Source: a virus (lineage: Duplodnaviria > Caudoviricetes). Taken from it: DNA of 64,000 nucleotides. Each line of letters opens with the position of its first letter. Position 1 is the first letter of the stretch. Under the pieces are notes generated by a model. That model saw only the letters and a list, made by a program, of their open reading frames with translations. It was not told the DNA's origin and did no database searches. This document shows positions 1-64,000 of this stretch, one piece after another. The DNA is taken from IMG/VR virus record IMGVR_UViG_3300032007_000010. The stretch is one strand, 5' to 3'. The position numbers and the translations under genes are program-made.

Positions 1-831
1 CCTCCCACGGTTCTCATCGTGGATTCGGTCACACAGCTCACCCTCGAGGGTCTCGAGGAAGAGACCATGGACAATAAGGGCAAGGGCCTCTCCGATATCT
101 ACGAGTCAGCATCCAAGGGAATGGCCGGTGCCCAGCGTGCTAGAGTCATCGGTGCCCTGTACACACAGATGGTGGATGTGGCAAAGAAGTTCAACATCAT
201 CATCTTCTGCATCAATCACATCAACACCATGCCGGCGGTCATGGGCATTCCGGTCAAGGGTGCGAGATTCCTGCGCGGCGGTGAAACGATCTCGGGAGGA
301 GTCAAGCCGCTATATCTGCTCGCATCGCTCCTTCGCCTCGATGTGATCAAGTCCATCGGAGGAACATCGTCTTCGGCGGTCCAGATCGGAGATGGGATCA
401 AGGGACACATTGCACTCGCCGAATGGTCCAAGTGCAAGACGAATTCCAAGCGCAACAACTGCCACATGTGCTACACCGAGCAGAATGGATATGATCCACT
501 GCTGTCCACCCTCTGGCATGCCAAGGAGGTCGGAGATCTGCAGAAGAAGGGCAACTTTTACTATGTCGACAAGCATCCGGATCTTCCGTTCAACTTCAAG
601 AACTATGCGGATGTCTTCGCATCCAATCCGGAACTCTTCATGGCTCTCTACGACCAGACCAGAGAGCACGCAGCGAAGATGCTCGACAATCCGGATCATG
701 CGCTGGAGCAGTATAAGAAAGAGGTCAGCGCGGTGCGCGATGACATTCACGATGAGTACGAGGACGGTATCATGAGTCGTGGCGCCGCAATGGACATGGA
801 TGACATGTTCGCGACGCTGGTCAATGATTGA
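1..831 (+). CDS. recA: RecA/UvsX-like recombinase, C-terminal part (gene begins before window)
   Basis: Frame is open from base 1: PPTVLIVDSV (Walker B), RA..I helix, IFCINH, GG loop and KxK strand typical of the RecA core; acidic C-terminal tail. Confidence 0.8.
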   Translation, partial: PPTVLIVDSVTQLTLEGLEEETMDNKGKGLSDIYESASKGMAGAQRARVIGALYTQMVDVAKKFNIIIFCINHINTMPAVMGIPVKGARFLRGGETISGGVKPLYLLASLLRLDVIKSIGGTSSSAVQIGDGIKGHIALAEWSKCKTNSKRNNCHMCYTEQNGYDPLLSTLWHAKEVGDLQKKGNFYYVDKHPDLPFNFKNYADVFASNPELFMALYDQTREHAAKMLDNPDHALEQYKKEVSAVRDDIHDEYEDGIMSRGAAMDMDDMFATLVND

Positions 832-1187
832 TCGGAAGGACCTATACGATGATCACATTGAATATATCCGAGGAGTTTTCCGAAACTCCCGGCGGACGGT
901 TTATCTCCGACGGTCCCTTTTCTGGCGAGTTGTTCCGCGAGAACTTTTTATATCCCAGATATCTTGCGTCGCTGAAACACGATGATCAGCTCGAGATCAA
1001 CTTTGATGGGTGCTATGGGTTTGCGGCATGCTTTCTCGAGGAAGCCTTCGGTGGTCTTGTTCGAAAATATCACATCACCGGACTCCTCGATCGTCTACGC
1101 ATCATATCATCCGAGGACACAGACCTTCCGATCGATCTGCGTAGGTATGTTCTCGAGGCCGAAGAGGCGCTCTTGTACAGAGCATGA
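828..1187 (+). CDS. STAS-like DUF4325 family protein
   Basis: FSETPGGRFISDGPFSGELFRE and INFDG..GFAACFLEEAFGGL match the recalled DUF4325 pattern. Confidence 0.7.
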   Translation: MIGRTYTMITLNISEEFSETPGGRFISDGPFSGELFRENFLYPRYLASLKHDDQLEINFDGCYGFAACFLEEAFGGLVRKYHITGLLDRLRIISSEDTDLPIDLRRYVLEAEEALLYRA

Positions 1188-1193
1188 AGCAAC

Positions 1194-1217
1194 ATCCCCG
1201 GGTTAATTCCCGGGGAT
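1194..1217 (+). terminator. Stem-loop, probable terminator
   Basis: ATCCCCGGG-ttaatt-CCCGGGGAT directly after the stop. Confidence 0.6.
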
Positions 1218-1244
1218 CACGCTTCCATCGAAGAACGTTTGTCC

Positions 1245-1254
1245 ATATACTATA
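1245..1254 (+). promoter_or_regulatory. Class E (putative early) phage promoter ATATAYYATA
   Basis: ATATACTATA upstream of GAGGAGG; one of 15 intergenic copies. Confidence 0.7.
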
Positions 1255-1278
1255 CCAACGGAAGAGGAGGTATGGTAT

Positions 1279-1974
1279 ATGAAAATGATCACCACGGATC
1301 GTTGTGCTGAGATTTGTGTGCGTCTTGCGAATGAGTATCTCATGCCTGTGGCGTTGTCCACCATGGACGGGCAGGTTCCGTCCATGACATTGAAGGTCTA
1401 TCGTTCCGAGGAACGTGATGACTGGACCGCGACCGTTCGTCTCAAGAATTCACTCACCATCTCAACCTTCAACTGTGAGATCTATGTGCAGGAGATTCTG
1501 CAGCTCTGTCGTGCCTGTAAGCTCTGGCTCGTCACCGAGGAAGTTTTCACCGTGGTGGCGGCATTCTATGAACTCCATGGCATCTTTCAGCAGGTACACA
1601 TGAACTTCACCGACAATGTGGAGCGAGACTACGATTCCATGATGGCCGGTGCCGGACATTCGACCTATGAATTTATCCGAAGCCAGCGGAATCTCGACAC
1701 GCTCGAATCCTGTGTGCTGGATCTGGTGTTCTACCAATCCATGATCTTCACCAACAACTACAAATATGCTCCGAAGAATGCGATGGTCGGTGATCTCATC
1801 GTCGATGTGCAGACTCGTTATCGTGACATCATGCTGGAACAGCATCCCGAGGCATATCGCAGCGCCAGGCGCCAGAAAGCACAGAACTATCTCGTCGATG
1901 AGGAAGGCTTTATCCTCTTGGAACCCATCAATCGTCACGAGAATACCCAGTATTTTGGCAAGCTCGATGGCTAG
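1279..1974 (+). CDS. Hypothetical protein with C-terminal DEEGFILLEP motif
   Basis: Strong RBS, class E promoter, phage-like codon usage. Confidence 0.75.
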   Translation: MKMITTDRCAEICVRLANEYLMPVALSTMDGQVPSMTLKVYRSEERDDWTATVRLKNSLTISTFNCEIYVQEILQLCRACKLWLVTEEVFTVVAAFYELHGIFQQVHMNFTDNVERDYDSMMAGAGHSTYEFIRSQRNLDTLESCVLDLVFYQSMIFTNNYKYAPKNAMVGDLIVDVQTRYRDIMLEQHPEAYRSARRQKAQNYLVDEEGFILLEPINRHENTQYFGKLDG

Positions 1975-1976
1975 CT

Positions 1977-1986
1977 ATATATCATA
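1977..1986 (+). promoter_or_regulatory. Class E promoter
   Basis: ATATATCATA. Confidence 0.7.
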
Positions 1987-2018
1987 GTGACGAAGAAGTA
2001 AAACGAAGGAGGATCCAA

Positions 2019-2345
2019 ATGATGGATAAAAGGAGAAATTTTCGAGCCAGCGAACTCATCGCAGAGCTCGAGAAGTTTAAGAACGAATACGGCGACCTCG
2101 ATGTGGTCGCCTACATACCGCTCAAGGATCCTACGAGGTACGTTCCGATGAGTATCAACACCGTCGGAGTGCTGAAGCGTTACAACGGTACGAGCTTTGA
2201 TACGCTCGGATTTGGTCTCAGCCAGCGCATCGGTGATGACCAGGAGCAGAAAACCACAGAGAACCATGAGACAAAGAGTCAACGCACGAAGCTTGGAAAC
2301 ATTTTCAGGTCGCTCTTCGAACGAACGGGGAGACAGCAACAATGA
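2019..2345 (+). CDS. Hypothetical protein
   Basis: AGGAGG RBS, downstream of class E promoter. Confidence 0.7.
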   Translation: MMDKRRNFRASELIAELEKFKNEYGDLDVVAYIPLKDPTRYVPMSINTVGVLKRYNGTSFDTLGFGLSQRIGDDQEQKTTENHETKSQRTKLGNIFRSLFERTGRQQQ

Positions 2346-2388
2346 GACGAATGATAGCAATGTTGAACTAGACTAAGGAGTTGATAGG

Positions 2389-4431
2389 ATGAGCAACAAG
2401 AAGAAGATCATGCCCGAAATCGAGAGACAGGTACGAGCCCAGGATGCTAATCTATACTATCCAACGGATAGGCTTGGGCCAGGATCTGTCATGACCCAGC
2501 AATCGCACACAAATGCTTCTCGTTTGATAATGGAAAATCATCAAATGAGCGACTGCATCAACATCAAGGATCCGGAACCGCCACTGGTACCGACCGGCTT
2601 CGAAAATGTCATGGGACAGTATTCCTTCATGACCAAGCGGGCCGACGGTGACTACGTGATCGTTGCGATATTCAAGAAGAATCAGTACAATGCGGTATAC
2701 ATCGGCTATGATAAGAAGCATCACCACTATGATGCCTGGAAGCGTCAGGAGATAGAGGAACATTCCGAGGGTTTCTGCACTCGCTATGATAACTCATATC
2801 TCGATTCGCTAGAGGTTGGCGATAAGATCAAGAAGGGTGACTATGTGAAAACGTCGAACGCCTTCGACAAGTATCGCAACTATGCACTCGGAAAGAATCT
2901 GAACACCCTCTACATGGTCAGCGCCCAGAATCTCGAGGATGGCATCATGGTCATGAATGGTGCCGAAAACAAGATGAATGCATACCACTGCGAGACGCTC
3001 ACCATCGGTCTCGCCAACAATCAAATCCTCATCAACTGGTATGGCGATGATGACCACTATCAGGGCATTCCGCTCGTTGGCGAGAAGACCAAAAAGGGCA
3101 TTTTGGCTGTGATTCGGAGGATCGATCATAGCATCGCTCCCTATGCGCTCAAGAAGAAGCGTCTCCAGCACATGGAGCGGACCGACGAAAGACGCGTTGG
3201 CAATGGACGTGTCATAGATATCGACATCCGTTTCAATGGTCCCACCGATAAACTTCCGACCACCGGAGCGAATAAGATGCTCACCGAGCTGTATCTGGAG
3301 CAGCAGAAATACTATCGAAAGCTCTATGAGTATATGATCAACATCGCCAACACCGCCTACGAGAAGGGCGATACCTACTCCGACAACTTTAGCATCATCT
3401 GCGAAGAAGCGCACAAATATGTCGACGCAATCGGCTTCTTCGGAGACAACAGTGATTCCGTGTATTCTGCGGAGCAGATGAAGATCAGCATCACGCTGCT
3501 CGAGGAAGAGAAGATGATCGTCGGTTCCAAGATGGTCGGCCGCTATGGCGACAAGGGTGTCATATCCCGCGTCTATACACCCGAGGAATCGTGGCACATG
3601 GAGGATGGAACCCCCATCGAGCTGGTGGTTGCGACCCTCGGCATCGTCGGTCGACTGAATCAGTCCCAGATGAACGAGTGCAATATTACCGAGCTCAGCA
3701 ACACCGCGGTGGAGATGATGCGTGCCACCGGTGATCTCGACATGAAGCTTGCCATCGTGCATCGGCTCATGAAGTATCTGAACTCTGACGAGGCTGACGA
3801 TTTTCGAAGGTTCACGAGACACATGGACTCCTCCGAGAAGAAGAAGCTGTGCCGTCGCATCGAGCGCGAGGGTATCTTCATCGTGCAGGATCCCATTGAC
3901 AATGCCGACATGTTCCAGATCGGCAAGGCTTACAAGGATTTCCCGCCGAACTTCCAGCACGTGATCTTCCCCGACGGCGGCAAGTCCATGTACAAGGTGA
4001 TCTGCTCCAAGAAATTCTACATGCGACTCAAGCAGGATCCGAAGGAAAAGTATTCGGCAAGATCCAGGGGCCCCGTCAATCCCATCACCACATTGCCGGC
4101 AAAGTCCAACCAGAAGAAGCGTGGTCTCGAACCCGTGTCCGATGTTCCGGTTCGCATCGGTGAGTACGAGCAGGAGGTGCTCAATGGCATGACCAACCAC
4201 CCGAAGGTCTGTGCCGACTTCATCGTTGAGAATTCGACGTCCTTCGAGGCGAAGATGCGCATGGCCGAGCACCAATACCTCGGTGATCTCGACGAAGATC
4301 TCGACATCACTGGCATGGAGTTTTCGGGTCAGAAGAACATCGAGGCGATCGACGCCTACAACTACATGTTTGGCGCACGCATCCGCCTCGAGGTCGAGGA
4401 GGCGAAGCCCGGTGAGTATTTCACGGATTGA
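2389..4431 (+). CDS. rpoB: Phage multisubunit RNA polymerase beta subunit, C-terminal piece (probably non-virion RNAP)
   Basis: GKNL..Y...NLEDG, GSKMVGRYGDKGVIS (GDKxxGRHGNKG), GRLN, YMRLKQ..K.SARS.GP, RIGEYE (RxGEME). Confidence 0.9.
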   Translation: MSNKKKIMPEIERQVRAQDANLYYPTDRLGPGSVMTQQSHTNASRLIMENHQMSDCINIKDPEPPLVPTGFENVMGQYSFMTKRADGDYVIVAIFKKNQYNAVYIGYDKKHHHYDAWKRQEIEEHSEGFCTRYDNSYLDSLEVGDKIKKGDYVKTSNAFDKYRNYALGKNLNTLYMVSAQNLEDGIMVMNGAENKMNAYHCETLTIGLANNQILINWYGDDDHYQGIPLVGEKTKKGILAVIRRIDHSIAPYALKKKRLQHMERTDERRVGNGRVIDIDIRFNGPTDKLPTTGANKMLTELYLEQQKYYRKLYEYMINIANTAYEKGDTYSDNFSIICEEAHKYVDAIGFFGDNSDSVYSAEQMKISITLLEEEKMIVGSKMVGRYGDKGVISRVYTPEESWHMEDGTPIELVVATLGIVGRLNQSQMNECNITELSNTAVEMMRATGDLDMKLAIVHRLMKYLNSDEADDFRRFTRHMDSSEKKKLCRRIEREGIFIVQDPIDNADMFQIGKAYKDFPPNFQHVIFPDGGKSMYKVICSKKFYMRLKQDPKEKYSARSRGPVNPITTLPAKSNQKKRGLEPVSDVPVRIGEYEQEVLNGMTNHPKVCADFIVENSTSFEAKMRMAEHQYLGDLDEDLDITGMEFSGQKNIEAIDAYNYMFGARIRLEVEEAKPGEYFTD

Positions 4432-4732
4432 TCCGGTTCTCGATTTCGATGACGTCATGTGCTTTCTGCTCGATCCGAACAGCGATGTGAGCTTCGACGG
4501 CTGGGCGGTCATCGATGATGTGAGAAAGATCTGGAGCACCAGAGAGCATACCCTCGAGGTCTGTGATCTTGTGCAGAACTTGCTATTGCGTCTTCGAAAA
4601 GATTCACCGGAGGTCTTTGCCATCAGCGTTGGGCAATTTCGTGACTGGGATGGGATCGAGGACTTCTGGAACGAATATGGGTACATCGACTCCACCGGCG
4701 CCGAATGGCCGGTGCCGCGAGTCCGGCATTGA
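4412..4732 (+). CDS. Hypothetical protein (GTG start overlapping the RNAP gene end)
   Basis: GAGGAGG about 9 nt upstream of GTG 4412; ends just before a terminator. Confidence 0.55.
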   Translation: MSISRIDPVLDFDDVMCFLLDPNSDVSFDGWAVIDDVRKIWSTREHTLEVCDLVQNLLLRLRKDSPEVFAISVGQFRDWDGIEDFWNEYGYIDSTGAEWPVPRVRH

Positions 4733-4740
4733 ACAAACAC

Positions 4741-4765
4741 GAGGGGATCCGTCATGGATCCCCTC
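4741..4765 (+). terminator. Stem-loop terminator
   Basis: GAGGGGATCC-gtcat-GGATCCCCTC. Confidence 0.65.
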
Positions 4766-4797
4766 TCACATTTTATGAATAGAAAGGAATATGCACA

Positions 4798-5535
4798 ATG
4801 GCACCGAGAAAGAAAAAGAATCCTGCAATCGAAACCGAAATCGACAAGAGCGAGGAGAACAAGCAGATGCTTCCCGAGGCACCGGAGGAACTCACGCCGA
4901 GCGAATACTTCAACATCCTCAACGAGCACTCGGCGAAGGCCTCGTCCGAAACGTTGCAGAAACTCTACCAGAATACCATGAAACTCATGAAGAAATATCA
5001 GATCACGGGCCAGAAGAAGGGCGCGCTCAAGCTCTACAACTTTGCCAGACTCTGCGAGAAGGAGCTTCGCGTGCTCGACGCAGGCATCGACACCTATGTG
5101 GAGCGCCAGGACGTTGATGAGTATATCAGTAAGATCACCAAGAAGAGCGTTGTCATCATCGAGCTTGAGAACTATGAACGCGACATCCCGGATGACATCG
5201 TCGAGGAGATCGCACGGCTCAAGCAGAATAATATATTCGATGCATACTTCATAGTCTTCACCGACTACACCGGCAAGGAACGCAAGAAGGTCGAGGAGGA
5301 GAAGCGCGAGAAAGATCCGATTCTCTTTGGTGCGCTCAAGATCGGCGACCAGATCTCCACGAGACTATATCACATTGCATCCTGGGAGGATGAGTACTGC
5401 GATCTCACCCTCGATAAGATGGTCAAAGAATACGCCAAGAACCATGACAATGCAAACATGGAATCCAAGCTCAGTGACTTCGGGTCCCTCGATGAGTTCA
5501 AGAATTCCTTCAACGAGCATCTGGCGAACACATGA
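4798..5535 (+). CDS. Conserved phage hypothetical protein (DPILFG motif)
   Basis: RBS AAAGGA; 245 aa; KDPILFG...LYHIASWEDEYCDLT pattern. Confidence 0.75.
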   Translation: MAPRKKKNPAIETEIDKSEENKQMLPEAPEELTPSEYFNILNEHSAKASSETLQKLYQNTMKLMKKYQITGQKKGALKLYNFARLCEKELRVLDAGIDTYVERQDVDEYISKITKKSVVIIELENYERDIPDDIVEEIARLKQNNIFDAYFIVFTDYTGKERKKVEEEKREKDPILFGALKIGDQISTRLYHIASWEDEYCDLTLDKMVKEYAKNHDNANMESKLSDFGSLDEFKNSFNEHLANT

Positions 5536-6788
5536 AAATGAAAAGCAAGGGAATCGACGGGGATATCGATCTGACCGAAAATGGAACCTTTCGCAGAGGC
5601 GTTTGTTCACCGCTCACGTTGGATGAGCTCAAACCGGCAAAGCTTCCCTGGGATAGGAATGGGAAATATGCGAACAAGATCTCATATGACTTTGATTCGT
5701 ACGAGAGATTGTGGCTTGATACCAGCTATGAGGGCATCATTGAAAATATCAACAACAACCTCGTCTTTGATGGTGACGAAATCGAGTATGATGATCAATA
5801 TGACCAGGTTGCTGAGGTTCTGAGACGAATGCAAAAGAAACGTATCGAACGCGTGCGAGAATCCACAGATCCCGAAATGCTAAGATTGCTCAATCTTGAT
5901 CGAATCCACATCAAAGACGGGCGTGTTATCCATGATACGGATTCTCAATATGCTCGTAATGTTGGCTGGAAACCTGGCAAGACCTGGGCCCTCGCTAGCC
6001 TGACGTATTCTAGCACAACCGGTACTATTAGCCTAAACAATACAACCACTAGTACTAGCCTATACAACACTGTGTCAATATCGGTGCGTGACGGTGACGA
6101 CATTACTCCGACCATCTTTGGAACAACGAGGTTGACCGAAGACGAGTGGAAGGGAAGGACCTTGATCACGGGCAGAGGCGATCAGCTTCGCAGAAAGCTT
6201 GATCTATATGCATACATATCCGTCGTGCGTGACATGCTCGAAGCGCATCAATCTGCCGAGAATAGACGGAGCACCTGTGAGTGCTGTGGGAAACAGTTCG
6301 TATACACACCTAAGTGGGGCAAACTATCCCTTTGCCAGACCTGTGCATTCGCAGAAGAACTCAAGCTTACTCTCGACCACTTCGCTGTTTATCGACAACA
6401 TGCATGCATGAAAGACTTTGTCAAGCAGGATATGTCTGCTGAAAAATTTGATAAGCATCACAGCTTTGCGGAGATGGATCAGAGCTCATGGGCGAGTTGT
6501 CGTGAAGACAAGACCATTGACTATTTCTTCCAGGAGGTATACCGAGATCGCGGTATACATTTGCTTCGTCGTCCTCGCAATTCCCATGAACTGAGGGTGA
6601 ATCTTGACAATGGTGAATATGCGGACGAAGAAGATTACGTTCGTGGTTCGTCTGAGCTTACCTACGAAAAGGCGCATATTGATCGGCAAGATGGTTATGT
6701 GAGTGATTTAGTTACCTTACACACGATGCTAGGCGAGCCGACCATGCTAACTGGCAACATCACTGTCAACAGACATGGTTGGTTATGA
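5532..6788 (+). CDS. Hypothetical protein with CxxC...CxxC zinc finger
   Basis: CECCG...LCQTC; ATGA overlap with the upstream gene. Confidence 0.7.
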   Translation: MKMKSKGIDGDIDLTENGTFRRGVCSPLTLDELKPAKLPWDRNGKYANKISYDFDSYERLWLDTSYEGIIENINNNLVFDGDEIEYDDQYDQVAEVLRRMQKKRIERVRESTDPEMLRLLNLDRIHIKDGRVIHDTDSQYARNVGWKPGKTWALASLTYSSTTGTISLNNTTTSTSLYNTVSISVRDGDDITPTIFGTTRLTEDEWKGRTLITGRGDQLRRKLDLYAYISVVRDMLEAHQSAENRRSTCECCGKQFVYTPKWGKLSLCQTCAFAEELKLTLDHFAVYRQHACMKDFVKQDMSAEKFDKHHSFAEMDQSSWASCREDKTIDYFFQEVYRDRGIHLLRRPRNSHELRVNLDNGEYADEEDYVRGSSELTYEKAHIDRQDGYVSDLVTLHTMLGEPTMLTGNITVNRHGWL

Positions 6789-6795
6789 TCAAAGG

Positions 6796-6830
6796 AAAAC
6801 ACCCGGGATTTCTTCCCGGGTGTTTCTTTT
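6796..6830. terminator. Bidirectional terminator
   Basis: AAACACCCGGGA-tttct-TCCCGGGTGTTT plus T-run, between convergent genes. Confidence 0.75.
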
Positions 6831-6832
6831 TA

Positions 6833-7894
6833 TTATTGTGCAGACTCAAAGACGATATGGCTTTTGCAGCTAGCCACGGTGCAGGCCTCGGTGATGGCCT
6901 TGTGCACTGTCTGGATCAGAAAATGGGTCATGCCATTGAGATCCGAGATGTAGTTTTGCATGTCCCGTCGAATAACGTCGAGAGCTCTGAGAGTGGTCGT
7001 GTTCTGTCTTTTCACATACTCATCATCAACCTTGCCATGATACGAAGCAACGGCACGATTCAATGCTTCGGTGAGACGAGTGTCCAGCTTCTCGACCTCT
7101 CTGGTTGCCTCGGATATCGCTCGATCGAAGTTGTCGAGCTTGTTGACATGACGTTCCATGCCGCGCACATAGTCTATCAATTTGCTCTTGGAATCATAGC
7201 GATCGATGCGGTATTCACGGAGGGCATCGGCCACCGGACAACGATTCAGTGCCGGATAATGCCTTGAAAACTTCGCATCGAACCTATCCCAGTACTTGGA
7301 GCCGAATTCTCCGACATTCGGATCAAAGCCGAGATCCTTGAGCATGGCCTTGCGGTCGGCTTCGATTTCGTTTGAAAAATTGCTGAGCATGTCGTTGAAG
7401 TCATCGCTGCTCTTTCCGCTGCCGATGTCTGCCACCATGCGCTCGGCCTCATTGAATACACCATCGAAGTTCTTCGCATGGTTTCTGAGCACCGTTTCGG
7501 CGGTGCCGATGTAGTTTCCGAGCGCTTCGATGTCATAGCCATGATAGTCCTTGATCGTCATCTTCAGGAAGCCCTTGTTCTTGCCAGAGCTGTGATCGTT
7601 CACATATGCCTTGTCGAGCTGCGCCTCGATGTATTTGATGATGCGGCTGACAAACAATCTGGCTCTCCGGATGAATTCTGTGATGAAGCTGTGGATCTTG
7701 GCTATTGTCTCGCGAATATGGTAGGTTGTTTCCCTGGACTGGATGCTCATGGCCTCCAGAAGCGCATCCTGCACATCCATTCCGCATTCGGATTCTATCA
7801 GGAGCTCGCCGATGCGCACATTGATCGATTCGAGCACAACCTCCTGCGATTTTACCTGGGAGTAGTTCTCCCAGAGAAGTTCTCTATATTTCAT
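6833..7894 (-). CDS. Putative virion (head) protein
   Basis: AGGAGG RBS before ATG 7894; class L promoter at 7927-7937; N-terminal (L/V)xE-S/A motifs. Confidence 0.65.
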   Translation of the reverse strand: MKYRELLWENYSQVKSQEVVLESINVRIGELLIESECGMDVQDALLEAMSIQSRETTYHIRETIAKIHSFITEFIRRARLFVSRIIKYIEAQLDKAYVNDHSSGKNKGFLKMTIKDYHGYDIEALGNYIGTAETVLRNHAKNFDGVFNEAERMVADIGSGKSSDDFNDMLSNFSNEIEADRKAMLKDLGFDPNVGEFGSKYWDRFDAKFSRHYPALNRCPVADALREYRIDRYDSKSKLIDYVRGMERHVNKLDNFDRAISEATREVEKLDTRLTEALNRAVASYHGKVDDEYVKRQNTTTLRALDVIRRDMQNYISDLNGMTHFLIQTVHKAITEACTVASCKSHIVFESAQ

Positions 7895-7926
7895 TGGACG
7901 AATTCCTCCTGTTATGATTGATTCAT

Positions 7927-7937
7927 TATAATAATGT
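7927..7937 (-). promoter_or_regulatory. Class L (putative late) promoter ACA-N4-TATA
   Basis: ACA-TTAT-TATA on minus strand; one of 18 copies. Confidence 0.7.
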
Positions 7938-7961
7938 AACCCCCACAATTTCAAATGGTCT

Positions 7962-7971
7962 ATATATCATA
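7962..7971 (+). promoter_or_regulatory. Class E promoter
   Basis: ATATATCATA. Confidence 0.7.
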
Positions 7972-8001
7972 GTCATGAGTTGAACCGAGGAGGTAATAGA
8001 A

Positions 8002-8412
8002 ATGAAAGCAAAAACAGAAAATGACATCCTTCGCAAACTGAGCACCATCATCGGCATAGACATGACCCGGGTAACAACGACGCAGGTCGATACCGCGGTT
8101 CTCTTGCTGGCGAAGGATGTTTGCGAAGCCCTTGGAATCGAAGACAAGAATCAGAGGAAGAAGCTCCTCAAGAACTACGTACCGGATGAACACAGGACGC
8201 GGATGGAGTATGGCGGCGGAGAAAAGAAATCCGTCGCATGGCTCACGCTCGCCGGAGTCTATGATCTGGTGCTCTATGCGCCAATCGAAAATGCACAGAT
8301 CAAACGCTTCCGCTCAAGACAGAGCGAAGAGCTTGTGCAGATCAACCATCGTGACCTCGGAAAGGCCGTGGCCGCAAGGTTTACCAAACCGATCATCAAC
8401 AGGTTTCTGTGA
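8002..8412 (+). CDS. BRO-N domain DNA-binding protein
   Basis: LLAKDVCEALGI ... WLTLAGVYDLVL is the BRO-N pattern. Confidence 0.7.
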   Translation: MKAKTENDILRKLSTIIGIDMTRVTTTQVDTAVLLLAKDVCEALGIEDKNQRKKLLKNYVPDEHRTRMEYGGGEKKSVAWLTLAGVYDLVLYAPIENAQIKRFRSRQSEELVQINHRDLGKAVAARFTKPIINRFL

Positions 8413-8470
8413 AGAGCAATGACCTCGAACCTCTGAAGAAACGTTCGATCTGGACGTTTCTTTTTGGTCT

Positions 8471-8480
8471 ATATACTATA
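8471..8480 (+). promoter_or_regulatory. Class E promoter
   Basis: ATATACTATA after terminator hairpin 8437-8465. Confidence 0.7.
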
Positions 8481-8539
8481 AGCTGGAGACAATGAGGTAG
8501 CTACCATTTCTCACATATCTTCAAAGGAGGTTCGAACCA

Positions 8540-10900
8540 ATGAGCAAGAACAAGAAGAAATCGAAGGTCTCTCTGGACAAATCTGTCGCAGAAGCCGCTC
8601 TCTACACGGGAGAGGATCTGGACGAGGATGGTTTCTTCATCCTCAAACCGACAGATGAGGGAAGGAAGCGCATCGATTCCAACAAACCAAAGCTCCGCGT
8701 CATCGAGGCCGAAGATTTCGAGCAGAACAAGGTGCTTCGAGAGATTGGCTATGACATTGAGCCGATCAGTGACATGGTGGATCGCATCGAGGATCACATT
8801 CGCCAGAACCGTTTCACCAAAGGCATTTCCGAATTCGACGCGCGCACCTTCGCCGGTTTCATCACCGAGCTCGAGAAGCTCAATCCGGAGGATAAGAATC
8901 CCGCGATCAAGCCGATGTTCGAGATTGCCCGCCGACTGATCACCATCGGAAAGTCGTACTACGAGTATGATACCGAGGTGCGAAACATCTTTTCGGATCG
9001 TCAGTATGACGCGCTCATCTCCATGTACAACAAGACCGGAAATCCCGAACCCACCGGCATCATTCCGAAGGGTCACAAAACTCTTCAGAAGGCGGCGCAG
9101 ACCTACAAGACGCTGCACAATAACATGGACAAGTGCTATATCATCCACGACGGTGAACCGATTCCGGAAGGCGTGAAGGAAACAGATTCGGTGCAGTCGT
9201 TCCTGACGAGGGTCTACAAAGAGTGTGATATTCCGCACAGCGTGCAAATCACCGTGGATCTTTCGCCGAAGGAGGATGGCGTCTCCGTCAATGGTACGGT
9301 CCACAATGGCAAGCTTCGCGGACCACAGACCCGCGGAGATGCGAACGAATCGGTGGTGGTGATCGGACTCAACAACGTCACGATTGCCGACGAGAAACTT
9401 GACCATGATGATTTCGGGATCCAGTTCGAGGCAATCTGTACCCGCGAGAATGCCAAGAAGGCGGAAGAGTATCTCAAGCTCGAGACTCCCTACGCATCTC
9501 CGAGACATGCCGCGGCCGGAATCATCCACAGGCTCAGCACCATGGAGGATTCCTACCTTGCGAGTCTCATCAGCCTGTATCCGATCAATTCCGAGGGTCT
9601 CGAAGGTACCTATCTTGAGAGAATGGACTTTCTGCGGAATTTTGCACTGATGCCCGCGGATACCCCCTCCAGAAGGCTCGTGACGGGCAATTTCGAAGAA
9701 CTCTTGTCCCAGATTCAAAAATACTTCGAGGAAATGATCGATGCACGTTCCGAGCTCGGTCATTCCATCGACGGCATTGTGATCAGCATCGCCAACGACG
9801 AATATCAGGAGCGCATGGGCAGACTCGGTCGCACCAATAAATGGCAGATTGCGCTCAAGTTCAATCCGGCTTCCGAGAATTCCAAGGCGAGCTATATCCG
9901 TCTGGATTCTGGACGCAAAGGATATCGAACCCTGCAACTCTATCTCGAGCATCCGGTTCTGCTCGATGGCGTCGAATATGATCATGTGCCAATCTTGTCC
10001 ACGCGTCTATTCAAGGAACACAATCTCCGGCATGGCACCGTGGTCAACATCCATCGAGTCGGCGATGTGATCCCGGCAATCAGCGTGGTCGAAGAGGGCA
10101 AGGGCGAGAGACTCAGGCTCCCGGAGGTTTGTCCGAGCTGTGGCAAACGCCTCGTGATCAAGAACGAGAAGCTCTACTGCGACAATGATCGTTGTCCCGA
10201 CAATCTCGTAGGGCTCCTCGTTGGGTTCTTCGAAACCATGGGCATGGACGGCTATTCGGATTCCTTCGCACGCCTCCTCATCGAGAAGATGCATGTGACG
10301 TCGATCGGAGATCTGCTCGACCTCGAAGATGAGGACTTCAGGAAGGCCGATTGTCTCGGTGCACTATCCGTCGGAGTCGCTGATCTGCTCACCAAGGCAA
10401 TCGAATCCAAGCGAGATTTTGAGATTCTCGGCGCGATGGGTATTCCAAACATGGGTTCCGCCAGAGCCCAGAAGTTTATCCAGGCGTTTGCCGAGGACAT
10501 CGATTGGACCGAAGAGGGGCCGGAGCTCATGCTCACGAACAAGTCCAAGGTCACAAAGGCTCTCAGCTTCGCACTCGCACCTTCGATGTTTGAGGACGCC
10601 AATGAGTTCTACTGGGGACACTGGTTCCAGAAATCCTGGAAGGCTCTCATTCCTCACATCAAGAAGAGGGTCAGCGGAGGAAAGGAGAAGATTACTCGGG
10701 TTGGACATCATGGTGGCAAGCTCAGTGCCGAAGTCCGCGCCGTCTGTGATAAGAACGGATTCATCATCACGGACGGTTCTGGTTTCGACATTCTCATCAC
10801 CACATCGCTCTCCGGAGGAGGAACCAAGATGAACCGAGCGAGGAAGTTGAACCTTCCTATCTATCTTCCCGAGAGCTTCATTGGGCAGTATGGTGCCTGA
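8540..10900 (+). CDS. ligA: NAD-dependent DNA ligase
   Basis: YY...SD.QYD domain Ia, SPKEDG adenylation motif, TRGD, IDGIV, IALKF, GDVIP, CPSC...C...C zinc finger, C-terminal BRCT-like region. Confidence 0.93.
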   Translation: MSKNKKKSKVSLDKSVAEAALYTGEDLDEDGFFILKPTDEGRKRIDSNKPKLRVIEAEDFEQNKVLREIGYDIEPISDMVDRIEDHIRQNRFTKGISEFDARTFAGFITELEKLNPEDKNPAIKPMFEIARRLITIGKSYYEYDTEVRNIFSDRQYDALISMYNKTGNPEPTGIIPKGHKTLQKAAQTYKTLHNNMDKCYIIHDGEPIPEGVKETDSVQSFLTRVYKECDIPHSVQITVDLSPKEDGVSVNGTVHNGKLRGPQTRGDANESVVVIGLNNVTIADEKLDHDDFGIQFEAICTRENAKKAEEYLKLETPYASPRHAAAGIIHRLSTMEDSYLASLISLYPINSEGLEGTYLERMDFLRNFALMPADTPSRRLVTGNFEELLSQIQKYFEEMIDARSELGHSIDGIVISIANDEYQERMGRLGRTNKWQIALKFNPASENSKASYIRLDSGRKGYRTLQLYLEHPVLLDGVEYDHVPILSTRLFKEHNLRHGTVVNIHRVGDVIPAISVVEEGKGERLRLPEVCPSCGKRLVIKNEKLYCDNDRCPDNLVGLLVGFFETMGMDGYSDSFARLLIEKMHVTSIGDLLDLEDEDFRKADCLGALSVGVADLLTKAIESKRDFEILGAMGIPNMGSARAQKFIQAFAEDIDWTEEGPELMLTNKSKVTKALSFALAPSMFEDANEFYWGHWFQKSWKALIPHIKKRVSGGKEKITRVGHHGGKLSAEVRAVCDKNGFIITDGSGFDILITTSLSGGGTKMNRARKLNLPIYLPESFIGQYGA

Positions 10901-10922
10901 ATTAGAAACTGACAAGGGGGTA

Positions 10923-10933
10923 ACATATTTATA
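10923..10933 (+). promoter_or_regulatory. Class L promoter driving a non-coding region
   Basis: ACA-TATT-TATA; no RBS-supported ORF downstream before the terminator. Confidence 0.65.
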
Positions 10934-11410
10934 GATGTCAGTTGAAAAATCCGGATGCGGACGGCTGGCGCTTCTAGGTGCCCCTGCAACCTGCTCCCGG
11001 TCGAGGGAGTGGGGACCGGGTGTTACCGGAATTTCGGCACCAAGTTGGCTGTCCGTGTCGTTCTTGTGTGGTGGTAGATCCCCTCCCTGGAGCGCATAGG
11101 CGATCCTGTGGCCATAAGTAGCTGGGTACATTCTATGGGGTGTGCTGATGGTGAAAAAGGTGGTTCAGGGGCGAGCCAGATGGTAGACTTCGTGGGCTAC
11201 TTCTGGTGAAAGATGGGTTATCCCAGGCCAGGGTTTGGAAACATCATCACATGTTGAATCATCAGATGATCAACACGCAGTTACCCATAGTCATAACGAT
11301 TCTTTCGACGATGTGTGAGCATTGGTATAGTCACAATCGCCGTGTGGTTATCAAAGCTTTGAATGAACCAAGTTGCAACGCGGGAGGAGTCAAACGGCTC
11401 CTCCCTCATT
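10933..11410 (+). ncRNA. Putative large (~475 nt) structured non-coding RNA of unknown class
   Basis: Promoter, terminator 11382-11405, and several GU-containing helices (10954-68/11045-59, 10977-82/11036-41, 11133-39/11284-90, 11146-53/11242-49, 11176-11206, 11252-75). Confidence 0.65.
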
Positions 11411-11430
11411 ACATTTTCACAGTAACGAAT

Positions 11431-11441
11431 ACATTATTATA
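11431..11441 (+). promoter_or_regulatory. Class L promoter
   Basis: ACA-TTAT-TATA. Confidence 0.65.
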
Positions 11442-11525
11442 CCTGGAAAGGGGTGATGTGGTGTAGCATGCACAGCACTCCCACCGCAGACAAAAAGTGA
11501 TCACTAAACACAGGAGGAACAAGAC

Positions 11526-12260
11526 ATGTCTGAATTGACCATCAAAGCATTCGTTGCACAGGAGCATTCTGCCTTTGAGAACTTCACCGGCGTCATGGCG
11601 GCTCGCATCGAGGAGGCCTGGACTCGCAGTCTGGCCAAGCGCATGAAGGAGCAGCTCGCCGAGAAGGATCGTGCGGTCGTCGCGCTTCCCTGGGGTACCT
11701 ACTATGCTGAAAAGATCGCCAAGGGTGAGGCCGGCAACATCGCCCCGAAGTGGGAGCCGAGCAAGGGCTTCCGCCAGATCCTCAACAATGACATCCAGGA
11801 TCCCACCGAGCGTTCCGCCGCGGTCAACATGGACGAGATCGATGCGCGCTTCATCCAGCTCTTCCGCGAGTTCGTCGCCTATGGCTGCTTTGACCACGAC
11901 GATCCTGCCAAGAAGGATGACCTGGCCAAGAACAAGGGTATTCGCATCGGCGACAACGAGGCCAACTATTTCCTCAACGAGTATGCGCTGGTGCTGGCGA
12001 ACCTTGCTCGTGAGAAGCAGCGTGATGGGAAGATCTTCCGCCTCGAGATCAACAATGGTTTCGCGCACGGCGTCTTCGACTTCACGTATGACGATGACGA
12101 GGTCAAGGTTACCTGGACCGCGGACAAGACCTTCAAGCAGATGCTCAAGGACGACGAGTCGGCCGCGCACATCGACGATGGTCGGTTTGCCGAGGTCGTC
12201 GGTAGCCGTCGCATCGAGACAGATCTCGAGACCGGCAAGCAGACCGTCACCGACAACTAA
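11526..12260 (+). CDS. Highly expressed protein, possibly tandem HU/IHF-like DNA-binding domains
   Basis: Strongly biased codons; LPWGTY...APKWEPSKGFRQIL and GVFDF...VTWTADKTFKQML both resemble the HU GxF...PxFxPxKxLK pattern. Confidence 0.5.
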   Translation: MSELTIKAFVAQEHSAFENFTGVMAARIEEAWTRSLAKRMKEQLAEKDRAVVALPWGTYYAEKIAKGEAGNIAPKWEPSKGFRQILNNDIQDPTERSAAVNMDEIDARFIQLFREFVAYGCFDHDDPAKKDDLAKNKGIRIGDNEANYFLNEYALVLANLAREKQRDGKIFRLEINNGFAHGVFDFTYDDDEVKVTWTADKTFKQMLKDDESAAHIDDGRFAEVVGSRRIETDLETGKQTVTDN

Positions 12261-12296
12261 CCGAACGGATCGAGGATCTCGATCCAAACAAAACGA

Positions 12297-12338
12297 TCCG
12301 GTGGGCTCAGCCATGCTGTGTCCACCGGATTTCTTTTT
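12297..12338 (+). terminator. Terminator
   Basis: TCCGGTGG...CCACCGGA plus T-run. Confidence 0.7.
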
Positions 12339-12398
12339 AGAGAATCAACAATGAGGCACCCGGTTCGGGTGCCATGTTTTCACATTCGGGATTCATCC

Positions 12399-12408
12399 AT
12401 ATATTATA
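12399..12408 (+). promoter_or_regulatory. Class E promoter
   Basis: ATATATTATA. Confidence 0.7.
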
Positions 12409-12439
12409 CTTGTGACAATTCGAGAAAGGAGATTTCCCA

Positions 12440-13261
12440 ATGTCCAAGAATAAGGATCCGCTGGATATGCTGGTGAACAATCATACCGTCCAGCGAGAAA
12501 TACTAAGGTATGACAATCATGATTACTTCAAGAACCGCATATGGCAATATATGCTGTTGCACAGATCCATGAATGGCAAGTCCCTGGCAGGATGGAGACG
12601 TTCTGATCACGTCGCAGCGACCGGAATTCATGTGGTTGTTGCCAAAAATGCGATACGTGTTGCCTTTTTGACCTCGGATAACATGATAGTCTGCTACAGA
12701 CTCACACTCTCGGGTCTCGCAGAGGACGACATGTATTGTCATGAGCAACTCATCGATGCCGAGATGCTCCATGATACCGCATCCTTCGTCTTTGCCGACA
12801 CCAACGACATCGAAATGCTGAGCACCGAGATTGAGCAGGGGCTTTTGGTGGAGCATGAGCACGAGGTTCATGATCAAGACGGCTTCGTTCTGCTTCGCAT
12901 GCGCAAAGACGACATCTTCGATAGGATCCCTGATATCATCGTCTACTATTCCAGCGAATTGAAGAAGGGTGATATGGCATACATCAATGGAAACTTCATC
13001 ACCACCATGATCGCACTCAAGTTTCCGGCCGCAAACATATCACATCACACCTTCACCCACAACAGCTGGATCACCGGCTATGGATACAATGTCAATGCCA
13101 AGCTCGTCGAAGAGATTCTCCGCGATGTGCGCATGTCGGATAAGGATAGCGTGCTGCGTGTCGAAGATATGGCCATGGCGCTAAACATCTTTGCGTCAGC
13201 CACTACCACCCCATCAAATGCCTACCAAGCACAGGCTCTCTACGATGGCGATCCATTCTAG
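12440..13261 (+). CDS. Hypothetical protein with DQDGFVLL motif
   Basis: AAAGGAG RBS, class E promoter. Confidence 0.75.
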   Translation: MSKNKDPLDMLVNNHTVQREILRYDNHDYFKNRIWQYMLLHRSMNGKSLAGWRRSDHVAATGIHVVVAKNAIRVAFLTSDNMIVCYRLTLSGLAEDDMYCHEQLIDAEMLHDTASFVFADTNDIEMLSTEIEQGLLVEHEHEVHDQDGFVLLRMRKDDIFDRIPDIIVYYSSELKKGDMAYINGNFITTMIALKFPAANISHHTFTHNSWITGYGYNVNAKLVEEILRDVRMSDKDSVLRVEDMAMALNIFASATTTPSNAYQAQALYDGDPF

Positions 13262-13302
13262 AAGCGAACACCGAACATATAGATTTTTGGAGTGATAGCA
13301 GC

Positions 13303-15186
13303 ATGAGAGATTTTCTGGCAGAATATTGCAAGAAGAATGAAAAGAAGATAAACCCTGACCTGTTCAATCGCACATTCGATAAACCGCTGGTGGATTACAT
13401 CGTTGATACCTTCAAGAATCTCGAGGTATTGCCCGCGGTCAAGCTGAGATCCTGGGAATACATCACGGATCAGACCCAGATCCACACCTATGTCAACAAG
13501 CGCAACAAGCGCGATGTCAAGATCAAAAACAACAAGATTCTCGAACGGCTCTATACCATGGACGATTCGATCTACGACCTCTTGGTATTGCATTTTGAGC
13601 TCAAGGTAAAGGGTCAGCGAGCGGATATCGTTCGTCGTGTCTGGGTGCCCAAGGTGGTGGATGGGCACTACTATCTTCGCTCGGGCAAAAAGGTTCTCCC
13701 GCTCATCCAGATCGTGGACAATTCCACCTTCGTAAAGCAGGGCAACAAGAAGGAGGACAATGTTCTCAACTTCAAGACGACGCTGTATCCGATCAAGATC
13801 TATGCGATTCCGACCAAGATCAGCATCCTGGATCATGCCAAAGATGTCATCTGGAAGATTCCGCTCTTCCAGGTCGATCTCTTCACCAAACCCACGAATC
13901 CGCTGCTGTATTTCCTGGCCGAATACGGCATCGAGTCCACACTCGAGATGTTCAACCTCGAGGAGCTCGTTGCCATCACCCATGATGTGCTTGATCCGGA
14001 TCGGTACATGTATACGAAGATCAACAATCACGTGTACATCGAGGTGAACCGCAAGGCATTCTTTGCACATGAGTTTATCCCGCGCTTCGTGGTGACGCTG
14101 CACAATGCCCTCGCCGAGGACAAGCAGAAGCTCACGCTGCAGGATGTCTTTGATCGGGACTATTGGCTCGGTCGTCTCTCCGAGGTATTCTCGAAGAAGA
14201 GAAACCCGAACAAGGGTGAACGCGTGCTCATATCCTTCAAGAAGGTCATGGATCCATACACGAAGAAGCGTCTTCCACTGAAGAAATACCAGAAGAAGAA
14301 CACCTTCACCGTGATGAAGTGGATGCTGACAAACTTCGAGGACCTGCTCAAAAAGGACTCGAATGATTTGGCAACCAAGCGCATGCGCGCCAATGAGACC
14401 CAGGCATTCTTCATCGATTCCTACGTGACGAAAAATGTGAACAGTTTGCTCAACACGGATGATCCGTCCTTCGATCGGTACATGCGTCTATTCAATGCGA
14501 TATCCGAGGACATTGTGCTGAGATCGTCGCATTCGTCGGGAGGGAAATCCTCGCAGACATCGATGTTCCGCTTCGAGCGCTACAATGATTTCACCGCGCT
14601 GGAGCTCTCGCGTTTCACGCTCAAGGGACCGACCGGTCTCAACGGCGGAAAGAAGAAGACCAATCTCAAATATCGTGACATCTATCCGTCTCACCTTGGC
14701 AGGTTCGATCCGAACGTGTGCTCTTCGAGCGATCCAGGACTCACCGGATATCTCTGCATCAATGTTCAGTTCGATGAGAATGGATACTTCGATTCCAAGT
14801 CGGGGAAGTCGGAACCGAATGGGTACGAAGACTCCATCGACAAGGTGATCGAAAAGTATGCCGAACCTGGCTATGCACAGAAACGAGCCGACATCAAACA
14901 GAACGAGCTCAACCGCGATGCTGATGGTTTCATCGTTCTCCACCGTCGCAAATCGCAGAAGGAGATGACGGAGGAGTTCAACAAGAACCCGTGGAAGTAT
15001 GGTCTATATGATGCGGGAGATTATCTACTGCTTCAGCCGCGCTTCGAGGGACAACGTGATCCGAAGGGATTCATGATGCTCCAGCCAAGACGCAAGGAGC
15101 GGCACAAGCTCTTCGAGACCGAACCGCTGCGTGATAGCGAGGGCTTCCTCGTGCTCACCAAGCTCGAAAAGGGCAAGAAGAAATAA
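13303..15186 (+). CDS. rpoB: Phage RNA polymerase beta subunit, N-terminal piece (probably non-virion RNAP)
   Basis: P...DGHYYL.G, GPTGL, RDIYPSHLGRFDP..CSSSDPGLTGYL (beta region D, H.GR.C...TPE..GL equivalent). Confidence 0.85.
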   Translation: MRDFLAEYCKKNEKKINPDLFNRTFDKPLVDYIVDTFKNLEVLPAVKLRSWEYITDQTQIHTYVNKRNKRDVKIKNNKILERLYTMDDSIYDLLVLHFELKVKGQRADIVRRVWVPKVVDGHYYLRSGKKVLPLIQIVDNSTFVKQGNKKEDNVLNFKTTLYPIKIYAIPTKISILDHAKDVIWKIPLFQVDLFTKPTNPLLYFLAEYGIESTLEMFNLEELVAITHDVLDPDRYMYTKINNHVYIEVNRKAFFAHEFIPRFVVTLHNALAEDKQKLTLQDVFDRDYWLGRLSEVFSKKRNPNKGERVLISFKKVMDPYTKKRLPLKKYQKKNTFTVMKWMLTNFEDLLKKDSNDLATKRMRANETQAFFIDSYVTKNVNSLLNTDDPSFDRYMRLFNAISEDIVLRSSHSSGGKSSQTSMFRFERYNDFTALELSRFTLKGPTGLNGGKKKTNLKYRDIYPSHLGRFDPNVCSSSDPGLTGYLCINVQFDENGYFDSKSGKSEPNGYEDSIDKVIEKYAEPGYAQKRADIKQNELNRDADGFIVLHRRKSQKEMTEEFNKNPWKYGLYDAGDYLLLQPRFEGQRDPKGFMMLQPRRKERHKLFETEPLRDSEGFLVLTKLEKGKKK

Positions 15187-15194
15187 CAACGATG

Positions 15195-15230
15195 AAGCTC
15201 CCCGGGTCTATTCCCGGGGAGCTTTATTTT
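15195..15230. terminator. Bidirectional terminator
   Basis: AAGCTCCCCGGG-tctatt-CCCGGGGAGCTT. Confidence 0.75.
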
Positions 15231-15234
15231 TATG

Positions 15235-15471
15235 CTACGTCACCTCGAATGCCCAGACACCATCGCTAATTTCCACGTAGTTCACTTTTCCTGCGATGGC
15301 AAGGTCGTCGAGGATATCATTGATCATGGCTCGATCATTGATTTGATACTCACGTTTGAGTTTGGCATAGAGATCCATCTGGTTGAAATAAGCCGGAAAG
15401 CTCAAGATCGTTTTCTCTATGATCTTTCCCATGTTCTTTTTAGTCAGCAACGTGCACAAGCCTCCAATCAA
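15235..15471 (-). CDS. Small hypothetical protein
   Basis: Abuts the upstream minus-strand gene; ends at the terminator; start uncertain. Confidence 0.55.
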   Translation of the reverse strand: MIGGLCTLLTKKNMGKIIEKTILSFPAYFNQMDLYAKLKREYQINDRAMINDILDDLAIAGKVNYVEISDGVWAFEVT

Positions 15472-16275
15472 TCATACCAGGTGATAGTACGAAGCGAATT
15501 GACGGTCCGGGAACGATTTGAGTCTAAGTTCCTTGAGATACTCTTCGCGCTCGGATTCTGCGTTGGACCAATCAAAGCGAAGCTGGAGATTGCCGGATGG
15601 TGTCACGATATCCTCAATGTATCTCAGCGAATGCCAGAGGTACTGTTTTACATCCAGCGATGCGAGCTTCATAAGATGTTCCTTGTACTCCTCCGGGACA
15701 CAATGCAGATTCGGATAGCTGCACTTGAACACGATCTCCGCCGTGGACATGAATGCATAGTTGCGAAGATATACGAGCGCGGTTCCAACACCGCTGGATC
15801 GAAGCTCATGGTACCTCTTCCACGGAAACGCGAAATCTGTCAGGGTACGGTTGTAGGTGTATTCTGAACCCATGAGCACCGCATCGAGCGTGATGTTGTT
15901 TCTGGAAGCGACGATGCTGGAATAGTATGAGCTGCTGTTCGGATCATAGGGATCGACCGTTGCACCATCTGCGGCTCCGGCCCAGCTATTATAGTCAATC
16001 TTCTCTATGCCGAGGATCTTGACACCCCACTTGACCAGTGTCGGATCTTCGATGTAGTATTCGTTGCCGAGCGTATGATTTGGGTTTGCAATCATCTCGT
16101 CCTTCTTGTCGATGGTCAGATAGTAGCGATATAGTCCGGGGAGATAGTTGCTGAAGGTGTCGAGCGTCCTTGTTTCGACGAGTTTCACGAGCACCGGCAA
16201 TGTGCTTTCGAGACCCAGCACGTCGAGTCCGAGGACGCGTTCGAACAGATCCTTGTAGAATCCTTGTACGTTCAT
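15472..16275 (-). CDS. Putative neck/head-completion virion protein (T4 gp13-like)
   Basis: Class L promoter, AAGGAGG RBS; C-terminal LA..DVK..L....Y..I.TP.G.L.L.W..AE.ER..L..L resembles neck adaptors. Confidence 0.5.
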   Translation of the reverse strand: MNVQGFYKDLFERVLGLDVLGLESTLPVLVKLVETRTLDTFSNYLPGLYRYYLTIDKKDEMIANPNHTLGNEYYIEDPTLVKWGVKILGIEKIDYNSWAGAADGATVDPYDPNSSSYYSSIVASRNNITLDAVLMGSEYTYNRTLTDFAFPWKRYHELRSSGVGTALVYLRNYAFMSTAEIVFKCSYPNLHCVPEEYKEHLMKLASLDVKQYLWHSLRYIEDIVTPSGNLQLRFDWSNAESEREEYLKELRLKSFPDRQFASYYHLV

Positions 16276-16310
16276 TATGAATAAAACCTCCTTCGGTGAA
16301 ATGTCTCTTA

Positions 16311-16321
16311 TATAGGGATGT
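16311..16321 (-). promoter_or_regulatory. Class L promoter
   Basis: ACA-TCCC-TATA on minus strand. Confidence 0.7.
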
Positions 16322-16345
16322 TCCGGTTTTTATGACCAGCGGATT

Positions 16346-16355
16346 ATATATTATA
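16346..16355 (+). promoter_or_regulatory. Class E promoter
   Basis: ATATATTATA. Confidence 0.7.
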
Positions 16356-16459
16356 GTGGTGAGATGGGATCAAAGAACCACCCATCCACACATTATCCAT
16401 TGCAAGAGGATATCAATAGATCTTGCTCTTCCGATCCGGAAGTAAAATGGAGGTATACG

Positions 16460-16855
16460 ATGGATAACAACATCAACAGCGCAACCTACGACGCCGTCCA
16501 GAGCGCGAAGCTGCTCCTCGGCAAGATGAAGCTCGAGGGACATTGGACCAACGATCATCAGTACGACCACAATCGCTTGGTGAGCTATCTCAAGGCCATG
16601 AGCTTCGAGGCACGCGTGGTGGCGAGCATGGGAGAATGGGTCCTCGAGAAGGGTTATTACACCTTTGTCTTCATGCCCAAGACCGCCGATGTGATCGAGC
16701 AGATCGAGTCCGGTAAATTCGACGAAGAGCGGGAATTGATCGGCTGGGTTGACGTGCGCATCCGCGAAGATACACACAGCGATTTGCCCAATCGTGGGTT
16801 CTACAACAGGTGCATCATCACCAACATCTCCACCGGCTACTGGAAGGAGGCGTGA
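16460..16855 (+). CDS. Hypothetical protein
   Basis: GGAGG RBS before ATG 16460. Confidence 0.7.
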   Translation: MDNNINSATYDAVQSAKLLLGKMKLEGHWTNDHQYDHNRLVSYLKAMSFEARVVASMGEWVLEKGYYTFVFMPKTADVIEQIESGKFDEERELIGWVDVRIREDTHSDLPNRGFYNRCIITNISTGYWKEA

Positions 16856-16858
16856 GCG

Positions 16859-18460
16859 ATGGTGGATCTCAAAACCTACGATCGCATGTGTGAACCCGAT
16901 GTGTTTGAGGATCCGTTCATCAAAGAGTTTGATCGACTTGTCGATCTGAGGAATTCGATGGACAAGCAAGCGAGCTCATTGACGGACGATGCGCTCGAAG
17001 AGTTGATACTGCGATATACCAAGGATAAACCCGCCATCGCGAGGGATTATCGCGGTCTTGTCAGTGTCACGAATAGCTGCAGTACGGCCGAGCTATCGGC
17101 AACTCAGAACGTATTTCATATTAAAACGCCGGATGCAGCCAGCATTGATCGATATGAAGAAGTGACGCTTTTGATCGGGAAGAAATTTAGAGAACTCAAA
17201 GCTGTGTGCAGAAAGCTATCCATTAAGCAATCGTGGCTCGAAGATCAATATGACATACATGCTCCAAGCATCAGTCGCATCATAGGGGCGTCTTACCTCA
17301 TTAAAAACCAAAAGCAAATAACGCCCGACAACTATATTGAATTCAGCGAGCAGGAAGTGGTGTCTTTCAAACATTGGTATCGTAGAGTTCTTGCGCGCAT
17401 TGCCAGACTCATCGGTATGGACACAGAGGATATCATGCGCATTCGCTGCGATGATGATGCGGAGGCTGCGCTGAGACCTGGGCTGCGCATGCACATCGAG
17501 GCGGAGATTGCCGATAAACAGCGTGTTCTCGATGAATGCAAGGTGAAACGGACGGAATACAAACAGGAACTGGATCAGCTCCAGCGCAACTGCGACCTTG
17601 TAAAAGATCTATATGCTCAGCAGATGGCGGATCTTGAGAATAAGAAGAATGAGCAGCACACACGATTGCTCGAGCTTCTGACACTGGAGACGCAGGTCAA
17701 AGCTACATACAACGTGATGGATTTCGAGAATCTAAGCAAACCTGAGCTATACTTTTCAATGCAGTTAATGCGAAGCCGCAATGCAACCTCGGTGTGGAGA
17801 AAGTGCGGTCACACATCCATCATCAAAAACTACATGACCTTCATGGAACAGTTCACCGAGGAAGATGATGACCAGGATCTCATCATACGAATGCTCGAAA
17901 GTCCAAGCAATGAAATGTACTGGGGCAACGTGCTGATGAATCTTGCCTCGATCGAATACATCTTCTACAGAGGACGCATGAGCTGTGATCAGATCGAGTA
18001 TCCAAGGGATATGCTGGATGCGGCCGTAAAATTGTATGGTGAATGTGAGTATGATCCGACCGATGAGCATCACAGCAACACGCGCCAGGCGCGCTTCACG
18101 CTCTGTAAGGTAGGACAGATGCGAACCATGTTAAAATACATCACAGATGCCGAAGAGTACGATGCGTCCGCATATCTCAAAGATGTTCTAGAAGAATCCG
18201 CCAGCTACCGAATGAAACAGATGGATGATCCTAGCACTCCGTATGGGAAATACATTGCAGCGAAGAATGAGCAGTGCAGATGGGAAACAAACATTCTTAT
18301 TCCGGCCAACGAGCTCTGTGACAAGCAACTGCGACGGATCAAAGAGACCGAGAAGAAACTGTCGAATATCAAGAGACGGTTTCAGAATGTCGACAAGAGC
18401 ATCAAAGACAACACGGCCACCATCAAGAATCTCAGGAAACAGTTGCAGTCCTACGAATGA
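16859..18460 (+). CDS. Coiled-coil-rich hypothetical protein
   Basis: 533-aa ORF with RBS and two heptad-rich segments. Confidence 0.75.
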   Translation: MVDLKTYDRMCEPDVFEDPFIKEFDRLVDLRNSMDKQASSLTDDALEELILRYTKDKPAIARDYRGLVSVTNSCSTAELSATQNVFHIKTPDAASIDRYEEVTLLIGKKFRELKAVCRKLSIKQSWLEDQYDIHAPSISRIIGASYLIKNQKQITPDNYIEFSEQEVVSFKHWYRRVLARIARLIGMDTEDIMRIRCDDDAEAALRPGLRMHIEAEIADKQRVLDECKVKRTEYKQELDQLQRNCDLVKDLYAQQMADLENKKNEQHTRLLELLTLETQVKATYNVMDFENLSKPELYFSMQLMRSRNATSVWRKCGHTSIIKNYMTFMEQFTEEDDDQDLIIRMLESPSNEMYWGNVLMNLASIEYIFYRGRMSCDQIEYPRDMLDAAVKLYGECEYDPTDEHHSNTRQARFTLCKVGQMRTMLKYITDAEEYDASAYLKDVLEESASYRMKQMDDPSTPYGKYIAAKNEQCRWETNILIPANELCDKQLRRIKETEKKLSNIKRRFQNVDKSIKDNTATIKNLRKQLQSYE

Positions 18461-18470
18461 GGTGAATGAA

Positions 18471-18501
18471 CAAACCCGGAGGTGATATCCTCCGGGTTTG
18501 T
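18471..18501. terminator. Bidirectional terminator
   Basis: CAAACCCGGAGG-tgatat-CCTCCGGGTTTG. Confidence 0.75.
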
Positions 18502-18507
18502 CTTGTG

Positions 18508-19398
18508 TCACTTGAACAGTTCGTACATGGATGCACCGACCAGCGTGCGGATCGGCATGATGACGGTATCCACACCGTCCTCGTTGATCACCGTGAAGCG
18601 CACGGAGTTCTCGTCGATGACCATGGAGTGAGCATCGATGTCGAACGCATCGCAGATGGTGTTGATCTGTTCCTTCGAGACAGATTCGCTGAGCAGGAAA
18701 TCCTTGAAGGATGGATCATTGCGGAAATCGTAGCTCAGAGCACTTTCGGACATCGTGTTGCCCGCCGGAACGTTGAATTCGTTCACCTGGAGTGATCCGG
18801 GGATCAGCCGTGCATCCTGGGAGCTCGGTCTGAACACATGATCCCAGGTGATGATCTGCAGGCTTGGGAGAACATTGCCCTTGGCATCGACACCGCCGAC
18901 AGATCTGGAGGACACCATGGCCGGGACTCCGGTGAGAATGCGATCACGCAGCATATCTCCGTAGCCGCCGGCCACCGTGGTGTAGGTTCCCTTGAGGAGC
19001 TTACCATCCTTCCAATACTTCTTGAGCATCGCGCACACAAGCTTCGGATCGATGGTCATCTGCCGAATCAGCGCAGATTGATCGCCCGCCTTGCTCGACG
19101 CGATGGATGGGTGTCCATATTCACTCCCAACGCCACCGTTGTTCTTGAGGTCATGCTGGAACAGAGGGTTGTTATCGAGAGCATTCATGAAGATCTGCTC
19201 TCCATAGACCCGTCCATTCCAGTTGCGACGGGCAAATTCGGTGAGCACCATGTTGTAGGTGATGGTGAAGAGCTTGAGGCCATTCTCAAGCGTGATCACA
19301 TCTTCGTTGATGATCTCCATGCCACGACGGGCGGTATCCTCGCTAACGATTGTCTCGTTGAGGAGATAATAGACAGGTTTCATCGCCATATGATTCAC
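18508..19398 (-). CDS. Prohead core protease (T4 gp21-like)
   Basis: RNWNGRVY, GSEYGHP (catalytic His), VSSRSVG (catalytic Ser), ITWDHVFRPS; likely start ATG 19389. Confidence 0.88.
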   Translation of the reverse strand: MNHMAMKPVYYLLNETIVSEDTARRGMEIINEDVITLENGLKLFTITYNMVLTEFARRNWNGRVYGEQIFMNALDNNPLFQHDLKNNGGVGSEYGHPSIASSKAGDQSALIRQMTIDPKLVCAMLKKYWKDGKLLKGTYTTVAGGYGDMLRDRILTGVPAMVSSRSVGGVDAKGNVLPSLQIITWDHVFRPSSQDARLIPGSLQVNEFNVPAGNTMSESALSYDFRNDPSFKDFLLSESVSKEQINTICDAFDIDAHSMVIDENSVRFTVINEDGVDTVIMPIRTLVGASMYELFK

Positions 19399-19429
19399 AC
19401 TCCTTAGAATGAATAATGTTAATTCCTGT

Positions 19430-19440
19430 TATAGGAATGT
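19430..19440 (-). promoter_or_regulatory. Class L promoter
   Basis: ACA-TTCC-TATA on minus strand. Confidence 0.7.
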
Positions 19441-19460
19441 TCCGGAATTTGGGCAGAGCC

Positions 19461-19470
19461 ATATATTATA
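19461..19470 (+). promoter_or_regulatory. Class E promoter
   Basis: ATATATTATA. Confidence 0.7.
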
Positions 19471-19510
19471 TGAATAGTAAACTAGAATAAAAGAAAGGTT
19501 GTGTACAATT

Positions 19511-20539
19511 ATGAAGAACAATGCATCGGACCGCATTCGCGCGGCGCACACCGAGGAGATCGACGAGCTCCTCAAAAAGCTGAGCACGTTGCTCTATGAC
19601 CCCAGTTTCACCCGCAACGCCGAGAACCAGGAAGAGGTGGCAAAATGCACCCTCAGCACCATCTGCGACGGCCTCACCGTGACCGATGCCATCATCGGCA
19701 TGCTCATCGTGGCCAAGCCGGAATTCAAACTCGAAACCATCGACGAGGATGAGAAGGTCAGACTTGATCTGACTCTCGAGGTTGACGAAGATGAGGAAGA
19801 CAAGGGTCCGTTCCTCGCCATTGACTCCTGCGCCGTCTTTGCCTATGACTACAACAATGACGAAGATGATGATCAGGACGATGACGATGAGGACATGTTC
19901 GAGCCGCTGCTCAACCTCGACATCGTGGCTCCTCCCACCGATCCGAACTTCCTCGAACAGCTCGAGCGGCTTGATGAGTCCAGTCTCGTATCCTATCGCT
20001 TTGACGAAGAGGACCAGACTCCCGAGGTTAACCTCATGCTTGATCCGACCGGTGAACACATTGTCCTCAATGCGAATCTGGTGCCCGAAGATTTCATCGA
20101 CGATAAGGAAGTCGCCGCCAGATGCAAGATCTTCGCGCATCCCAATGGCATGGATCATTTTGTGATGATCCCCGTCGCGCTGACCAGAGAGCTGCATCTT
20201 GCGCTGCGCCTCGACAGCACCGAAGATGTTGGGGAGGCACTCCAGACCATCAAAAACAACATGGATGACGTGGCGTCGATTGACGAGTTCTTCCGTGATG
20301 TATATATCAAGATCGGCGCGGAGATCGATGAGATTCCCGGAGACATCATGTGCCCCGGCGACGATACCATCATCGTGAGCGGCGATCTCACCATCGGTGA
20401 GGACTTCGAGAACGAAGATGATGAGTACGTGCCGATCATCAAGCTCAAGTCTCATCGCATCGAAGGTGGCACCTCCGTGGAGCTCAACTTCAGCACCGGC
20501 GTCATGGCCAGCGGCATGCATGCGCATGAGGATGACTGA
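19511..20539 (+). CDS. Very acidic hypothetical protein
   Basis: D/E-rich 342-aa ORF with RBS AAAGG. Confidence 0.75.
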   Translation: MKNNASDRIRAAHTEEIDELLKKLSTLLYDPSFTRNAENQEEVAKCTLSTICDGLTVTDAIIGMLIVAKPEFKLETIDEDEKVRLDLTLEVDEDEEDKGPFLAIDSCAVFAYDYNNDEDDDQDDDDEDMFEPLLNLDIVAPPTDPNFLEQLERLDESSLVSYRFDEEDQTPEVNLMLDPTGEHIVLNANLVPEDFIDDKEVAARCKIFAHPNGMDHFVMIPVALTRELHLALRLDSTEDVGEALQTIKNNMDDVASIDEFFRDVYIKIGAEIDEIPGDIMCPGDDTIIVSGDLTIGEDFENEDDEYVPIIKLKSHRIEGGTSVELNFSTGVMASGMHAHEDD

Positions 20540-20540
20540 T

Positions 20541-20906
20541 ATGATCAGAGAATATAACAAATTGGTTCGAGACAAGATCCCCGAAATCCTTGATCAAAAG
20601 GGGATCAAATACGGAGTCCACCAGGAAGCCGATCACCGGGAGATAATCAGACTCCTCATTGACAAGGTGGACGAGGAGGCCAAGGAAATCCGCGAGGTCA
20701 TCGAGAATCCGGCCGGATACTTCACCAACACCGTGGCCGATGAGATCGGCGACCTCTACGAGGTTCTTGATGCTCTCACCAGGGAGCTTGGTCTTGATGC
20801 AGATCTTGTCGGAACTATGCAGGCCAAGAAGTTGGAACGTCGCGGCGGCTTCCAGAACCACACCGTCCTCGAATGGACCGAGGATAACCAACATTCAACA
20901 AAATAG
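20541..20906 (+). CDS. MazG-like nucleotide pyrophosphohydrolase (phosphoribosyl-ATP pyrophosphohydrolase-like)
   Basis: YNKLVRDKIPEI, EEAKE, EIGDLYEVL, K...RGGF. Confidence 0.8.
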   Translation: MIREYNKLVRDKIPEILDQKGIKYGVHQEADHREIIRLLIDKVDEEAKEIREVIENPAGYFTNTVADEIGDLYEVLDALTRELGLDADLVGTMQAKKLERRGGFQNHTVLEWTEDNQHSTK

Positions 20907-20918
20907 GAGGATAATGCA

Positions 20919-21317
20919 ATGAGCAAGTACAAAGACTTTTGGTGGTGCATGGAGAACGATTCCGAACCCTTGACCCTGTCTCCCGATGCGAAGCACCCCA
21001 TCCGCGGAGTATTCACCAACATGCATGTGGATCGTAGCACGGTTCCCGAGGGAATCCATGCCTATGATATCCGTCACCGCGATGACACCGGAACCCCGTA
21101 CAGCATCGAGCCGATGGTGCAGGTCAATCACTATGGCACCTTCCTCACCCGCGAAGAACTGAAGATGACCCACATCGAGGATCATGATCGCAGCAAGATC
21201 GCAAAGATACTCGGAGGATCCAATACGGTTCACAGAGAATGGAGAGGTATGGGCTCCTGGACCTTCGATGCCGGCGATCCATACGAGATCCTCAGCGTCG
21301 AGAGGAGAGTATCCTGA
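20919..21317 (+). CDS. LPD28-like domain protein
   Basis: VDRSTVPEGIHAYDIRH.DD.G.P..IEP.V.VNHYGT matches the recalled LPD28 pattern. Confidence 0.65.
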   Translation: MSKYKDFWWCMENDSEPLTLSPDAKHPIRGVFTNMHVDRSTVPEGIHAYDIRHRDDTGTPYSIEPMVQVNHYGTFLTREELKMTHIEDHDRSKIAKILGGSNTVHREWRGMGSWTFDAGDPYEILSVERRVS

Positions 21318-21937
21318 TGGACCTGCGCAGGAAAATGCATAGCAGGTCATCCATGACGCTCGGATTCGTATGCCCAAAGTGTCACTGGTATCAAACTGTG
21401 CGTGCCAGCGCCCACATGACCTATCTGGCATCGTCCGAAGAAACTCAGACGACTCCGAAGCTTGATCTGACCAATGTCATCTACGACTGTCCCCATTGTT
21501 CACAGCGCATGCGTCGTGTGAGTTGGTACATGGCTCCCCAGATCGCAAAACTCCTCGAACTATCCAATGTGGATGCGGATAATTGCAGAACCGAGTACGA
21601 CAGCATCAAACCCAACTCGCACTATCCGGATAAAGCGCTGGTGACCTTCCCATCGATCAGCATCGAAGATACTCACATCGGGCTGTTGGCTCAGATCGCA
21701 GAGAGGCTAGCGGATGAGCCGAATTACACGCAGCGCATCTATGTGCGGAATACTCACGTATATGATGATCTCACACTGCCATACATCAGCCTCGAGATTG
21801 GCATGTATGGAAGTGACATCATCTCCTATGATGTGAAGGATGCGCCGGCGGTGAGACAGAAACATCGGGAACTATTCATGGGATTCCTGAATGAACTCAT
21901 CAAGAGATACGAGGAGGGACTGAACAATGGAAATTGA
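21317..21937 (+). CDS. Zinc-ribbon hypothetical protein
   Basis: CPKC...CPHC; GAGGAG RBS. Confidence 0.65.
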   Translation: MDLRRKMHSRSSMTLGFVCPKCHWYQTVRASAHMTYLASSEETQTTPKLDLTNVIYDCPHCSQRMRRVSWYMAPQIAKLLELSNVDADNCRTEYDSIKPNSHYPDKALVTFPSISIEDTHIGLLAQIAERLADEPNYTQRIYVRNTHVYDDLTLPYISLEIGMYGSDIISYDVKDAPAVRQKHRELFMGFLNELIKRYEEGLNNGN

Positions 21938-22505
21938 ACGCAAGTGGCTCATAAAACCGGAGTGGAATACGATCATGATGATCAATCATCCGTCCATCGA
22001 ACCGATTCGTATCTCCCATGTAGAAATCATCTACCTGTCGGTGGACCCCTACATCCGTGCGCGGAGATCGTATACCATCTGGAACAAAGGCAAAGAGAAT
22101 CTCAAGGAGCCCAACTGCAAACTCACCTACAAGGGAACCGGAACATTGTCCCGCGAGGAGGTTGAAACTCCCATCGAACTGCAGTTCTTCCTCATGATGA
22201 AGCAGTTGCTCGGCGTTGCGCCGATCATCAAGGAGCACAATGTTTACTCCATCGATGGACAGGACGAACCGCTCGTGATCATGGATGTCGATCGTGGCAC
22301 ACCGACAGCATTTAGCTACGCGGAGCTCGAGTTCGAAACCGAAGAACTGGCCAGGACCTTTGAATTTCCCTGGCCTGAGATCGTCGAAAGAGATGTCACC
22401 GAGGATCCATATTACAAGATGAACCACTATTGGAAACGCACCAGGCTCGATGGCACGAGAGCCGCGTCCAACGGTTGTGAAGCCATGTCGATGGACGTGG
22501 ACTAG
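21927..22505 (+). CDS. CYTH (triphosphate tunnel) domain protein
   Basis: N-terminal EIERKW, LTYKG, REEVE, AELEF, DVT.DP.Y. Confidence 0.85.
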   Translation: MEIERKWLIKPEWNTIMMINHPSIEPIRISHVEIIYLSVDPYIRARRSYTIWNKGKENLKEPNCKLTYKGTGTLSREEVETPIELQFFLMMKQLLGVAPIIKEHNVYSIDGQDEPLVIMDVDRGTPTAFSYAELEFETEELARTFEFPWPEIVERDVTEDPYYKMNHYWKRTRLDGTRAASNGCEAMSMDVD

Positions 22506-22511
22506 AACGGA

Positions 22512-22542
22512 GAAACGGAACCTTCGGGTTCCGTTTCTTTTT
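22512..22542 (+). terminator. Terminator
   Basis: GAAACGGAACC-TTCG-GGTTCCGTTTC plus T-run. Confidence 0.8.
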
Positions 22543-22566
22543 CCCCTTCAAAGGCGAAAATCGCTG

Positions 22567-22577
22567 ACATTTCTATA
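22567..22577 (+). promoter_or_regulatory. Class L promoter
   Basis: ACA-TTTC-TATA. Confidence 0.7.
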
Positions 22578-22606
22578 ATGAACACAAGACAGCAGGAGGT
22601 GCGTCC

Positions 22607-23779
22607 ATGTTTGACAATAACTTCATTCTTCAGGAAGCCTTGGCGAATGTCTTTGATCCCACACCGGCGGTGCAGGAGATCAAGAAGGCACTGAACACCT
22701 GTACCCTCACAAAGTTTCGTTCCCAGGATTCCTGTGCAAACTTCTATTCCAAATTTTTCATGAATAGTCTCGAGCTCAAAGATGAGCTCAACTTTCCGAA
22801 CTGGATCCAGATCTATCAGACCCTGCTTTCGGACCGCAGATTCACCGAAAATCTGAGCCTGTACATGTCATTGTATCACCCACGGCAGTATCTTGGCATG
22901 TTCCAATCGTTGGTGAATCTCATGGATGTCGAGGTCGGCGAAACAAAGGTCAAGATACGCTATCTCTCCGACGCCAAAGCATTCTTTGTGCTGCTGCAGA
23001 ATAGCTTCGAATCGATCACCGCGACGGTGATTGCCCAGACCAATGATCTTGAGGCCATGAAATTCTGTTCCATCGTTCGCAGTGTTTTGACCTCGAAGAT
23101 TTTCTACATCAATGAGCTCATTCGACGTGTCATCGACGAGAATCATGATCCAAACGATATCACGATCATCCACGACTACATGAGCTCCCCGCTCGACGAG
23201 GACTGGCAGGAACTGTTTTCGATGCTCGAGCATGCGGATGAGTACATCGAAAGATTTCGTGGAGAAGTTGTCGTCACCGAGCAAGATATGCTTGACGAGG
23301 GCATCGTGTCCAAGGCCGGAGAGGCGATGAAGACCGCCGGCATCGAAGCCAAGAAAGCCGTGCGCATGTTTGACGAGCTCTGCATGAAGGCCTACCGCAA
23401 TGCTGTCGCAAAGCGCCAGCAACGCAAACACTCCGAGATGGTGGGAGAGTCTCTGCGTATCAACAACGAGCTCAAGCGCATACTCAAGGTTCTTCCGCTG
23501 AGCTTGCTGGGGCCGCATGGTCCGGTGCTCGCAATCATCGCATGGGTCATCTCGATCGTGGTGGATCGTGCCACCGATCAGAAAGACCGCAACGTGCTCA
23601 TCGGTCAGCTCAAGGATGAGATCGAGATCGTCGAAGAGAAGATCCAGATGGCAGAACGCAACGGTGATGATAAGGCAAAGATCGAGCTAATCAGACTTCG
23701 TCAGAAACTTGCGCGCGAATACGAACGCATCAATCGCATACCCTTCCAGGGAACGCGACGCAATGGCTATAACCGCTGA
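22607..23779 (+). CDS. Putative virion head protein
   Basis: Class L promoter, AGGAGG RBS, LQEA/LDEG motifs, located in the head gene cluster. Confidence 0.6.
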   Translation: MFDNNFILQEALANVFDPTPAVQEIKKALNTCTLTKFRSQDSCANFYSKFFMNSLELKDELNFPNWIQIYQTLLSDRRFTENLSLYMSLYHPRQYLGMFQSLVNLMDVEVGETKVKIRYLSDAKAFFVLLQNSFESITATVIAQTNDLEAMKFCSIVRSVLTSKIFYINELIRRVIDENHDPNDITIIHDYMSSPLDEDWQELFSMLEHADEYIERFRGEVVVTEQDMLDEGIVSKAGEAMKTAGIEAKKAVRMFDELCMKAYRNAVAKRQQRKHSEMVGESLRINNELKRILKVLPLSLLGPHGPVLAIIAWVISIVVDRATDQKDRNVLIGQLKDEIEIVEEKIQMAERNGDDKAKIELIRLRQKLAREYERINRIPFQGTRRNGYNR

Positions 23780-23795
23780 GAAAGGAGGACGAACG

Positions 23796-25181
23796 ATGAA
23801 CAGCAACACAAACTTTTTGTTTCAAGCATTGTACGAGCAGCATCTCGGCGAACCGACCGAGAACAATGCTCTGAACGAGGCCGGCGAAGAGGATGCGGCG
23901 ATGGGGGATGCCACCATGCCTGGCCAGGCCCAGGGACAAACCAACGCAGCAAATGATCCTCCTCCGCCTCCGGAGCTCGGTGGTGATGGTGCCGCGCAGA
24001 ACGGTGATCAGGGAGCGGACCCGATGGCCGACCTCGAAAACTTTTCCATGGATCCGGATGGGACGAACGAGGAGGAAGAGGATCTTCCGGAACATCCCGA
24101 TGGTCTTCCCGAACCAGACGAGATTGGGGATGGAGGCACCGGAGAGAATAACCTCGACGGCGAGCTCAATATCCATTACAATATTCTCCAGCTTTCCAAG
24201 ATGGACCGTCTCATGGCGAAGCGCAAGATGTACAACGACTATCAATCGTTGCGCACATCCATCCGTGCTTTCCAGCACGTCATCGATGAGAACGAGGTAG
24301 CCATCGATGCTGATATCAGAGAATATGCCCGCAACAAGGCAACCTATCTGTTTACGACTCTGACCGACTACGTCACCTACAAGCTTTCGTACACATCCTA
24401 TGAAGATAACCTCCAAAACTTTCTCATGTTTTCCAAGGCTCTCAACGACCTCATGCTCTTTGTGAACAATCATGGCAACAATCGGAAAAATGAAGAGGAA
24501 GCTCAGCACCGGGCCGAAGATTTCATCTCCGACAATTCCAAGGAACGCACGGCTGCACGCCTCGATAGGGAAGCACAGGAGAAGGACGAGCAGGATCTCG
24601 ATGACATGAGCCCCGATGAGCTTGGCACCGAAGAGGAAGAATCTAGCGACGTGCTAGACTCCCTCGATGATCATCTTGATGCGGTGTCCGATGAGGTCGA
24701 AGCCGAGAATGGTGAAACCGCCGAAGAAACACCAACGGAAGAAGAGGGAGAGACTGAGGAAAACCCCGAGGAGACATCCGAGGAACCGGAGTCGGACATC
24801 GAACTCGGTGAGGTCGAAGACATCGGTGAACCCGAGGACATTGATCTCGATGATCTCGAGTCAGAGGATATTGGCGAAGAGCCGGACACTGACATCGAAG
24901 AGATCGAGGAGCCGGACAACGAGCCAGATGATACCGACATCGATGAACTCGAAGAGCTTCCGGATGAGGGCCCAGACACCGACATCGAATCCGATGAGAT
25001 TGATCGAGAGCTCGAAGCGCTGGATCTCGAGGATCTCGATATTCCCGATTTCGATGAGGAGGAAGAGGACATCGAAGGAACGACCCGCAGAGAATCGACA
25101 CGGAATCGCCGCGAACGCAAGATCGAGGGAGAAGGAAGCGAGGATATCGATATTCCAGACTTTGACATCGAGGGTATCTGA
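23796..25181 (+). CDS. Highly acidic low-complexity protein, possible prohead core/scaffold
   Basis: AAAGGAGG RBS; E/D-rich repeats; immediately upstream of the probable capsid gene. Confidence 0.6.
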   Translation: MNSNTNFLFQALYEQHLGEPTENNALNEAGEEDAAMGDATMPGQAQGQTNAANDPPPPPELGGDGAAQNGDQGADPMADLENFSMDPDGTNEEEEDLPEHPDGLPEPDEIGDGGTGENNLDGELNIHYNILQLSKMDRLMAKRKMYNDYQSLRTSIRAFQHVIDENEVAIDADIREYARNKATYLFTTLTDYVTYKLSYTSYEDNLQNFLMFSKALNDLMLFVNNHGNNRKNEEEAQHRAEDFISDNSKERTAARLDREAQEKDEQDLDDMSPDELGTEEEESSDVLDSLDDHLDAVSDEVEAENGETAEETPTEEEGETEENPEETSEEPESDIELGEVEDIGEPEDIDLDDLESEDIGEEPDTDIEEIEEPDNEPDDTDIDELEELPDEGPDTDIESDEIDRELEALDLEDLDIPDFDEEEEDIEGTTRRESTRNRRERKIEGEGSEDIDIPDFDIEGI

Positions 25182-25217
25182 GCGTATCATTTTATAAATA
25201 TGCAATGAAAGTTCATA

Positions 25218-25228
25218 ACAACAATATA
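25218..25228 (+). promoter_or_regulatory. Class L promoter
   Basis: ACA-ACAA-TATA. Confidence 0.7.
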
Positions 25229-25381
25229 ATGGACGATTTTTGGTAATGGATTGCGTGTTCTATTAACGAAATATCGTTCCAGGCTGCCTGGGGAGTGTAT
25301 CCTCCCAGGGGTACGCTCATACAACATAGCTGTCCAGACCCATTTTTACTTTTAATTTTCATGAAAGGAGGCTGCGTAATA

Positions 25382-27043
25382 ATGAGTGCACTGTTTGGTG
25401 GTACTAATAAGAGCCACGACATCATTGACATTGTTGCCAGTCTGCAGAAGGGCACCAAGGCCATCTGCAACGAGAGCGTCGCCGGTACGGACGTCTCTGA
25501 CATCCAGATCAAGAATATGGCCGATAACATCAAGGACCTCATGCTGGAACACTACAGCAAGATTCTCCCCGATGAAAAGTTCGAGACCATGCTCCAGGAA
25601 GATGCTGACTCCGTCAGCCAGATCTTCATCAACAACCTGGCCGAGTCCAAGAACTCCCTCAACGAGTCCGCGTCTCTGCCCAGCCTGGTCACCCTCACCG
25701 CGTCCATCGCCACGACCATGCGTACTCCGTACGAGGCCGTGCTGCATCGCCTCTTCGACACTCGTACTCTGGACAAGCAGACCGTCGAGATCGAGGAGGT
25801 CATTCCGACCATCAAGGCTCCCGGCGAGGACCGCGAGGAGGACCTGATCGACGCGCTGGCTCCCTATGCGCCCACTCCGTTCGTTGATCGTACCGAGATC
25901 GAGGTCGAGACTCTCACCGGTGGTCTGGTTCCCGGCGCTGCCTGCAAGAACCTGCCTCTGCTCGAGGGCAAGAACCCGCTCTTCAAGATCAACCGCGATG
26001 TCCGCATCACCAAGATCGACGTCGAGATCGATGGTGTGGCCGTTCCCGAGGAGAAGATCTCCATGGCGAAGGGCACGACCCCCTATTTCGATGCGAAGAA
26101 CAACACTCTGAGCTGCGTGTTCGACGTCAACGCCGACTCCGGCTTCACCACCGTGACCGTCGATGCGAAGCTCGACTTTGATCGCAGCATGATGGTGTCC
26201 CTGCATGCCGATGAGGCCGTCAAGAAGGTTTACTTCTATGCGACCGTGAATCATCAGGAGCACACCCACCCGATCTACACGAGTTTCCGCAACAACTTCA
26301 CGCAGTTCATCGTGCCGACCCGTCCGCACATCGAGATCAGCCTGCCGCAGGAGATGCGCACCGATATCGCGAACAGCATTCAGCACTTCGCGAACACGGA
26401 CATCATCACCGCCATGACCGAGAACATCACGGTGATCAGCTCCCGCATGGAGGATCAGCGCCTGAAGAAGTGCCTGGACGAGGGTCACGAGTTCGAGGCC
26501 ATGTTCCCGTTCGATGCTCCCGGCTACTTCGCCTATGGCAACCTCGAGTGGATCCGTCGCGAGTTCATCCCGTTCCTGGATCAGTGCGCGCTCAAGATGA
26601 AGAACGACTGGAACATCACCGACTGCCACTTCCGCGTCGGCGTCAGCCCCTACATCCTGCGCATCCTGGATACGGACTACACCATGGACAAGAGCCTGAG
26701 CGAAGAGAGCAAGGGCAGCGGCGTCATCAACTACAGCATCGGCTGCAAGACGTCCACCAGCACCTTCTACTTCATCAGCTCTCAGCAGATCAACGACAGC
26801 ACGCTGCAGATGCTGCTGATCCCCAACAACTTCACCAACAGCCAGGTCAAGACCTACAACTACTTCAAGTACAGCTCTTTCCTGACTGACCAGCTCCGCC
26901 GCGCGGACAACCATGCGCAGCCCGCGATCGTCTACAGCGAGCGCAATCTGCCCGTGGTCTTCCGCCCGCTCAGCACTGTCTGCACCATTGACGGCATGCC
27001 CGTTGAGAAGGAAGACGGTACGCGCTGGATCAAGCGTGTCTAA
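25382..27043 (+). CDS. Probable major capsid protein precursor
   Basis: Extreme codon bias (high expression), own class L promoter and terminator, N-terminal propeptide with several LxE-S sites, 553 aa. Confidence 0.6.
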   Translation: MSALFGGTNKSHDIIDIVASLQKGTKAICNESVAGTDVSDIQIKNMADNIKDLMLEHYSKILPDEKFETMLQEDADSVSQIFINNLAESKNSLNESASLPSLVTLTASIATTMRTPYEAVLHRLFDTRTLDKQTVEIEEVIPTIKAPGEDREEDLIDALAPYAPTPFVDRTEIEVETLTGGLVPGAACKNLPLLEGKNPLFKINRDVRITKIDVEIDGVAVPEEKISMAKGTTPYFDAKNNTLSCVFDVNADSGFTTVTVDAKLDFDRSMMVSLHADEAVKKVYFYATVNHQEHTHPIYTSFRNNFTQFIVPTRPHIEISLPQEMRTDIANSIQHFANTDIITAMTENITVISSRMEDQRLKKCLDEGHEFEAMFPFDAPGYFAYGNLEWIRREFIPFLDQCALKMKNDWNITDCHFRVGVSPYILRILDTDYTMDKSLSEESKGSGVINYSIGCKTSTSTFYFISSQQINDSTLQMLLIPNNFTNSQVKTYNYFKYSSFLTDQLRRADNHAQPAIVYSERNLPVVFRPLSTVCTIDGMPVEKEDGTRWIKRV

Positions 27044-27102
27044 TCCATTTAGGCGCTAACCATCTCTTGTGCTTGATTGGATTAACAAATCTGCCTGAAC
27101 AA

Positions 27103-27135
27103 AGACACCCCTCCCGATTTTGGGAGGGGTGTTTT
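27103..27135 (+). terminator. Terminator
   Basis: ACACCCCTCCC-gattttt-GGGAGGGGTGT plus T-run. Confidence 0.75.
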
Positions 27136-27140
27136 CGTCC

Positions 27141-27150
27141 ATATATCATA
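27141..27150 (+). promoter_or_regulatory. Class E promoter
   Basis: ATATATCATA. Confidence 0.7.
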
Positions 27151-27170
27151 GCACAGAAGGAGGTTTCCGC

Positions 27171-27329
27171 ATGGAATCTAAAAAGGTTAAAATAGCCAAG
27201 AAGCATGCTGAGATGTTAAACAATATGGTCCCCGAGAGCATGATCAGACCATATCTCACCATGACAGATCCTGACGTTGATCCCAACGAGGTCGTACCGG
27301 AAGCATCTGGTCGACCGAAGTTCATCTAA
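27171..27329 (+). CDS. Small hypothetical protein (52 aa)
   Basis: AAGGAGG RBS, own promoter and terminator (27345-27367). Confidence 0.65.
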   Translation: MESKKVKIAKKHAEMLNNMVPESMIRPYLTMTDPDVDPNEVVPEASGRPKFI

Positions 27330-27391
27330 TTTCCCATCGCACAAGGAACCCGATCGGGTTCCTTTTTCCGGTTAGATCCGGGTTGGTAGCT

Positions 27392-27401
27392 ATATACCAT
27401 A
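27392..27401 (+). promoter_or_regulatory. Class E promoter
   Basis: ATATACCATA. Confidence 0.65.
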
Positions 27402-27444
27402 TTGATGAATCCAAGGAAATTAACATCTAGGAGGATCATAGATC

Positions 27445-27777
27445 ATGACAAAACGAGAAATTAGAGAGCACGAGTGTTTCTTGATACCGAAACACATCTT
27501 CAAACAGGAGGTATCTTTGCTCAGATCAATGCGTCGATTCGGCGAGTGTTACCAGCTCGATCGCTATCCCACCTTCGACGCGTATATCGGAACCGACAAG
27601 CCGCACATCAACATGATCGTCGAGCGCGGCAGACTGTTTCCGGAGCAATACTTCTTCATCACCGTTGACGGTGATGATCATTTCTTCCAGGGGTATTATC
27701 ATGGCGATGCGGTATTCTACCAAACAAACTCATGCACGGAGGCACTGGATGATGGGACAGTCACAATGTCATACTAA
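27445..27777 (+). CDS. Hypothetical protein
   Basis: GGAGG RBS. Confidence 0.65.
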   Translation: MTKREIREHECFLIPKHIFKQEVSLLRSMRRFGECYQLDRYPTFDAYIGTDKPHINMIVERGRLFPEQYFFITVDGDDHFFQGYYHGDAVFYQTNSCTEALDDGTVTMSY

Positions 27778-28087
27778 TAGCACTACGATCTGGGAATATC
27801 ATGGCATCTCATACACGATTGGATCGGAGCGTACCTTTGTGATATCGACCGATAATACGAGAAAGACCAAACCCTTCGGTCTCATATCACAAGAGTTTGA
27901 CATTGAGACATTTGTCAGGGAGCATGCGGACAGCTTCGATCATAACATGCTGGTCATCTGGGCACGCATCATTGATATGAAGATCGACCGTCGAGGCAGA
28001 GTCTATCCCATCGTTAAACCAATCACAGCCTTCGAGCGTCAAACGCTGGAGCGTTGTGGAGCACTCGACATATTAGAAGGAGAATAG
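27749..28087 (+). CDS. Hypothetical protein
   Basis: GGAGG before ATG 27749; operon packing. Confidence 0.55.
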   Translation: MMGQSQCHTNSTTIWEYHGISYTIGSERTFVISTDNTRKTKPFGLISQEFDIETFVREHADSFDHNMLVIWARIIDMKIDRRGRVYPIVKPITAFERQTLERCGALDILEGE

Positions 28088-28089
28088 TC

Positions 28090-28548
28090 ATGGGAAGGAA
28101 AAGAATCGTGGACAGACCAGAGCTTGATGTCATTCGGGAGCACATGCCCATACCGACCATCGAGTTCACCCTCGGTTTCGAGGAGTTTATCAGGTATCAT
28201 CGGTTAGCTCCATACAAGTATAGGTTATACCGCAACGGCGTGGTGTACAACGACGTGGCAACCGGCACTGTTCGTCATTTCGGTTTCACCGGTGGAAAGG
28301 ATCTCCATCGTTATCGTCGATGGATGACGATTCGGCGCCGAGAACAGAAAAAGTATGCGGAAGCCATCAAACGGGAACACGCTGCCCGGGCAAAGTACGA
28401 CTTCATCCACAACGAAGTACAGCGCGACATTGATGCCGAGGCACAGCGGGCCGAGGACTGCCTCAATCAGGCGTGCTCTATCTTCGAGGAAATCAAACGG
28501 CTCACCAAGCTAAGAAAATCTTTGAGAGTAAGGAGTAATGTTCAATGA
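28090..28548 (+). CDS. Basic hypothetical protein
   Basis: AAGGAG RBS. Confidence 0.65.
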   Translation: MGRKRIVDRPELDVIREHMPIPTIEFTLGFEEFIRYHRLAPYKYRLYRNGVVYNDVATGTVRHFGFTGGKDLHRYRRWMTIRRREQKKYAEAIKREHAARAKYDFIHNEVQRDIDAEAQRAEDCLNQACSIFEEIKRLTKLRKSLRVRSNVQ

Positions 28549-28742
28549 TCGAGAAGTTTCTCAGTGTGGCCATCAGGCTACTCTACGACGATGCGCGCGA
28601 AGACGCCGAAGCACTGCTCAACGATGGTGAATTTGAGTATAACTTCGTGGATGGCCAGACGCTCATGGTGCAGGAAGATGATGCTCAGGAGATTCTGGAG
28701 ATTCTCCAGGAGTCCAACATCGATTGTAGGTTTATCTGGTAA
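28545..28742 (+). CDS. Small acidic hypothetical protein
   Basis: AAGGAG RBS, ATGA overlap, followed by terminator 28754-28782. Confidence 0.65.
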   Translation: MIEKFLSVAIRLLYDDAREDAEALLNDGEFEYNFVDGQTLMVQEDDAQEILEILQESNIDCRFIW

Positions 28743-28796
28743 CGCACCCAAAAGAAGACACCCGCCGGGGTGTTTTCTTTTTATATGAAACCAGCG

Positions 28797-28807
28797 ACAC
28801 ATCTATA
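28797..28807 (+). promoter_or_regulatory. Class L promoter
   Basis: ACA-CATC-TATA. Confidence 0.7.
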
Positions 28808-28856
28808 ATATCCAGGCCTGAGTGCAATCATTTGGAACAAAGGAGGATGTATCGAT

Positions 28857-29699
28857 ATGCATCTTTCTCAGCAGGAAGTGGCAAACATTGCCAACCGAGA
28901 TTTCATCCTCGGAAATACCACGGTGGAGGAACAGATCGACTTCATCATCGATCAGATCAAGCATCCGTTCGACAGTGGAGACTCGAACTATTTCAAAAAG
29001 CTCGCGAAGATGGTCAACGAGGACAAGCTCGATGCGATCTGCCTCGATCTATTTCGTCAGATCGAAAACGTATACCCACATTTCGAGGTCGATGTCGAAA
29101 ACACCGACGCGCACATTTCCGAATACTTCGAAGCTGTCTACAAATTCTTCGTGCGCAACATCCAAAAACTCACACGCATCTTTCTTCGCGAGTACATCGT
29201 TCACTCGGCGAAGCATCGCAAAAATCTCGTCGAGGAATACATGGATGCGAAGATCCCCAACTATCCGAAGGAGCAATACGGAACCAAGGAGTTCTACATA
29301 CTCATCACAAAGATGCCATCCATCGTGCGCGACGTCTTCGAGAATGACATCCGTCTCGAAAAGTTCATCGACTACATCGAACGCGCAGATAAACATCCGC
29401 TATACTTCAAGGTGATCCGAGACATGCTCGATCGAGGCATCCTCATCGACTACCACATCGTGTCTGATATCTACGAACAGTTCCGCGATTCCGATCAGTA
29501 CGATCGGTCCATGTGCAAGCTCCAGATGACCGTCACCGACGATCTCATTAACCCATATCTCGAGGACAACGGTCTCATGGATCTCAAGAATCCTCCCATC
29601 ATGGAGATGGAAGATGATGATGTGGATGGCGAGGATGATGACGATGACGACTCCAACATCATCGTCGAGCGAGGACCAACCGAATCGGATCTGGACTAG
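28857..29699 (+). CDS. Hypothetical late protein
   Basis: AAGGAGG RBS, class L promoter. Confidence 0.75.
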   Translation: MHLSQQEVANIANRDFILGNTTVEEQIDFIIDQIKHPFDSGDSNYFKKLAKMVNEDKLDAICLDLFRQIENVYPHFEVDVENTDAHISEYFEAVYKFFVRNIQKLTRIFLREYIVHSAKHRKNLVEEYMDAKIPNYPKEQYGTKEFYILITKMPSIVRDVFENDIRLEKFIDYIERADKHPLYFKVIRDMLDRGILIDYHIVSDIYEQFRDSDQYDRSMCKLQMTVTDDLINPYLEDNGLMDLKNPPIMEMEDDDVDGEDDDDDDSNIIVERGPTESDLD

Positions 29700-29724
29700 A
29701 GATCCAACAAAGGAGATTAACACA

Positions 29725-31329
29725 ATGAACCTTGATAACCTGAATGCACTGCGAGACGATCTCGATGCCAAGGCGAAGACTGACCTTGAGATCAATTCGG
29801 ACAATTTTGGCGATGAGAGCGAACTCAGTCCGGAGGAAAACGAAATCATCGAACGTCTCCGGTCCGAGCAGCCGGACACCATGCTGGTGGTCAACGATAC
29901 GGATGAGACCGGTCAGAGCACGCAGATTCCGATGGGTGAATACGCAAAGACCCTCGATGGCCGACACGTGGTGCTCGATGGCATCGATTCGGACGCCGAG
30001 GAGATACTCAAAACCATCAATCGTGGCGACGTGATTCCCTCCGAGGATGATCTGCGAAAACAATCGGAACGCCATGCCGTGGATATGTTTCACACTATGA
30101 GGCGTTCCGGAGCTCCGGAGATGACCGACGAGGAGTTTCTGCGGGTGGATAGGCTTGCCATGGATGCGCTGCGCAATTTCTACGGAGACAGAAAGGTCAC
30201 ATCGGATCTCATCACCGGCGACCTCGGCAAACGTCCGCTTAATGCCATCGCAAAGATCCTTCCCGAGAAATTTGTTGACTGCTTCGTGAGCGAGAATGAG
30301 ATCAAGTTCAATAGTATACAGGCCAGAAATCGCTTCATCAATGTGCTTTCGTTCATGGTTTCCATGGGTCCCGAGATGGACTATCTCAACGACTACATCG
30401 AGAACGAGAACAAGCTCCTCCTCGTATCCAAGCGTCTCATGGAATGTCAGATCAACTTCTCGAAGATGCTCAAGGACAAGGAGAAACTTTCACAGATCGT
30501 TGCCCGGTCCCAGAAGCTCATCACCGACGATACGACCTTTTGGCAAAAATACATCAAACTTCCAAACCGCATACACAACGAGTTTGCCCAGGGTGTGGTG
30601 ATCTTCGAAGAATACGAGGATGCATACGAACGCATCCTCGATGACTATCCCGATACTCCCGAGAATGCCTCCGCACGTGAGCTCATCGAGAACGAGATCA
30701 AAGAGTGCGAGATCAAACAGGAAGTATACTCCAAGATCTCCGAGCTCGAGCTCATGCGCAGGTTGCATGCCATTCTCTCCGATCGATATCGAAACAACAT
30801 GAAACTCTCGCTCAAAAGCATCATGGACGATGCCGAGGACGCGGTCGAACGCATTCGTCGCTGCAAACAGGAACTGCCCTTCCCTGGGTTCCAGAATAAT
30901 ATGAAGCGGTCGAGCCAGATATTGAGCGCCTACCTCGCATCCTACACAAGCATGCTCCTCGGTCATAACAAGACGGTGTCCGATATGACCGTCAAGGAAG
31001 GCTACGAATCGGCTCCGATGAAATTTTCTCTCATTCACATTCCAGATCACGACGATGCCGATGTGTGCCAGGTGTTTGCGCTGTTGCTGGTGATTCTCAT
31101 GGGACGGATTCTCAAGAATCTCACCAAGGATCCGAACAAGTACAACGCCATCACCCTCGACTCGTACTTCAGGCTCTTTTGTCGACTCGGGACCGACCTC
31201 TATGTCATGGAGGATGTGTGGACAATGCTCCGAGATGATGTGCGCTGGATCCTCGAGTCATTCTATGAACCGCAGAAGATCGAATATCAGCGCTCGGAGA
31301 GTCGCAAGAAGGCAAATCGTGGGAGATGA
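29725..31329 (+). CDS. Hypothetical late protein
   Basis: AAAGGAG RBS before ATG 29725. Confidence 0.75.
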   Translation: MNLDNLNALRDDLDAKAKTDLEINSDNFGDESELSPEENEIIERLRSEQPDTMLVVNDTDETGQSTQIPMGEYAKTLDGRHVVLDGIDSDAEEILKTINRGDVIPSEDDLRKQSERHAVDMFHTMRRSGAPEMTDEEFLRVDRLAMDALRNFYGDRKVTSDLITGDLGKRPLNAIAKILPEKFVDCFVSENEIKFNSIQARNRFINVLSFMVSMGPEMDYLNDYIENENKLLLVSKRLMECQINFSKMLKDKEKLSQIVARSQKLITDDTTFWQKYIKLPNRIHNEFAQGVVIFEEYEDAYERILDDYPDTPENASARELIENEIKECEIKQEVYSKISELELMRRLHAILSDRYRNNMKLSLKSIMDDAEDAVERIRRCKQELPFPGFQNNMKRSSQILSAYLASYTSMLLGHNKTVSDMTVKEGYESAPMKFSLIHIPDHDDADVCQVFALLLVILMGRILKNLTKDPNKYNAITLDSYFRLFCRLGTDLYVMEDVWTMLRDDVRWILESFYEPQKIEYQRSESRKKANRGR

Positions 31330-31337
31330 TTTCGATC

Positions 31338-31347
31338 ATATATTATA
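31338..31347 (+). promoter_or_regulatory. Class E promoter
   Basis: ATATATTATA. Confidence 0.7.
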
Positions 31348-31418
31348 CTCCAGAAGAGGGAAATCGATGGTGCCATCGATTTCACCAATAAAATGAAATG
31401 AGAGGAGTATGAGATCAC

Positions 31419-31913
31419 ATGACCGCCGAATATGAAGAGATCAAGAAACAGGTTCGTTCCATCGGCAACGGACTGCATCACTGTCCCACGTGCATGCTCA
31501 TCTATGAGAATGGTGATGGCATCTATCACAAGGGCTACCACAAGCGCATGGTAGATTTCTACGAGAGGATCGATTCCCAGCACACCATCTATCCCTACTA
31601 CGAGGATCCCGAAGAGCTCCGTCGTGACGCCTTCAATGCAAAGGTCACCGATGAATACCGCAGGGCAGTCCTGGCTCTCATCGCACATTACTATCGGGCG
31701 CTCTTCATTGCCCAGGGTGCACATGGTCCCTATGATCGTGGCGGTGAGTACATTTCATTCGAAAGATACATCGCCATGTTCCTCGGCGCCAATGGTGACA
31801 TGCCGCTGCCCAGTCTGAGATCGTTCGGACCGAGGGTATACGCCGCACTCATCAAGACCTATGGTACGGAAACCGGCCTCGTTCCCGGCAATGCCACGAT
31901 CTTTGCCGACTGA
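31419..31913 (+). CDS. Hypothetical protein
   Basis: GAGGAG RBS; terminator 31936-31975. Confidence 0.7.
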   Translation: MTAEYEEIKKQVRSIGNGLHHCPTCMLIYENGDGIYHKGYHKRMVDFYERIDSQHTIYPYYEDPEELRRDAFNAKVTDEYRRAVLALIAHYYRALFIAQGAHGPYDRGGEYISFERYIAMFLGANGDMPLPSLRSFGPRVYAALIKTYGTETGLVPGNATIFAD

Positions 31914-31994
31914 GCAACTGAACATAATAGAAGAGACGAATCGAGTCCAAATCCTGGGCTCGATTCTTCTTTTTCTCAATTCATCAAAAATTAG

Positions 31995-32005
31995 ACATGT
32001 TTATA
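31995..32005 (+). promoter_or_regulatory. Class L promoter upstream of nrdD
   Basis: ACA-TGTT-TATA. Confidence 0.65.
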
Positions 32006-32034
32006 TCCTACCAGAAAAGGAGGTTAGCTGATCC

Positions 32035-33266
32035 ATGCTAATCAATAAACGCAATGGTGCACAAGTTGACTTTGACCGCGAAAAGATTGTACAGGCGATT
32101 AAGCGGGCCAATAATTCCGTCGATGTTTCCGAACGGTTAGGCGACGCGGTCATTGATGAGATCGCCAACACCATTGAACACAGATGCCAGAACATTGGGC
32201 ACATTCCCACGGTCGAAGAAGTACAGGACATGGTCATCAAGGACATCCAGCGCTACGGTGCCTTCGACCTTGCTACCAGCTACACCATATATCGGTACCA
32301 GAGGAGCCTCGTGCGGGCGGGCAACACCATCGACAAGAAGATCTTCAGTATTCTGGAAGGTACCAACGAGGAAGCTCGCACCGAAAACTCCAACAAAAAC
32401 ATTGACATCGCACCCGTGCAGAGAGATTATATGGCCGGTGAGGTGAATCGTGACATCACCGAACGCATTCTCCTGCCCAAAGAAATCATCGCCGAACACA
32501 AGAAAGGCGCCATCCATTTCCATGACAGCGACTTTTTCGGCCAGAAGATTCACAACTGCGCACTCATCAATATTGACGACATGCTTCAGCATGGGACAGT
32601 CATCACGGACACCAAGATCGAGAAACCTCATTCCTTTGCAACAGCCTGTAACATCATGACCCAGATTGTGATGCAGGTTGCTTCCTGCCAGTATGGTGGT
32701 CAGACAGTGTCTTTGTCGCATGTGGCCCCATTCGTTGACATTTCCCGTCAGAAGATTCGCAAGAATCTCCTCGCCGAGAACGAAGAGTCTGGTACGACAA
32801 TGAATGAAGAGCAGGTTGAAAAGCATGTTCAGATTCGACTCGCGCGTGAGATCGAGGCCGGCGTGCAGACGATTCAGTACCAGCTTTTGACCATGATGAC
32901 AACCAACGGGCAAACGCCCTTTGTCTCGGTTGCCGCATATCTCAACGAAGCTGATGATGTGGCTCGGGTAAACGGTCTTGATCCGGTAGTTCTTCGCCAG
33001 GATCTTGCCATGATCATCGAAGAGGTGCTCAAGCAGCGCTACCAGGGCATCAAAAACAAGGAGGGTGTCTGGATCTCTCCGCCGTTCCCGAAGATCCTAT
33101 ACTTCCTCGAGGACGATAACAACAAACCCGGCACCAAGTACTGGTACCTCACCGAACTGGCTGCCAAGTGCTCGATCAAACGTCTGACTCCCGATTACAT
33201 CTCCGAGAAACAGATCAAGGAGCAGAAAATCAATGCGATCGGCCAGCACGACTCATACCCCTGCAT
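32035..33266 (+). CDS. nrdD: Anaerobic ribonucleoside-triphosphate reductase, exon 1 (spliced product 758 aa)
   Basis: ATP-cone (KRNG...FD.EKI..AI), ENSNK, IHFHD, NC, QYGGQ, GQTPF, FPK; ends YPC-AT. Confidence 0.93.
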
Positions 33267-33639
33267 AAACAAAACCTGTGCCTGATAATGGTGACATTAT
33301 CAGCAAACTCATCTAAAAGGAGAAAGTCCTGATCATTGTGACATGGATCAGGATCACTTACCTTACTAAATTGATTGATAGCACCAAACCAATCATAAAA
33401 GTCTAACGACTATCGAAAGCATGTATATTCGAGAAATACGGTATTCATAGCAAGTAGAGTAGGGCCGCAAGCTAATGGCGGTACGGCATTGGGAAAGTAA
33501 GTCCGTTCAAATCGAAAAGATGAGACGTCTGGATCACGGTAAACAGTGACCAGCGTGTGATATAGTCTGATATCCCATGGTAACATGGGGAAGTTCATGA
33601 GAGAACTGCGTGATGTTGCGAATCACGTGAACATTTATG
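33267..33639 (+). mobile_element. Group I intron 1 of nrdD (373 nt, ORF-less)
   Basis: Exon ends in U, intron ends in G; removal restores YPC-M-GCRSFL; P7 ACGACUA/AUAGUC. Confidence 0.88.
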
Positions 33640-33746
33640 GGGATGTCGCAGCTTCTTGACTCCGGATCGAATGGTCGGCACTGGCATCGGTAATGTGGCC
33701 AATGCTGGCAATTACGAGGCTGACCACGGTAAATACTATGGACGGT
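33640..33746 (+). CDS. nrdD: nrdD exon 2 (107 nt; carries the MGCRSFL catalytic Cys)
   Basis: GCRSFLTPD...KYYGR. Confidence 0.88.
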
Positions 33747-34124
33747 TGACTACAAAGGTTGAGCCGTCGATAAACCATGTGAACATCCAGATGGATGGTG
33801 TGTGCGATGTTAATATCTGCATGCTAACGGTATCACTTACAATAAGTCGAAAGACGAATGCGGTGACTAAGAGAGCCTGAAGCCTCCGACGAGGCCATAT
33901 GGGAATACCGTGCCAATAACCGGATGGGAACGTCCGGGGACGGGTGTAGAGACTATCGAAAACTATAGAAAGCTTGTCGAGGACTACAATGCGTTAAATC
34001 TATAGTTAGTAGAGTAGGAGTGGTATCAAGACCACATGGTCATCAAATGTCCAATGATGATCACCCAAGCGCATGGATCAGCAAATAGCTGATAAGAGAT
34101 AGTCCAATTATCGACGTCTGATTA
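33747..34124 (+). mobile_element. Group I intron 2 of nrdD (378 nt, ORF-less, ends in A)
   Basis: P1 GACGGU/GCCGUC with U.G; P10 GGUUGA/UCAACC; P7 GAGACUA/UAGUCC; removal restores GRFNQGVVTINLP. Confidence 0.85.
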
Positions 34125-34642
34125 TCAACCAAGGCGTCGTCACGATCAATCTCCCCTATACCGCAATGGAATCCGACGGTGATATGGATAAGTTCTGGAA
34201 ACTCTTTGATGAGAGACTTGAGCTGTGCCACCGTGCTCTGCGCATTCGCCACGAGAGACTTCTCGGGACTCCGAGTGACATGGCGCCCATCATGTGGCAG
34301 CATGGTGCGCTTGCCCGTCTGAAACCCGGCGAAACCATCGACAAGCTTCTCTACGATGGATACTCCACCATTTCGCTCGGCTATGCCGGACTCTATGAGT
34401 GTGTCAAGTACATGACCGGGGAATCCCACACCAATCCCAATGTTGGCAAGCCCTTTGCGCTCAAGGTCATGAAATACATGAATGATAAGTGCAAGGAATG
34501 GAAGCTCGCCGAGAACATCGACTACTCTTTGTATGGAACACCCATCGAGAGTACGACCTATAAGTTCGCGAAGGCGCTCCAGCGTGATTTCGGCATCGTC
34601 GAAGATGTTTCTGATCACGGATATGTGACCAACAGCTACCAT
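34125..34642 (+). CDS. nrdD: nrdD exon 3
   Basis: FNQGVVTINLP, APIMWQHGA, SLGYAGLYE, YGTPIES, YVTNSYH. Confidence 0.9.
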
Positions 34643-35030
34643 CAACGTTAAGGTGGCAGTGTGTCGTGAGGCATGCTGATAAAATCAAGTGAACCCGTAC
34701 ATGCGGGGTGTGTTCAGGACTGTGAGTTCTGAATGCTAACGGTATCAGCGGAACTAAGACAGGCTATGTGACAATCATAGCCCCCGATTCATAATCGGGT
34801 CCGGGCGAATATGCTGACTAAGAGAGCCTGAAGGTCCTAATAAATAGGATAGCTGGGTGATACCGTGCTAAGGTTCTATTGTACAATAGGACAAAGTGTA
34901 ACGACTAACCGGGGTAGCGCCCGAGAGGAGTCCGGTGAAAGTCCGGCTCCGTAGGACTTGAGGTCTGCATGAGCAGATTGTGAGATAGTCTATTCCCCTA
35001 ATAAATATCGGGAAACCGAGGGTACTAAAG
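34643..35030 (+). mobile_element. Group I intron 3 of nrdD (388 nt, ORF-less)
   Basis: P1 CCAU/GUGG, P10 AACGUUAA/UUAACGUU, P7 ACGACUA/AUAGUC, terminal G; removal restores NSYH-VNVRE. Confidence 0.88.
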
Positions 35031-35450
35031 GTTAACGTTAGAGAGCAGATTTCTGCCTTCGATAAACTGCGTTTTGAGGCCGAGTTCCAGAAGCTCAGTC
35101 CCGGCGGTCAGATTTCCTACGTTGAGGTCCCGAACATGTCGAACAATATCGACGCAGTGCTGGACATCATCCGCTACATCGACGATAACATCATGTATGC
35201 GGAGCTCAACACGAAGTCTGACTACTGTCACGAATGCGGCTTCGATGGAGAGATTCTCATCAAGGAAGACAACGGCCAACTCATCTGGGAGTGTCCACAG
35301 TGTGGTAACCGCGATCAGAAGAAGATGAACGTGGCGAGACGCACGTGCGGATACATCGGAACCCAGTGGTGGAACCAGGGACGCACCGAGGAGATCCGCG
35401 ACCGCGTGCTCCACGTGTCCATCCCTGAGGTTGGCAATCCAAACGAGTAG
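35031..35450 (+). CDS. nrdD: nrdD exon 4 (glycyl radical domain)
   Basis: SPGGQISYVE, CHECG...CPQCG zinc site, RRTCGYIG glycyl-radical motif. Confidence 0.92.
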   Translation, partial: VNVREQISAFDKLRFEAEFQKLSPGGQISYVEVPNMSNNIDAVLDIIRYIDDNIMYAELNTKSDYCHECGFDGEILIKEDNGQLIWECPQCGNRDQKKMNVARRTCGYIGTQWWNQGRTEEIRDRVLHVSIPEVGNPNE

Positions 35451-35517
35451 GTTCAAACAAAAGAGATGGAGCTGGGTTATCCCCGGCTCCATCTTTCATA
35501 TCACAGGAGGTGAAATT

Positions 35518-36057
35518 GTGCACTACGGTCAAATATTCGATGCGGACGTGGCAAATGGTCCCGGCTTCCGGGTGTCGGTCTTTGTGTCAGGTTGTCGCAA
35601 TCATTGTCCCGGATGTTTTCAGCCAGAAACCTGGGACTTCAACTATGGCAAGGAGTGGAACGACGATGTGATGCGGCGGGTTGTGGAGATGCTATGTCCG
35701 GGGCACATCCGCGGGCTCACGGTGCTTGGTGGAGATCCCTTTGAGCCCGAAAACATATTTCAGGTAACCCAGCTCATGACTCATGTGAGAAACGCGTATC
35801 AAAACAAAGACATCTGGGTCTACACCGGCTATACCTATGAATATCTCCGAAACATTCAAAGGTATCATCCGAGCGTCGATCAGTCGCTGGTTGATTCCAT
35901 GCTTTCATGTATTGATGTGCTCGTTGATGGTCCCTTTGTCGAAGCTCAGAAGGATCTCACTCTCACCTTCCGCGGTTCTCGCAATCAGCGTCTCATCAAT
36001 CTACGAGCCATGCGCGAAACAGGCAATCTCAATGAGATTCGTCTCTGGGAAGAGTGA
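35518..36057 (+). CDS. nrdG: Anaerobic RNR activase (radical SAM)
   Basis: DVANGPG.R.S.FVSGC..HC.GC, LGGDP, YTGY, DVLVDGPF, FRGS.NQR. Confidence 0.93.
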   Translation: MHYGQIFDADVANGPGFRVSVFVSGCRNHCPGCFQPETWDFNYGKEWNDDVMRRVVEMLCPGHIRGLTVLGGDPFEPENIFQVTQLMTHVRNAYQNKDIWVYTGYTYEYLRNIQRYHPSVDQSLVDSMLSCIDVLVDGPFVEAQKDLTLTFRGSRNQRLINLRAMRETGNLNEIRLWEE

Positions 36058-36068
36058 ACACCTCTATA
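36058..36068 (+). promoter_or_regulatory. Class L promoter
   Basis: ACA-CCTC-TATA. Confidence 0.7.
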
Positions 36069-36087
36069 ATGTGAGGTGATAAAGATT

Positions 36088-36987
36088 ATGCAAACCTTCC
36101 GTCTTGATAAGGAAAAGGCCTATGTTGATGCATATGCGATGGAATACTATGTCCCATATCACATGCTCGACAAGGCCTACCGTGGATACAAGTACTATGA
36201 ACTTGCCGGAACCAAGGTGAAGTTCTTCGGCGTTGGAAATATGCGCTTCTTTGCTTCGGAGAAAGCCATGGAGGATCCTTTTTCTTCCAAGGTGTATACC
36301 CTAGGGGTACCGATGATGCTTGTCTGCGAACCCTCCGACATTTCGGTGCGCGATGTGAAGTTCACCAAGGGTGGCAAACCGCGCAAGAGTGTCGTGCTCA
36401 CCTTCTATCGCAACGATATCTTCGTGGACAATCTCAATCTTCTCCAGAACGGCAACAACGTCATGGTCCTAATGAATCTCATCGAATCTGGAAAACTTGA
36501 CAATGTGCTTCCGGATGATGCGGCGGAAATCTTCCGTGATGTGCAACTCATGAATAAGAGTAAACTGAGGATTCCGCCGGAGGAAGAGGAGATTATGATC
36601 TCCGAGCGCTATCGTGATCCGTCCAACCACATGCGAAAAGCGCGCTATCACGAAGGGCCGTTCGTTTCTCCGGATGAGCTTGTGTCGCTGAACATGCGTC
36701 AGGAGGCCATGTCTTCCACCACATACCAGGCAATCACTCATGAGGATATCAACACATCGTTGATTTCTTCGGTGAATCGAAAGAGGGCCGGCATAGTTGA
36801 TGAACCGACACCGTCCGAGGCTGTGGTTCGTAATATCACAAGCGAGCTCGACCGCATGACCAAGGAACGCGATGAACGCAACGCCGAACGTGAAAAGGTG
36901 GCAAAAGAAAAGGCTGCCGAGAATGCCAAGGATCGAGAGATCCAAGACCAAGAAAAAGAAACGACAAACGAGAAGCAGGAGGGGTGA
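36088..36987 (+). CDS. Hypothetical late protein
   Basis: GAGGTG RBS, class L promoter, terminator 36972-37003. Confidence 0.75.
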   Translation: MQTFRLDKEKAYVDAYAMEYYVPYHMLDKAYRGYKYYELAGTKVKFFGVGNMRFFASEKAMEDPFSSKVYTLGVPMMLVCEPSDISVRDVKFTKGGKPRKSVVLTFYRNDIFVDNLNLLQNGNNVMVLMNLIESGKLDNVLPDDAAEIFRDVQLMNKSKLRIPPEEEEIMISERYRDPSNHMRKARYHEGPFVSPDELVSLNMRQEAMSSTTYQAITHEDINTSLISSVNRKRAGIVDEPTPSEAVVRNITSELDRMTKERDERNAEREKVAKEKAAENAKDREIQDQEKETTNEKQEG

Positions 36988-37101
36988 CCCTCCTGCTTCT
37001 TTTCATCCAATCCACAGCGCTACTCATCAGCCCTCGGTATTCCGTTGACCGGGTACACGTTGGAATATATAAATGTCCTGATGCAGAACAGATTTACGCA
37101 A

Positions 37102-37112
37102 ACATGAGTATA
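37102..37112 (+). promoter_or_regulatory. Class L promoter
   Basis: ACA-TGAG-TATA. Confidence 0.7.
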
Positions 37113-37238
37113 AGGGTATTATGTATCCGGAACAATGAGGGTAACATTGTCTCGGACAACAACCTTCCAGCTCTATATGTTTTCATTTTTTGCAAAGAAT
37201 GAATACCACAAATCTATCAAAAGGAGGTAGACGTAGAA

Positions 37239-39212
37239 ATGCTCGTTTTGTCTTCCGAGAATAGCTCCTATCTGTTTTCGCAGATGAGCGTCAAGGTAAC
37301 CGACAACACCGTCGTGCCTGACGAAGAAACGACTTCCTACACCCAGGTTCCCAACTTCTGCCTTCTCGTGCCGACGGTGCAGGACGCTGGTCCCACTAAC
37401 CAGATGGACCTGTACTATCCCGATGAGCTTGTGCGTTATCAGAAGACCTACGGCAAGCCCAACTGCACGAAGTATGGCTTCGGCCCGGATCTGATCAATG
37501 ATTTGCTTCAGATGAATCTGAACGACATCGGTATCTGGACTGTGAACCTCCGCGATGAGAATGCGCGCAAGGCTAACGCGGTCGTGCTCATGAAATATCG
37601 CGTTGCCGAGAACGAGGCGTACACCGACGCCGATGGTAACCAGTACTACTACGATGAGAATGGTCAGCTCACCACCGAGGAAACAACCGGCGGCAAGGCC
37701 AACACCCCGATCATCCGGGATGTCATGCATGTCAAGTTCTCCACCGCCACAGTGGCGGGCACCGTCAATGCCGATGGCACCGTCAGTGGCGGCATCACCA
37801 AGTGGACCGATCTCATCACCGCCATGAACAACATGGCCACCGAAACTCCCGACGACGATGGCTACAAGACCATTCCGGTCTTTGCGGTCATGTACAACGG
37901 CGCATCCACCTTCGGCAACAACACCTACATGAACCTTGTCCCGAAGATGGCTGAGTACGATGGCAACATGTACTACGACATCACCGCCTTCGATGGTATC
38001 AACACGTCCACTGCTTCTATGCTGTCCCTGGACATCAACAGCGGGGCTGTTTATAATACCACCTACTTCATGGAGACACTCTTTAACAATCAGTTCAAGA
38101 ATCTCCACATGGTGGCGTTCGACGGTATCGAAGAGCTCTATGAGCTTGTCAATAAGTACATGTACACGCTCAACGATTACATCGTTGCGCCGATCGATGA
38201 GGCGACTGGCAAGCGTGTGATCACTCCGTCCAAGAGCTTCACGCAGGTCGACATCTTCAATGCGGCCGAGTTCGCATTCACCGTCGACGAGGGCAGCCTC
38301 AACGTCAAGGCCACCGCCGGCATCAAGCTCGCGAGCGGCACCGATGGCAAGAAGACTCGCGACGAGCTCTTCGCCGACTTCTTCAACGCCAAGATTGTCG
38401 AGGATGTCAACAGCGTCCTTCGCTATCAGTTCAACTATGTGCCGTCGCTCGGCTACGATGCCAACACGAAGCTCTCCATCGTCGAGTTCATCAAGAACCG
38501 CAACAACTTCACCGTCGGCATGCTCGAGATGGGTTCCACCACCGGCACCTTCGAAAGTGCTATCGTGGATCGTCAGGCTAACTTCTACGAAGACATGCCC
38601 GATATCCACATGATCGCCGCTTGCCAGGGCGCGATGATGTTCAACCCCTACATCCGTCGCACGGTTCAGTATCCGGTCGGTTATCTGGATACCATTGCGC
38701 TGATCCGCAACATCCAGGGCTACGGCAATCCGTATAATCCGGGCGCCGGCGCTGACTTCCGCATTACCGGCTACATCGAGGATACCATGAAGTATGCCCC
38801 CGAGAAGGTGGATCTGGCGAATTCTCTCCAGAAGAACCGCATCAACGTCTACATGAAGGACAACCGCGAGGGCGGCTACAAGTCCGATCAGCTCATGAAC
38901 ACGCTGCTGCTCTCGGATCGCACCGAGCTCAACAACTCCTTCATCATCAGTTCGATGCTCTATGACCTGCTCTATCTGGTTCACGTGAATCACTTCAAGT
39001 TCAATGAGGCCGCCGAGGTTCGTCGCTTCAACACCAACGTCGACGAGACGATCAACAAGAAGTATGCCGAATTCTCCGCGTCCATGAGCTGCGAGGTCTA
39101 TCGTGCCGGCACCAGTGGTCGTGCGCGCTATCGGAACAAGATCAAGGTCACCGTTGATCTCAAGGATATCAACAAACAGACCGACGTCGAGATTGTTCTC
39201 GAGGATAACTAA
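37239..39212 (+). CDS. Probable tail sheath protein
   Basis: 657 aa, high-expression codons, YGKPN..KYG N-terminal motif, LASGTDG, C-terminal L...RIN...SDRTELNN and terminal beta strands; precedes a tube-like gene. Confidence 0.75.
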   Translation: MLVLSSENSSYLFSQMSVKVTDNTVVPDEETTSYTQVPNFCLLVPTVQDAGPTNQMDLYYPDELVRYQKTYGKPNCTKYGFGPDLINDLLQMNLNDIGIWTVNLRDENARKANAVVLMKYRVAENEAYTDADGNQYYYDENGQLTTEETTGGKANTPIIRDVMHVKFSTATVAGTVNADGTVSGGITKWTDLITAMNNMATETPDDDGYKTIPVFAVMYNGASTFGNNTYMNLVPKMAEYDGNMYYDITAFDGINTSTASMLSLDINSGAVYNTTYFMETLFNNQFKNLHMVAFDGIEELYELVNKYMYTLNDYIVAPIDEATGKRVITPSKSFTQVDIFNAAEFAFTVDEGSLNVKATAGIKLASGTDGKKTRDELFADFFNAKIVEDVNSVLRYQFNYVPSLGYDANTKLSIVEFIKNRNNFTVGMLEMGSTTGTFESAIVDRQANFYEDMPDIHMIAACQGAMMFNPYIRRTVQYPVGYLDTIALIRNIQGYGNPYNPGAGADFRITGYIEDTMKYAPEKVDLANSLQKNRINVYMKDNREGGYKSDQLMNTLLLSDRTELNNSFIISSMLYDLLYLVHVNHFKFNEAAEVRRFNTNVDETINKKYAEFSASMSCEVYRAGTSGRARYRNKIKVTVDLKDINKQTDVEIVLEDN

Positions 39213-39230
39213 GAAAGGAGGACATGACAT

Positions 39231-40211
39231 ATGGCAACAAGAGAAATTGGCCCCAATCCCAATCCGCTCTATACCACCAATGAAGATGGGAAGCTGAAGT
39301 GGGGCGATCGTATTCAGCAGTCCACGATCTATGATGCTGAGTCTCAGCTCATCCGTGGCACCATGTCCTTCTCGAAGGATAAGCTCCAGGAACTCGATCC
39401 CTCCTACACGGGCTACACGCACGTTTTCGTTCTACGTCTTCCCGAGTTCATGACCGCCATCGCAGATGGTCGTCTCATGGAGGGCTACGACGGCTACAAG
39501 ACCGGCAAGGATGACAGTGACAAGCTCTCTGCCACCTCTCCGGTAGCCATCGCCCGTGCGCATTGCCGCAACCTCAAGACCCTCTTCGAGCTCGGCTCCA
39601 CCTCCTACAGTGGTACGCCCGATCTCCAGATGCAGGTTTCCCAGGTTGCGACCGGCTTCAACGAGCGCAACTATCCCGCGCCCACCACCGCGGCCTATGA
39701 CAGCACTTCTTTCACGCTGCGCTGCCTCGAAACCCGTGGTGAGCCCCTGCGCCGCGCTCTCGAGTACTACGTCAACGGTGTTACGGATGCCAACGTCAAG
39801 GCCACCATGCTCCACGGTGCCCTCAACGCGGACAAGACCGCGCCGATGGATCCCACGCTGGCGAACTATACGTTCTCTATCATGGTGGTCCAGACTGACC
39901 AGACGAACCTGCGCATCCAGGATATCTCGGTCTGGCCCATGGCGATCGTCACCAATGTCGAGCGTTCCAACTACCTCGACTGGACCAACGGCGAGATCGA
40001 TATCGTGCAGCCGCAGGATGTTCAGTTCTCTGGCGTCTATCTGCCCGATTCGAACAACGAGTACATCACCGCCAAGGCGATGAAGCTCCTCGGTCGTCGC
40101 ATGCGTCTCTATCGCCGCTTCAAGGATTTGACCGCCGATCAGATCGGCATCGATTCCTGGCAGGATGGTGGCGAGTTCGGCTATAATGGTTCGAGCGCCA
40201 CGAGCGACTAA
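39231..40211 (+). CDS. Probable tail tube protein
   Basis: Follows sheath; FTL.C.E..G.P...A..Y...GV.D pattern of jumbo-phage tube proteins; strong terminator follows. Confidence 0.65.
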   Translation: MATREIGPNPNPLYTTNEDGKLKWGDRIQQSTIYDAESQLIRGTMSFSKDKLQELDPSYTGYTHVFVLRLPEFMTAIADGRLMEGYDGYKTGKDDSDKLSATSPVAIARAHCRNLKTLFELGSTSYSGTPDLQMQVSQVATGFNERNYPAPTTAAYDSTSFTLRCLETRGEPLRRALEYYVNGVTDANVKATMLHGALNADKTAPMDPTLANYTFSIMVVQTDQTNLRIQDISVWPMAIVTNVERSNYLDWTNGEIDIVQPQDVQFSGVYLPDSNNEYITAKAMKLLGRRMRLYRRFKDLTADQIGIDSWQDGGEFGYNGSSATSD

Positions 40212-40226
40212 TCTCAGCACAATGAT

Positions 40227-40258
40227 GAAACCCCGGGGCTTCGGCTCCGGGGTTTTTC
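40227..40258 (+). terminator. Terminator
   Basis: GAAACCCCGGGGC-TTCG-GCTCCGGGGTTTT. Confidence 0.8.
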
Positions 40259-40275
40259 ATTTTATAATTCGTGCT

Positions 40276-40286
40276 ACATGACTATA
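40276..40286 (+). promoter_or_regulatory. Class L promoter
   Basis: ACA-TGAC-TATA. Confidence 0.65.
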
Positions 40287-40318
40287 ATTTCACCAGGTTC
40301 AAAGGAGGAAATAATCTC

Positions 40319-40633
40319 ATGACCATCGAAGAACATGCCAAAGCTGTTACCGTACCGGGCACGGTGGTGTTCCATTTCAAGCGTATGCTCTGCACCGACG
40401 AAGAGCTCGCCCGCGAACCAAACATGTATCTCTATCAGGTCATTGGTGTCACAGAACACACCGAAACCAAGGAGCGTCTTGTGACCTATCGTGCGCTCTA
40501 TGGTGATCGTAAGATCTATGCGCGGCCGTACGATATGTTCGTGTCGCCGATCGATCGCGAGCGATACCCCGATTATGATGGAACGCTATACCGCCTGGAT
40601 GTCTGGAATGGGTCTGTGTTTGAAAACAATTAA
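40319..40633 (+). CDS. DUF1653 family protein
   Basis: HFK...YQVIG..EHTET.E.LV.YRALYG...YARP..MF. Confidence 0.85.
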   Translation: MTIEEHAKAVTVPGTVVFHFKRMLCTDEELAREPNMYLYQVIGVTEHTETKERLVTYRALYGDRKIYARPYDMFVSPIDRERYPDYDGTLYRLDVWNGSVFENN

Positions 40634-40639
40634 CGAAAG

Positions 40640-41035
40640 GTGGATACTATTACCATGGAACAGATTAAGAAGAAACCGGCCGAGGAAGAAATGCCATTTG
40701 CGGTCGCAAACATACTAATATCATATGTTAACGGGTTCTACGATCTCAATCAGGCCAACGTTGCTCTCAAAGCTTGTGGAGCAAGTTTCCGGATCATCGA
40801 GGGCGAGAACTCTCTTAGCCAGGAAGAGAAGGATGAGGTCTCAATCGCCGGAGGCCCAGATACCGTCACCGGCTGGGGACTTGTGGAAAGCTCAGACGGG
40901 AAGCTTCGCAAAGTTTTCTGCGAAAACGGAACCCTGCGCGACTTTGCATCGCCGATGAATTCTCCGGTTGTCTCATATTTTCTCATTGCGAACCGCATCT
41001 ATCGTGTGCAGGGAGACCTGATTGCTAACCTGTGA
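40640..41035 (+). CDS. Hypothetical protein
   Basis: ORF packed in operon; start may be ATG 40655. Confidence 0.65.
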   Translation: MDTITMEQIKKKPAEEEMPFAVANILISYVNGFYDLNQANVALKACGASFRIIEGENSLSQEEKDEVSIAGGPDTVTGWGLVESSDGKLRKVFCENGTLRDFASPMNSPVVSYFLIANRIYRVQGDLIANL

Positions 41036-41041
41036 TCAAAT

Positions 41042-41051
41042 ATATATCATA
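41042..41051 (+). promoter_or_regulatory. Class E promoter
   Basis: ATATATCATA, followed by hairpin 41057-41088. Confidence 0.6.
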
Positions 41052-41115
41052 ATTAAGAACGGGAGATCCTTTGGGGTCTCCCGTTTTTCATTTTTAACGA
41101 AAGGAATGAGCTATC

Positions 41116-42399
41116 ATGAAAATTTATATGCATGACAGGATGGCGCACGCGTACGTATCCCGAGGCAATCTTATGGATGATTGTCGTTATGCACATATTC
41201 GACATCCGCAAGATTCGATTAAAGAATACGAGCTCAAATGTTCGCCGGAAGAGGAATCGGATCTGCTTTCTCGCATCGAAGCATGTAGGGACGCGGACGA
41301 AGGACGCTGGATAGGTGAGTATAAACCGGAACTCTTCATCCAAATCTACCCCGATCACTGTGCAGATGCGCTCTTCGGGGCACCGCCAAAGGGGACAACG
41401 TTTTCTCTTACCGATACAGGAGGAGAAGCAGTATCACTCAATCTGTTGACGTATCCCGGAATGCCGGAGGATGCCATCATTAAGAATTCGATGATTTTCA
41501 AGAATGATCGAGGATATTATATCCGTGAAATAGTCAATCCGAATTATGATGGACATGGGGACGGCAAGCTACTATTTCTTGATCGTTCCTATCATGGACA
41601 GATCTTGGTACTAGCGCCTGTCGATGTGAAAGTTACGGCAGACAAGGGAAACTACGGATTTTTCATTCCGCAATTTCCTGACCTGTCCTATGACAATCTT
41701 CCTGCAATTCTCGATTATCTCTGGGAAAGGGATATTGATACATCAACGATGATCAAGAAGATCGAGTCTCCGATTTTGGGAACGTTCTATATTTGGAATG
41801 ATCCAGAAGTTGGAAGCTATTCCAGCACCTATCGCATTTTTGTGGAGGGAGAAGATGGTAAAGCGGTTTCTCAGTTCATACTTCTTCTGGACTATGCCAC
41901 CGTCGGAGAGCATTTGGCCAGTTGCTGCGTCTGGGAGAAGAGTTTCGGCGAATTGTTGCTGGAGGATATGTATCTGGATGACTTGGGTCTCAAAGACGGT
42001 TCGGTGTTGGAAGCAATAGAAAAGCAATTTCATCACTGCAAATTCCTGCACGAGCGTCGCAACGATTCCGGTACCAGTTCTCTTGATATATTCCGGAAAT
42101 ATTATCCGAATGAATCGCACAGAATTCTCGGAGCTTACTGGAAAAAGGATATGGACAAGCGGTTTGGCATTCGTTTTCTTGATGAAGCTATCGTTGATGG
42201 GGCCATCGTTCCGTATGAATGCATTCCTGAGGGGACCGTCGCATTCGGTTTTGAACCGGAGAATTTCACCGCATTCATTCATATTGGAAGGGATGAATTT
42301 TTTAAGCTCATCGGCTATGTTTCTGAGGTAAATGAAAATGCGGAGGAGAATATCCAAAGCAAGATCGATGCGGGTAAAATCAAATTGGCTAAGATCTAA
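41116..42399 (+). CDS. Hypothetical protein (lower GC)
   Basis: 427-aa ORF with AAAGGA RBS. Confidence 0.7.
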   Translation: MKIYMHDRMAHAYVSRGNLMDDCRYAHIRHPQDSIKEYELKCSPEEESDLLSRIEACRDADEGRWIGEYKPELFIQIYPDHCADALFGAPPKGTTFSLTDTGGEAVSLNLLTYPGMPEDAIIKNSMIFKNDRGYYIREIVNPNYDGHGDGKLLFLDRSYHGQILVLAPVDVKVTADKGNYGFFIPQFPDLSYDNLPAILDYLWERDIDTSTMIKKIESPILGTFYIWNDPEVGSYSSTYRIFVEGEDGKAVSQFILLLDYATVGEHLASCCVWEKSFGELLLEDMYLDDLGLKDGSVLEAIEKQFHHCKFLHERRNDSGTSSLDIFRKYYPNESHRILGAYWKKDMDKRFGIRFLDEAIVDGAIVPYECIPEGTVAFGFEPENFTAFIHIGRDEFFKLIGYVSEVNENAEENIQSKIDAGKIKLAKI

Positions 42400-42420
42400 T
42401 CTAATATGGGAGGATAAAAT

Positions 42421-43185
42421 ATGAATGACAAAAGGCCGATTGCCTCTCAGTTTGTGCTGAAACTTCTACCAAAACTATACTCACAGCTTGGTGAGGATGA
42501 TCCGTGCAACTGGTCTATGGTTGGACCCGGCAAAGCGAACAATAACATCAATTATATTTCCATCTCTGGACTTGGATACCCTGGAGAATTTCGTTATATC
42601 CCAAGCGATCAGGCAACCAGTCTTTTCTTACGTAATTCGCTCGATCATTTCGATCCTGCTGATTATGTGATAAACAGGCGTGAATACGAGGATCTCTGGA
42701 AGACCAAACGAGGCTTCCACCTCACCGACGAAGCGATTACACGCACATCGCTCGATGGCAACTCGGTACTCAGTATCGGCATTGAGGAATATGACAGCGA
42801 AGATACCAACGACCGCGAAGCTGTCATGGTGTTGATGCCAAACGAAGATAGCAACTTCATAACCTCGCTAAGTCGGCGATATTTCAAAGCCATGTGCAAC
42901 CGAAATCATGCATTACCAATGGATGATTATGGTGAGATTGATACTGGTGGTAATGTGATGTTTGAGCATATCATCGTAAACCCAGACAGATCCATTATTC
43001 GAGGTCGAGATCAATATTGTAATCATATCGAATTTTGGTATCAGGTCAGCAAGCTTATCGATGCCGGTGCTCGCTATCTTGTGACGCAGTATGCACTGCC
43101 GAGCGACATCTATGAGAAGACCGAACGCTACATCGTATGGTTGCTTCACAGAGACTATCCGCTCAGAGAGGAAGATTTTGCATGA
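42421..43185 (+). CDS. Hypothetical protein
   Basis: GGAGG RBS. Confidence 0.7.
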   Translation: MNDKRPIASQFVLKLLPKLYSQLGEDDPCNWSMVGPGKANNNINYISISGLGYPGEFRYIPSDQATSLFLRNSLDHFDPADYVINRREYEDLWKTKRGFHLTDEAITRTSLDGNSVLSIGIEEYDSEDTNDREAVMVLMPNEDSNFITSLSRRYFKAMCNRNHALPMDDYGEIDTGGNVMFEHIIVNPDRSIIRGRDQYCNHIEFWYQVSKLIDAGARYLVTQYALPSDIYEKTERYIVWLLHRDYPLREEDFA

Positions 43186-43646
43186 TAACAGTATACGATC
43201 TTGTGGATCTCATGAACCATGGTGCAGGCGGCGATGGGAAAGGGGTCATCTATGTCGAAGATGATAGTTCCACCGACGATGATCCCATCATCGATCTTGA
43301 CCTGCTCAAGAACGATGAACTTCAGACCGTGATGGATCATCCGGTTCATCGGATCGAGATCGTGAAGGATCCGGACAACAAACTAGCGATACTCTATCAC
43401 ATTGATCTGCATGATGAGTGTCCACATCCCGGAATCAGCGAACCCATATCGATCATGGAGTATCTTGCTCTGATCGACCCATCCACCAACATTGTCATCG
43501 AAGATTTCTTTAACACCGATGAATATCTGGAGCACTTCCTGATCCACTACGCAGAAAATAAGACCGGCACATTTCCGATCATGCGCATACGCACGTCGAT
43601 GAAATCCGTGCGCGTTCGCATTCCGGATTTTAGCGAGGAGGAATGA
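43182..43646 (+). CDS. Hypothetical protein
   Basis: ATGA overlap, GAGG RBS. Confidence 0.65.
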   Translation: MITVYDLVDLMNHGAGGDGKGVIYVEDDSSTDDDPIIDLDLLKNDELQTVMDHPVHRIEIVKDPDNKLAILYHIDLHDECPHPGISEPISIMEYLALIDPSTNIVIEDFFNTDEYLEHFLIHYAENKTGTFPIMRIRTSMKSVRVRIPDFSEEE

Positions 43647-43650
43647 ACGA

Positions 43651-44184
43651 ATGGACAAACGCATCGCAATCTATCCAGGAACCTTCGACCCATTCCACAA
43701 TGGGCACCTGGACATCGTTCGAAGGGCGGCAAGACTCTTTGATAAGGTCATCATCGTCATGGCCGATAATTCGGCAAAGAAGGAAAGACGCTGGCCAGCA
43801 GGGCTCATGGAAGAGGCCATCGCAGAAACCATAGATGCAGAGATCGATGCATTTTCTGAAATGAACAGAGTTTTCGTGTTGTCATCGAGGGGTATGACAA
43901 CTGCGCAGTTTGCGATCACGCATGATGCGTGCGCCATCATCCGCGGAATTCGCACCGCCAGTGATCTAGACTATGAAAATGCGGTATGTCAGGGAAATAA
44001 GATGTTATATCCCGGGAATGCTGACAAGCTAGAGCACGTGTATCTGTTATCCGATGGAAGTATGACATATCTGTCCTCATCGTTTGTTCGAGAAATGGTG
44101 AGACCGGACATCCCTCTACAGGTCCTCGATAAAATGGTTCCCAGACCGGTATATGAACTTATCGCCAGAGAGGAGTATGGCTGA
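43651..44184 (+). CDS. coaD: Phosphopantetheine adenylyltransferase
   Basis: IAIYPGTFDPFHNGHLDIV.RA..LFDKV, IIRGIR..SD.DYE, LSSS.VRE. Confidence 0.85.
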   Translation: MDKRIAIYPGTFDPFHNGHLDIVRRAARLFDKVIIVMADNSAKKERRWPAGLMEEAIAETIDAEIDAFSEMNRVFVLSSRGMTTAQFAITHDACAIIRGIRTASDLDYENAVCQGNKMLYPGNADKLEHVYLLSDGSMTYLSSSFVREMVRPDIPLQVLDKMVPRPVYELIAREEYG

Positions 44185-44561
44185 TGAATCATGATATCTT
44201 TGTGTTGCTATGCATGATATTCCTTCATATTCTCGATGACTTCCATCTGCAGGGAATCCTTGCCAAGATGAAGCAGCGTGAGTGGTGGAAACGGCAGGAA
44301 GGATACGACGAGATGTATGCACATGACTGGATTCCGGCTCTCGTGCTTCATTCTTTTAGCTGGACCTTCATGATCATGCTTCCGCTGGCCATGAACAGCG
44401 GCGAACCGATCGACATGGAATTCCTTGGCATCTTCATTGGAAACATGATCGTGCATGCGATCGTTGATCATTGCAAAGCAAATCGCAGAACAATTCCACT
44501 CACGGTTGACCAGAGCATCCACATTGTGCAGATCATCGCAACGTACGTCGCGCTAATTTGA
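44184..44561 (+). CDS. DUF3307 membrane protein
   Basis: H..DDF.LQ....MK, LH, H..VD..K, DQS.H pattern with hydrophobic helices. Confidence 0.8.
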   Translation: MNHDIFVLLCMIFLHILDDFHLQGILAKMKQREWWKRQEGYDEMYAHDWIPALVLHSFSWTFMIMLPLAMNSGEPIDMEFLGIFIGNMIVHAIVDHCKANRRTIPLTVDQSIHIVQIIATYVALI

Positions 44562-44737
44562 TAACTGCGCATATCCATGTGTTGTTCAAATTGATTTCTC
44601 AGGGGCCATTATAGTGCCCCTGAGAATCTTTTTGTTTGCAATTTGACTCTTTTTATACCATTACCGCGACTCTATTCGACCAGCATAGAAAATATGACAA
44701 AACATCCGGATTAGAGGCTCCAAGTTGTCGAGGTTTG

Positions 44738-44748
44738 ACATTCATATA
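44738..44748 (+). promoter_or_regulatory. Class L promoter
   Basis: ACA-TTCA-TATA. Confidence 0.7.
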
Positions 44749-44786
44749 TAACAGTAACCTTATCCCTGAAAGAGGTGAATGTGCAT

Positions 44787-47006
44787 ATGAAACAATACAA
44801 CTATCAAACTGCCGAAACCTACTATCTTGATCTCGATACGAAAAATGTTTCGGCACTCAAGATGGCTGTCTTGCTCGACAGCCTTGGTGTTTCGAATTTC
44901 TTTTTCCTCGCAGTCAACAACAAGAAACTTCTCACGAAGAACGGAATTGATCCCTATGATCCGGATCTATCTCGCGAAGAGCAGTACATGGTTTTCCGTG
45001 AGTGTGCGGAAAACCGCTGGTATTTCTTCCGAGAGGTGTTCCGCGTGTCCGAGGCCGGTGCCAGCACAGAGGTTGGCGGCGGTACACAGTTCCAGTTCAA
45101 CCGAGGAAATCTCGCATATCTCTGGGCCAACAGTCTAAATTTGTCAACCTACCTCATCATGCCTCGACAGACCGGTAAGACCTGGGCGGCCATCGCCGAT
45201 TGTACCTGGAATCATCAGTTCATTCGTGGATCCAACATTCTGCACTTCAACAAGAATCAGTCGGATGCGAACATGAACCTGCGACGCGTTCGCGATGCGA
45301 TCCAGATGCTTCCGCTCTACATGCAGCATTCCAATCCGGATCTCATCGATCCCTCCGAAAAGCGCAGAATCAAGAACAACGAAAAGACGATTCGCAACAC
45401 GATCAATGCCACCATCGAGGCCATGAGCTCCGCCGGCAACGAGGCAAAGGCAGACTCCATGGCTCGTGGTAAAACTGCGGCGAAGATTTGGTGGGATGAG
45501 ATTGCATTCATATTCTTCAACGAAGCCATGTACGGTGCATCCACGCCTGCCTACGAAAAGGCACGCGAGATCGCCGAAAAGAATGGTATCCCGTACGGCA
45601 TCAGCATCACAACGACGCCCGGTGACCTGGCCACGCCACACGGTGAGTTTGCGCACCGCATGATGGAGTCGGCGATCCCATTCCAGGAAGAGATGTATGA
45701 CTGGAAACGCAAGAAGCTCTACGACATCATCTACAACACACCGGATAAGACCGGCTTCATCTTCATCCAGTTCAGTCATCTGCAGCTCGGCGAAACCGAT
45801 GATTGGTATCTCGAACGCGCGAAGAAGATGGCCAATCCGATCAAGGCGCGTCGTGAGTATCTGCTCGAATGGATCAACTCCAATGGCAATTCACCCTTCG
45901 ATCCGGACGACATCGAGGTCATCGGAGATCTTGCGGGCCAGCGCAAGCTTGGCGTGGAGATCCTCAAGATTAACAAATATTTCAATCTCATGGTGTATTC
46001 CGAGTACCATGGCAAGAAGCCGGTGCTGATCGGCGTCGACGTTTCCGGAGGTCTCGGCCGCGATAGCTCGGCCATCACGGTCATCAACCCCGAGAATCTT
46101 CTGCCCATGGCATTCTTCAGATCGAACATGATCCCTTCGGATCAGCTCAAGAAACTCATCGTGACACTGGTGACAAAGCGCTATCCGAACTGCGTGCTCA
46201 CGATCGAAAATAACTCGGTCGGCACACCGCTCATCAACGAACTTCGCGATACGCCGGTCGGACGCGTGCTCTATCGCGAGCGCAAAAAGAAAGAGATCGA
46301 TCAGGGACCCAACAACGCGACCAAGAAGCGTGTGCGTGATGTGGTCGAATATGGTCACAACACCAACACCACGAGCCGTGCACAGATGATGGAGATGCTC
46401 GAAAGCATCGTGCACAACTCTCCGACACATGTTGGATTCCCAGAACTCTACGACGAGATTCGTTACATGGAACTCAGACACGGTCGCATCGACCACTCGT
46501 CCAGCACCCACGACGACTGCACCATGTCCTATCTCGGTGCTCTCTGGGTTGTGCGCTATGGCAAGGGTCTCAAAGGCAAGGGTATCTACTACAACATCAA
46601 CGAAGGTGACGATGATAGTTCTAGCCTCTACGACTACACAAGCACCCTCAACGCCGCAAAGCGTCTCGTCCTCGATCGTGACAATGCTCGTGGTGAGGAT
46701 GAGCTCGTCGCATGGATGCGCTCCGAACATCCGGTCTATGATGCTGGATCGCTCGGCGAGCGTGAACGTGCCGAGATGTACAAGGCGATGGATCGTGCCG
46801 ATGGCATCGACATCGAAGAGGAGAGTGCATTGGCCGCCATCGACGCCATCCCTGAGGATACGCAGAGATTGCTCCTTCGCAACTACTATGCCATGATCAA
46901 TGGCGGTTCCGATGGAGACGATTTCATGGATCAGCTCATGCAACCAAGCTGGTCTGGCCAGAATAATAATTCTGGCGGCAGCATCTACGATGCCTATAGC
47001 TGGTGA
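44787..47006 (+). CDS. terL: Terminase large subunit
   Basis: Walker A PRQTGKT, RG, Walker B IWWDEIAF, TTTPG motif C, RNase H-like IGVDVSGG..RDSS, IENNSVG, HDD. Confidence 0.93.
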   Translation: MKQYNYQTAETYYLDLDTKNVSALKMAVLLDSLGVSNFFFLAVNNKKLLTKNGIDPYDPDLSREEQYMVFRECAENRWYFFREVFRVSEAGASTEVGGGTQFQFNRGNLAYLWANSLNLSTYLIMPRQTGKTWAAIADCTWNHQFIRGSNILHFNKNQSDANMNLRRVRDAIQMLPLYMQHSNPDLIDPSEKRRIKNNEKTIRNTINATIEAMSSAGNEAKADSMARGKTAAKIWWDEIAFIFFNEAMYGASTPAYEKAREIAEKNGIPYGISITTTPGDLATPHGEFAHRMMESAIPFQEEMYDWKRKKLYDIIYNTPDKTGFIFIQFSHLQLGETDDWYLERAKKMANPIKARREYLLEWINSNGNSPFDPDDIEVIGDLAGQRKLGVEILKINKYFNLMVYSEYHGKKPVLIGVDVSGGLGRDSSAITVINPENLLPMAFFRSNMIPSDQLKKLIVTLVTKRYPNCVLTIENNSVGTPLINELRDTPVGRVLYRERKKKEIDQGPNNATKKRVRDVVEYGHNTNTTSRAQMMEMLESIVHNSPTHVGFPELYDEIRYMELRHGRIDHSSSTHDDCTMSYLGALWVVRYGKGLKGKGIYYNINEGDDDSSSLYDYTSTLNAAKRLVLDRDNARGEDELVAWMRSEHPVYDAGSLGERERAEMYKAMDRADGIDIEEESALAAIDAIPEDTQRLLLRNYYAMINGGSDGDDFMDQLMQPSWSGQNNNSGGSIYDAYSW

Positions 47007-47008
47007 TA

Positions 47009-47019
47009 ACAAAAATATA
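47009..47019 (+). promoter_or_regulatory. Class L promoter driving a small RNA
   Basis: ACA-AAAA-TATA right after the terminase stop. Confidence 0.6.
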
Positions 47020-47137
47020 ATGGGCTCATACTTGCTCGTGGGTTCATTCGCTCAACGTTTATTCTTGTTCGTTCAGTGTTTTTCTCCTTTGTAAAAGATG
47101 GTCCATCCCGGCTGGTCACCGGGATGGATCGTCTTGT
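47019..47137 (+). ncRNA. Putative small RNA with unpaired anti-SD (CUCCUUU) segment
   Basis: 5' hairpin 47019-28/47039-48 starts at predicted +1; pyrimidine-rich linker; 17-bp terminal hairpin 47095-47135. Confidence 0.5.
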
Positions 47138-47146
47138 CATAAAAAC

Positions 47147-47180
47147 AATATCCCCTCCCAATGTCGGGAGGGGATATTTT
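47147..47180. terminator. Bidirectional terminator
   Basis: AATATCCCCTCCC-aatgtc-GGGAGGGGATATT. Confidence 0.75.
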
Positions 47181-47188
47181 CGTTTTTA

Positions 47189-47695
47189 TCAATCACGAAG
47201 AGGGTTGATCATATTAGACTTTACTGCCTGTGAGAAAGTTTCATCGATGTATTTCTGAAAAAGCGCATCGGAATAAAGTGTATTTGAATTCTCTTTCGAC
47301 GGCAAGAATCTCTTCGCGGATGCATAGCAGAATGCCAACAGAGCGGTGCTTGTGTGTAAGGGATACATCGAGACTCTATCGATCGAATCGTCCGTGATTT
47401 TATAGGGTCTGTAGTCATTGCTAAAATCCCAGAAGAGCTGCGCAAGCAACGATGCATACCGAGTTTCATCAAAACCAAGCCGATCGGAGACAATCGTTGT
47501 GAGCTGTCTGATGTCATGGCAAAGCAGATTGCCGGTCTCCATATTCTCGTAGCGCCAGCGGTCTATCATGTCAGGTCTGAGGAATGATTTGTGACTAACA
47601 TTCCACGACACAAAACTGTCGAGACCGGCATCGGCCAGAATTTCGTCGAGAATTCGATAGCAGTATGCCCTCAGCGCAATGGTGTGATAATTCAT
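47189..47695 (-). CDS. Hypothetical protein
   Basis: GGAGGAG RBS. Confidence 0.7.
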   Translation of the reverse strand: MNYHTIALRAYCYRILDEILADAGLDSFVSWNVSHKSFLRPDMIDRWRYENMETGNLLCHDIRQLTTIVSDRLGFDETRYASLLAQLFWDFSNDYRPYKITDDSIDRVSMYPLHTSTALLAFCYASAKRFLPSKENSNTLYSDALFQKYIDETFSQAVKSNMINPLRD

Positions 47696-47706
47696 GTCTC
47701 TCCTCC

Positions 47707-48447
47707 CTAAAAATTCTGGATATATCCAACCTGCTGATCTGTCAATCCGTTGACGCTAAGCTGAACTGTGTACAGATAGATTCCGACGAGCCGGGTCTCC
47801 TGGAGAGATATGAAGAACTCGTCGAAGCTCTTCATGTTTAGGAACAGCGATTTGTAGAGTGGTATGCGTATCCGTTTTCCGTTCACCTTGACATCGAAGA
47901 AATAGATCTCCGGTCTGGCAACGGCCAGCTCGTAGAGATTTAGCTTGTTTCCATCGAATTGCAGACAGATTCCACCCGGTTTCACTCGCGAGATCATGGC
48001 ACCATAGGTGTCTTCGATCACCTTGGCCACGGGGTTTGTGGTGGTGATCGGGTAGTCGAGGCTGAGTGTTTCCACGTCAACGAGTTCATCGCGCAGGTAG
48101 AATAGGAACTTCAGGATCGCATGATCGTGTTCGGCTCGGAAATGGAGCTCTTCGCGGAGTTCCTTGGGCTTCACCTTTTCCTTGGAACCCTTCTTAGCCT
48201 CGTTCAGCTTGGCATGACCATTCGAATATGCCGTGCTGATCATCTTCACGTCGAGGAAGAGTGTCTCATCGTAGAAGCTGCCGACATACTCGTCGGTGTC
48301 AGGGATGTGGAGGATGTAGTGCATGCCGATGTCGCTGTCCTCGTCAACGGTGTAGCAATTCATGAGCATTCGATTGTGCATTAAAAACTGATCATAGCGT
48401 GATTTATTCGCTCGCTGGAGCAGTTTAATCAGCGGCTTCGCTTCCAT
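47707..48447 (-). CDS. Hypothetical protein in the DNA polymerase operon
   Basis: GAGGTG RBS. Confidence 0.75.
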   Translation of the reverse strand: MEAKPLIKLLQRANKSRYDQFLMHNRMLMNCYTVDEDSDIGMHYILHIPDTDEYVGSFYDETLFLDVKMISTAYSNGHAKLNEAKKGSKEKVKPKELREELHFRAEHDHAILKFLFYLRDELVDVETLSLDYPITTTNPVAKVIEDTYGAMISRVKPGGICLQFDGNKLNLYELAVARPEIYFFDVKVNGKRIRIPLYKSLFLNMKSFDEFFISLQETRLVGIYLYTVQLSVNGLTDQQVGYIQNF

Positions 48448-48772
48448 TGGTTATCACCTCTTGTTTGTGACGTCTAACGAAATCGTTGTATTCGGCATTG
48501 AGCAAAGCTAGCTGACGGTCGAGGTCGTTGATCACCGCTCGCAGAAACCAGGCCAGCGACTCTCGGTCGAGCTGACCGATCGAGACGGTGTTGGACCTAT
48601 CATCATCCGGCTCCTCATCGTGCCGTGTGGTGCTGAGAAAGAGCTTCTGGGACTTGGAATGATCCATGAGGATCGATCTATAAATATCACAGTAATATCT
48701 ATGTCTTGCTTTGATTCTCATGATCTCCGCCATGGTTATGCGGATCTGTTCCAATGGCTGGTTCGGCATCAT
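48425..48772 (-). CDS. Hypothetical coiled-coil protein
   Basis: GAGGAGG RBS before ATG 48772. Confidence 0.6.
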   Translation of the reverse strand: MMPNQPLEQIRITMAEIMRIKARHRYYCDIYRSILMDHSKSQKLFLSTTRHDEEPDDDRSNTVSIGQLDRESLAWFLRAVINDLDRQLALLNAEYNDFVRRHKQEVITNGSEAAD

Positions 48773-48776
48773 ATGA

Positions 48777-51008
48777 TCAACCCTCCTCACCCAGGTCAAG
48801 TTCCTTGATCCGCTTCTCCGCATCGTCGTAGCTCATACCATCTGCCATCAAATCCACGAGTCTGTTCATCTCATCGGTGAGCGGGAGGTTGAACCATGCC
48901 GCACCGAGAGATAGCCAGTCCTGGGAGATGTAGTCGGATGTGAACTCGGCGCCGGGGATATAATAGCGAGTATCCTCCTTGCGTTTGATCTGTCCGAGCG
49001 GGAGCATGTTCTGATATTTGCTAACCTTGTGCGGAATGATGAGTCTGCCGATCTGAGTTGATCTGGACAGCGATCTCGTATACTTCGCCCAGGGATATTC
49101 TGAGGAATAGTCCTCATCCATGACCTCGTCGAAGAAATGTTTGGAGGGCACACCATCGATGAGCTCGAGTCCATTCGCCGAGTTATTGTTCGGATTTCCC
49201 ACCAAACCGCCCGGCAGCGGAAGCTTACGGTCGATGGAGTCTTCGAACACCGATTGTGCCGCCATGGTTTTCTGCAGAACCTCGGCAGCTTCGGCCTCCA
49301 CCGCATCCTGGACAACGTCATCAACGCTGCCACCGTCCTCGGACAGGACTTCCTCGACCGCAGCATCACCCTCGGCGAGCAGTTCCTCCGCATCATCCTC
49401 GTCCATGCCCATGCGATCGAGCTGGATGCGCAATGCTCTTCGTTTTCTCGCTTCGTTGGCCTTCTCGGCCTCATCATCGGAGCCGAACTGCGTGTAGTTG
49501 ACATTGATGTTGTGACCCGGCACAAATCCTCGACGCATGTATCCGGCATAGTAGATTTGCTTCTGGTATTTGGTCTGTTTGACCAGATGATGCAGCGGGC
49601 ACTGGTGATAGTTCATATCGTAGACCAGGGACATGGTATCATTGGTCACCTGATTGATGAGAACCTGGCACCAGACGTCGCGGATGTTGTAGAGCACGAA
49701 GTTCCAGTAGTCGAGGATGCAGGCGTTGGTGACGTCTATTCCCTTGCGAAACTCCCATTTACCCATGCCGAGTTCAATCTTTGCGATGTTGTCCAGCTTG
49801 TTGGATCCATAGGACTTGCGACCCTTGCGGATGCCAGCATAGTTCTGCATCTGATCAATGTATTGGGTGGTGGATGTCATCCGAATGTATGAATTGCGTT
49901 CGGCGATATCGATAGGTCGGTTGTCGATGTGCCAGTTGATGTGCTGCACCGATTCGTCGAAGAAGTCACCGTCCGACATCTCCTTTATCGGATCCATTCC
50001 GAGATTCTCCATCCGCGCAGCCATCTTCGGCATATCGTATGGCATGTTCCAGAATTCCATGAAATCGGGTTTGTAGCGATTGACGGTCCGGAAGATCTCG
50101 TGGAGGAGCTCCTCCTCGGTATCGAAGAGCCGAATATGATATTCTGCCAGCGTGTCGATGACCTTCTTTTTCCCCTTCTTGATGATGGTTTGATGATCGA
50201 ACTTTTCGTGGCACTCCGCATAGAACTTGTCGAGATTCTTCTCAAAATCCGCCTGCTGGGGGTAGCGCTTGTGGTTGCGCAGCAGATAGGTAAACACCTG
50301 GGTCCCGAGCCTATGATACGGACTCTTCGGATCAAACTGGAATATCATGGTCATGGCATTGACCGGATCGAGGTTCAATGCCTGCTCCGTGGATGTGAGA
50401 CCATAGATGTCATTCTCAATATCCCCGAAGCATATGTCCGTGACCGCGCTCTGCGTCAGATCATAGTGTGTTCCGAGCTGTATCCAATAGTATGAGTCCA
50501 CGGGAATGTCGGCCATGAGCACATAGGGAGTGAGCATGATCTGCTTCCGCATCTTCCAGTTCCCGGTCGCCACGGCATTGTCATATATCTGGCACAGTCG
50601 ATGATCGACGGGATCCGGAAAGGTTCGGATCTCCTTGTACAGTCGGCTCACGATTGCCCTGGCCGGAACCTTGATCGGATAGGTCTTCTCGATCTCGAGA
50701 TACTCGCGCGGCGTGATGAAGTCCTTGCGATACTCTGGTCTCACCGCGTAGAATTCATAGTCAGGATCCTTGATCGCCTGCACATGTTTCTCTCCGTCCG
50801 GTGTGCGATATACGACAAAGAGCTCGTCCTCTTCCTGGACACCGTGACAGCTGAACTTATTGTAGTTCAACACATTGTAGACAGATATGGGGTCGCCCTC
50901 GTGGACGTCCTTCAAAATATTGCGTAATCCGAAATCGACCACTTTCAAAGTCAGATTCCTCCCTTCGTTGGTATATTCTTGTAGTCGAATTTCTCGAAAA
51001 GTAAACAT
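48777..51008 (-). CDS. Family B DNA polymerase, N-terminal half (3'-5' exonuclease plus motif A) of a split polymerase
   Basis: ExoI GDIEND, ExoII WNMPYD, KLD.IA..ELG.GK, ExoIII YNIRD, PGGLV..P, motif A DEDYSSEYP; no motif B or C before the stop. Confidence 0.87.
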   Translation of the reverse strand: MFTFREIRLQEYTNEGRNLTLKVVDFGLRNILKDVHEGDPISVYNVLNYNKFSCHGVQEEDELFVVYRTPDGEKHVQAIKDPDYEFYAVRPEYRKDFITPREYLEIEKTYPIKVPARAIVSRLYKEIRTFPDPVDHRLCQIYDNAVATGNWKMRKQIMLTPYVLMADIPVDSYYWIQLGTHYDLTQSAVTDICFGDIENDIYGLTSTEQALNLDPVNAMTMIFQFDPKSPYHRLGTQVFTYLLRNHKRYPQQADFEKNLDKFYAECHEKFDHQTIIKKGKKKVIDTLAEYHIRLFDTEEELLHEIFRTVNRYKPDFMEFWNMPYDMPKMAARMENLGMDPIKEMSDGDFFDESVQHINWHIDNRPIDIAERNSYIRMTSTTQYIDQMQNYAGIRKGRKSYGSNKLDNIAKIELGMGKWEFRKGIDVTNACILDYWNFVLYNIRDVWCQVLINQVTNDTMSLVYDMNYHQCPLHHLVKQTKYQKQIYYAGYMRRGFVPGHNINVNYTQFGSDDEAEKANEARKRRALRIQLDRMGMDEDDAEELLAEGDAAVEEVLSEDGGSVDDVVQDAVEAEAAEVLQKTMAAQSVFEDSIDRKLPLPGGLVGNPNNNSANGLELIDGVPSKHFFDEVMDEDYSSEYPWAKYTRSLSRSTQIGRLIIPHKVSKYQNMLPLGQIKRKEDTRYYIPGAEFTSDYISQDWLSLGAAWFNLPLTDEMNRLVDLMADGMSYDDAEKRIKELDLGEEG

Positions 51009-51026
51009 GTTCTCCTTTCTCACTTC

Positions 51027-51036
51027 TATAGTATAT
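51027..51036 (-). promoter_or_regulatory. Class E promoter for the DNA polymerase operon
   Basis: ATATACTATA on minus strand. Confidence 0.7.
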
Positions 51037-51062
51037 TTCCGAATTGCTGTCGATACGAAGCT

Positions 51063-51072
51063 ATATACTATA
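51063..51072 (+). promoter_or_regulatory. Class E promoter
   Basis: ATATACTATA. Confidence 0.7.
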
Positions 51073-51145
51073 AACATGAAGTTCAACCCGACGATCGGTT
51101 GGATAAAAGATCGTCAAAACGTATACGTAGAAAGGATGAAAGATA

Positions 51146-53002
51146 ATGGAACTTAGACTCACCAAGAAGGAACTCAGCATCGTGCTCAGGAGCATCGAAA
51201 ATCTCTATGATCACCGGGAGAGGTTTTTCGATGATCGCATCGACCATCTCAGCAAGACGCTCGCTGATCACATCGAAAAGCAAACCGAGAACAACAGACA
51301 GTTCATCGCCGAGCAGGCAGAACTCAACCGGCAGGTCAGCGATGAGATCTCCGGACGCATCGACAGTCTTTCCGAAAAACTTCACACGAGGATCAATGAC
51401 CTCTCGGAGCAGGTAGAGGAAATCGGCAACACCGTCGAGGATATCTACGGAATCGTCGAGGATAACGGCACCTCCGACGACGATGATGACGACGACTATC
51501 CGGACGATGATGACTACTATGTCGAAAAACTCATCTCCGAGAACGGCGAGCTCGTCATCGCAATGGTAACCGATGACAACGAGGACGTCCTTGCCTATGA
51601 TATCATCCGAAACGAGAAAAACGTCCCCGTAGACGACCTCGAAGCCGTTGAGAACTTGTACGACGCGATCGACGATGAAAGGTGCAATGACAGAGTCGAA
51701 CTCTGTGGGTATGACTTCTGCGATGTCGCCGAGGCCTGCGATTTCATGACCGATCTGGCAACAGTTTCGAGGAGAATCGATCAGGATGCGAAGACGGATC
51801 AATATGTGGTCTATCTCGCGAAATTCGATACCAATGATCGCCGGGTCCTGGCCGTTGTTACCAACGATATTGCCGGTGATAGGGCCTTCGTTGTTGTCGG
51901 CTATCGATTCGAGGACGGAGCTTTCGTCGACACCGAGTCTCAGTGCTGTGGTAAAATCCTGAATGGCGTCAACCGTAGCATCACAAAGGCCATCATCGAC
52001 GGTACGGCCATGACACTTCATGTTGGTTGCGAGCGCGAATGCGTAGAAGTGGTCAAGGCGTGGGTCGGGGATTGTCATCTCTCCGATGGCAAAGACGCCG
52101 CATATGGGCTTTATCTCATGGTATCCTCCGATAAGAAGTTCGCGGCGCTGACGGTTGCCGATAACAATGACAAGAATAACGTTATCGAAATGTCCATGAT
52201 GCGCAATGAGACCGACGACGAAATTCGCACCGAGGATCTGATCGCAAAGTTTGGAGATTGGATGGATTCCGACAGCATATCTGGCGCACTCGGCAATTAT
52301 GTCTATCGGATTGGAACCGGAGACCTGGCATCCTGCACCGACATGCTTGTGCGCACAAAGGAGCGCTTTGCGGCATCCAAACCCGATCATTTCGACGAGG
52401 TTTTGGACGAGTACGCAAAGGAATATCCGAGGGTAAACATCGAATTTCCCGACGAGCTCGTTGCCACCCGCTACGGCCTCTATGAATACGACTATCACAC
52501 CAAAAGCAACGGGGACCTGAAGTGTACTTTTATCTATGATGGTGAAACCAATAAGATCACCGACAGCGTTAATCGTCCCGGCAACGTCTCTGTCAAGAAG
52601 TTAGTTTCAATGAGCACGCTCATTCGCAGTTTCCGCGAACTCACAGATGCTCAGGAAAGTTTCTATAACCTGAACCAGATCGACAAGAACGCTCTCGATG
52701 CTTTTGTCAACACCACGAAGCAGAACAGCGAGGCCGTTGTCACCGACGATGCGGCCGATAAGATGTGCGTGCTGTCCATGATCAACGTCGATGCCGGAAA
52801 GGTGTTCTATGTCAGGAACGCCGATGGAGAGATCGTTTCCTACGATGTTGTCCGGCGCAACCCGGATGATCAGCGCGATATCTACGACTTCATCGATGCG
52901 AATGCGTCTGTGGCTGAAGAGTGCGGACGCGAACACGATCCTGACATACTTGAGATCAGGATGCGCATCATGGCAGACGATGCGCGCAAGGAAATCAACT
53001 AA
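51146..53002 (+). CDS. Acidic hypothetical protein with N-terminal coiled coil and an internal repeat
   Basis: 618-aa ORF, AAAGGA RBS. Confidence 0.75.
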   Translation: MELRLTKKELSIVLRSIENLYDHRERFFDDRIDHLSKTLADHIEKQTENNRQFIAEQAELNRQVSDEISGRIDSLSEKLHTRINDLSEQVEEIGNTVEDIYGIVEDNGTSDDDDDDDYPDDDDYYVEKLISENGELVIAMVTDDNEDVLAYDIIRNEKNVPVDDLEAVENLYDAIDDERCNDRVELCGYDFCDVAEACDFMTDLATVSRRIDQDAKTDQYVVYLAKFDTNDRRVLAVVTNDIAGDRAFVVVGYRFEDGAFVDTESQCCGKILNGVNRSITKAIIDGTAMTLHVGCERECVEVVKAWVGDCHLSDGKDAAYGLYLMVSSDKKFAALTVADNNDKNNVIEMSMMRNETDDEIRTEDLIAKFGDWMDSDSISGALGNYVYRIGTGDLASCTDMLVRTKERFAASKPDHFDEVLDEYAKEYPRVNIEFPDELVATRYGLYEYDYHTKSNGDLKCTFIYDGETNKITDSVNRPGNVSVKKLVSMSTLIRSFRELTDAQESFYNLNQIDKNALDAFVNTTKQNSEAVVTDDAADKMCVLSMINVDAGKVFYVRNADGEIVSYDVVRRNPDDQRDIYDFIDANASVAEECGREHDPDILEIRMRIMADDARKEIN

Positions 53003-53037
53003 AAGAACGCCCGGGATTACCCGGGCGTTTCTTTTTA
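53003..53037. terminator. Bidirectional terminator
   Basis: AACGCCCGGG-atta-CCCGGGCGTT plus T-run. Confidence 0.75.
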
Positions 53038-53060
53038 TAGATCCATATGGTATGGTTTTA

Positions 53061-54134
53061 TCACAACGTAAGCATCTTCGCACGACTGGCTGGTCCGAAG
53101 ATCCCATCCGCCGAGAGCCCATACGCTCGCTGCCAATTCATGACACAGGTTCTGGTCCCGGGTCCAAATGAACCGTCACAGAACATTGTCTGGTTCTGTC
53201 CCTTGGTGGCAAAGCCGAGACCATATAGCTGGTACTGGAGCCATTTCACATCATTGCCGGAGTATCCCTTCCTCAGAACCCTGGTCGGAGCCGCATATGG
53301 ATTGGTGCTCACGACAGTTTTCTTCGTGCTAACCGGTATGGTGACAGTTGTGACCGGGGAGACAGGTTGCTCGGTGCCAGATGGACCGAACATCACGATC
53401 GTGTTGATCTGACGATTTTCGGCGGTTTGCATTCTGCTTCCGTTCACATCCATGACGTAGCTCCCGCCACCATCGAGCTTGATCGCGGAGTAGAAACCAT
53501 ATTTCTTGAGCATCCTATAGGCTTCGCCGGAGCTGATCATATTGCCGCTGGTGGAGCGCCATCCGATGATATAGACATTTGTGTCGTTCGGCTTCTTGAT
53601 GGCGAGAATTGTGTGGTATGTTCCATAGAGCTCGGAACCATACCAACCCTGGTTCTTCACATAGTTTGCCCAGCTAACATCGGCTCCGTTTAGCATCAGA
53701 GGAACGCCCATGACAGCGTATTTATAGCTGAGATCCATGGACGTGAGATTGGCGATATTGGCCGCGCCGTTGCGGATGGTAAGCGTGGTGAGAGCTTTGC
53801 CATGAAATTGTTTATTCTGAAAGTTCCAGGCTGTGCCGTCGAACGCCTGCTTTGTTCCATTTCTCGGTCCACGTTCTTTCATATAGTGGTCACACCAGTA
53901 ATCCCTGGCGATAGACGTTTTGAACTGTGGAAGATCCATGTCGCAGACCACGTGACCGATCGGCAGCGTGAAGTGAGCCTTCGGATTGGCTTCGTCATAG
54001 CCCTGGAAAAACGAAGCATTTGCATAGTTCTTTAGACCAGAAACCTTCTTCGGAGCGTTGAGCATCTTGACCTTGAAATCACTGACCGGACAAGTCACAA
54101 TCCAGAGCGTGCTGGAAACCTTTTGCACTTGCAT
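53061..54134 (-). CDS. Phosphodiester glycosidase (NAGPA-like) with C-terminal peptidoglycan-binding domain
   Basis: NASFF, AIKLDGGGS; LRKG..GNDVKWLQ..L..LGF...DG.FGPGT...V..WQ...GL.ADGIFGP. Confidence 0.8.
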   Translation of the reverse strand: MQVQKVSSTLWIVTCPVSDFKVKMLNAPKKVSGLKNYANASFFQGYDEANPKAHFTLPIGHVVCDMDLPQFKTSIARDYWCDHYMKERGPRNGTKQAFDGTAWNFQNKQFHGKALTTLTIRNGAANIANLTSMDLSYKYAVMGVPLMLNGADVSWANYVKNQGWYGSELYGTYHTILAIKKPNDTNVYIIGWRSTSGNMISSGEAYRMLKKYGFYSAIKLDGGGSYVMDVNGSRMQTAENRQINTIVMFGPSGTEQPVSPVTTVTIPVSTKKTVVSTNPYAAPTRVLRKGYSGNDVKWLQYQLYGLGFATKGQNQTMFCDGSFGPGTRTCVMNWQRAYGLSADGIFGPASRAKMLTL

Positions 54135-54167
54135 GAGTAATTATCCTCCTTTATCATAATAAAACAT

Positions 54168-54178
54168 TATACTCATGT
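54168..54178 (-). promoter_or_regulatory. Class L promoter
   Basis: ACA-TGAG-TATA on minus strand. Confidence 0.7.
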
Positions 54179-54226
54179 CAGGATTTTTGGTTCCGTGGAT
54201 TTCCGGAAATGATAACCCGCACCGAT

Positions 54227-54236
54227 ATATACTATA
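54227..54236 (+). promoter_or_regulatory. Class E promoter
   Basis: ATATACTATA. Confidence 0.7.
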
Positions 54237-54297
54237 GATACGAAAGACGATGAATATCTTCCCGACTCTGGGGTCACAAGAGAGAAAGGAAACTATC

Positions 54298-54630
54298 ATG
54301 AGCAAGATTACCTGCGATTCCAAGGTTGTTTGGAATGCGTTCCAGAATCTCTATTCCGGGGATCCTGCACAGACCCTTATTATCCATAACGGAGATGATA
54401 GGTGCGAAATATCAGCAGATTTCATTGAGTGGCTCACCGAGAAGTACCGCTGGTCAATGCCCGAAGATGACGAGACGATCTATGACTTCCTCGAGAAGTT
54501 CTCTGAAAAGAACCCGTCGATGTCCACGTTGCTCCTCCCGTACACAAGGGCAGAGATCGAGAGCGATTCCTTCCGGTCCGTTAGCACCGGTGATTATATC
54601 GAGTGCGATACCATTCACATCTACATCTAA
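54298..54630 (+). CDS. Hypothetical protein
   Basis: AAAGGA RBS before ATG 54298. Confidence 0.7.
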   Translation: MSKITCDSKVVWNAFQNLYSGDPAQTLIIHNGDDRCEISADFIEWLTEKYRWSMPEDDETIYDFLEKFSEKNPSMSTLLLPYTRAEIESDSFRSVSTGDYIECDTIHIYI

Positions 54631-54724
54631 CATATCATCGAGCGGAGAGGAATCGGTCTGTGATAGATCGGTTCCTTTTTAATAGTAAAATTGGAAAGAA
54701 ATTGGTATAAGAGAAAGGATAAGG

Positions 54725-55246
54725 ATGAAGATGAAATATACATCATTTGATCAGAAGATCATCGATGTTTTTAACGATAGTGGGCCAGGGGATTACTACA
54801 AAAAATGCGCCATTGTCGGCAGAAGATGTCGTTGTAGCCCATCCAAGGTTTACAAGGTACTGCAACGTGAAGCACGCACGGAATCCATCAGAACGCAATA
54901 TGGTAAATTCAACATTGCCGAGCTGGATCTGCCGTATCAAATCTTCGATACGCTCGATCGCATTGGGGTCTACAGGATCTATGAGGCTATGAACATGAAC
55001 CTCGACTTTTGGAAGCGATATGTGCGTCTCGGCGACCGTCTGTGGAATGTATTCCAGACAGCACTCAATGAATATTTTGGTCGTTGTGATGATCAGGATC
55101 AGCTAGATGCACTGCTCGCAGAGATGGATGCCGAGTATAAAGTATGGCGCCTGGCGAAAGATCGTATGCCAAAGACCAGTCTGGCCGAGACGATCTCAAT
55201 GATGGCCGCAACTCATCTCATGCTGGGGGATCATCCATATGGATAG
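54725..55246 (+). CDS. HTH plus RNAP alpha-CTD-like domain protein
   Basis: VGRRCRCSPSKVYKVL (HTH-like); IAELDLPYQIFDTLDRIGVYRI...LG..LW..F..AL resembles alpha-CTD. Confidence 0.5.
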   Translation: MKMKYTSFDQKIIDVFNDSGPGDYYKKCAIVGRRCRCSPSKVYKVLQREARTESIRTQYGKFNIAELDLPYQIFDTLDRIGVYRIYEAMNMNLDFWKRYVRLGDRLWNVFQTALNEYFGRCDDQDQLDALLAEMDAEYKVWRLAKDRMPKTSLAETISMMAATHLMLGDHPYG

Positions 55247-55649
55247 ACGATTTTATCACGTGAGTGATCCAAAGAATCTTGGATCCATCCTCGAAAAGGG
55301 TCTGCTTCCACGCATCGGGAAACATTCAAAGATCGCTAGCGAATCCTGTAAGCTGGTCTATCTCTTTGGTTCCAAGGATGATCTCTACGACGCGTTGTTG
55401 ACCTGGCTTGGCGAACTCTACGAAGATAAACCTATTCTCATCATCGAGCTAGATCTTGACCAAGAGAAATATGGTATTCAACTGCGCAGCAATGGATATG
55501 AATGGATTAGCGAAAATCGCATACCACCTGAGACCATCGCTGATTATACCGTCTTCGACAAGAAGGGCTATCGATGCTCGGATATGCACAACCGGACCAT
55601 CGCGAAAAACGCCGGTGGTCGATTTCTGATTACGCAATACTTTAGATGA
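55239..55649 (+). CDS. ADP-ribosyltransferase-fold protein (KptA/Tpt1-like)
   Basis: FYHVS...NL.SIL.KGL.P, VYL, EW.....IPP..I. Confidence 0.6.
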   Translation: MDRRFYHVSDPKNLGSILEKGLLPRIGKHSKIASESCKLVYLFGSKDDLYDALLTWLGELYEDKPILIIELDLDQEKYGIQLRSNGYEWISENRIPPETIADYTVFDKKGYRCSDMHNRTIAKNAGGRFLITQYFR

Positions 55650-55702
55650 AAAAAAAAGAAACCCTCCACCAGGGTTTCTCTTTAGGTTTAACAGTACCCG
55701 GA

Positions 55703-55713
55703 ACAATGATATA
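55703..55713 (+). promoter_or_regulatory. Class L promoter
   Basis: ACA-ATGA-TATA. Confidence 0.7.
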
Positions 55714-55745
55714 ATCATATTTTAATAGGAAAGGAGACATCTCCT

Positions 55746-56951
55746 ATGATCATGTCAGACAAGGTCAGGGACCTCATCCTGAAGATGGATGTGTTCTGCA
55801 CCAAGAAGGGCAAGGACATCTCCGTCACCAAGGAGCTGGTCGGCCTGATCAACGATATCTTCGGCGACAATGCCTTGGATTCCATCTTCGTGAATACCGA
55901 CGACCAGTTCAACATCCCCGATGTGGCGGTGATTCCGCTCTACAACCAAGAGTTCTCGAGCTTCATCATGACCGATGATTTCGCGAACTGCTGCCCCTAT
56001 GGCTACACCATCGAGATCCACCAGCGCGTCTTTGAGAAGCTCAACCCCGAGGAGCTCACGGCGCTGGTGCTCCATGACGTGCTCCAGAATGTCGAATCCT
56101 GCACCGCCAAGCTGCGTCTGCTCACGGCCTACAACAGTGTGTTTTCGAAGTATCGCAACGAGGATGTGCTGGATCTCTTCGACGACATCAGCACCTCCGA
56201 GGTGATGTTCATGATGTTTGTGGACATCTGCTGCAGACCCTTCCGGGTTCCCGCCTCCGAGGCCGAATATGTGGCCACCGATGCGACGCTCAAGGAGCTG
56301 GGCCTCGCCGACGCCTATGACAGCTATCTCCGGAAGGTGCTGCCCATGTCCAACGATACGGTCGAAACTCGCATGGAGACCGAGACCAAGAACGACTATC
56401 GCACCGTGCGCACCATCATCAAATCCTGCATGGATCGTGACATTCGGCATTACTATGCGGTGTTCAAGAACGCGATTCCGCTGGTCAGCCTCGAGAACAT
56501 CTTCGCGGGAAAGACCACCGTGACCTCGCTCGGCTTCATCTCCCGCAAACGTTCGGTGCGCAACCGTCTCGTGGGCAAAGATGGCTCCATGATCAACGAG
56601 GCAGCCGTGCTCAACGAGACCTACATCAACCCCCGCAATGAAGTAGAGTATCGTTTCCAGGTCGACAAGATCATCGCCGACATTCGTTACTGCGAGACCG
56701 AGGCCGAACGCCAGGTGATCCTCATCAAGATCAAGAACCTGGCTCTCAAGTTTACCAAGGTCAAGGGTCTTCTCGAGAAGGATCTCGAGAAAGATTCCAG
56801 CAGTGAGACGCTGAACCACCAGTATACGTTCATCATGAATCTGCTCGATGAGCTCGACATGCTCCGCAAGAAGACCCTGGAACTGGACCTCACTCGGAAA
56901 CCCTACGGTCTCTGGGTGCGAGGCGCTGGTCCCGACGGTTACACTGGTTGA
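55746..56951 (+). CDS. Late/virion protein with degenerate zincin-like motif
   Basis: LNPEELTALVLHDVLQ; INEA and LNET motifs; class L promoter. Confidence 0.65.
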   Translation: MIMSDKVRDLILKMDVFCTKKGKDISVTKELVGLINDIFGDNALDSIFVNTDDQFNIPDVAVIPLYNQEFSSFIMTDDFANCCPYGYTIEIHQRVFEKLNPEELTALVLHDVLQNVESCTAKLRLLTAYNSVFSKYRNEDVLDLFDDISTSEVMFMMFVDICCRPFRVPASEAEYVATDATLKELGLADAYDSYLRKVLPMSNDTVETRMETETKNDYRTVRTIIKSCMDRDIRHYYAVFKNAIPLVSLENIFAGKTTVTSLGFISRKRSVRNRLVGKDGSMINEAAVLNETYINPRNEVEYRFQVDKIIADIRYCETEAERQVILIKIKNLALKFTKVKGLLEKDLEKDSSSETLNHQYTFIMNLLDELDMLRKKTLELDLTRKPYGLWVRGAGPDGYTG

Positions 56952-56967
56952 TGGGAGGAATTATACG

Positions 56968-58152
56968 ATGGAATACACATTAGAAGAACTCCAATTTCTC
57001 TCGGAGACCGGCATCGATCTCCATGCCTGGGAGAAAGACGAGAAACTAGACGAGGCAGCCATCAAGGCTCGCGAAGATATCAAGAAGGGCGAGGCCTATC
57101 AGAAGTTCCTCGAGGCCAAGAAGGCCTATCGTACGGAAAAGGATCCTGCGAAACAGGCTGAGCTTATCCAAGCATGCATCGATCTTCTCGAAGAGGTCAT
57201 CGTAGAGGCCGAGGAGATGCCAGCCGACAACATCCCCGAATGGCTCATCAGCTTCGTGATCGTCAACCTCAAGGCGATTCCGTCCAAGTTATTCTGGTCG
57301 ATTTTTGGTTTCAGCTACACCAAGATTCCCATCTCGGCGCATACCACACGCAATCGCTTCATCTCCGAGCTGCGCGATATGCAGCGCAAGCTCCAGAAGG
57401 AACTCAACAAGGCCGAGAAGAATGCGTCCAAGAAGAGCGTGAACGAAGCATGTGAGAAGGAAAACAAAGATGCACAGAATGAATCGGCCATCGAACCGAT
57501 CAACGAGGGCGTCATCGACGTGGCCAAGACCCTCGCAACCAAGGTGAAGCATCTCTTCAAGCCCGGCGGGAAGGTTGAACAGAAGACCGATGCGCCCGAG
57601 GCCAGGGTTAATGCCATGGCCAAGTTTGCGGATCTCGAACCGAAGAAGGTCAAGAATGCCGATGACAAGGACGAAGAGGTTCCCGACAAGCTGGCCAAGA
57701 AAGCCGCGGACATGAGCGTCTCCATAAATCCGAGCGGTGATTCGGCGGTGTCTCCATCCCGCTACATGGACTACATCACCGATAAAAACAGTGTTATCGA
57801 TGAGCTCGGCTACATTGCGGCATCCTTCTACAAGAGCTATCATGGACCGAAGACCATGTACTTCTTCGGAACCATGAACCCTGACACCGCGGTGTTCATC
57901 GGGATCACCAAGGACGACAGAGTACTCGTCGAAAAGTCTCCATACTCCGGACCCATTGTTTGGGCGCTCCTCAAGGCGGCCAACGATAAGAGTGTCTTCA
58001 GCGAGAAGGAGATCTATGGATATCGCTTCATCGTCGAGGATGATGGCAAGGATGGGCTCGATTTCAGTCTTGGTTTCAAGTATGAAAAGATGACCAAGGC
58101 CGATGCTCTTAAATATGCCACAGACATGCTCAGCTACAAGAACGAAAATTGA
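56968..58152 (+). CDS. Putative internal head protein
   Basis: GGGAGG RBS; LSET, LDEA, VNEA, QNES, INEG motifs; terminator 58164-58199. Confidence 0.6.
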   Translation: MEYTLEELQFLSETGIDLHAWEKDEKLDEAAIKAREDIKKGEAYQKFLEAKKAYRTEKDPAKQAELIQACIDLLEEVIVEAEEMPADNIPEWLISFVIVNLKAIPSKLFWSIFGFSYTKIPISAHTTRNRFISELRDMQRKLQKELNKAEKNASKKSVNEACEKENKDAQNESAIEPINEGVIDVAKTLATKVKHLFKPGGKVEQKTDAPEARVNAMAKFADLEPKKVKNADDKDEEVPDKLAKKAADMSVSINPSGDSAVSPSRYMDYITDKNSVIDELGYIAASFYKSYHGPKTMYFFGTMNPDTAVFIGITKDDRVLVEKSPYSGPIVWALLKAANDKSVFSEKEIYGYRFIVEDDGKDGLDFSLGFKYEKMTKADALKYATDMLSYKNEN

Positions 58153-58225
58153 CATTCATCACATTCCCACCCGGACCATCAAGGCTCGGGTGGGATTTTA
58201 ATATCAAAGACTGGAGCTGTTTCTC

Positions 58226-58720
58226 ATGGATAAATTTTTGAGCGGTAAAATAACAGATCGCTACAATACAGCATCAGAAACGGAGAGGGACATGGTACAA
58301 CTCAATGAACAGCTGAACCATCTTAATATAAGCACATTACCCACGATACGCCGAGATTTGGAAGAGAAGCTGGATAAGAAGGATTACGAAAAGAGCGAAG
58401 CATTGCTCATGGATCATATCAACGATCGCTTCGATAGGATCGGTTCTCGTATTGACAATGAGATCTTCAAGCAGAGGGAATCATTGTTTTGGATCGTCTA
58501 TCTCATTTGCAATTCCTTATTCATGCGATTTTTCAACTTCTTTGGTCACTGGTATGTGATTGATCACAAGATGAATGGTCTGTGCTGTGAAATCCGTGAG
58601 CCGACCAGCACAGAGGATTTTCGCAATCATTGGAGGTTCTATCGTTCTAGGCGAGGCAAAGAATGGCGCAAAGTCTTCGAGCAAAAACATAAGAAGTCGC
58701 TTAGCTTCAGCTGTATGTAA
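58226..58720 (+). CDS. Hypothetical protein
   Basis: GGAG RBS. Confidence 0.6.
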   Translation: MDKFLSGKITDRYNTASETERDMVQLNEQLNHLNISTLPTIRRDLEEKLDKKDYEKSEALLMDHINDRFDRIGSRIDNEIFKQRESLFWIVYLICNSLFMRFFNFFGHWYVIDHKMNGLCCEIREPTSTEDFRNHWRFYRSRRGKEWRKVFEQKHKKSLSFSCM

Positions 58721-58754
58721 TGTTCAAAACAACTATTAAAAGGAGGATGCTATA

Positions 58755-59075
58755 ATGACACGCGAAGATGTAAAGAAGGCCACAGAACTCATCGGCAAGA
58801 CCGACCTTGCTGCTCATACCATATACATGATGGATAATAGTACTGATATGACCATCACAATCGCCTACAACGATGTTTCGCTTGACGCAAATCGCTGTGA
58901 GAATTGTCAGATTCATATCACAAGACAACAGTATCGTGATCGGAAGGGAACCATTGAATCGGACAGCGTCGTTCACGATTTGGACAATCGTGACATCAAT
59001 ATCATACGAGAAGGTTTGCGCGATATCTTCGATAAGATTCGTGCCAAGAGCAAGGTTGAATTCGAGAGCATGTGA
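58755..59075 (+). CDS. Hypothetical protein
   Basis: AGGAGG RBS. Confidence 0.65.
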   Translation: MTREDVKKATELIGKTDLAAHTIYMMDNSTDMTITIAYNDVSLDANRCENCQIHITRQQYRDRKGTIESDSVVHDLDNRDINIIREGLRDIFDKIRAKSKVEFESM

Positions 59076-59087
59076 GGTATAATATCT

Positions 59088-59549
59088 ATGGATACAAAAT
59101 TGAATTGGATTCCGTTACTCGTAACCCTTGATCAAACCAAGTCGATCAACGACGAAGATAACATTGTACAGGGTCGCGTCGTGCTCAACGGGAACACTGA
59201 TCGAGTCTTGATTAGAGTTTATCCGATTTCTGCAAATCCCCTGGAAACTCAATACCGAGCCGAGATCTTCGACGACGATGATAAGAATCCGGTACACGCT
59301 TTCAACCTATGTTGTGGATCCATGACAGGCGCTTGCCATACCACAGAAGAGTGGCTCATGCCGCTACTGGGAGAGAAGCTGCAACATATGATGCAATTAT
59401 ATATGAAGCTAAGCTGTTTGATGATAGGATACAATGATGATCATCAGAAACAAAAGATGACAATTAAAATTCCTCCTCCCTGCGATATGACGATTGCAAT
59501 AACCGAAGAAGAGAAGATGGTAGATTATATGGAGAACTTCCCGAAATGA
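59088..59549 (+). CDS. Hypothetical protein
   Basis: GAGG RBS. Confidence 0.65.
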   Translation: MDTKLNWIPLLVTLDQTKSINDEDNIVQGRVVLNGNTDRVLIRVYPISANPLETQYRAEIFDDDDKNPVHAFNLCCGSMTGACHTTEEWLMPLLGEKLQHMMQLYMKLSCLMIGYNDDHQKQKMTIKIPPPCDMTIAITEEEKMVDYMENFPK

Positions 59550-59817
59550 TGGATATGAATAAGTTTTTCCTTGCTCAACCACACCAACCTGAATGACTAA
59601 ATAAGAGGAAACAAAATGATGAATCGAGGGATTCCTTCATTACCACCAATCTACTCCATAGTAGAGTATTCCAACTATGTTTGTGATAGCGTGACGGTGC
59701 TTTCGCGACAAACAATGCATATACATCACTATTACACAAACCTGAGAATCAAACAACGGTTATGCGAAGATGCAGAACATTTTCTCCAATCCGTTCTGAG
59801 TGAAAGGAGTTGACAGG

Positions 59818-59991
59818 ATGAAGACCGAGATTGATCTTACCGAGGGAGAGCTCAGGATTCTTCAGAACATGTTTGAGCTCTACAATATCATCGCCGAGCA
59901 GGAACGATATTTTAACTACAATGTTCGCAGTGATCTCTTCTATCTAAAAGAAAAGTTGAACAGCGCGTTGGGTCTCAACATCGACTATTAA
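59818..59991 (+). CDS. Small hypothetical protein
   Basis: AAAGGAG RBS before ATG 59818. Confidence 0.6.
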   Translation: MKTEIDLTEGELRILQNMFELYNIIAEQERYFNYNVRSDLFYLKEKLNSALGLNIDY

Positions 59992-60020
59992 AATTTCCGA
60001 TTTCTTCCACATACAGGAAT

Positions 60021-60030
60021 ATATATCATA
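60021..60030 (+). promoter_or_regulatory. Class E promoter
   Basis: ATATATCATA. Confidence 0.7.
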
Positions 60031-60098
60031 ACGGTGAAGGAGAGAAAGTTGGGCCTTTCGCCTTCTAAATTTTATCTACATATGAGGGAGAAATCAAC

Positions 60099-60356
60099 AT
60101 GAAAAAGTCTACCATGGTTTGGATCCAGCGCCTCGTCGGTCTGCTCATGCTCATCATCGGCGCCTACGTCGGCATCTTCCTGAACGAGGTCAATTCGATC
60201 TTGATCACCATCATCTTCTTTGCACTCGGTCTCGATGCACTGCTCAGCACCAAGCTGTCCTGGTTCTGGGACTGCTTCGACGAGGAAGAGTACAAGAAAA
60301 AGCAGGCCGAGAAGGTTGCCAAGCGCACCGAGCGCTACGAGTCCAAGCTCAACTGA
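60099..60356 (+). CDS. Small membrane protein (two TM helices, charged tail)
   Basis: Two hydrophobic stretches; RBS GGGAG; terminator 60370-60401. Confidence 0.7.
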   Translation: MKKSTMVWIQRLVGLLMLIIGAYVGIFLNEVNSILITIIFFALGLDALLSTKLSWFWDCFDEEEYKKKQAEKVAKRTERYESKLN

Positions 60357-60406
60357 GCAGAAAAGAATCACCTCGCCCAATCTAGGGCGAGGTTTCTTTT
60401 TCGTTG

Positions 60407-60417
60407 ACATGGTTATA
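60407..60417 (+). promoter_or_regulatory. Class L promoter
   Basis: ACA-TGGT-TATA. Confidence 0.7.
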
Positions 60418-60459
60418 ATAAACTCCCGTCGTAATCTTTTTGTAAAGGAGAATGATATC

Positions 60460-60909
60460 ATGAGCGAAGGCTCCATCAATAAGACAGGCTCCATCGTCAC
60501 CTCGGGCAATGACCGTGGCAACTACTCGTCCACGCTCTCCGAAGATGCCCTCGCCGCCATCCGCGCCTCGAGTGGTTCCTCCGATGATTCTGGTTCCGGT
60601 GACTCTACTTCTCCAACCGGCGATGCATACTGGTCCTGCGGTCATCCGAAGACCATCGATCATCGGCACCTCGGCAAGATCGCCATGGGCAAAAAGTTTG
60701 AGATCAATGGAAGCACCGTGAACTCGACCTATGGTGAGTGGGTTGCCAACCTCGATCTGCTCGTGTCCAAGGGATACATCAACGAGTGCATGAAGGTTTC
60801 TTTTTTGCAGCTCAACCTCTACAATCGCGATCATGCGACCGTCGAGGATCCGGATGGTGAGCCCGAGACTCCGTCTCCGATCCGCTGGTGGCCATACTTC
60901 ACAACCTGA
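60460..60909 (+). CDS. Hypothetical late protein, Ser/Gly-rich N-terminus
   Basis: AAAGGAG RBS; terminator 60918-60942. Confidence 0.65.
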   Translation: MSEGSINKTGSIVTSGNDRGNYSSTLSEDALAAIRASSGSSDDSGSGDSTSPTGDAYWSCGHPKTIDHRHLGKIAMGKKFEINGSTVNSTYGEWVANLDLLVSKGYINECMKVSFLQLNLYNRDHATVEDPDGEPETPSPIRWWPYFTT

Positions 60910-60970
60910 ACACGCAGTCCCCTCCCGAGATGGGAGGGGAACTCTGTCCTTTCAATCCGGAATCAACTCG

Positions 60971-60981
60971 ACATTTCTATA
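60971..60981 (+). promoter_or_regulatory. Class L promoter
   Basis: ACA-TTTC-TATA. Confidence 0.7.
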
Positions 60982-61007
60982 ATCATAATGAATCAAAGGA
61001 TGTGATG

Positions 61008-62402
61008 ATGAACATGGCCAGAGCCCTTGGACTCTTTGCAAACCTGCTTGACGTGGACAAGTTTGTGTCGATCAATCGACTCCAGAGCTGCGACAATCCG
61101 GTCTACATCGACCGCAACGCGCCGACCGCAGACGGTGTTTTGTCCTATGAGATCTTCGGATCGTCAACCTTCGAACGCCAGAATCGCATGGCATACATCG
61201 ACCTTTCTCCGCATCACTATATGACGCCGCTGGCCGCGGCGACTCTCAATTCATACGATCGAACCCTCAACAAGATACTCTATTCCCAGGGGCGCTACCG
61301 CTTCGAGGATGGGAAGCTCATCGAAGATTTCGTAAATGGTGAATCTGGTCCAGATTTTCTCTATGAGATATGGGGGAAAGTTAAGGTCAAGGACAAGGAG
61401 ACCATCACCACCAAGGAGGTCCAGAAATTCTTCGAGGTGCCGAGGGAACAGCTATTCATCGATAAATTTCCGATCATTCCGGCCTTCTATCGCGATCTCA
61501 ATGTGTCTGGTGAGGGTGCCTACATCAAGAAGAGCTCCAACGTGATCAACTCGCAATATTCATCCATGATTGCCTACACGAAGACGCTGCGCAAATACAC
61601 CGATACCTTCGGTCACATGGCCAACCTCACCCAGAGTCGCATCCAGTCCGTCATGGTCGATATCTACAATGCACTCATGGTCCAGCAGGTCAAGGGCAAA
61701 CCCTCAAAGTTTGGACTTATCCGGAGAGCCATGCAGGGAAAGAATGTCAACTATTCCGCACGTCTGGTCATATCGTCTCCGATCCTTCAGAGATCCTCTT
61801 ATCGTGACGTGATGGTGAAGTTCGGTACGGCTGTGGTGCCACTGGCCTATACGATCACATGTTTCTTCCCGTTTGTTGTTCATCACATGAAGCGCTTCTT
61901 CGATCAGGAATTCTTGCAGGGTGGTAAATATCCGTATCTCGACGATCAAAAACAGCTCAGATATACCACCATCACGCGGTCCTATTCGGAGAATGAAATC
62001 ACCGATATGATCACACACTATCTCAATGTTCCGGCGGATCGTCACAACACCGTGCTTACTCCGGAGGATGTGCAGGGAAGACGCTTCCCCATGCTCATCA
62101 CCGGGAAGTTCGGTCAGGAAAACACCACGATCACGCGCCTGGCAACGATCACCGATATTCTCTACATCGTTGCCAAGATTGCCACCGAGGATAAGCATGT
62201 GTTCATCACACGCTATCCACTCGACAACTACAATGGTCAATGGCCTGGCAGAGTCGAGATTAGCACCACGGTGCGTACGACTCCCGCCATCATCGGAAAC
62301 AAATACTATCCATTCTTTCCGATATGTGAGGGCGATCCTGCCAACAACTTCATCGATACTCTTCAGTTTAGCAACACCATGCTCGGTGCCATGAACGGGG
62401 AT
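61008..62402 (+). CDS. rpoC: Phage RNA polymerase beta' subunit, exon 1 (probably virion RNAP)
   Basis: DG.LS.EIFG, MAYIDL, P.IPA.YRD, GLIRRAMQGKNVNYSARLVIS, TRYP; ends in AMNGD of the catalytic NxDxDGD motif. Confidence 0.88.
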
Positions 62403-63528
62403 TACGAGATGACAGTGACTCTTCATAGTCCCCTGCGGGAGCGATCCCGTAAGAACAAATCAGTGAACGCTTCACAAGCGGTGTGGGCGCAAGCCTGCTA
62501 ACGGTTTCACTCATAATAAGTCGGGACCAGAGAGTCGTTCAGCCTGGTCACACCAAACCGATGAATGCGGTGACTAAGAGAGCCTGAAGCCTCCGACGAG
62601 GCCATATGGGAATACCGTGCCAATAACCGGATGGGAACGTCCGGGGACGGGTGTAGAGGCCATGGGTTTAATCCCATTAGGATCCGGTTGCGGCCGGACA
62701 CCGAAGTGCTGAGCCTCGGAGAGCAACGGAACCCCGAGGAAAAGAGATGGTCCGGAGTCAGATTAAATCACGCAGATCAATGGTAGGAAGATTCCACTCT
62801 TCACAGAATATATTAACATCAATAAGACCCTGTCGATATCTAACAAGACTCTTCTTTGATAAATTATTACGTGAGGTGCTATGAAGCTTAGCATAAACAA
62901 CTTCTTCTGCGCGCTTACGTCGCTTATTGGCATTCAATTCAAAGAAAAGGTATTGTTCTACTCGCTTTCCAGTCTTCATTGACCTGGATATGTGTGATCT
63001 ATCTTTTGATAGGTATTGACCGGCAGATTTTTTACTGAGTACGACCCAGGTTCCTTTGGTATCTGTATCATACATTATTATCGGGTCTGATTTAGTAAAG
63101 TTCATTATCATCTGTGTACGCTTATCGGTTCCACGTTGAATCGGTGTCATTTTACTATGCCACTGCTTCGACAGCGTATTGTATCCATATCTCGGGTTAT
63201 CTGTTTTGAATTTTGCAATATAATGAGCTTCTCTATCTGCTCGATAATCTTTGTTGAGAAGTCGTACATCGTTATATTCTGATTCGAGAATAATAGGTAC
63301 AAAACATTCTGAACCGATTTGATGTATCGGTGAGTTTGAATCAGTCTTGTGTTCTGTGAGCCTTCTGAGTACATTACCAGATTCGCCTATATACTTCATA
63401 CCATTGACAGTATTGTACAGCATATAGACACCCGCGAAACTTTTGAGCTTACCCATCTAATAATACCACCTTTCTATACGGTATCTCAGTAAATATATGT
63501 TGTACAGTTCATTTAATACGTGACATCG
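62403..63528 (+). mobile_element. Group I intron (1126 nt) in the beta' catalytic motif, with antisense homing endonuclease in P9
   Basis: P1 GGGGAU/GUCCCC with U.G at 62402; P10 UCAUA/UAUGA; P7 GAGGCCA/UGGUCC; terminal G63528; P9 stem 62757-68/63511-24 encloses the ORF. Confidence 0.85.
62758..63456 (-). CDS. GIY-YIG homing endonuclease (antisense to host intron)
   Basis: GVY.L.N..NG..YIGES.N...R...H, E.HYI, YGYN; AT-rich; own AAAGGTGG RBS. Confidence 0.9.
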   Translation of the reverse strand: MGKLKSFAGVYMLYNTVNGMKYIGESGNVLRRLTEHKTDSNSPIHQIGSECFVPIILESEYNDVRLLNKDYRADREAHYIAKFKTDNPRYGYNTLSKQWHSKMTPIQRGTDKRTQMIMNFTKSDPIIMYDTDTKGTWVVLSKKSAGQYLSKDRSHISRSMKTGKRVEQYLFFELNANKRRKRAEEVVYAKLHSTSRNNLSKKSLVRYRQGLIDVNIFCEEWNLPTIDLRDLI

Positions 63529-63538
63529 TATGACGGAG
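63529..63538 (+). CDS. rpoC: beta' micro-exon 2 (10 nt, TATGACGGAG = Y-D-G plus first base of D)
   Basis: Joining to exon 1 gives NGD-YDG-(D); matches P10 of the upstream intron and EBS1 of the downstream intron. Confidence 0.8.
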
Positions 63539-64000
63539 TTGACGCCAGGCAAGGTGTCTGTTCGAGGAATGAAATGAGGAAGTAACGTTCCGAAGCATTC
63601 CCTCTAATATCCGGGCAATGGAGCTGGTGACAGCTCGGTTGTAAGACCGGTGAAGTCGCGTCTCGAGCGCGGGAGTCAGATCGACATGGTGAGGAACACG
63701 AACATCCTCACGGATGGCTGGACTTGGACGAGTAGTCTTGTCTCTGTTGCGAAAGTCCTCTTTGGCTCATGGGGCCAATGCTACAGACCAGTCATGTAAT
63801 AGGATGCACCTAAATCGATCTTATGATAGAACAGATGCAACCTGGGAGATCTCATTGTTCCAAATGAACCATGAGAAGTCGGAGGGGTCATAGTACCGAT
63901 GAAGTCGCCAATCACGATGGAGGGAAGGACCCTAGCGGGTGATGTTTATCACCCGGTGAAAGCCGAATATGGGGAAACTCGTACGTTCGGTTTGGCCAGA
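63539..64000 (+). mobile_element. ORF-less group II intron (continues past window end)
   Basis: Domain V AGCCGAATATGGG-GAAA-CTCGTACGTTCGGTT (63961-63992, AGC triad and AC bulge); domain III AGTCGGAG..ATAGTACCGATGAAG..GGAGGGAAGG; 20-nt domain IV hairpin; EBS1/EBS2 match the exon. Confidence 0.85.

Follow-up and report, generated by a model that had tools for sequence, protein, structure and literature searches.

Our analysis revealed a 12-residue tag, R-D-x-D/E-G-F-h-h-L-K/R-P-R, that is common to about 16 otherwise unrelated proteins of one phage genome; the clade carrying it consists of uncultured gut jumbo phages. A sequence-only reading of the window, the whole 64,000-nucleotide stretch of DNA that was analysed, had noted the motif in four proteins and had taken it for a phage-specific address peptide, multivalent on the RNA polymerase (RNAP), through which replication and transcription proteins are gathered at a single hub. 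All four proteins carry the motif, but four is an undercount for the genome. The core of that proposal is well supported, since the enrichment of the tag, its terminal placement, its retention in orthologues and its concerted F-to-Y respelling suggest such an address; on the other side, a Pfam-recognisable clamp, chimallin and tubulin were not found in searches of the genome.

We give about an even chance to the reading in which the tag is a short linear docking motif for one phage partner of the clamp-like toolbelt type, with a 246-aa protein as the candidate reader. The tag would have been added to the phage nucleic-acid machinery on flexible N- or C-terminal extensions, where a single phage-encoded partner would read all copies. 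This partner may concentrate the tagged proteins on phage DNA like a sliding-clamp “toolbelt”, and through the multivalent RNAP tail late transcription would be coupled to replicating DNA, a task that gp33 and gp55 perform via gp45 in T4.

The tag recurs in unrelated proteins far above compositional expectation. With the strict pattern D..GF[ILVMF]{2}L, six-frame translation of the whole 287,660-bp genome gave 15 matches, all within long ORFs, against 0.1–0.3 expected. A comparison with shuffled controls, which the sequence-only reading had proposed, bore out the enrichment: the 315 called proteins contained 12 matches, whereas 2000 within-protein shuffles gave a mean of 0.11 and a maximum of 3. 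In ORFs of at least 100 aa, observed and expected matches were 15 and 0.27 in this genome, 9 and 0.14 in the relative G001, and 6 and 0.16 in the relative G002. These counts exclude chance, which belongs, with a common structural turn lacking a shared partner, a virion-packaging signal and a degron, to a set of explanations that we regard as very improbable. One strict match, DETGFIFLCS at genome position 275177 on the minus strand, is probably due to chance; it precedes the first ATG of its ORF, which in turn overlaps a better gene.

A motif profile search added 4–5 variants to the strict matches, in the SF2 helicase, the DnaB-like helicase, a PC4-like protein, a 232-aa protein and, weakly, the HNH endonuclease. 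The extended consensus reads Y-R-D-x-[DE]-G-[FY]-[IVM]-[VIL]-L-[KRI]-[PRK]-[RK]. The copies differ in their DNA, as had been pointed out: where two copies have the same residue, the codon is shared 215 times, as against 251 expected from codon usage, and these statistics rule out a recent DNA duplication. Half of the matches in an IMG/VR-wide pattern scan (11 of 22) fell within this clade. An alignment-based search of IMG/VR gave 5 loci and a single-protein search none, and no near-identical phage was found in GenBank. Literature searches for a linear motif or import signal of jumbo phages yielded neither, and no paper describing the tag came to light.

Within the window, all six strict copies and the one degenerate copy (DAGDYLLL) that had been listed were recovered on the plus strand, in long ORFs. 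The first bearer, unk231 (231 aa; 1279..1974, plus strand), has no Pfam or PHROG match and carries DEEGFILL at 1897..1920, 25 residues from its C-terminus; its orthologues keep the C-terminal tag as DEGFIVLEP (G001), DEDGYMLMER (G002) and EEGYVILEP (G003). The second is an NAD-dependent DNA ligase (786 aa; 8540..10900, plus strand), with PF01653 at residues 214–443 and PF03120 at residues 452–519. Its tag, DEDGFFIL (8621..8644), occupies residues 28–35 of an N-terminal extension of about 210 residues and therefore lies outside the catalytic fold, as had been claimed, since the adenylation domain starts at residue 214. Ligase orthologues have the tag at the same end (DQDGFILLKKR in G001 and DQDGFQTLAP in G002). 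The third, unk273 (273 aa; 12440..13261, plus strand), is a protein without assigned function and without a homologue in G001–G003, and its tag DQDGFVLL (12872..12895, residues 145–152) is among the few internal copies.

The four bearer genes had also been placed behind one class of promoter. This holds for three of them, which are preceded by the promoter-like motif TATATA[CT]TATA: the ATATACTATA(C) motif stands 5′ of unk231 at 1245..1255 on the plus strand, and the motif search found further copies at 8471–8481, before the ligase gene, and at 12399–12409, before the unk273/RNAP operon. The fourth gene, for RNAP beta-N, directly follows unk273. The genome has 30 copies of this motif, 28 of them on the plus strand and most just 5′ of a gene. 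It is from the common promoter-like motif only that the window bearers might be labelled early proteins.

The non-virion RNAP beta-N (627 aa; 13303..15186, plus strand) carries the tag in four copies. By tblastn, its residues 1–517 are 24% identical to AR9 gp105, which is annotated as a non-virion RNAP subunit, and its C-terminal tail of about 110 residues is absent from gp105. The homology ends near residue 517 and the tags begin at residue 539, which agrees with the earlier placement of the motif outside the RNAP fold. Copy 1 (RDADGFIVL, 14917..14940) is kept in orthologues; for the degenerate copy 2 (DAGDYLLL, 15010..15033) the orthologues keep GLY..GD.L.L.PK. Copy 3 (RDPKGFMML, 15058..15081) follows, and copy 4 (RDSEGFLVL, 15133..15156) lies 10 residues from the C-terminus. 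All four are on the plus strand. In the predicted structure, copies 1 and 2 fall outside the core, in a helix-hairpin region predicted with moderate confidence (pLDDT 74–94 for copy 1), and the tail around copies 3 and 4 is flexible, since its pLDDT is about 50–65. The model shows every copy as a very small hairpin borne by a flexible tail.

This tail also figures in a different explanation, namely that the tag is a sticker of a scaffold or condensate. The tags would bind a multivalent scaffold or one another, and the RNAP tail and the AT-hook protein would be scaffolds and the single-copy proteins clients of a replication–transcription factory. The multivalent tail is kept in 120 RNAP beta-N orthologues of 52–93% identity, the modelled hairpins suit a sticker, and one 429-aa bearer is low in complexity and highly charged, with an RGRP AT-hook. 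However, most bearers have one copy each, and a defined pocket is the simpler explanation of the concerted F-to-Y change described below. We consider the sticker quite improbable.

According to Pfam and PHROG assignments, every bearer with an assigned family acts on DNA or RNA. These include RNAP beta-N, a GyrA-like topoisomerase subunit, the NAD-dependent ligase, an SF2 helicase and a DnaB-like helicase. Further bearers are a PC4-like ssDNA binder, an HNH endonuclease, an AT-hook protein, and a DGR-type reverse transcriptase (RT) together with the product of its neighbouring gene, and Bro-N/ANT proteins carry the tag in relatives. Several bearers are small (101–153 aa), and comparison of those of 429, 967, 283 and 273 aa with PDB sequences gave nothing useful. 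Across three genomes, the 49 tag instances occupy N-termini, C-termini and linkers; the median distance to a terminus is 22 residues, with 40 of the 49 within 60 residues, and in every family-assigned bearer the tag falls outside the Pfam or PHROG limits of the catalytic domain. If the docking reading is true, the tag exposes the hub around which replication and transcription are organised in a widespread, uncultured clade whose proteome is mostly unannotated. It would also serve as an annotation tool, since a tagged uncharacterised protein would probably be DNA-associated.

The same set of bearers could be read as the proteins that need access to phage DNA. The tag would then be an import or access signal, similar to an NLS, by which a receptor admits tagged proteins or complexes to a non-chimallin compartment or coat. 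This would account for tags on horizontally acquired or selfish genes (HNH, the DGR RT with its neighbour and, in relatives, Bro-N/ANT), and because the bearers include such selfish or accessory proteins, an “access ticket” fits at least as well as a toolbelt. No metabolic, lysis, packaging or structural protein is tagged, the major head protein, a virion structural protein and the terminase included. Nor is a tag found on the GyrB-like subunit or on the remaining RNAP subunits; they could ride along with the GyrA-like subunit and beta-N, respectively. A position at either terminus is compatible with sorting signals, and the phage has two RNAP sets of its own, as in nucleus-forming phages. Against an import signal, the UvsX-like recombinase, the B-family polymerase, the SbcC-like protein and the SF1 helicase lack the tag, and no candidate shell or importer was found in the genome: chimallin gave no match with phiKZ gp054 or PF25677 at E values up to 10, nor did PhuZ tubulin with PF00091.

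The sole known phage import system, the PicA/Imp1 nuclear import of chimalliviruses, recognizes cargo by surface patches without a conserved linear signal (PMC11087766, PMC13282480), and a linear import signal therefore has no precedent. Like the chimalliviruses, our phage is a jumbo phage that encodes multisubunit RNAPs of its own, and the proteins selected are likewise enzymes of DNA replication, transcription and mobile elements; it differs in that its tag is linear and in that chimallin and PhuZ were not found by sequence. We consider an import or access signal unlikely. It is rather improbable, too, that the tag is a true linear sorting signal licensing entry to a non-chimallin DNA compartment or coat, which DNA-touching genes, including selfish elements, must acquire. 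If it does direct import, the tag would be the first linear signal to sort proteins into a phage compartment.

T4 uses short terminal peptides to target proteins to the capsid, and in bacteria such peptides serve as degrons. A packaging role is opposed by the tagged RNAP, which is a non-virion enzyme homologous to that of AR9, and by the untagged structural proteins.

Retention in related phages, a further check suggested at the outset, was evident. Orthologues keep the tag across 37–51% GC, at the same protein ends in relatives of 37–45% GC as in this genome of 51% GC. The flanks diverge but the tag is conserved, which DNA copying does not account for. Its spelling differs between lineages: G000 has 16 G-F tags and no G-Y tag, whereas in G003 all ten tags found, spread over eight proteins, have G-Y, with no G-F among them. 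Among the RNAP orthologues, 112 have F throughout the tail, 3 have Y throughout, and a few combine the two. Since the change from G-F to G-Y occurred in step over eight proteins in one lineage, it argues for one shared reader and indirectly supports binding to a defined partner; a common structural turn gives no reason for such a switch. If this is true, the co-variation between F-type and Y-type lineages provides a handle for finding the hub.

A Cpn60-type GroEL-like chaperonin, related to the chaperonin of phage EL, is encoded by the genome and by the whole clade. The GroES mobile loop G-G-I-V-L and the GroEL-binding peptide SWMTTPWGFLHP are similar to G-F-I-V-L-K-P, a likeness that is a lead for the idea that the tag imitates the mobile loop of a co-chaperonin, docking clients on the phage chaperonin. 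However, GroES loops have nothing that corresponds to the conserved R-D-x-D part, and what the bearers share is nucleic-acid function, not size or folding difficulty, several of them being small. One complex prediction of the chaperonin with RNAP tail residues 572–627 returned “no answer” with a score of 0.00 and speaks neither for nor against binding. We believe that chaperonin docking is highly unlikely.

The docking reading has its closest model in T4, where the tails at the C-termini of gp43, gp33 and gp55 are interchangeable ligands of gp45 (PMC2988020, PMC7892883); the PIP box and the bacterial QL[SD]LF represent the broader class of clamp-binding motifs (PMC9690074). As in the T4/RB69 gp45 toolbelt, one short hydrophobic peptide is found on flexible termini of unrelated replication and transcription proteins, late-gene transcription machinery is among the clients, and the peptide is modular and free in position. 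In contrast to that toolbelt, our tag is unrelated in sequence, also occupies N-terminal and linker sites, occurs in up to 4 copies per protein and extends to topoisomerase, DnaB-like helicase, DGR-type RT and homing endonucleases, while the polymerase is untagged and no clamp is recognisable by sequence. The consensus of the 49 instances differs from QL[SD]LF, Qxx[LIM]xx[FY][FY] and the T4 acidic–hydrophobic tails (PMC2988020), in line with the initial statement that the motif matches neither the T4 clamp-binding nor the bacterial beta-clamp motif. Should the hub be a hidden clamp, the clamp-coupled late transcription of T4 would be extended to phages with their own multisubunit RNAP.

Several observations weigh against a clamp-type hub: the tag is unlike QL[SD]LF, the PIP box and the T4 tails; a classical clamp network would include the polymerase, whereas the polymerase here has no tag; the UvsX-like recombinase, SbcC-like protein, SF1 helicase, GyrB-like subunit and remaining RNAP subunits are likewise untagged; and six-frame searches detected no DnaN, PCNA or gp45 family, with PF00712, PF02768 and PF00705 giving no match. 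PF09116 (gp45-slide_C) gave one weak 13-bit match, in a 238-aa ORF at genome positions 181408–182124. We rejected this ORF as a clamp, as its predicted fold (pLDDT 78) resembles PUR-alpha/Whirly ssDNA/RNA binders.

For the reader of the tag, the most likely candidate is the 246-aa protein whose gene comes directly after that of the B-family DNA polymerase-like protein (47707..48447 and 48777..51086, respectively, both on the minus strand), which may be a polymerase accessory subunit. The polymerase-like protein was assigned by PF03104 (E 1.1e-5), and neither the motif profile nor a relaxed pattern found a tag in it. The candidacy of the 246-aa protein comes from gene order and from a fusion: the two genes stand in the same order in G001–G003, abutting or overlapping, and in a relative they form one protein, P0269, whose residues 5–659 are 40% identical to the polymerase and whose residues 698–933 match the 246-aa protein. 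A precedent among jumbo phages for an unannotated, sequence-divergent polymerase accessory protein is Rhc of chimalliviruses, a clamp-derived subunit of a split DNA polymerase that also influences transcription (doi 10.64898/2026.09.30.755723; PMC13648698). The 246-aa protein differs from Rhc in that no homology was detected and an RNase H domain is absent. It gave no match in Pfam, a PDB profile search, hhalign against T4 gp45, or Atlas, and its lack of sequence similarity to gp45 or any PDB chain speaks against the docking reading. For its homologue P0246, an Atlas language-model feature search returned PCNA-family neighbours, faint and sub-threshold, with scores of 0.85–0.86.

Our analysis revealed that the peptide tag of about 12 residues, with the strict pattern D..GF[ILVMF]{2}L, is real and clade-wide. 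All copies listed in the sequence-only reading were confirmed at their positions, and a proteome scan against shuffled controls found 12 copies in 315 called proteins, compared with 0.11 expected and at most 3 in any of 2000 shuffles. Six-frame translation of the whole genome gave 15 matches, all within long ORFs, and a profile built from the strict copies detected variants on four or five further proteins. The 49 instances pooled from this genome and two relatives gave the consensus Y-R-D-x-[DE]-G-F-[IVM]-[VIL]-L-[KRI]-[PRK]-[RK], with a median distance of 22 residues to the closer end of the protein. The earlier statement that conservation lies at the peptide level was also borne out: the copies differ in their DNA (215 same-codon pairs against 251 expected), with no hint of recent DNA copying. 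A degenerate DNA pattern encoding R-D-x-[DE]-G-F-h-h-L-x-P, scanned over 2.9 million IMG/VR contigs, matched 22 places, 11 of them in this clade and the others scattered singles. We found no paper describing the tag in a literature search.

The window corresponds to bases 20387-84386 of a 287,660-bp IMG/VR virus record (GC 51%; CheckV 100% complete), for which no near relative was found in GenBank. Over residues 1-517, the RNAP subunit encoded at 13303-15186 (+) shares 24% identity with AR9 gp105, a Bacillus phage protein whose annotation is N-terminal beta part of the non-virion RNAP. The subunit of our phage has at least 120 orthologues, with 52-93% identity among the matches listed, on contigs of up to 260 kb, and relatives are numerous in metagenomes, including those of pig gut. 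The AR9-like RNAP, the metagenomic relatives and the lack of a GenBank neighbor therefore place the phage in a clade of uncultured AR9-like gut jumbo phages. We compared three related IMG/VR genomes: G001 (260 kb, GC 37%), G002 (231 kb, GC 41%) and G003 (a 133 kb fragment, GC 45.5%). A core of 120 genes is common to our phage, G001 and G002. GC content thus spans 37-51% within one clade while the RNAP subunit holds 53-66% identity to that of our phage, suggesting hosts that differ strongly in composition.

The tag is retained in these relatives. Strict matches numbered 9 in G001 (0.14 expected) and 6 in G002 (0.16 expected), and among 15 bearers with an orthologue, 14 and 10, respectively, carried the tag at the same end, some in proteins only 27-35% identical. 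The four-unit RNAP tail was likewise retained in sampled orthologues, down to 52% identity. Furthermore, the spelling of the tag changes jointly. G-F and G-Y tags number 16 and 0 in our phage, 17 and 1 in G001, and 10 and 1 in G002; in contrast, all 10 recognizable tags of the G003 fragment, on eight proteins, read G-Y and none G-F. Three of these are in RNAP, one each in the orthologues of five other bearers (unk231, unk283, unk101, DnaB and unk232), one in an unannotated 390-aa protein, and one is a further strict-pattern match. RNAP tails were all-F in 112 cases and all-Y in 3, with a few mixed. Such joint respelling across unlinked genes is expected if all copies fit one pocket. These results, the F-to-Y change included, support the earlier proposal that the tag is a peptide address to one hub.

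The bearers with assigned functions include a GyrA-like topoisomerase II subunit (880 aa; tag at residue 22, catalytic domain from 107), an NAD-dependent ligase (786 aa; N-terminal extension), the non-virion RNAP beta-N subunit (627 aa; three strict copies and one degenerate copy in the C-terminal tail), a reverse transcriptase (493 aa; C-terminal of the RT domain), an SF2 helicase (522 aa; N-terminus), a DnaB-like helicase (600 aa; C-terminus), a PC4-like protein (153 aa; C-terminus) and an HNH endonuclease (336 aa; a weak C-terminal variant). A Bro-N/ANT protein is tagged in relatives. Another bearer, of 429 aa (genome 98872-100161 (+), locus L003), has a canonical AT-hook, KKRGRPKK, within an extremely charged, low-complexity sequence with runs of lysine and aspartate; it is possibly a chromatin-like protein or a scaffold of the phage. 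No function could be assigned to the bearers of 231, 273, 190, 967, 283, 241, 101 and 232 aa. The tag is absent from the B-family polymerase-like protein, GyrB-like subunit, UvsX-like recombinase, SbcC-like protein and SF1 helicase, as well as from the other RNAP subunits, NrdD, terminase, major head protein, prohead protease and endolysin.

The tags may dock on a hub that sits on DNA in the manner of a clamp "toolbelt", which would account both for replication and repair enzymes as clients and for the multivalent tail on the late, non-virion RNAP. Precedent comes from the T4 clamp network, where the clamp-binding tails of gp43, gp33 and gp55 are interchangeable (PMC2988020, PMC7892883). Two observations count against a toolbelt, namely that the polymerase has no tag and that no clamp is recognizable by sequence: searches of the genome for the DnaN, PCNA and gp45 families gave nothing above threshold. 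The polymerase could dispense with a tag if its accessory subunit were stably bound or fused, and clamp-derived polymerase subunits can be hidden in jumbo phages (doi 10.64898/2026.09.30.755723). The tag could alternatively be a linear sorting signal for import or access, which explains equally well the tags on selfish or acquired DNA-acting genes and the untagged cytoplasmic enzymes. However, several DNA enzymes lack the tag, neither shell nor importer was seen (searches of the genome for chimallin and tubulin found none), and linear signals play no part in the sole phage import system known (PMC11087766, PMC13282480). A scaffold or condensate reading of the tag is a minor possibility, as is docking on a chaperonin. 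We rate the tag network as kin of clamp-style docking networks; a linear sorting signal, if true, would depart further from known systems. The genome encodes a Cpn60/GroEL-like chaperonin (169470-171317 (+), locus L026:13470-15314) that is nearest to the phage EL chaperonin (PDB 6tmt) and kept clade-wide; its alignment to GroEL is restricted to equatorial parts.

The candidate for the clamp-style hub is a 246-aa protein (window 47707-48447 (-)). Its gene lies downstream of the polymerase gene (together 47707-51086 (-)), abutting or overlapping it in 4/4 genomes, and its family has 45 homologous cluster representatives in a representative library (E up to 0.001). In P0269, a 937-aa protein of a metagenomic relative, a member of this family is fused to the polymerase C-terminus: residues 5-659 share 40% identity with the polymerase, and the match to the 246-aa family spans residues 698-933. 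This fusion indicates that the 246-aa protein is very likely an accessory subunit of the polymerase. Sequence searches matched it to nothing in Pfam, PDB chains or T4 gp45, and its PCNA-family neighbors by language-model features are sub-threshold only. The sole weak gp45 match, a 238-aa core protein encoded just 3' of the tagged SF2 helicase and outside the window (genome 181408-182124 (+), locus L027:7408-8121), was rejected, as its predicted fold is that of PUR-alpha/Whirly ssDNA binders. The model places PUR-alpha/Whirly ssDNA/RNA-binding-like repeats before a long helix, and the disordered tail ends in a conserved G-[LF]-x-W tip, which has the look of another terminal interaction peptide.

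When the RNAP subunit was modeled with AlphaFold2 (58 sequences, mean pLDDT 74), copies 1 and 2 fell within a helix-hairpin region of moderate confidence beyond the conserved core (pLDDT 74-94), and copies 3 and 4 within a low-confidence tail (pLDDT 50-65). Every copy was modeled as a tiny hairpin linking R(-4) with h(+2/+3).

Of the 30 genome copies of the 11-mer ATATA[CT]TATA, 28 lie on the + strand, and most sit just upstream of a gene; the motif appears to be a clear promoter class. Window copies start at 1245, 8471, 12399, 16346, 19461, 31338, 51036 (-), 51063 and 54227, and the downstream genes include the GyrB-like subunit, three RNAP subunits and four tag bearers. A transposase-like protein (4798-5535 (+); phrog_10081, E 2e-61) and a small protein with a Bro-N domain (8002-8412 (+)) are also encoded amid the early replication genes of the window.

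Follow-up and report, generated by a model that had tools for sequence, protein, structure and literature searches.

Compensatory base changes beyond those of controls reveal a conserved structured RNA in the gap between the genes for a DNA ligase and a 244-aa protein in an uncultivated relative of the AR9 group of jumbo phages. That an RNA gene occupies this gap is very probably correct. On balance, positions 10933-11418 on the plus strand are best read as an independent gene whose product, a stable and highly folded non-coding RNA, would belong to a family not described before and would be made late in infection as a discrete scaffold acting in trans. The preliminary description of this DNA had inferred an unclassified large structured phage RNA with its own promoter, and that inference is upheld by the non-coding character of the gap, an AR9-type promoter, covariation and the lack of any Rfam match.

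Results

Genomic context and non-coding character of the gap

The window, as the whole 64,000-nt stretch of DNA analysed here is called, comprises bases 20387-84386 of a 287,660-bp IMG/VR phage record (51% GC). The beta-N subunit of the non-virion RNA polymerase (nvRNAP), encoded at 13303-15186 of the window, matches only AR9/PBS1, Staphylococcus S6/PALS_2-type and Yersinia jumbo phages, with AR9/PBS1 the best match at 24% identity. With identities of ~24%, the source phage is taken to be an uncultivated and distant relative of the AR9 group. The gap is flanked by the following genes.

8540-10900, plus strand: NAD-dependent DNA ligase, 786 aa (Pfam PF01653 and PF03120, PHROG 3869)
11526-12260, plus strand: gene for a 244-aa protein, downstream of the gap (29 homologues with 42-86% identity; no Pfam or PHROG match)

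The ligase ends at 10900, is comparable in length to its homologues (754-811 aa) and retains all domains. The gap behind it, noted previously as a ~620-nt break in dense coding, measures 625 nt (10901-11525) and is the eighth largest in the 287,660-bp genome, of which 11% is intergenic. A codon-usage model trained on the long ORFs of the same genome gives negative scores to all ORFs within the gap; the scores per codon are +0.32 for the ligase and +0.44 for the 244-aa gene, and the genome mean is 0.23. Every reading frame of the element contains at least two stops in each of the six homologues examined. A coding gene in the gap is rejected by the negative ORF scores together with the stops in all frames of all homologues, and a near-leaderless 54-aa ORF at 10935 is not conserved. 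The stretch 10901-11525 is non-coding. A repeat or mobile element was also rejected, the gap sequence being single-copy in the genome. No match to the gap sequence was found in a nucleotide search of 50,697 phage records, and the element adjoins no reverse transcriptase, nuclease or CRISPR array.

Distribution among AR9-like phages

DNA of relatives was obtained from pattern scans as five IMG/VR loci and twelve metagenome loci. The order of ligase, gap, 244-aa gene, ~250-aa gene and nvRNAP subunit is preserved in every complete locus (L002-L006 and L008-L013), with gap lengths of 496-643 nt, and the ligase was found upstream of the gap in L002, L004, L006, L012 and L013. The exception is L015/L017, where the gap extends to 1159 nt and probably contains a small ORF. 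Gap sequences are alignable in seven lineages, represented by the window, L006, L002 (identical to L009), L003/L008/L010/L011, L012, L007 and L013, and are most conserved in the block that corresponds to 11081-11244 of the window. Nucleotide identity in this core is 0.67-0.72, compared with 0.59-0.67 for the coding genes on either side. A covariance model of the core, R1 (164 positions, 42 pairs), matches each of the seven lineages with E values of 1e-25 to 1e-48, always at the syntenic place, and finds one copy per genome in the four matching virus records (G000, G002, G003 and G004). At least seven lineages of uncultivated AR9-like jumbo phages thus share the RNA, each genome with a single copy in the equivalent syntenic position.

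Remoter phages that do encode the 244-aa protein (L004/L005, L014 and L015/L017) gave no R1 match in their gaps, and for L004 and L015 this held with filters off, so that in these relatives the RNA is either diverged or of another kind. AR9 and PALS_2 retain the neighbourhood from ligase to nvRNAP but lack a comparable non-coding gap, and R1 has no match in those stretches. Single-protein searches of phage records and of IMG/VR gave no match, the IMG/VR pattern scan recovered just three contigs that were already known, and a pattern scan of GTDB genomes yielded no member. Two chance matches from the GTDB scan were discarded, the first lying inside a 1248-aa ORF with an R1 score of 13.6 bits and the second having no R1 match. 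The RNA family is small in the data reached.

Covariation and strand

The structure was assessed in two alignments, a structure-blind MAFFT alignment of the whole element (A3) and an alignment of the core fitted to the R1 model (A6), with controls in which pairing partners were slid by 1-3 columns and with 500 shuffles. RNAalifold predicts 81 pairs on A3, 36 of which show compensatory changes; 93.9% of cells pair, compared with 36-45% in the slid controls. In A6 the corresponding values are 95.7% and 33-45%, and 22 of the 42 pairs are compensatory. None of the 500 shuffles reached the observed value in either alignment. These counts of pairs and cells come from seven lineages, several of them close, and are inflated by shared ancestry such that they overstate the number of independent events. 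Across the seven lineages the helices covary strongly, both in the core and over the whole element, and the gap encodes a conserved structured RNA.

The preliminary description had argued for the plus strand from the G.U pairs. These make up 85 of 371 pair cells, several of them invariant, and pairing falls from 95.7% on the plus strand to 73% on the minus strand, so that the RNA lies on the plus strand and it is RNA, not DNA, that is under constraint; a minus-strand RNA is ruled out by the G.U content. Folding of the single sequence is weak by itself (z = -1.9 on the plus strand, -1.6 on the minus strand), and the case for structure accordingly rests on the covariation.

Architecture of the RNA

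The RNA comprises a 5' domain, a conserved core framed by an outer helix, and a 3' region, with the following elements.

10954-11059, plus strand: domain I, a long helix (10954-69/11044-59) leading to helix 10977-82/11036-41, which closes a three-way junction
10990-11013, plus strand: junction hairpin A of domain I (folds)
11016-11029, plus strand: junction hairpin B of domain I, loop GUGUUA (folds)
11066-11075, plus strand: 5' strand of the outer helix, GUGUGGUGGU, paired with 11243-11252 (MFE fold)
11085-11233, plus strand: conserved core, a five-way junction closed by 11085-90/11228-33 (R1 matches, covariation)
11093-11102, plus strand: core arm Pa
11104-11170, plus strand: core arm Pb
11116-11159, plus strand: internal loop of arm Pb, the most conserved, formed by AAGUA (11116-20) and GAAAAAG (11153-59)
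11176-11206, plus strand: core arm Pc, with 5 bp, an invariant bulged U, 5 bp and an invariant tip A-CU-NCGN-GG-G
11214-11225, plus strand: core arm Pd
11243-11252, plus strand: 3' strand of the outer helix, AUCAUCACAU, paired with 11066-11075
11253-11274, plus strand: 3' hairpin with a conserved UUGA-A/UCAA base and a bulged A (window, L002, L003, L007, L012, L013)
11275-11381, plus strand: variable 3' region, ~90 nt longer than in homologues and unalignable between lineages

Domain I forms helices 1-3 of A3, in which 13 of 20 pairs are compensatory and pairing is 90-100%, and its three-way junction folds independently in the window, L002, L003 and L012. Both helices drawn here previously, 10954-68/11045-59 (15 bp, five of them G.U) and 10977-82/11036-41, are kept and show compensatory changes in homologues. 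Two competing folds had been proposed for the segment within the junction. One of them, CCUGCUCCC/GGGAGUGGG (10990-11013), is conserved and lies beside a second conserved hairpin, CCGG-GUGUUA-CCGG (11016-29), whereas the alternative CCCGGUC/GACCGGG and the pseudoknot suggested from its loop are without comparative support. The equivalent of the outer helix in homologues (A3 helices 4-5) is 84-91% paired and contains three compensatory pairs.

Within the core, the short hairpins Pa and Pd and the long arm Pb are joined by purine-rich linkers (GCGAG, UGAAAGA). Between the two strands of the Pb internal loop lie a 3-bp helix (11121-23/11150-52) and a tip hairpin (11125-46), and ATAAGTA and GAA..AG are invariant columns in nine sequences. 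From what is known of such motifs, the AGUA/GAA part of this loop would fit the sarcin-ricin/loop E consensus. Arm Pc, proposed previously as a hairpin at 11176-11206, pairs in 100% of cells and has compensatory changes in 8 of 12 pairs, with its G.U pairs and tip invariant. The hairpin drawn at 11252-75 is likewise kept, in six of the seven lineages and with a covarying stem; by inspection its inner stems read AUCAUC/GAUGAU, UUCUC/GAGAA, CCU/AGG and CAAUC/GAUUG. Two long-range helices of the earlier drawing do not survive comparison. Both are possible in the single sequence, but helix 11133-39/11284-90 clashes with the conserved local hairpin 11125-11146, and helix 11146-53/11242-49 clashes with the conserved junction strand 11146-59, 11243-52 being paired with 11066-75. 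The drawing as a whole is retained for its promoter, 3' hairpin, strand, first two helices and two hairpins, and replaced where it relied on the two long-range helices and the pseudoknot.

Promoter motif and predicted transcript start

The AR9 late promoter has been described as AACA-(6N)-TA/G, the last base being the start site (PMC5312081, PMC9209446), and is read by the AR9 nvRNAP on the template strand as 3'-UUGU-N6-AU-5' (PMC9209446). An exact fit to this consensus precedes domain I.

10922-10933, plus strand: promoter AACATATTTATA (AACA-N6-TA), exact fit to the AR9 late nvRNAP consensus

The site reads AACA-TATTTA-TA, and the exact fit predicts a start at A10933. It includes the ACA-TATT-TATA with which the element had earlier been said to start, and AACA-N6-TA recurs at the matching place upstream of the RNA in five homologues (L002, L003, L006, L012 and L013). 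The tighter form AACA-N4-TATA occurs 34 times in the genome against 8.6 expected; 25 of the 34 matches fall in intergenic DNA, although this makes up just 11% of the genome, and 21 are followed within 150 nt by a co-oriented start. Among these copies the promoter at 10922 stands out because the next start codon is 593 nt away. By its sequence signals, the element is a predicted AR9-type late (nvRNAP) transcription unit, with the same promoter motif and spacing as the late transcription units of AR9.

The same polymerase suggests an alternative role for the RNA, which might act on the phage's own nvRNAP as decoy or regulator by a logic like that of 6S RNA; the UGUU loop of an abundant late RNA would then titrate the promoter-specificity subunit. 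The AR9 enzyme recognises single-stranded U-containing template DNA through the motif 3'-UUGU-5' (PMC9209446), the loop of hairpin B reads GUGUUA in the window, GUGUU in L012 and GUGUA in L002/L003, and the gene sits among those for nvRNAP subunits. However, four bases make a weak motif, L002/L003 carry UGUA in place of UGUU, and the loop is missing from L006 and L013. Conservation in the RNA is highest outside this loop, nothing in the molecule resembles an open-promoter bubble, and the Rfam 6S model is unmatched. We regard such a decoy as highly improbable.

3' end and relation to the downstream gene

Downstream of the variable region, the signals that would end the RNA and start the next transcript are arranged as follows.

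10933-11418, plus strand: predicted RNA of ~486 nt (391-399 nt in homologues), from promoter start to tail end
11382-11418, plus strand: terminator-like 10-bp hairpin (11382-11405) with a G+C-rich stem, and tail UCAUUACAUUUUC (MFE fold)
11430-11442, plus strand: second promoter-like motif TACATTATTATAC, for the downstream gene, with one mismatch to AACA-N6-TA and also fitting the TATTATAC class

The 10-bp hairpin at 11382-11405 had been recognised in the preliminary description and is returned by the MFE fold. The tail that closes the element behind it may also be given as ATTACATTTTC, and hairpin and tail recur in homologues, with ATTAC(A)TTTTC or, in L012, ATTAGTTTTC following the hairpin in L002, L003, L007 and L012. 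The tail motif is near-absent elsewhere in the genome, where one other loose match is genic, and it is therefore not a general signal of this genome. A generic terminator scan did not flag the hairpin at 11382-11405, since some distance separates the stem from the U-run, and we thus infer the 3' end. The TATTATAC class has five copies in the genome, all intergenic. In other loci too the space from the hairpin to the 244-aa gene holds a promoter-like motif (AACAAATTTATA in L002 and AACAACAGCATA in L013, both exact AACA-N6-TA), and the presence of this second motif ahead of the next gene argues for two transcription units. A similar AUGUUUUCAC tail after a hairpin is seen downstream of the next gene.

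The alternative to two units is a cis-acting leader, similar to a riboswitch or attenuator, in which a folded sensor sets the balance between a stop at 11382-11405 and read-through into the HU/IHF-like gene. The 244-aa gene is in every case the next gene behind the element and shares its orientation, AR9 5' UTRs reach 491 nt (PMC5312081), and the imperfect U-tail after the hairpin makes read-through plausible. The window's second promoter belongs to the TATTATAC class, and the gene might thus need such read-through to be expressed late. A leader is nonetheless unlikely, given that a separate promoter-like motif is found between hairpin and gene in all lineages, with the exact late consensus in L002 and L013. 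Core and terminator are separated by 100-150 nt of hairpins and variable sequence and so share no obvious conserved alternative pairing, and an antiterminator GGGAG/CUCCC, present by inspection in the window and L002, is absent from L012 and L007. A length of 390-490 nt also far exceeds that of known riboswitches, no family of which was matched.

The leader model draws further on the likeness of the core to the lysine riboswitch (L-box, RF00168), a five-way junction of ~150 nt with one long arm that carries an AGUA/GAA loop-E-like internal loop. In contrast to the lysine riboswitch, a short hairpin here comes before the long arm, the core forms part of a far larger RNA, and the terminator is 150 nt away behind further hairpins. 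Three homologues gave no RF00168 row at E<=10, and with the arm order also differing a lysine riboswitch was rejected.

An RNA with its own promoter, non-coding and placed beside the ligase and other replication and transcription genes, might instead serve as primer at a replication origin, in the manner of ColE1 RNA II or a T4 ori R-loop. ColE1 RNA II is itself a folded RNA of ~550 nt. Such an origin transcript would nevertheless be most surprising here, since GC skew is flat with no turning point at the locus, and no iterons, AT-rich unwinding repeats or repeats of any kind are present. In addition, the promoter is of the late class and the terminator would release the RNA.

Comparison with known RNA families

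Rfam 15 was searched with 4227 models, among them RNase P, tmRNA, SRP, 6S, ROOL, GOLLD, OLE, HEARO, raiA, riboswitches and pRNA, and no model matched in the gap at gathering thresholds. Relaxed to E<=10 on the window, L002 and L013, the search returned only chance snoRNA and miRNA rows of 12-19 bits that differed between the sequences. ARAGORN found no tRNA or tmRNA gene in the whole window. The statement that signatures of RNase P, tmRNA, SRP, tRNA and introns are absent, made previously on inspection, thus agrees with the lack of any Rfam 15 or ARAGORN match, and no known family was found for the RNA.

Large RNAs of such complexity have historically often been catalytic, and the size of the element, its multi-helix junction and its invariant unpaired purines would suit a ribozyme engaged in self-processing or acting in trans, for example on RNA ends. 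The Rfam scan also places a group II intron at 63549-64000 of the same window. Catalysis is improbable, however, as no ribozyme or intron family was matched, no gene is interrupted, the element has no sequence similarity to the introns of the genome, and no conserved pseudoknot was found. A gene-interrupting group I or group II intron was rejected, the ligase and the 244-aa ORF being full length relative to homologues and the element having its own promoter. For an intron catalytic core, the gap gave no Rfam intron match, the Rfam group I model being known as insensitive.

Discussion

Large, intricate RNAs without known relatives are rare, and earlier examples proved to be ribozymes, riboswitches or unforeseen assemblies of RNA. 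For jumbo phages, we know of no description of a large structured RNA class. Non-coding RNAs receive just a passing mention in a 2026 review of these phages, and a catalogue of 8,495 short RNA candidates from IMG/VR covers lengths of 29-151 nt (PMC10690425). Since no described family matched and no known system accommodates the RNA, we rate it as new at the level of class. In a more far-reaching reading, held more tentatively than that of a separate scaffold gene, this class would be confined to a clade of uncultivated AR9-like jumbo phages and consist of large RNAs of 390-490 nt, made late by the phage's own multisubunit nvRNAP, and its members might be either the RNA subunit of an RNP with the HU/IHF-like neighbour or a new kind of ribozyme.

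The closest parallels are the large 'ornate' orphan RNAs ROOL, GOLLD and OLE, the first two of which are often borne by phages or prophages (PMC12286853). Like these, the RNA described here is several hundred nucleotides long, has many covarying helices, is encoded as a free-standing gene with its own signals and is associated with phage, and their function too was not known when they were discovered. It differs from them in having no Rfam match, in its smaller size (390-490 nt), in its occurrence in AR9-like jumbo phages and in its phage-polymerase promoter. Self-complementary loops suggestive of homo-oligomers were not seen in it. The pRNA of phi29 is likewise a structural RNA encoded by a phage under its own promoter, and acts in trans within a protein machine. 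However, pRNA is ~174 nt long, is made early and forms rings via loop-loop pairing, whereas the RNA described here has no similarity to pRNA in sequence or by model and no link to packaging genes.

In the model that we favour, the phage's own nvRNAP would make a discrete and presumably stable RNA of ~400-490 nt late in infection, with the ends predicted above. This RNA may act in trans by its shape, as a scaffold for the binding of protein or RNA. The five-way-junction core could offer docking sites in the AAGUA/GAA loop, in the bulged U and tip of Pc and in the purine-rich linkers. No enrichment was found elsewhere in the genome for targets complementary to the invariant loops. A candidate partner is the single-chain HU/IHF-like protein encoded directly downstream, which is predicted to be abundantly expressed. 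The tie between RNA and protein is one of adjacency, and the whole region around them is syntenic. The protein is also found in phages that have no R1 match, and an obligate RNA-protein pair is thus not established. A defined promoter for a non-canonical phage polymerase, a compact core with invariant loops and a conserved neighbour with a putative nucleic-acid-binding fold make the RNA directly testable, and the case shows that promoters of phage polymerases can guide the search for RNA genes in the genomes of uncultivated phages.

For the 244-aa protein, a single-chain HU/IHF-like fold with internal duplication is plausible but not established. The AF2 model (pLDDT 83) consists of two repeats of helix, three strands and helix. 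Foldseek returned no match in the PDB, and the protein has no Pfam match, the Bac_DNA_binding signature included. By VIA-align the model resembles single-chain IHF (2iif) with a Z of 7.6 and, over its first half, HU/IHF monomers with Z values of 4.5-5.0, which agrees with the earlier suggestion of an HU-like neighbour; against this, several microtubule inner proteins rank above HU/IHF with Z values of 9-11. AR9 g100 was rejected as a homologue of the protein (hhalign probability 1%). The earlier suggestion that the neighbour is highly expressed is in keeping with its codon bias, which at 0.44 is the highest in the neighbourhood and compares with the genome mean of 0.23.

The gene downstream of the RNA

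The fold of the 244-aa protein encoded directly downstream of the structured RNA is internally duplicated and aligns with single-chain IHF (Z 7.6) and with HU/IHF monomers (Z 4.5–5). Neither Pfam nor PHROG provided a match for the protein, and its gene has the strongest codon bias in its neighbourhood. The gene is followed by three stacked hairpins; one of them is the terminator listed below, and another is trailed by AUGUUUUCAC, similar to the tail of the structured RNA (predicted extent 10933–11418).

Gene and downstream hairpins (window)
11526–12260 (+), gene for the 244-aa protein
12262–12390, three stacked hairpins
12297–12338, one of the three, a canonical terminator hairpin with a U-run

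In more distant relatives (loci L004/L005 and L015/L017) the ligase and the 244-aa gene are both retained, with a gap of 640–740 nt (3358–4000 in L004/L005, about 2260–3000 in L015/L017). R1, the covariance model of the RNA core, found no match in these gaps, which may hold either a diverged form of the RNA or a different one. An AR9-early-like motif, TATATATTATA, lies upstream of the gap in L014 and L015.

Promoter motifs

Motifs of a second promoter class, ..ATATTATAC / TATTATAC, are similar to the early consensus of AR9, AAATATATATTAT; genome-wide, all five copies of TATTATAC are intergenic.

Second-class motifs (window)
11435–11442
12398–12409
31337–31348
59077 (-)

Three further late-type AACA-N4-TATA promoters, two of them beyond the window, are remote from predicted co-oriented starts, and that at genome 100229 begins a 1471-nt gap of 40% GC. 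They may drive other non-coding or antisense transcripts, or small genes that were not recognised.

Distance to the nearest predicted co-oriented start
47019 (+), window, 4127 nt
100229 (+), genome, 2760 nt
244992 (+), genome, 401 nt

Other gaps

Four further gaps of 480–610 nt contain no ORF with a positive codon score; they may represent introns, RNA genes or regulatory DNA.

Gaps (window)
21318–21926
28043–28544
34652–35135
59298–59799

At the window end, Rfam matched a group II intron (63549–64000), with D1-D4-5 at 66 bits and the beginning of domain V/VI, which the window end truncates; the enclosing gap spans 1856 nt (62502–64357).

Follow-up and report, generated by a model that had tools for sequence, protein, structure and literature searches.

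We found that two introns of different classes, first group I and then group II, break up the codons of the DYDGD metal-binding motif in the beta' gene of a jumbo-phage virion RNA polymerase (vRNAP), with a micro-exon of 10 bases between them. The gene lies at the end of the analysed window, a 64,000-nt stretch of the 288-kb phage genome, which is rated complete (coordinates given below are those of the window and refer to the + strand unless stated otherwise). Exon 1 (60888-62402) ends in ..ATG AAC GGG GAT, the last three codons specifying NGD with the first catalytic Asp, and is followed by the first intron (62403-63528), the micro-exon TAT GAC GGA G (TATGACGGAG; 63529-63538), which encodes Tyr, the second Asp and Gly and contributes the initial base of the codon for the third Asp, and the second intron, which starts at 63539. 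Exon 3 begins with AC ACT GTA at 64043 in the window numbering, i.e. past the window end; its first two bases complete the interrupted Asp codon, as the original prediction of an AY start completing GAY had anticipated.

The reading frame is open and conserved in all three exons, and the joined ORF encodes a protein of 580 aa. The tblastn matches of the exon 1 region in AR9-like jumbo phages (28-32% identity) are annotated as vRNAP beta'. The ligated exons encode NGDYDGDTVSLRPVF and are collinear with intronless homologues; in the alignment with intronless Goe21 there is no gap across either junction (AMNGDYDGDTVSLRPVFTKEANAECEE versus ALGGDYDGDTVSLRGVFSKEANEEAER). This anatomy is far beyond chance. 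The predicted three-exon structure and the identity of both introns were upheld by the reading frame, the collinearity with Goe21, the Rfam matches of the group II intron and the comparative analysis of the group I intron. A blastn search with 62300-64000 gave no match in deposited phages. Two sets of other boundaries were examined and rejected: with an intron start at G63538 (GUUGA), the frame either shifts or reads YDGEH, the latter requiring a 3' site within the D6 helix, and an exon 3 start at 64032, 64034 or 64039 leads to wrong frames or to extra residues relative to the homologues.

The group I intron (1126 nt) comprises a ribozyme core (62403-62757) and a 3' tail (63457-63528), the last base of which, 63528, is the omega-G. 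A search of Rfam with 62300-64000 gave no group I match (RF00028) for 62403-63528, either at the gathering threshold or at E<=10. The class was therefore assigned comparatively, and the element is classed as a group I intron by virtue of its P1, P10 and omega-G, its paralogues and the covariation in nine relatives. RF00028 also scores below its cut-off of 50 bits in the neighbouring nrdD intron (37.4 bits) and in the second intron of relatives (27-31 bits). Of the Rfam check that had been proposed for both introns, only the group II half gave matches (RF02004 and RF00029).

In the predicted P1 helix, GGGGAU (62397-62402) pairs with the internal guide GUCCCC (62428-62433), and the U.G pair marks the splice site. 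Compensatory variants of this helix occur in the paralogue in the nvRNAP gene (GCGGAU/GUCCGC) and in the relatives L024 (GGCGAU/GUCGCC), L007 and L019 (both CGGACU/GGUCCG). The candidate P3 (UCAGUG, 62460-62465, with UGCUGA, 62707-62712) contains CG, UA and UG pair types with compensatory changes in the nine sequences. P7 (GGCCAU, 62658-62663, with AUGGUC, 62747-62752) has a J8/7-like AAGAGAU 5' of its 3' strand and is GACUAU/AUAGUC in relatives, including one compensatory change from U-A to C-G; its G-C pair is invariant (9/9). The P8 hairpin, CCUCGG..CCGAGG (62714-62739), covaries with CCUG..CAGG and CCCUG..CAGGG. According to RNAalifold, 34 of the 57 pairs of the group I fold carry a compensatory change. 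Within P2, P3, P7, P7.1 and P8, 79.9% of the cells are paired, versus 31-48% when the partner strand is slid, and both sides have changed in 18 of 28 pairs; none of 500 shuffles matched this. The P7.1-type extra helices resemble those of the phage IA subgroup. Several paralogues of this intron, including that of nvRNAP, are present in the same genome. The region between core and tail contains an ORF for a GIY-YIG homing endonuclease (62758-63456, - strand; 232 aa; Pfam PF01541, E 9.8e-10), which is antisense to the intron and has its own ribosome-binding site (AGGTGG).

The second intron belongs to group II, is IIB-like and has no ORF; its 504 nt (63539-64042; L001 4042) extend 42 nt past the window end. 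It matches RF02004 (group II D1-D4-5; 63549-63683, 66.4 bits, cut-off 34.5), the same Rfam model as for published phage IIB introns, and, with downstream DNA added, RF00029 (D5/D6; 63958-64031, 45.5 bits, cut-off 40). The RF00029 alignment places domain V, with an AGC catalytic triad, at 63958-63993 and domain VI after it, across the window end; in the minimum free energy fold, an A-rich internal loop of the D6 helix is located 8-10 nt away from the 3' splice site. A short hairpin without an ORF makes up domain IV, no reverse transcriptase (RT) or maturase is encoded within the intron, and only one D5 was found in the genome. The 3' end (..GGAAC) carries a terminal AC that fits AY. The 5' end, UUGACG, departs from the GUGYG consensus; relative to the introns at the same site in L021 (GUGCG) and L023 (GCGCG), which are about 58% identical in alignment, it has G1 changed to U plus one inserted base. 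This boundary is fixed by reading frame and homology, and such a 5' end could impair or alter the chemistry of the intron.

The main exon contact of the group II intron is EBS1, CUCUGUU (63742-63748; CUCCGUU in the homologues), which is found within a terminal loop of 12 nt (63737-63748). With GACGGAG (63532-63538) it forms a helix of 7 bp, two of them G.U pairs, that includes the originally proposed pairing of CUCUGU (63742-63747) with ACGGAG. In all eight introns of the family, the longest helix between exon and intron stops precisely at position -1 of the exon. UGU at 63739-63741 is able to pair with ACA of exon 3. In AR9, GAUACU also pairs with the exon; its location is the loop of domain II, and it was not accepted as EBS1.

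The micro-exon carries contact sites for both ribozymes: its bases 1-5 form the core of the group I P10 and its bases 4-10 form IBS1, with an overlap of 2 nt. The homologous micro-exon in L021 is 9 nt long (AUGACGGAG). On the side of the group I intron, a segment of the P1 loop (62406-62427) is complementary to both the micro-exon and exon 3. UCAUA (62423-62427), which adjoins P1, pairs with UAUGA of the micro-exon, while ACAGUG (62412-62417) and GAGAU (62406-62410) pair with CACUGU and AUCUC of exon 3, beyond the group II intron. The resulting duplex (5+6+5 bp) reaches -22.5 kcal/mol with ligated exons, compared with -11.7 kcal/mol with the precursor and -13.7 +/- 3.0 kcal/mol in a shuffled exon 3 control (P about 0.009). 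This extended P10 is the sole statistically supported pairing across a junction, and it matches exon 3 only with the group II intron absent or spliced out. A long P10 recurs with different sequences throughout the family (the nvRNAP paralogue, L019, L007, L009 and L021). The P10 helix of L021, GAUACG/CGUAUC, straddles the group II junction.

Comparison of the relatives revealed an identical layout of group I intron, micro-exon and group II intron in a metagenomic phage whose RNAP protein is 61% identical. At these sites, L023 contains the group II intron only and L024 the group I intron only, so that the two insertions are independent of each other. L007 and L009 have another group I intron in the downstream position. 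The natural alleles therefore comprise (i) group I only, (ii) group II only, (iii) group I plus group I and (iv) group I plus group II, and at least five distinct insertion points fall within the 15 DYDGD-coding bases of AR9-like phages. The group II intron had been proposed to have arrived first. A group-II-only allele at the same site does exist (L023), but with the group-I-only allele of another sister contig (L024) beside it, the alleles favour neither order of arrival. The extended P10 of the group I intron matches an exon free of the group II intron, which, if anything, argues the other way. The shortest stretch in which multisubunit RNA polymerases tolerate no change is an intron-insertion hot spot, and ribozymes of two classes can lie 10 nt from each other with one micro-exon as their common substrate. 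The alleles form a ready-made comparative system for interference and cooperation between adjacent self-splicing introns. They also bear on the persistence of ORF-less group II introns in phages and on whether exon-binding sites created by the removal of a neighbour ever impose an order of splicing.

It is probable (we estimate about 0.7) that the motif houses two unrelated selfish introns, 10 nt apart, each of which has its contacts in the precursor, that their splicing is not bound to an order, and that the match proposed as EBS2 is coincidental. The 15 DYDGD-coding bases would have been colonised at two points, by the group I intron at GAU^UAU and by the group II intron at GGAG^AC (^, insertion point). 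In the primary transcript, the contacts of the group I intron would be P1, formed with exon 1, and a P10 of 5 bp, formed with the micro-exon; that of the group II intron would be a 7-bp IBS1. Since these essential contacts are all present in the primary transcript, the splicing of either intron need not, in principle, await that of the other. The overlap of 2 nt suggests that their first- and second-step complexes probably cannot share the micro-exon simultaneously, and an active enzyme would require the removal of both.

The original prediction held instead that the group I intron obligatorily goes first, IBS2 (GAU^UAU) existing only after its excision, and that the group II intron follows. 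RNAP synthesis would then be under a serial gate. We consider such an obligatory order unlikely. Its starting point is the hexamer GUAGUC (63732-63737), taken as EBS2, and the pairing counts given for it were reproduced: six of six positions pair with GAU^UAU of the ligated exons (two as G.U), versus three of six with UCGUAU of the precursor. The homologous hexamers pair as well, so that complementarity is found in all three introns at the site (L021, GUAGUC:GACUAU; group-II-only L023, GUAAUC:GAUUAC, fully Watson-Crick), and prior removal of the group I intron is kinetically plausible, as its upstream core would be transcribed well ahead of domain V. A genuine EBS2 role of the hexamer is thus conceivable, but several observations speak against it. 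The match does not exceed chance: 16 such 6-mers of domain I pair with ligated-exon positions -18 to -7 (mean of shuffled domain I, 8.6), and the chance of finding one or more in the 45 nt that precede EBS1 is 0.52. The variable base of the hexamer is a purine opposite the GAY wobble, and three of four combinations pair. GUAGUC is more likely part of a conserved AGUA/GAA internal-loop motif (63731-63734 with 63751-63753) and of a short stem in the EBS1 hairpin (2 bp, G63735-C63750 and U63736.G63749). The 5' bases of this stem covary with the 3' strand of the same hairpin in 5/5 members (the present intron, L021, L023, L033 and AR9). AR9 (GUAAUA) and L033 (GUAGUA), inserted at another site, keep the motif and lack the exon complementarity. 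With only 3-4 nt between the hexamer and EBS1, the geometry would also be strained if both formed helices at once on one continuous exon strand. The pairing across the group-I-ligated junction thus most likely arises by coincidence, from a conserved hairpin motif that happens to match the Asp-Tyr codons. An order resting on it is further weakened by the intact 7-bp IBS1, which lies entirely in the micro-exon, so that the main exon contact of the group II intron is present in the unspliced precursor. At the canonical IIB EBS2 position, the internal loop after GGAACACGAAC (here UCACGG, 63708-63713), no convincing alternative was found, and the same loop in other family members gave only AU-rich, possibly spurious matches. 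The pairings UCACG:CGUGA (precursor, group I tail) and AUCCUC:GGGGAU (ligated) were set aside as chance. A scan of IMG/VR for the AGUA/GAA-hairpin pattern returned many loci, with the hairpin in only five independent sequences.

The reverse dependence, in which the group II intron leaves first, or at least before exon ligation by the group I intron, is possible, though we regard it as doubtful. It is suggested by the long P10, which spans the group-II-ligated junction with the energy difference and P value given above and is a family trait whose sequence differs with each host exon. It also has a parallel in L007 and L009, where the 3' end of the upstream intron serves as part of P1 of the downstream group I intron (CAUGGAU/GUCCAUG), so that the downstream intron should be removed first. 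On the other hand, the precursor offers a 5-bp P10, and group I introns can usually splice without P10. In L021 the precursor pairs nearly as well as the ligated exons (-15.8 versus -16.9 kcal/mol), because the 5' end of its group II intron, GUGCG, mimics exon 3. The complementarity to exon 3 could also be a relic of a group-II-free ancestor. A stronger version, about which we are more doubtful still, would have the two ribozymes functionally coupled and mobile as one cassette: correct exon ligation would prefer prior removal of the group II intron, as the long P10 reads across its ligated junction, and the group II intron would be copied along with the group I intron during GIY-YIG homing, the 10-nt micro-exon being too short as a recombination flank. 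In that case, a group II intron would be mobilised by the endonuclease of a group I intron, and RNAP production would depend on ribozymes of two classes that compete for a single 10-nt exon. Least probable of all, in our judgement, is a group II intron that is decaying or helper-dependent, leaving the gene inactive or reliant on a trans-acting maturase such as a free-standing RT. The unusual 5' end, with its U1 and inserted base, and the lack of an ORF would fit this, as would a 493-aa free-standing RT at 129-131 kb of the contig, which has no intron RNA around it and whose best NCBIfam match is a group II RT/maturase (91.9 bits, far below the cut-off of 300). Against decay stand domains V and VI, EBS1 and the D1 core, with Rfam scores above the cut-offs, together with exon frames that are open and conserved in a complete genome; the virion RNAP is essential in AR9-like phages. 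We infer that both introns splice, and independent removal in either order remains the reading that we prefer.

The co-occurrence of both intron classes in this gene is already published for AR9: the vRNAP beta' N-terminal gene of AR9, PBS1 and Internexus carries a single intron of each class (Merk, Jones & Eddy, NAR 2025, PMC12350094, Fig. 5A; Lavysh et al., AR9 annotation). What is new here is the 10-nt spacing inside the motif. The two cases share an orthologous gene, the IIB subtype (Rfam D1D4-5), the involvement of homing endonucleases and a group I intron inside the DYDGD codons (DYD^GD in AR9). In AR9, however, the group II intron is the upstream one (PIEQY^Q), with about 60 codons between it and the group I intron, and each of the two contains an endonuclease gene (g147 and g146, respectively). 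The phage described here has the group I intron followed by the group II intron, both within the motif, an ORF-less group II intron, an antisense endonuclease gene and overlapping exon-binding sites of two ribozymes.

Closely spaced introns are also known from organelles: in Ophiostoma, a single A lies between the tandem group II introns rnl-576/577, and complex introns of mixed group I/II type are another example (PMC12308204). Such tandem organellar introns likewise consist of two self-splicing introns with a very short exon between them and with exon-binding sequences that are shared or reconstituted. They belong to fungal mitochondria, whereas the present pair combines two ribozyme classes at the metal-binding site of an RNAP, in a protein-coding gene of a phage. 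Twintrons resemble the present arrangement in that two ribozymes have to be removed and structure can impose an order. They are nested, and a twintron reading was rejected here: the introns lie side by side, neither core is interrupted, and the 10 nt between them are retained in the mRNA, where they encode YDG. The group I introns of T4 td, nrdB and sunY/nrdD and the phiPA3-type intron of jumbo-phage RNAP are, like ours, inserted at highly conserved catalytic codons. They have in common with it P7.1-type helices, a GIY-YIG endonuclease and several introns per genome, including in nrdD. The intron described here differs from them in being RF00028-negative, in the antisense orientation of its endonuclease gene and in its unusually long P10 of up to about 16 bp.

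The ORF starting at position 60888 of the window, which covers positions 20387-84386 of a 287,660-bp contig rated as a complete virus, is the orthologue of AR9 g145, encoding the N-terminal beta' subunit of the virion RNA polymerase (RNAP) of AR9-like jumbo phages. Its product shares 28-32% identity with the proteins of LPJP1, Goe21, AR9, PBS1 and Staphylococcus jumbo phages. Exon 1 ends at 62402 (..AAC GGG GAT) and is followed on the same (plus) strand by a 10-nt micro-exon (63529-63538; TATGACGGAG), located between a group I and a group II intron. A sensible protein results from only one downstream continuation, with exon 3 (AC ACT GTA TCT CTG CGT CCA GTT TTT) starting at window-equivalent position 64043. 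The joined ORF (580 aa) aligns without gaps through both junctions with the intronless Goe21 protein (AMNGDYDGDTVSLRPVFTKEANAECEE versus ALGGDYDGDTVSLRGVFSKEANEEAER). Alternative splice sites were rejected, as they caused frameshifts or added extra residues. The original observation that these three elements split the RNAP catalytic motif is thus confirmed and extended, and exon 3 begins, as anticipated there, with AY (here AC). In fungal mitochondria, tandem self-splicing introns with a mini-exon between them are already known (PMC12308204). The arrangement found here likewise includes a mini-exon, but places two ribozyme classes inside the RNAP metal-binding motif; their location 10 nt apart, conserved in two divergent phages, is new and merits experiment.

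Despite the lack of any Rfam group I match for the first intron (62403-63528), even at E<=10, its assignment to group I holds, given its P1, P10 and terminal G (G63528), its paralogues in the same genome, the compensatory P1 variants of relatives and the covariation among nine sequences. P1 is formed by GGGGAU and GUCCCC (62428-62433), with a U.G pair at the splice site, while UCAUA (62423-62427), immediately 5' of this guide, forms P10 with bases 1-5 of the micro-exon. One paralogue, also of 1126 nt, interrupts AAD↓FDGD (arrows mark intron positions) of the second, non-virion beta' gene (nvRNAP) at the same motif position (1191-2316 of stretch L005; approximately 188197-189322 of the contig, outside the window), and its P1 is GCGGAU/GUCCGC. 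The homologous introns of relatives show further compensatory P1 variants. In the nine-sequence alignment, RNAalifold detected compensatory changes in 34 of 57 pairs. With the assigned P2, P3, P7, P7.1 and P8, 79.9% of cells are paired, versus 31-48% with slid partners, and both sides change in 18 of 28 pairs; none of 500 shuffles attained this.

The group I intron carries, on the minus strand, an ORF for a GIY-YIG endonuclease (62758-63456). Homing endonuclease genes antisense to their host group I intron also occur in the nvRNAP paralogue (GIY-YIG, L005 1550-2245, minus strand) and in relatives L009 and L019. Antisense endonuclease genes are uncommon among phage introns; this orientation implies separate transcription and an RNA complementary to the intron. 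An nrdD-like gene (anaerobic ribonucleotide reductase; 33257-35040) apparently contains three group I introns: one at 33257-33590 (RF00028, 37.4 bits, below the cut-off) and two of the RNAP-intron family (approximately 33747-34124 and 34650-35040). The second of the three shares a 99-nt block (33853-33951), 99% identical, with the RNAP group I intron (62560-62658); outside it, the flanks and P7 differ. Intron cores may thus have recombined, or undergone gene conversion, in the recent past.

The group II intron (63539-64042; 504 nt, plus strand) matched the Rfam models RF02004 (D1-D4-5; 63549-63683, 66.4 bits) and, with downstream DNA added, RF00029 (D5/D6; 63958-64031, 45.5 bits). Its domain IV is a short hairpin without an ORF. 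RF02004 likewise fits the IIB introns described from AR9, PBS1, Internexus, LPJP1, S6 and PALS_2 (Merk, Jones & Eddy 2025, PMC12350094). Homologous introns, approximately 58% identical in alignment, occupy the identical position (..GACGGAG↓) in two metagenomic relatives, L021 and L023, where they start with GUGCG and GCGCG, respectively. The window intron starts with UUGACG (63539-63544) rather than GUGYG, differing from both by G1 to U and one inserted base, which is anomalous; the aligned 3' ends are ..GGAAC↓AC versus ..ACAU↓AU. Outside the window, at approximately 129.2-130.7 kb of the contig (L174:919-2400), lies a gene for a free-standing 493-aa reverse transcriptase. In NCBIfam it best matches a group II RT/maturase (91.9 bits, cut-off 300), and no group II RNA was found around it; it is possibly a trans maturase, or an unrelated RT.

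Alleles of this gene differ among relatives. L021 (61% identity in this protein) has both introns, arranged as GAC U, group I, a 9-nt micro-exon (AUGACGGAG), group II and AU ACG GUC. L023 (46%) has group II alone, within contiguous GAT TAC GAC GGA G, and L024 (47%) has group I alone, at GAT↓TAC; the downstream exon protein of these two is nearly identical. L019 (61%) carries one group I intron, L007, L008, L009 and L020 (61-62%) two in tandem, and AR9 (about 31%) group I at DYD↓GD with group II approximately 60 codons upstream. These combinations (I and II, II only, I only, I and I) indicate that the two introns are independent invaders of neighbouring sites; their order of arrival is not readable from the alleles compared (L007-L009, L019-L021, L023, L024, AR9). 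Across window 62400-63538, L007, L010, L019, L021, L023 and L024, with the AR9 site also counted, the 15 DYDGD-coding nucleotides (GAY UAY GAY GGN GAY) contain at least five distinct insertion points: GAY↓UAY, GAC U↓AU, UAU↓GAC, GAU↓GGA (AR9) and GGA G↓AY (group II). The tandem introns of L007 (6379-7099) and L009 (6373-7842) are separated by an apparent 2-nt micro-exon (GAC U, intron 1 ending ..CCAUGG, AU, intron 2 ending ..G, GAY GGN GAU). P1 of intron 2 (CAUGGAU/GUCCAUG) draws on the 3' end of intron 1 and its P10 covaries (GACGG/CCGUU versus GAUGG/CCAUU), while P10 of intron 1 crosses the junction formed on intron 2 removal.

The EBS1-IBS1 pairing originally proposed is sound: CUCUGUU (63742-63748; CUCCGUU in homologues) forms 7 bp with GACGGAG, and in all eight group II introns of the family, position -1 of the exon marks the end of the longest intron-exon helix. 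This IBS1 lies wholly within the micro-exon and is therefore already available in the unspliced precursor. A second pairing had been proposed to make group I splicing obligatory before group II, through an IBS2 spanning the exon 1-micro-exon junction. GUAGUC (63732-63737) does pair 6/6 with GAU↓UAU, and its counterparts in L021 and L023 form the corresponding pairing with GACUAU and GAUUAC, respectively. We argue, however, that this match is probably coincidental. Domain I contains 16 such 6-mers pairing with positions -18 to -7 of the ligated exon (null mean 8.6); with a probability of 0.52 that one or more falls in the 45 nt 5' of EBS1, the match is not above chance. Homology among the window intron, L021, L023, L033 and AR9 defines an EBS1 hairpin: its GGAC/GUCC stem is followed by an internal loop with the conserved AGUA/GAA motif, then by 2 bp and a terminal loop of 9-12 nt that contains EBS1. 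Covariation of these 2 bp (G-C/U.G in three sequences, A-U/U.G in AR9, A-U/U-A in L023) accounts for the single variable base of the proposed EBS2 in all five sequences. Moreover, the AR9 and L033 introns, inserted at PIE(Q/N)Y↓Q, retain GUAAUA and GUAGUA, yet no exon hexamer complements these, whatever the register. With a linker of only 3-4 nt to EBS1, holding two helices along an unbroken exon strand would also impose strain. GUAGUC is thus unlikely to be a true EBS2, and a serial gate enforced by IBS2 is not supported.

The P1 loop of the group I intron also reaches beyond the group II intron, since ACAGUG (62412-62417) and GAGAU (62406-62410) pair with CACUGU and AUCUC of exon 3. Pairing to the ligated exons yields a duplex of -22.5 kcal/mol, versus -11.7 for the precursor and -13.7 +/- 3.0 when exon 3 is shuffled (P about 0.009). 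A long P10, differing in sequence from host exon to host exon, is a family trait, strongest in the nvRNAP paralogue (12 bp; 0/1000 shuffles) and also seen in L019 (P 0.004), L021 (0.006), L009 (0.013) and L007 (0.029); it is not significant against shuffles in L024. The group I intron is therefore fitted to an exon lacking the group II intron, which may be a legacy of its history or, alternatively, a preference for removing group II ahead of group I exon ligation. The group II 5' end of L021 resembles exon 3, and precursor pairing there nearly equals that with ligated exons. Within the micro-exon, P10 (UAUGA) shares 2 nt with IBS1 (GACGGAG), and the two ribozymes would thus compete for it.
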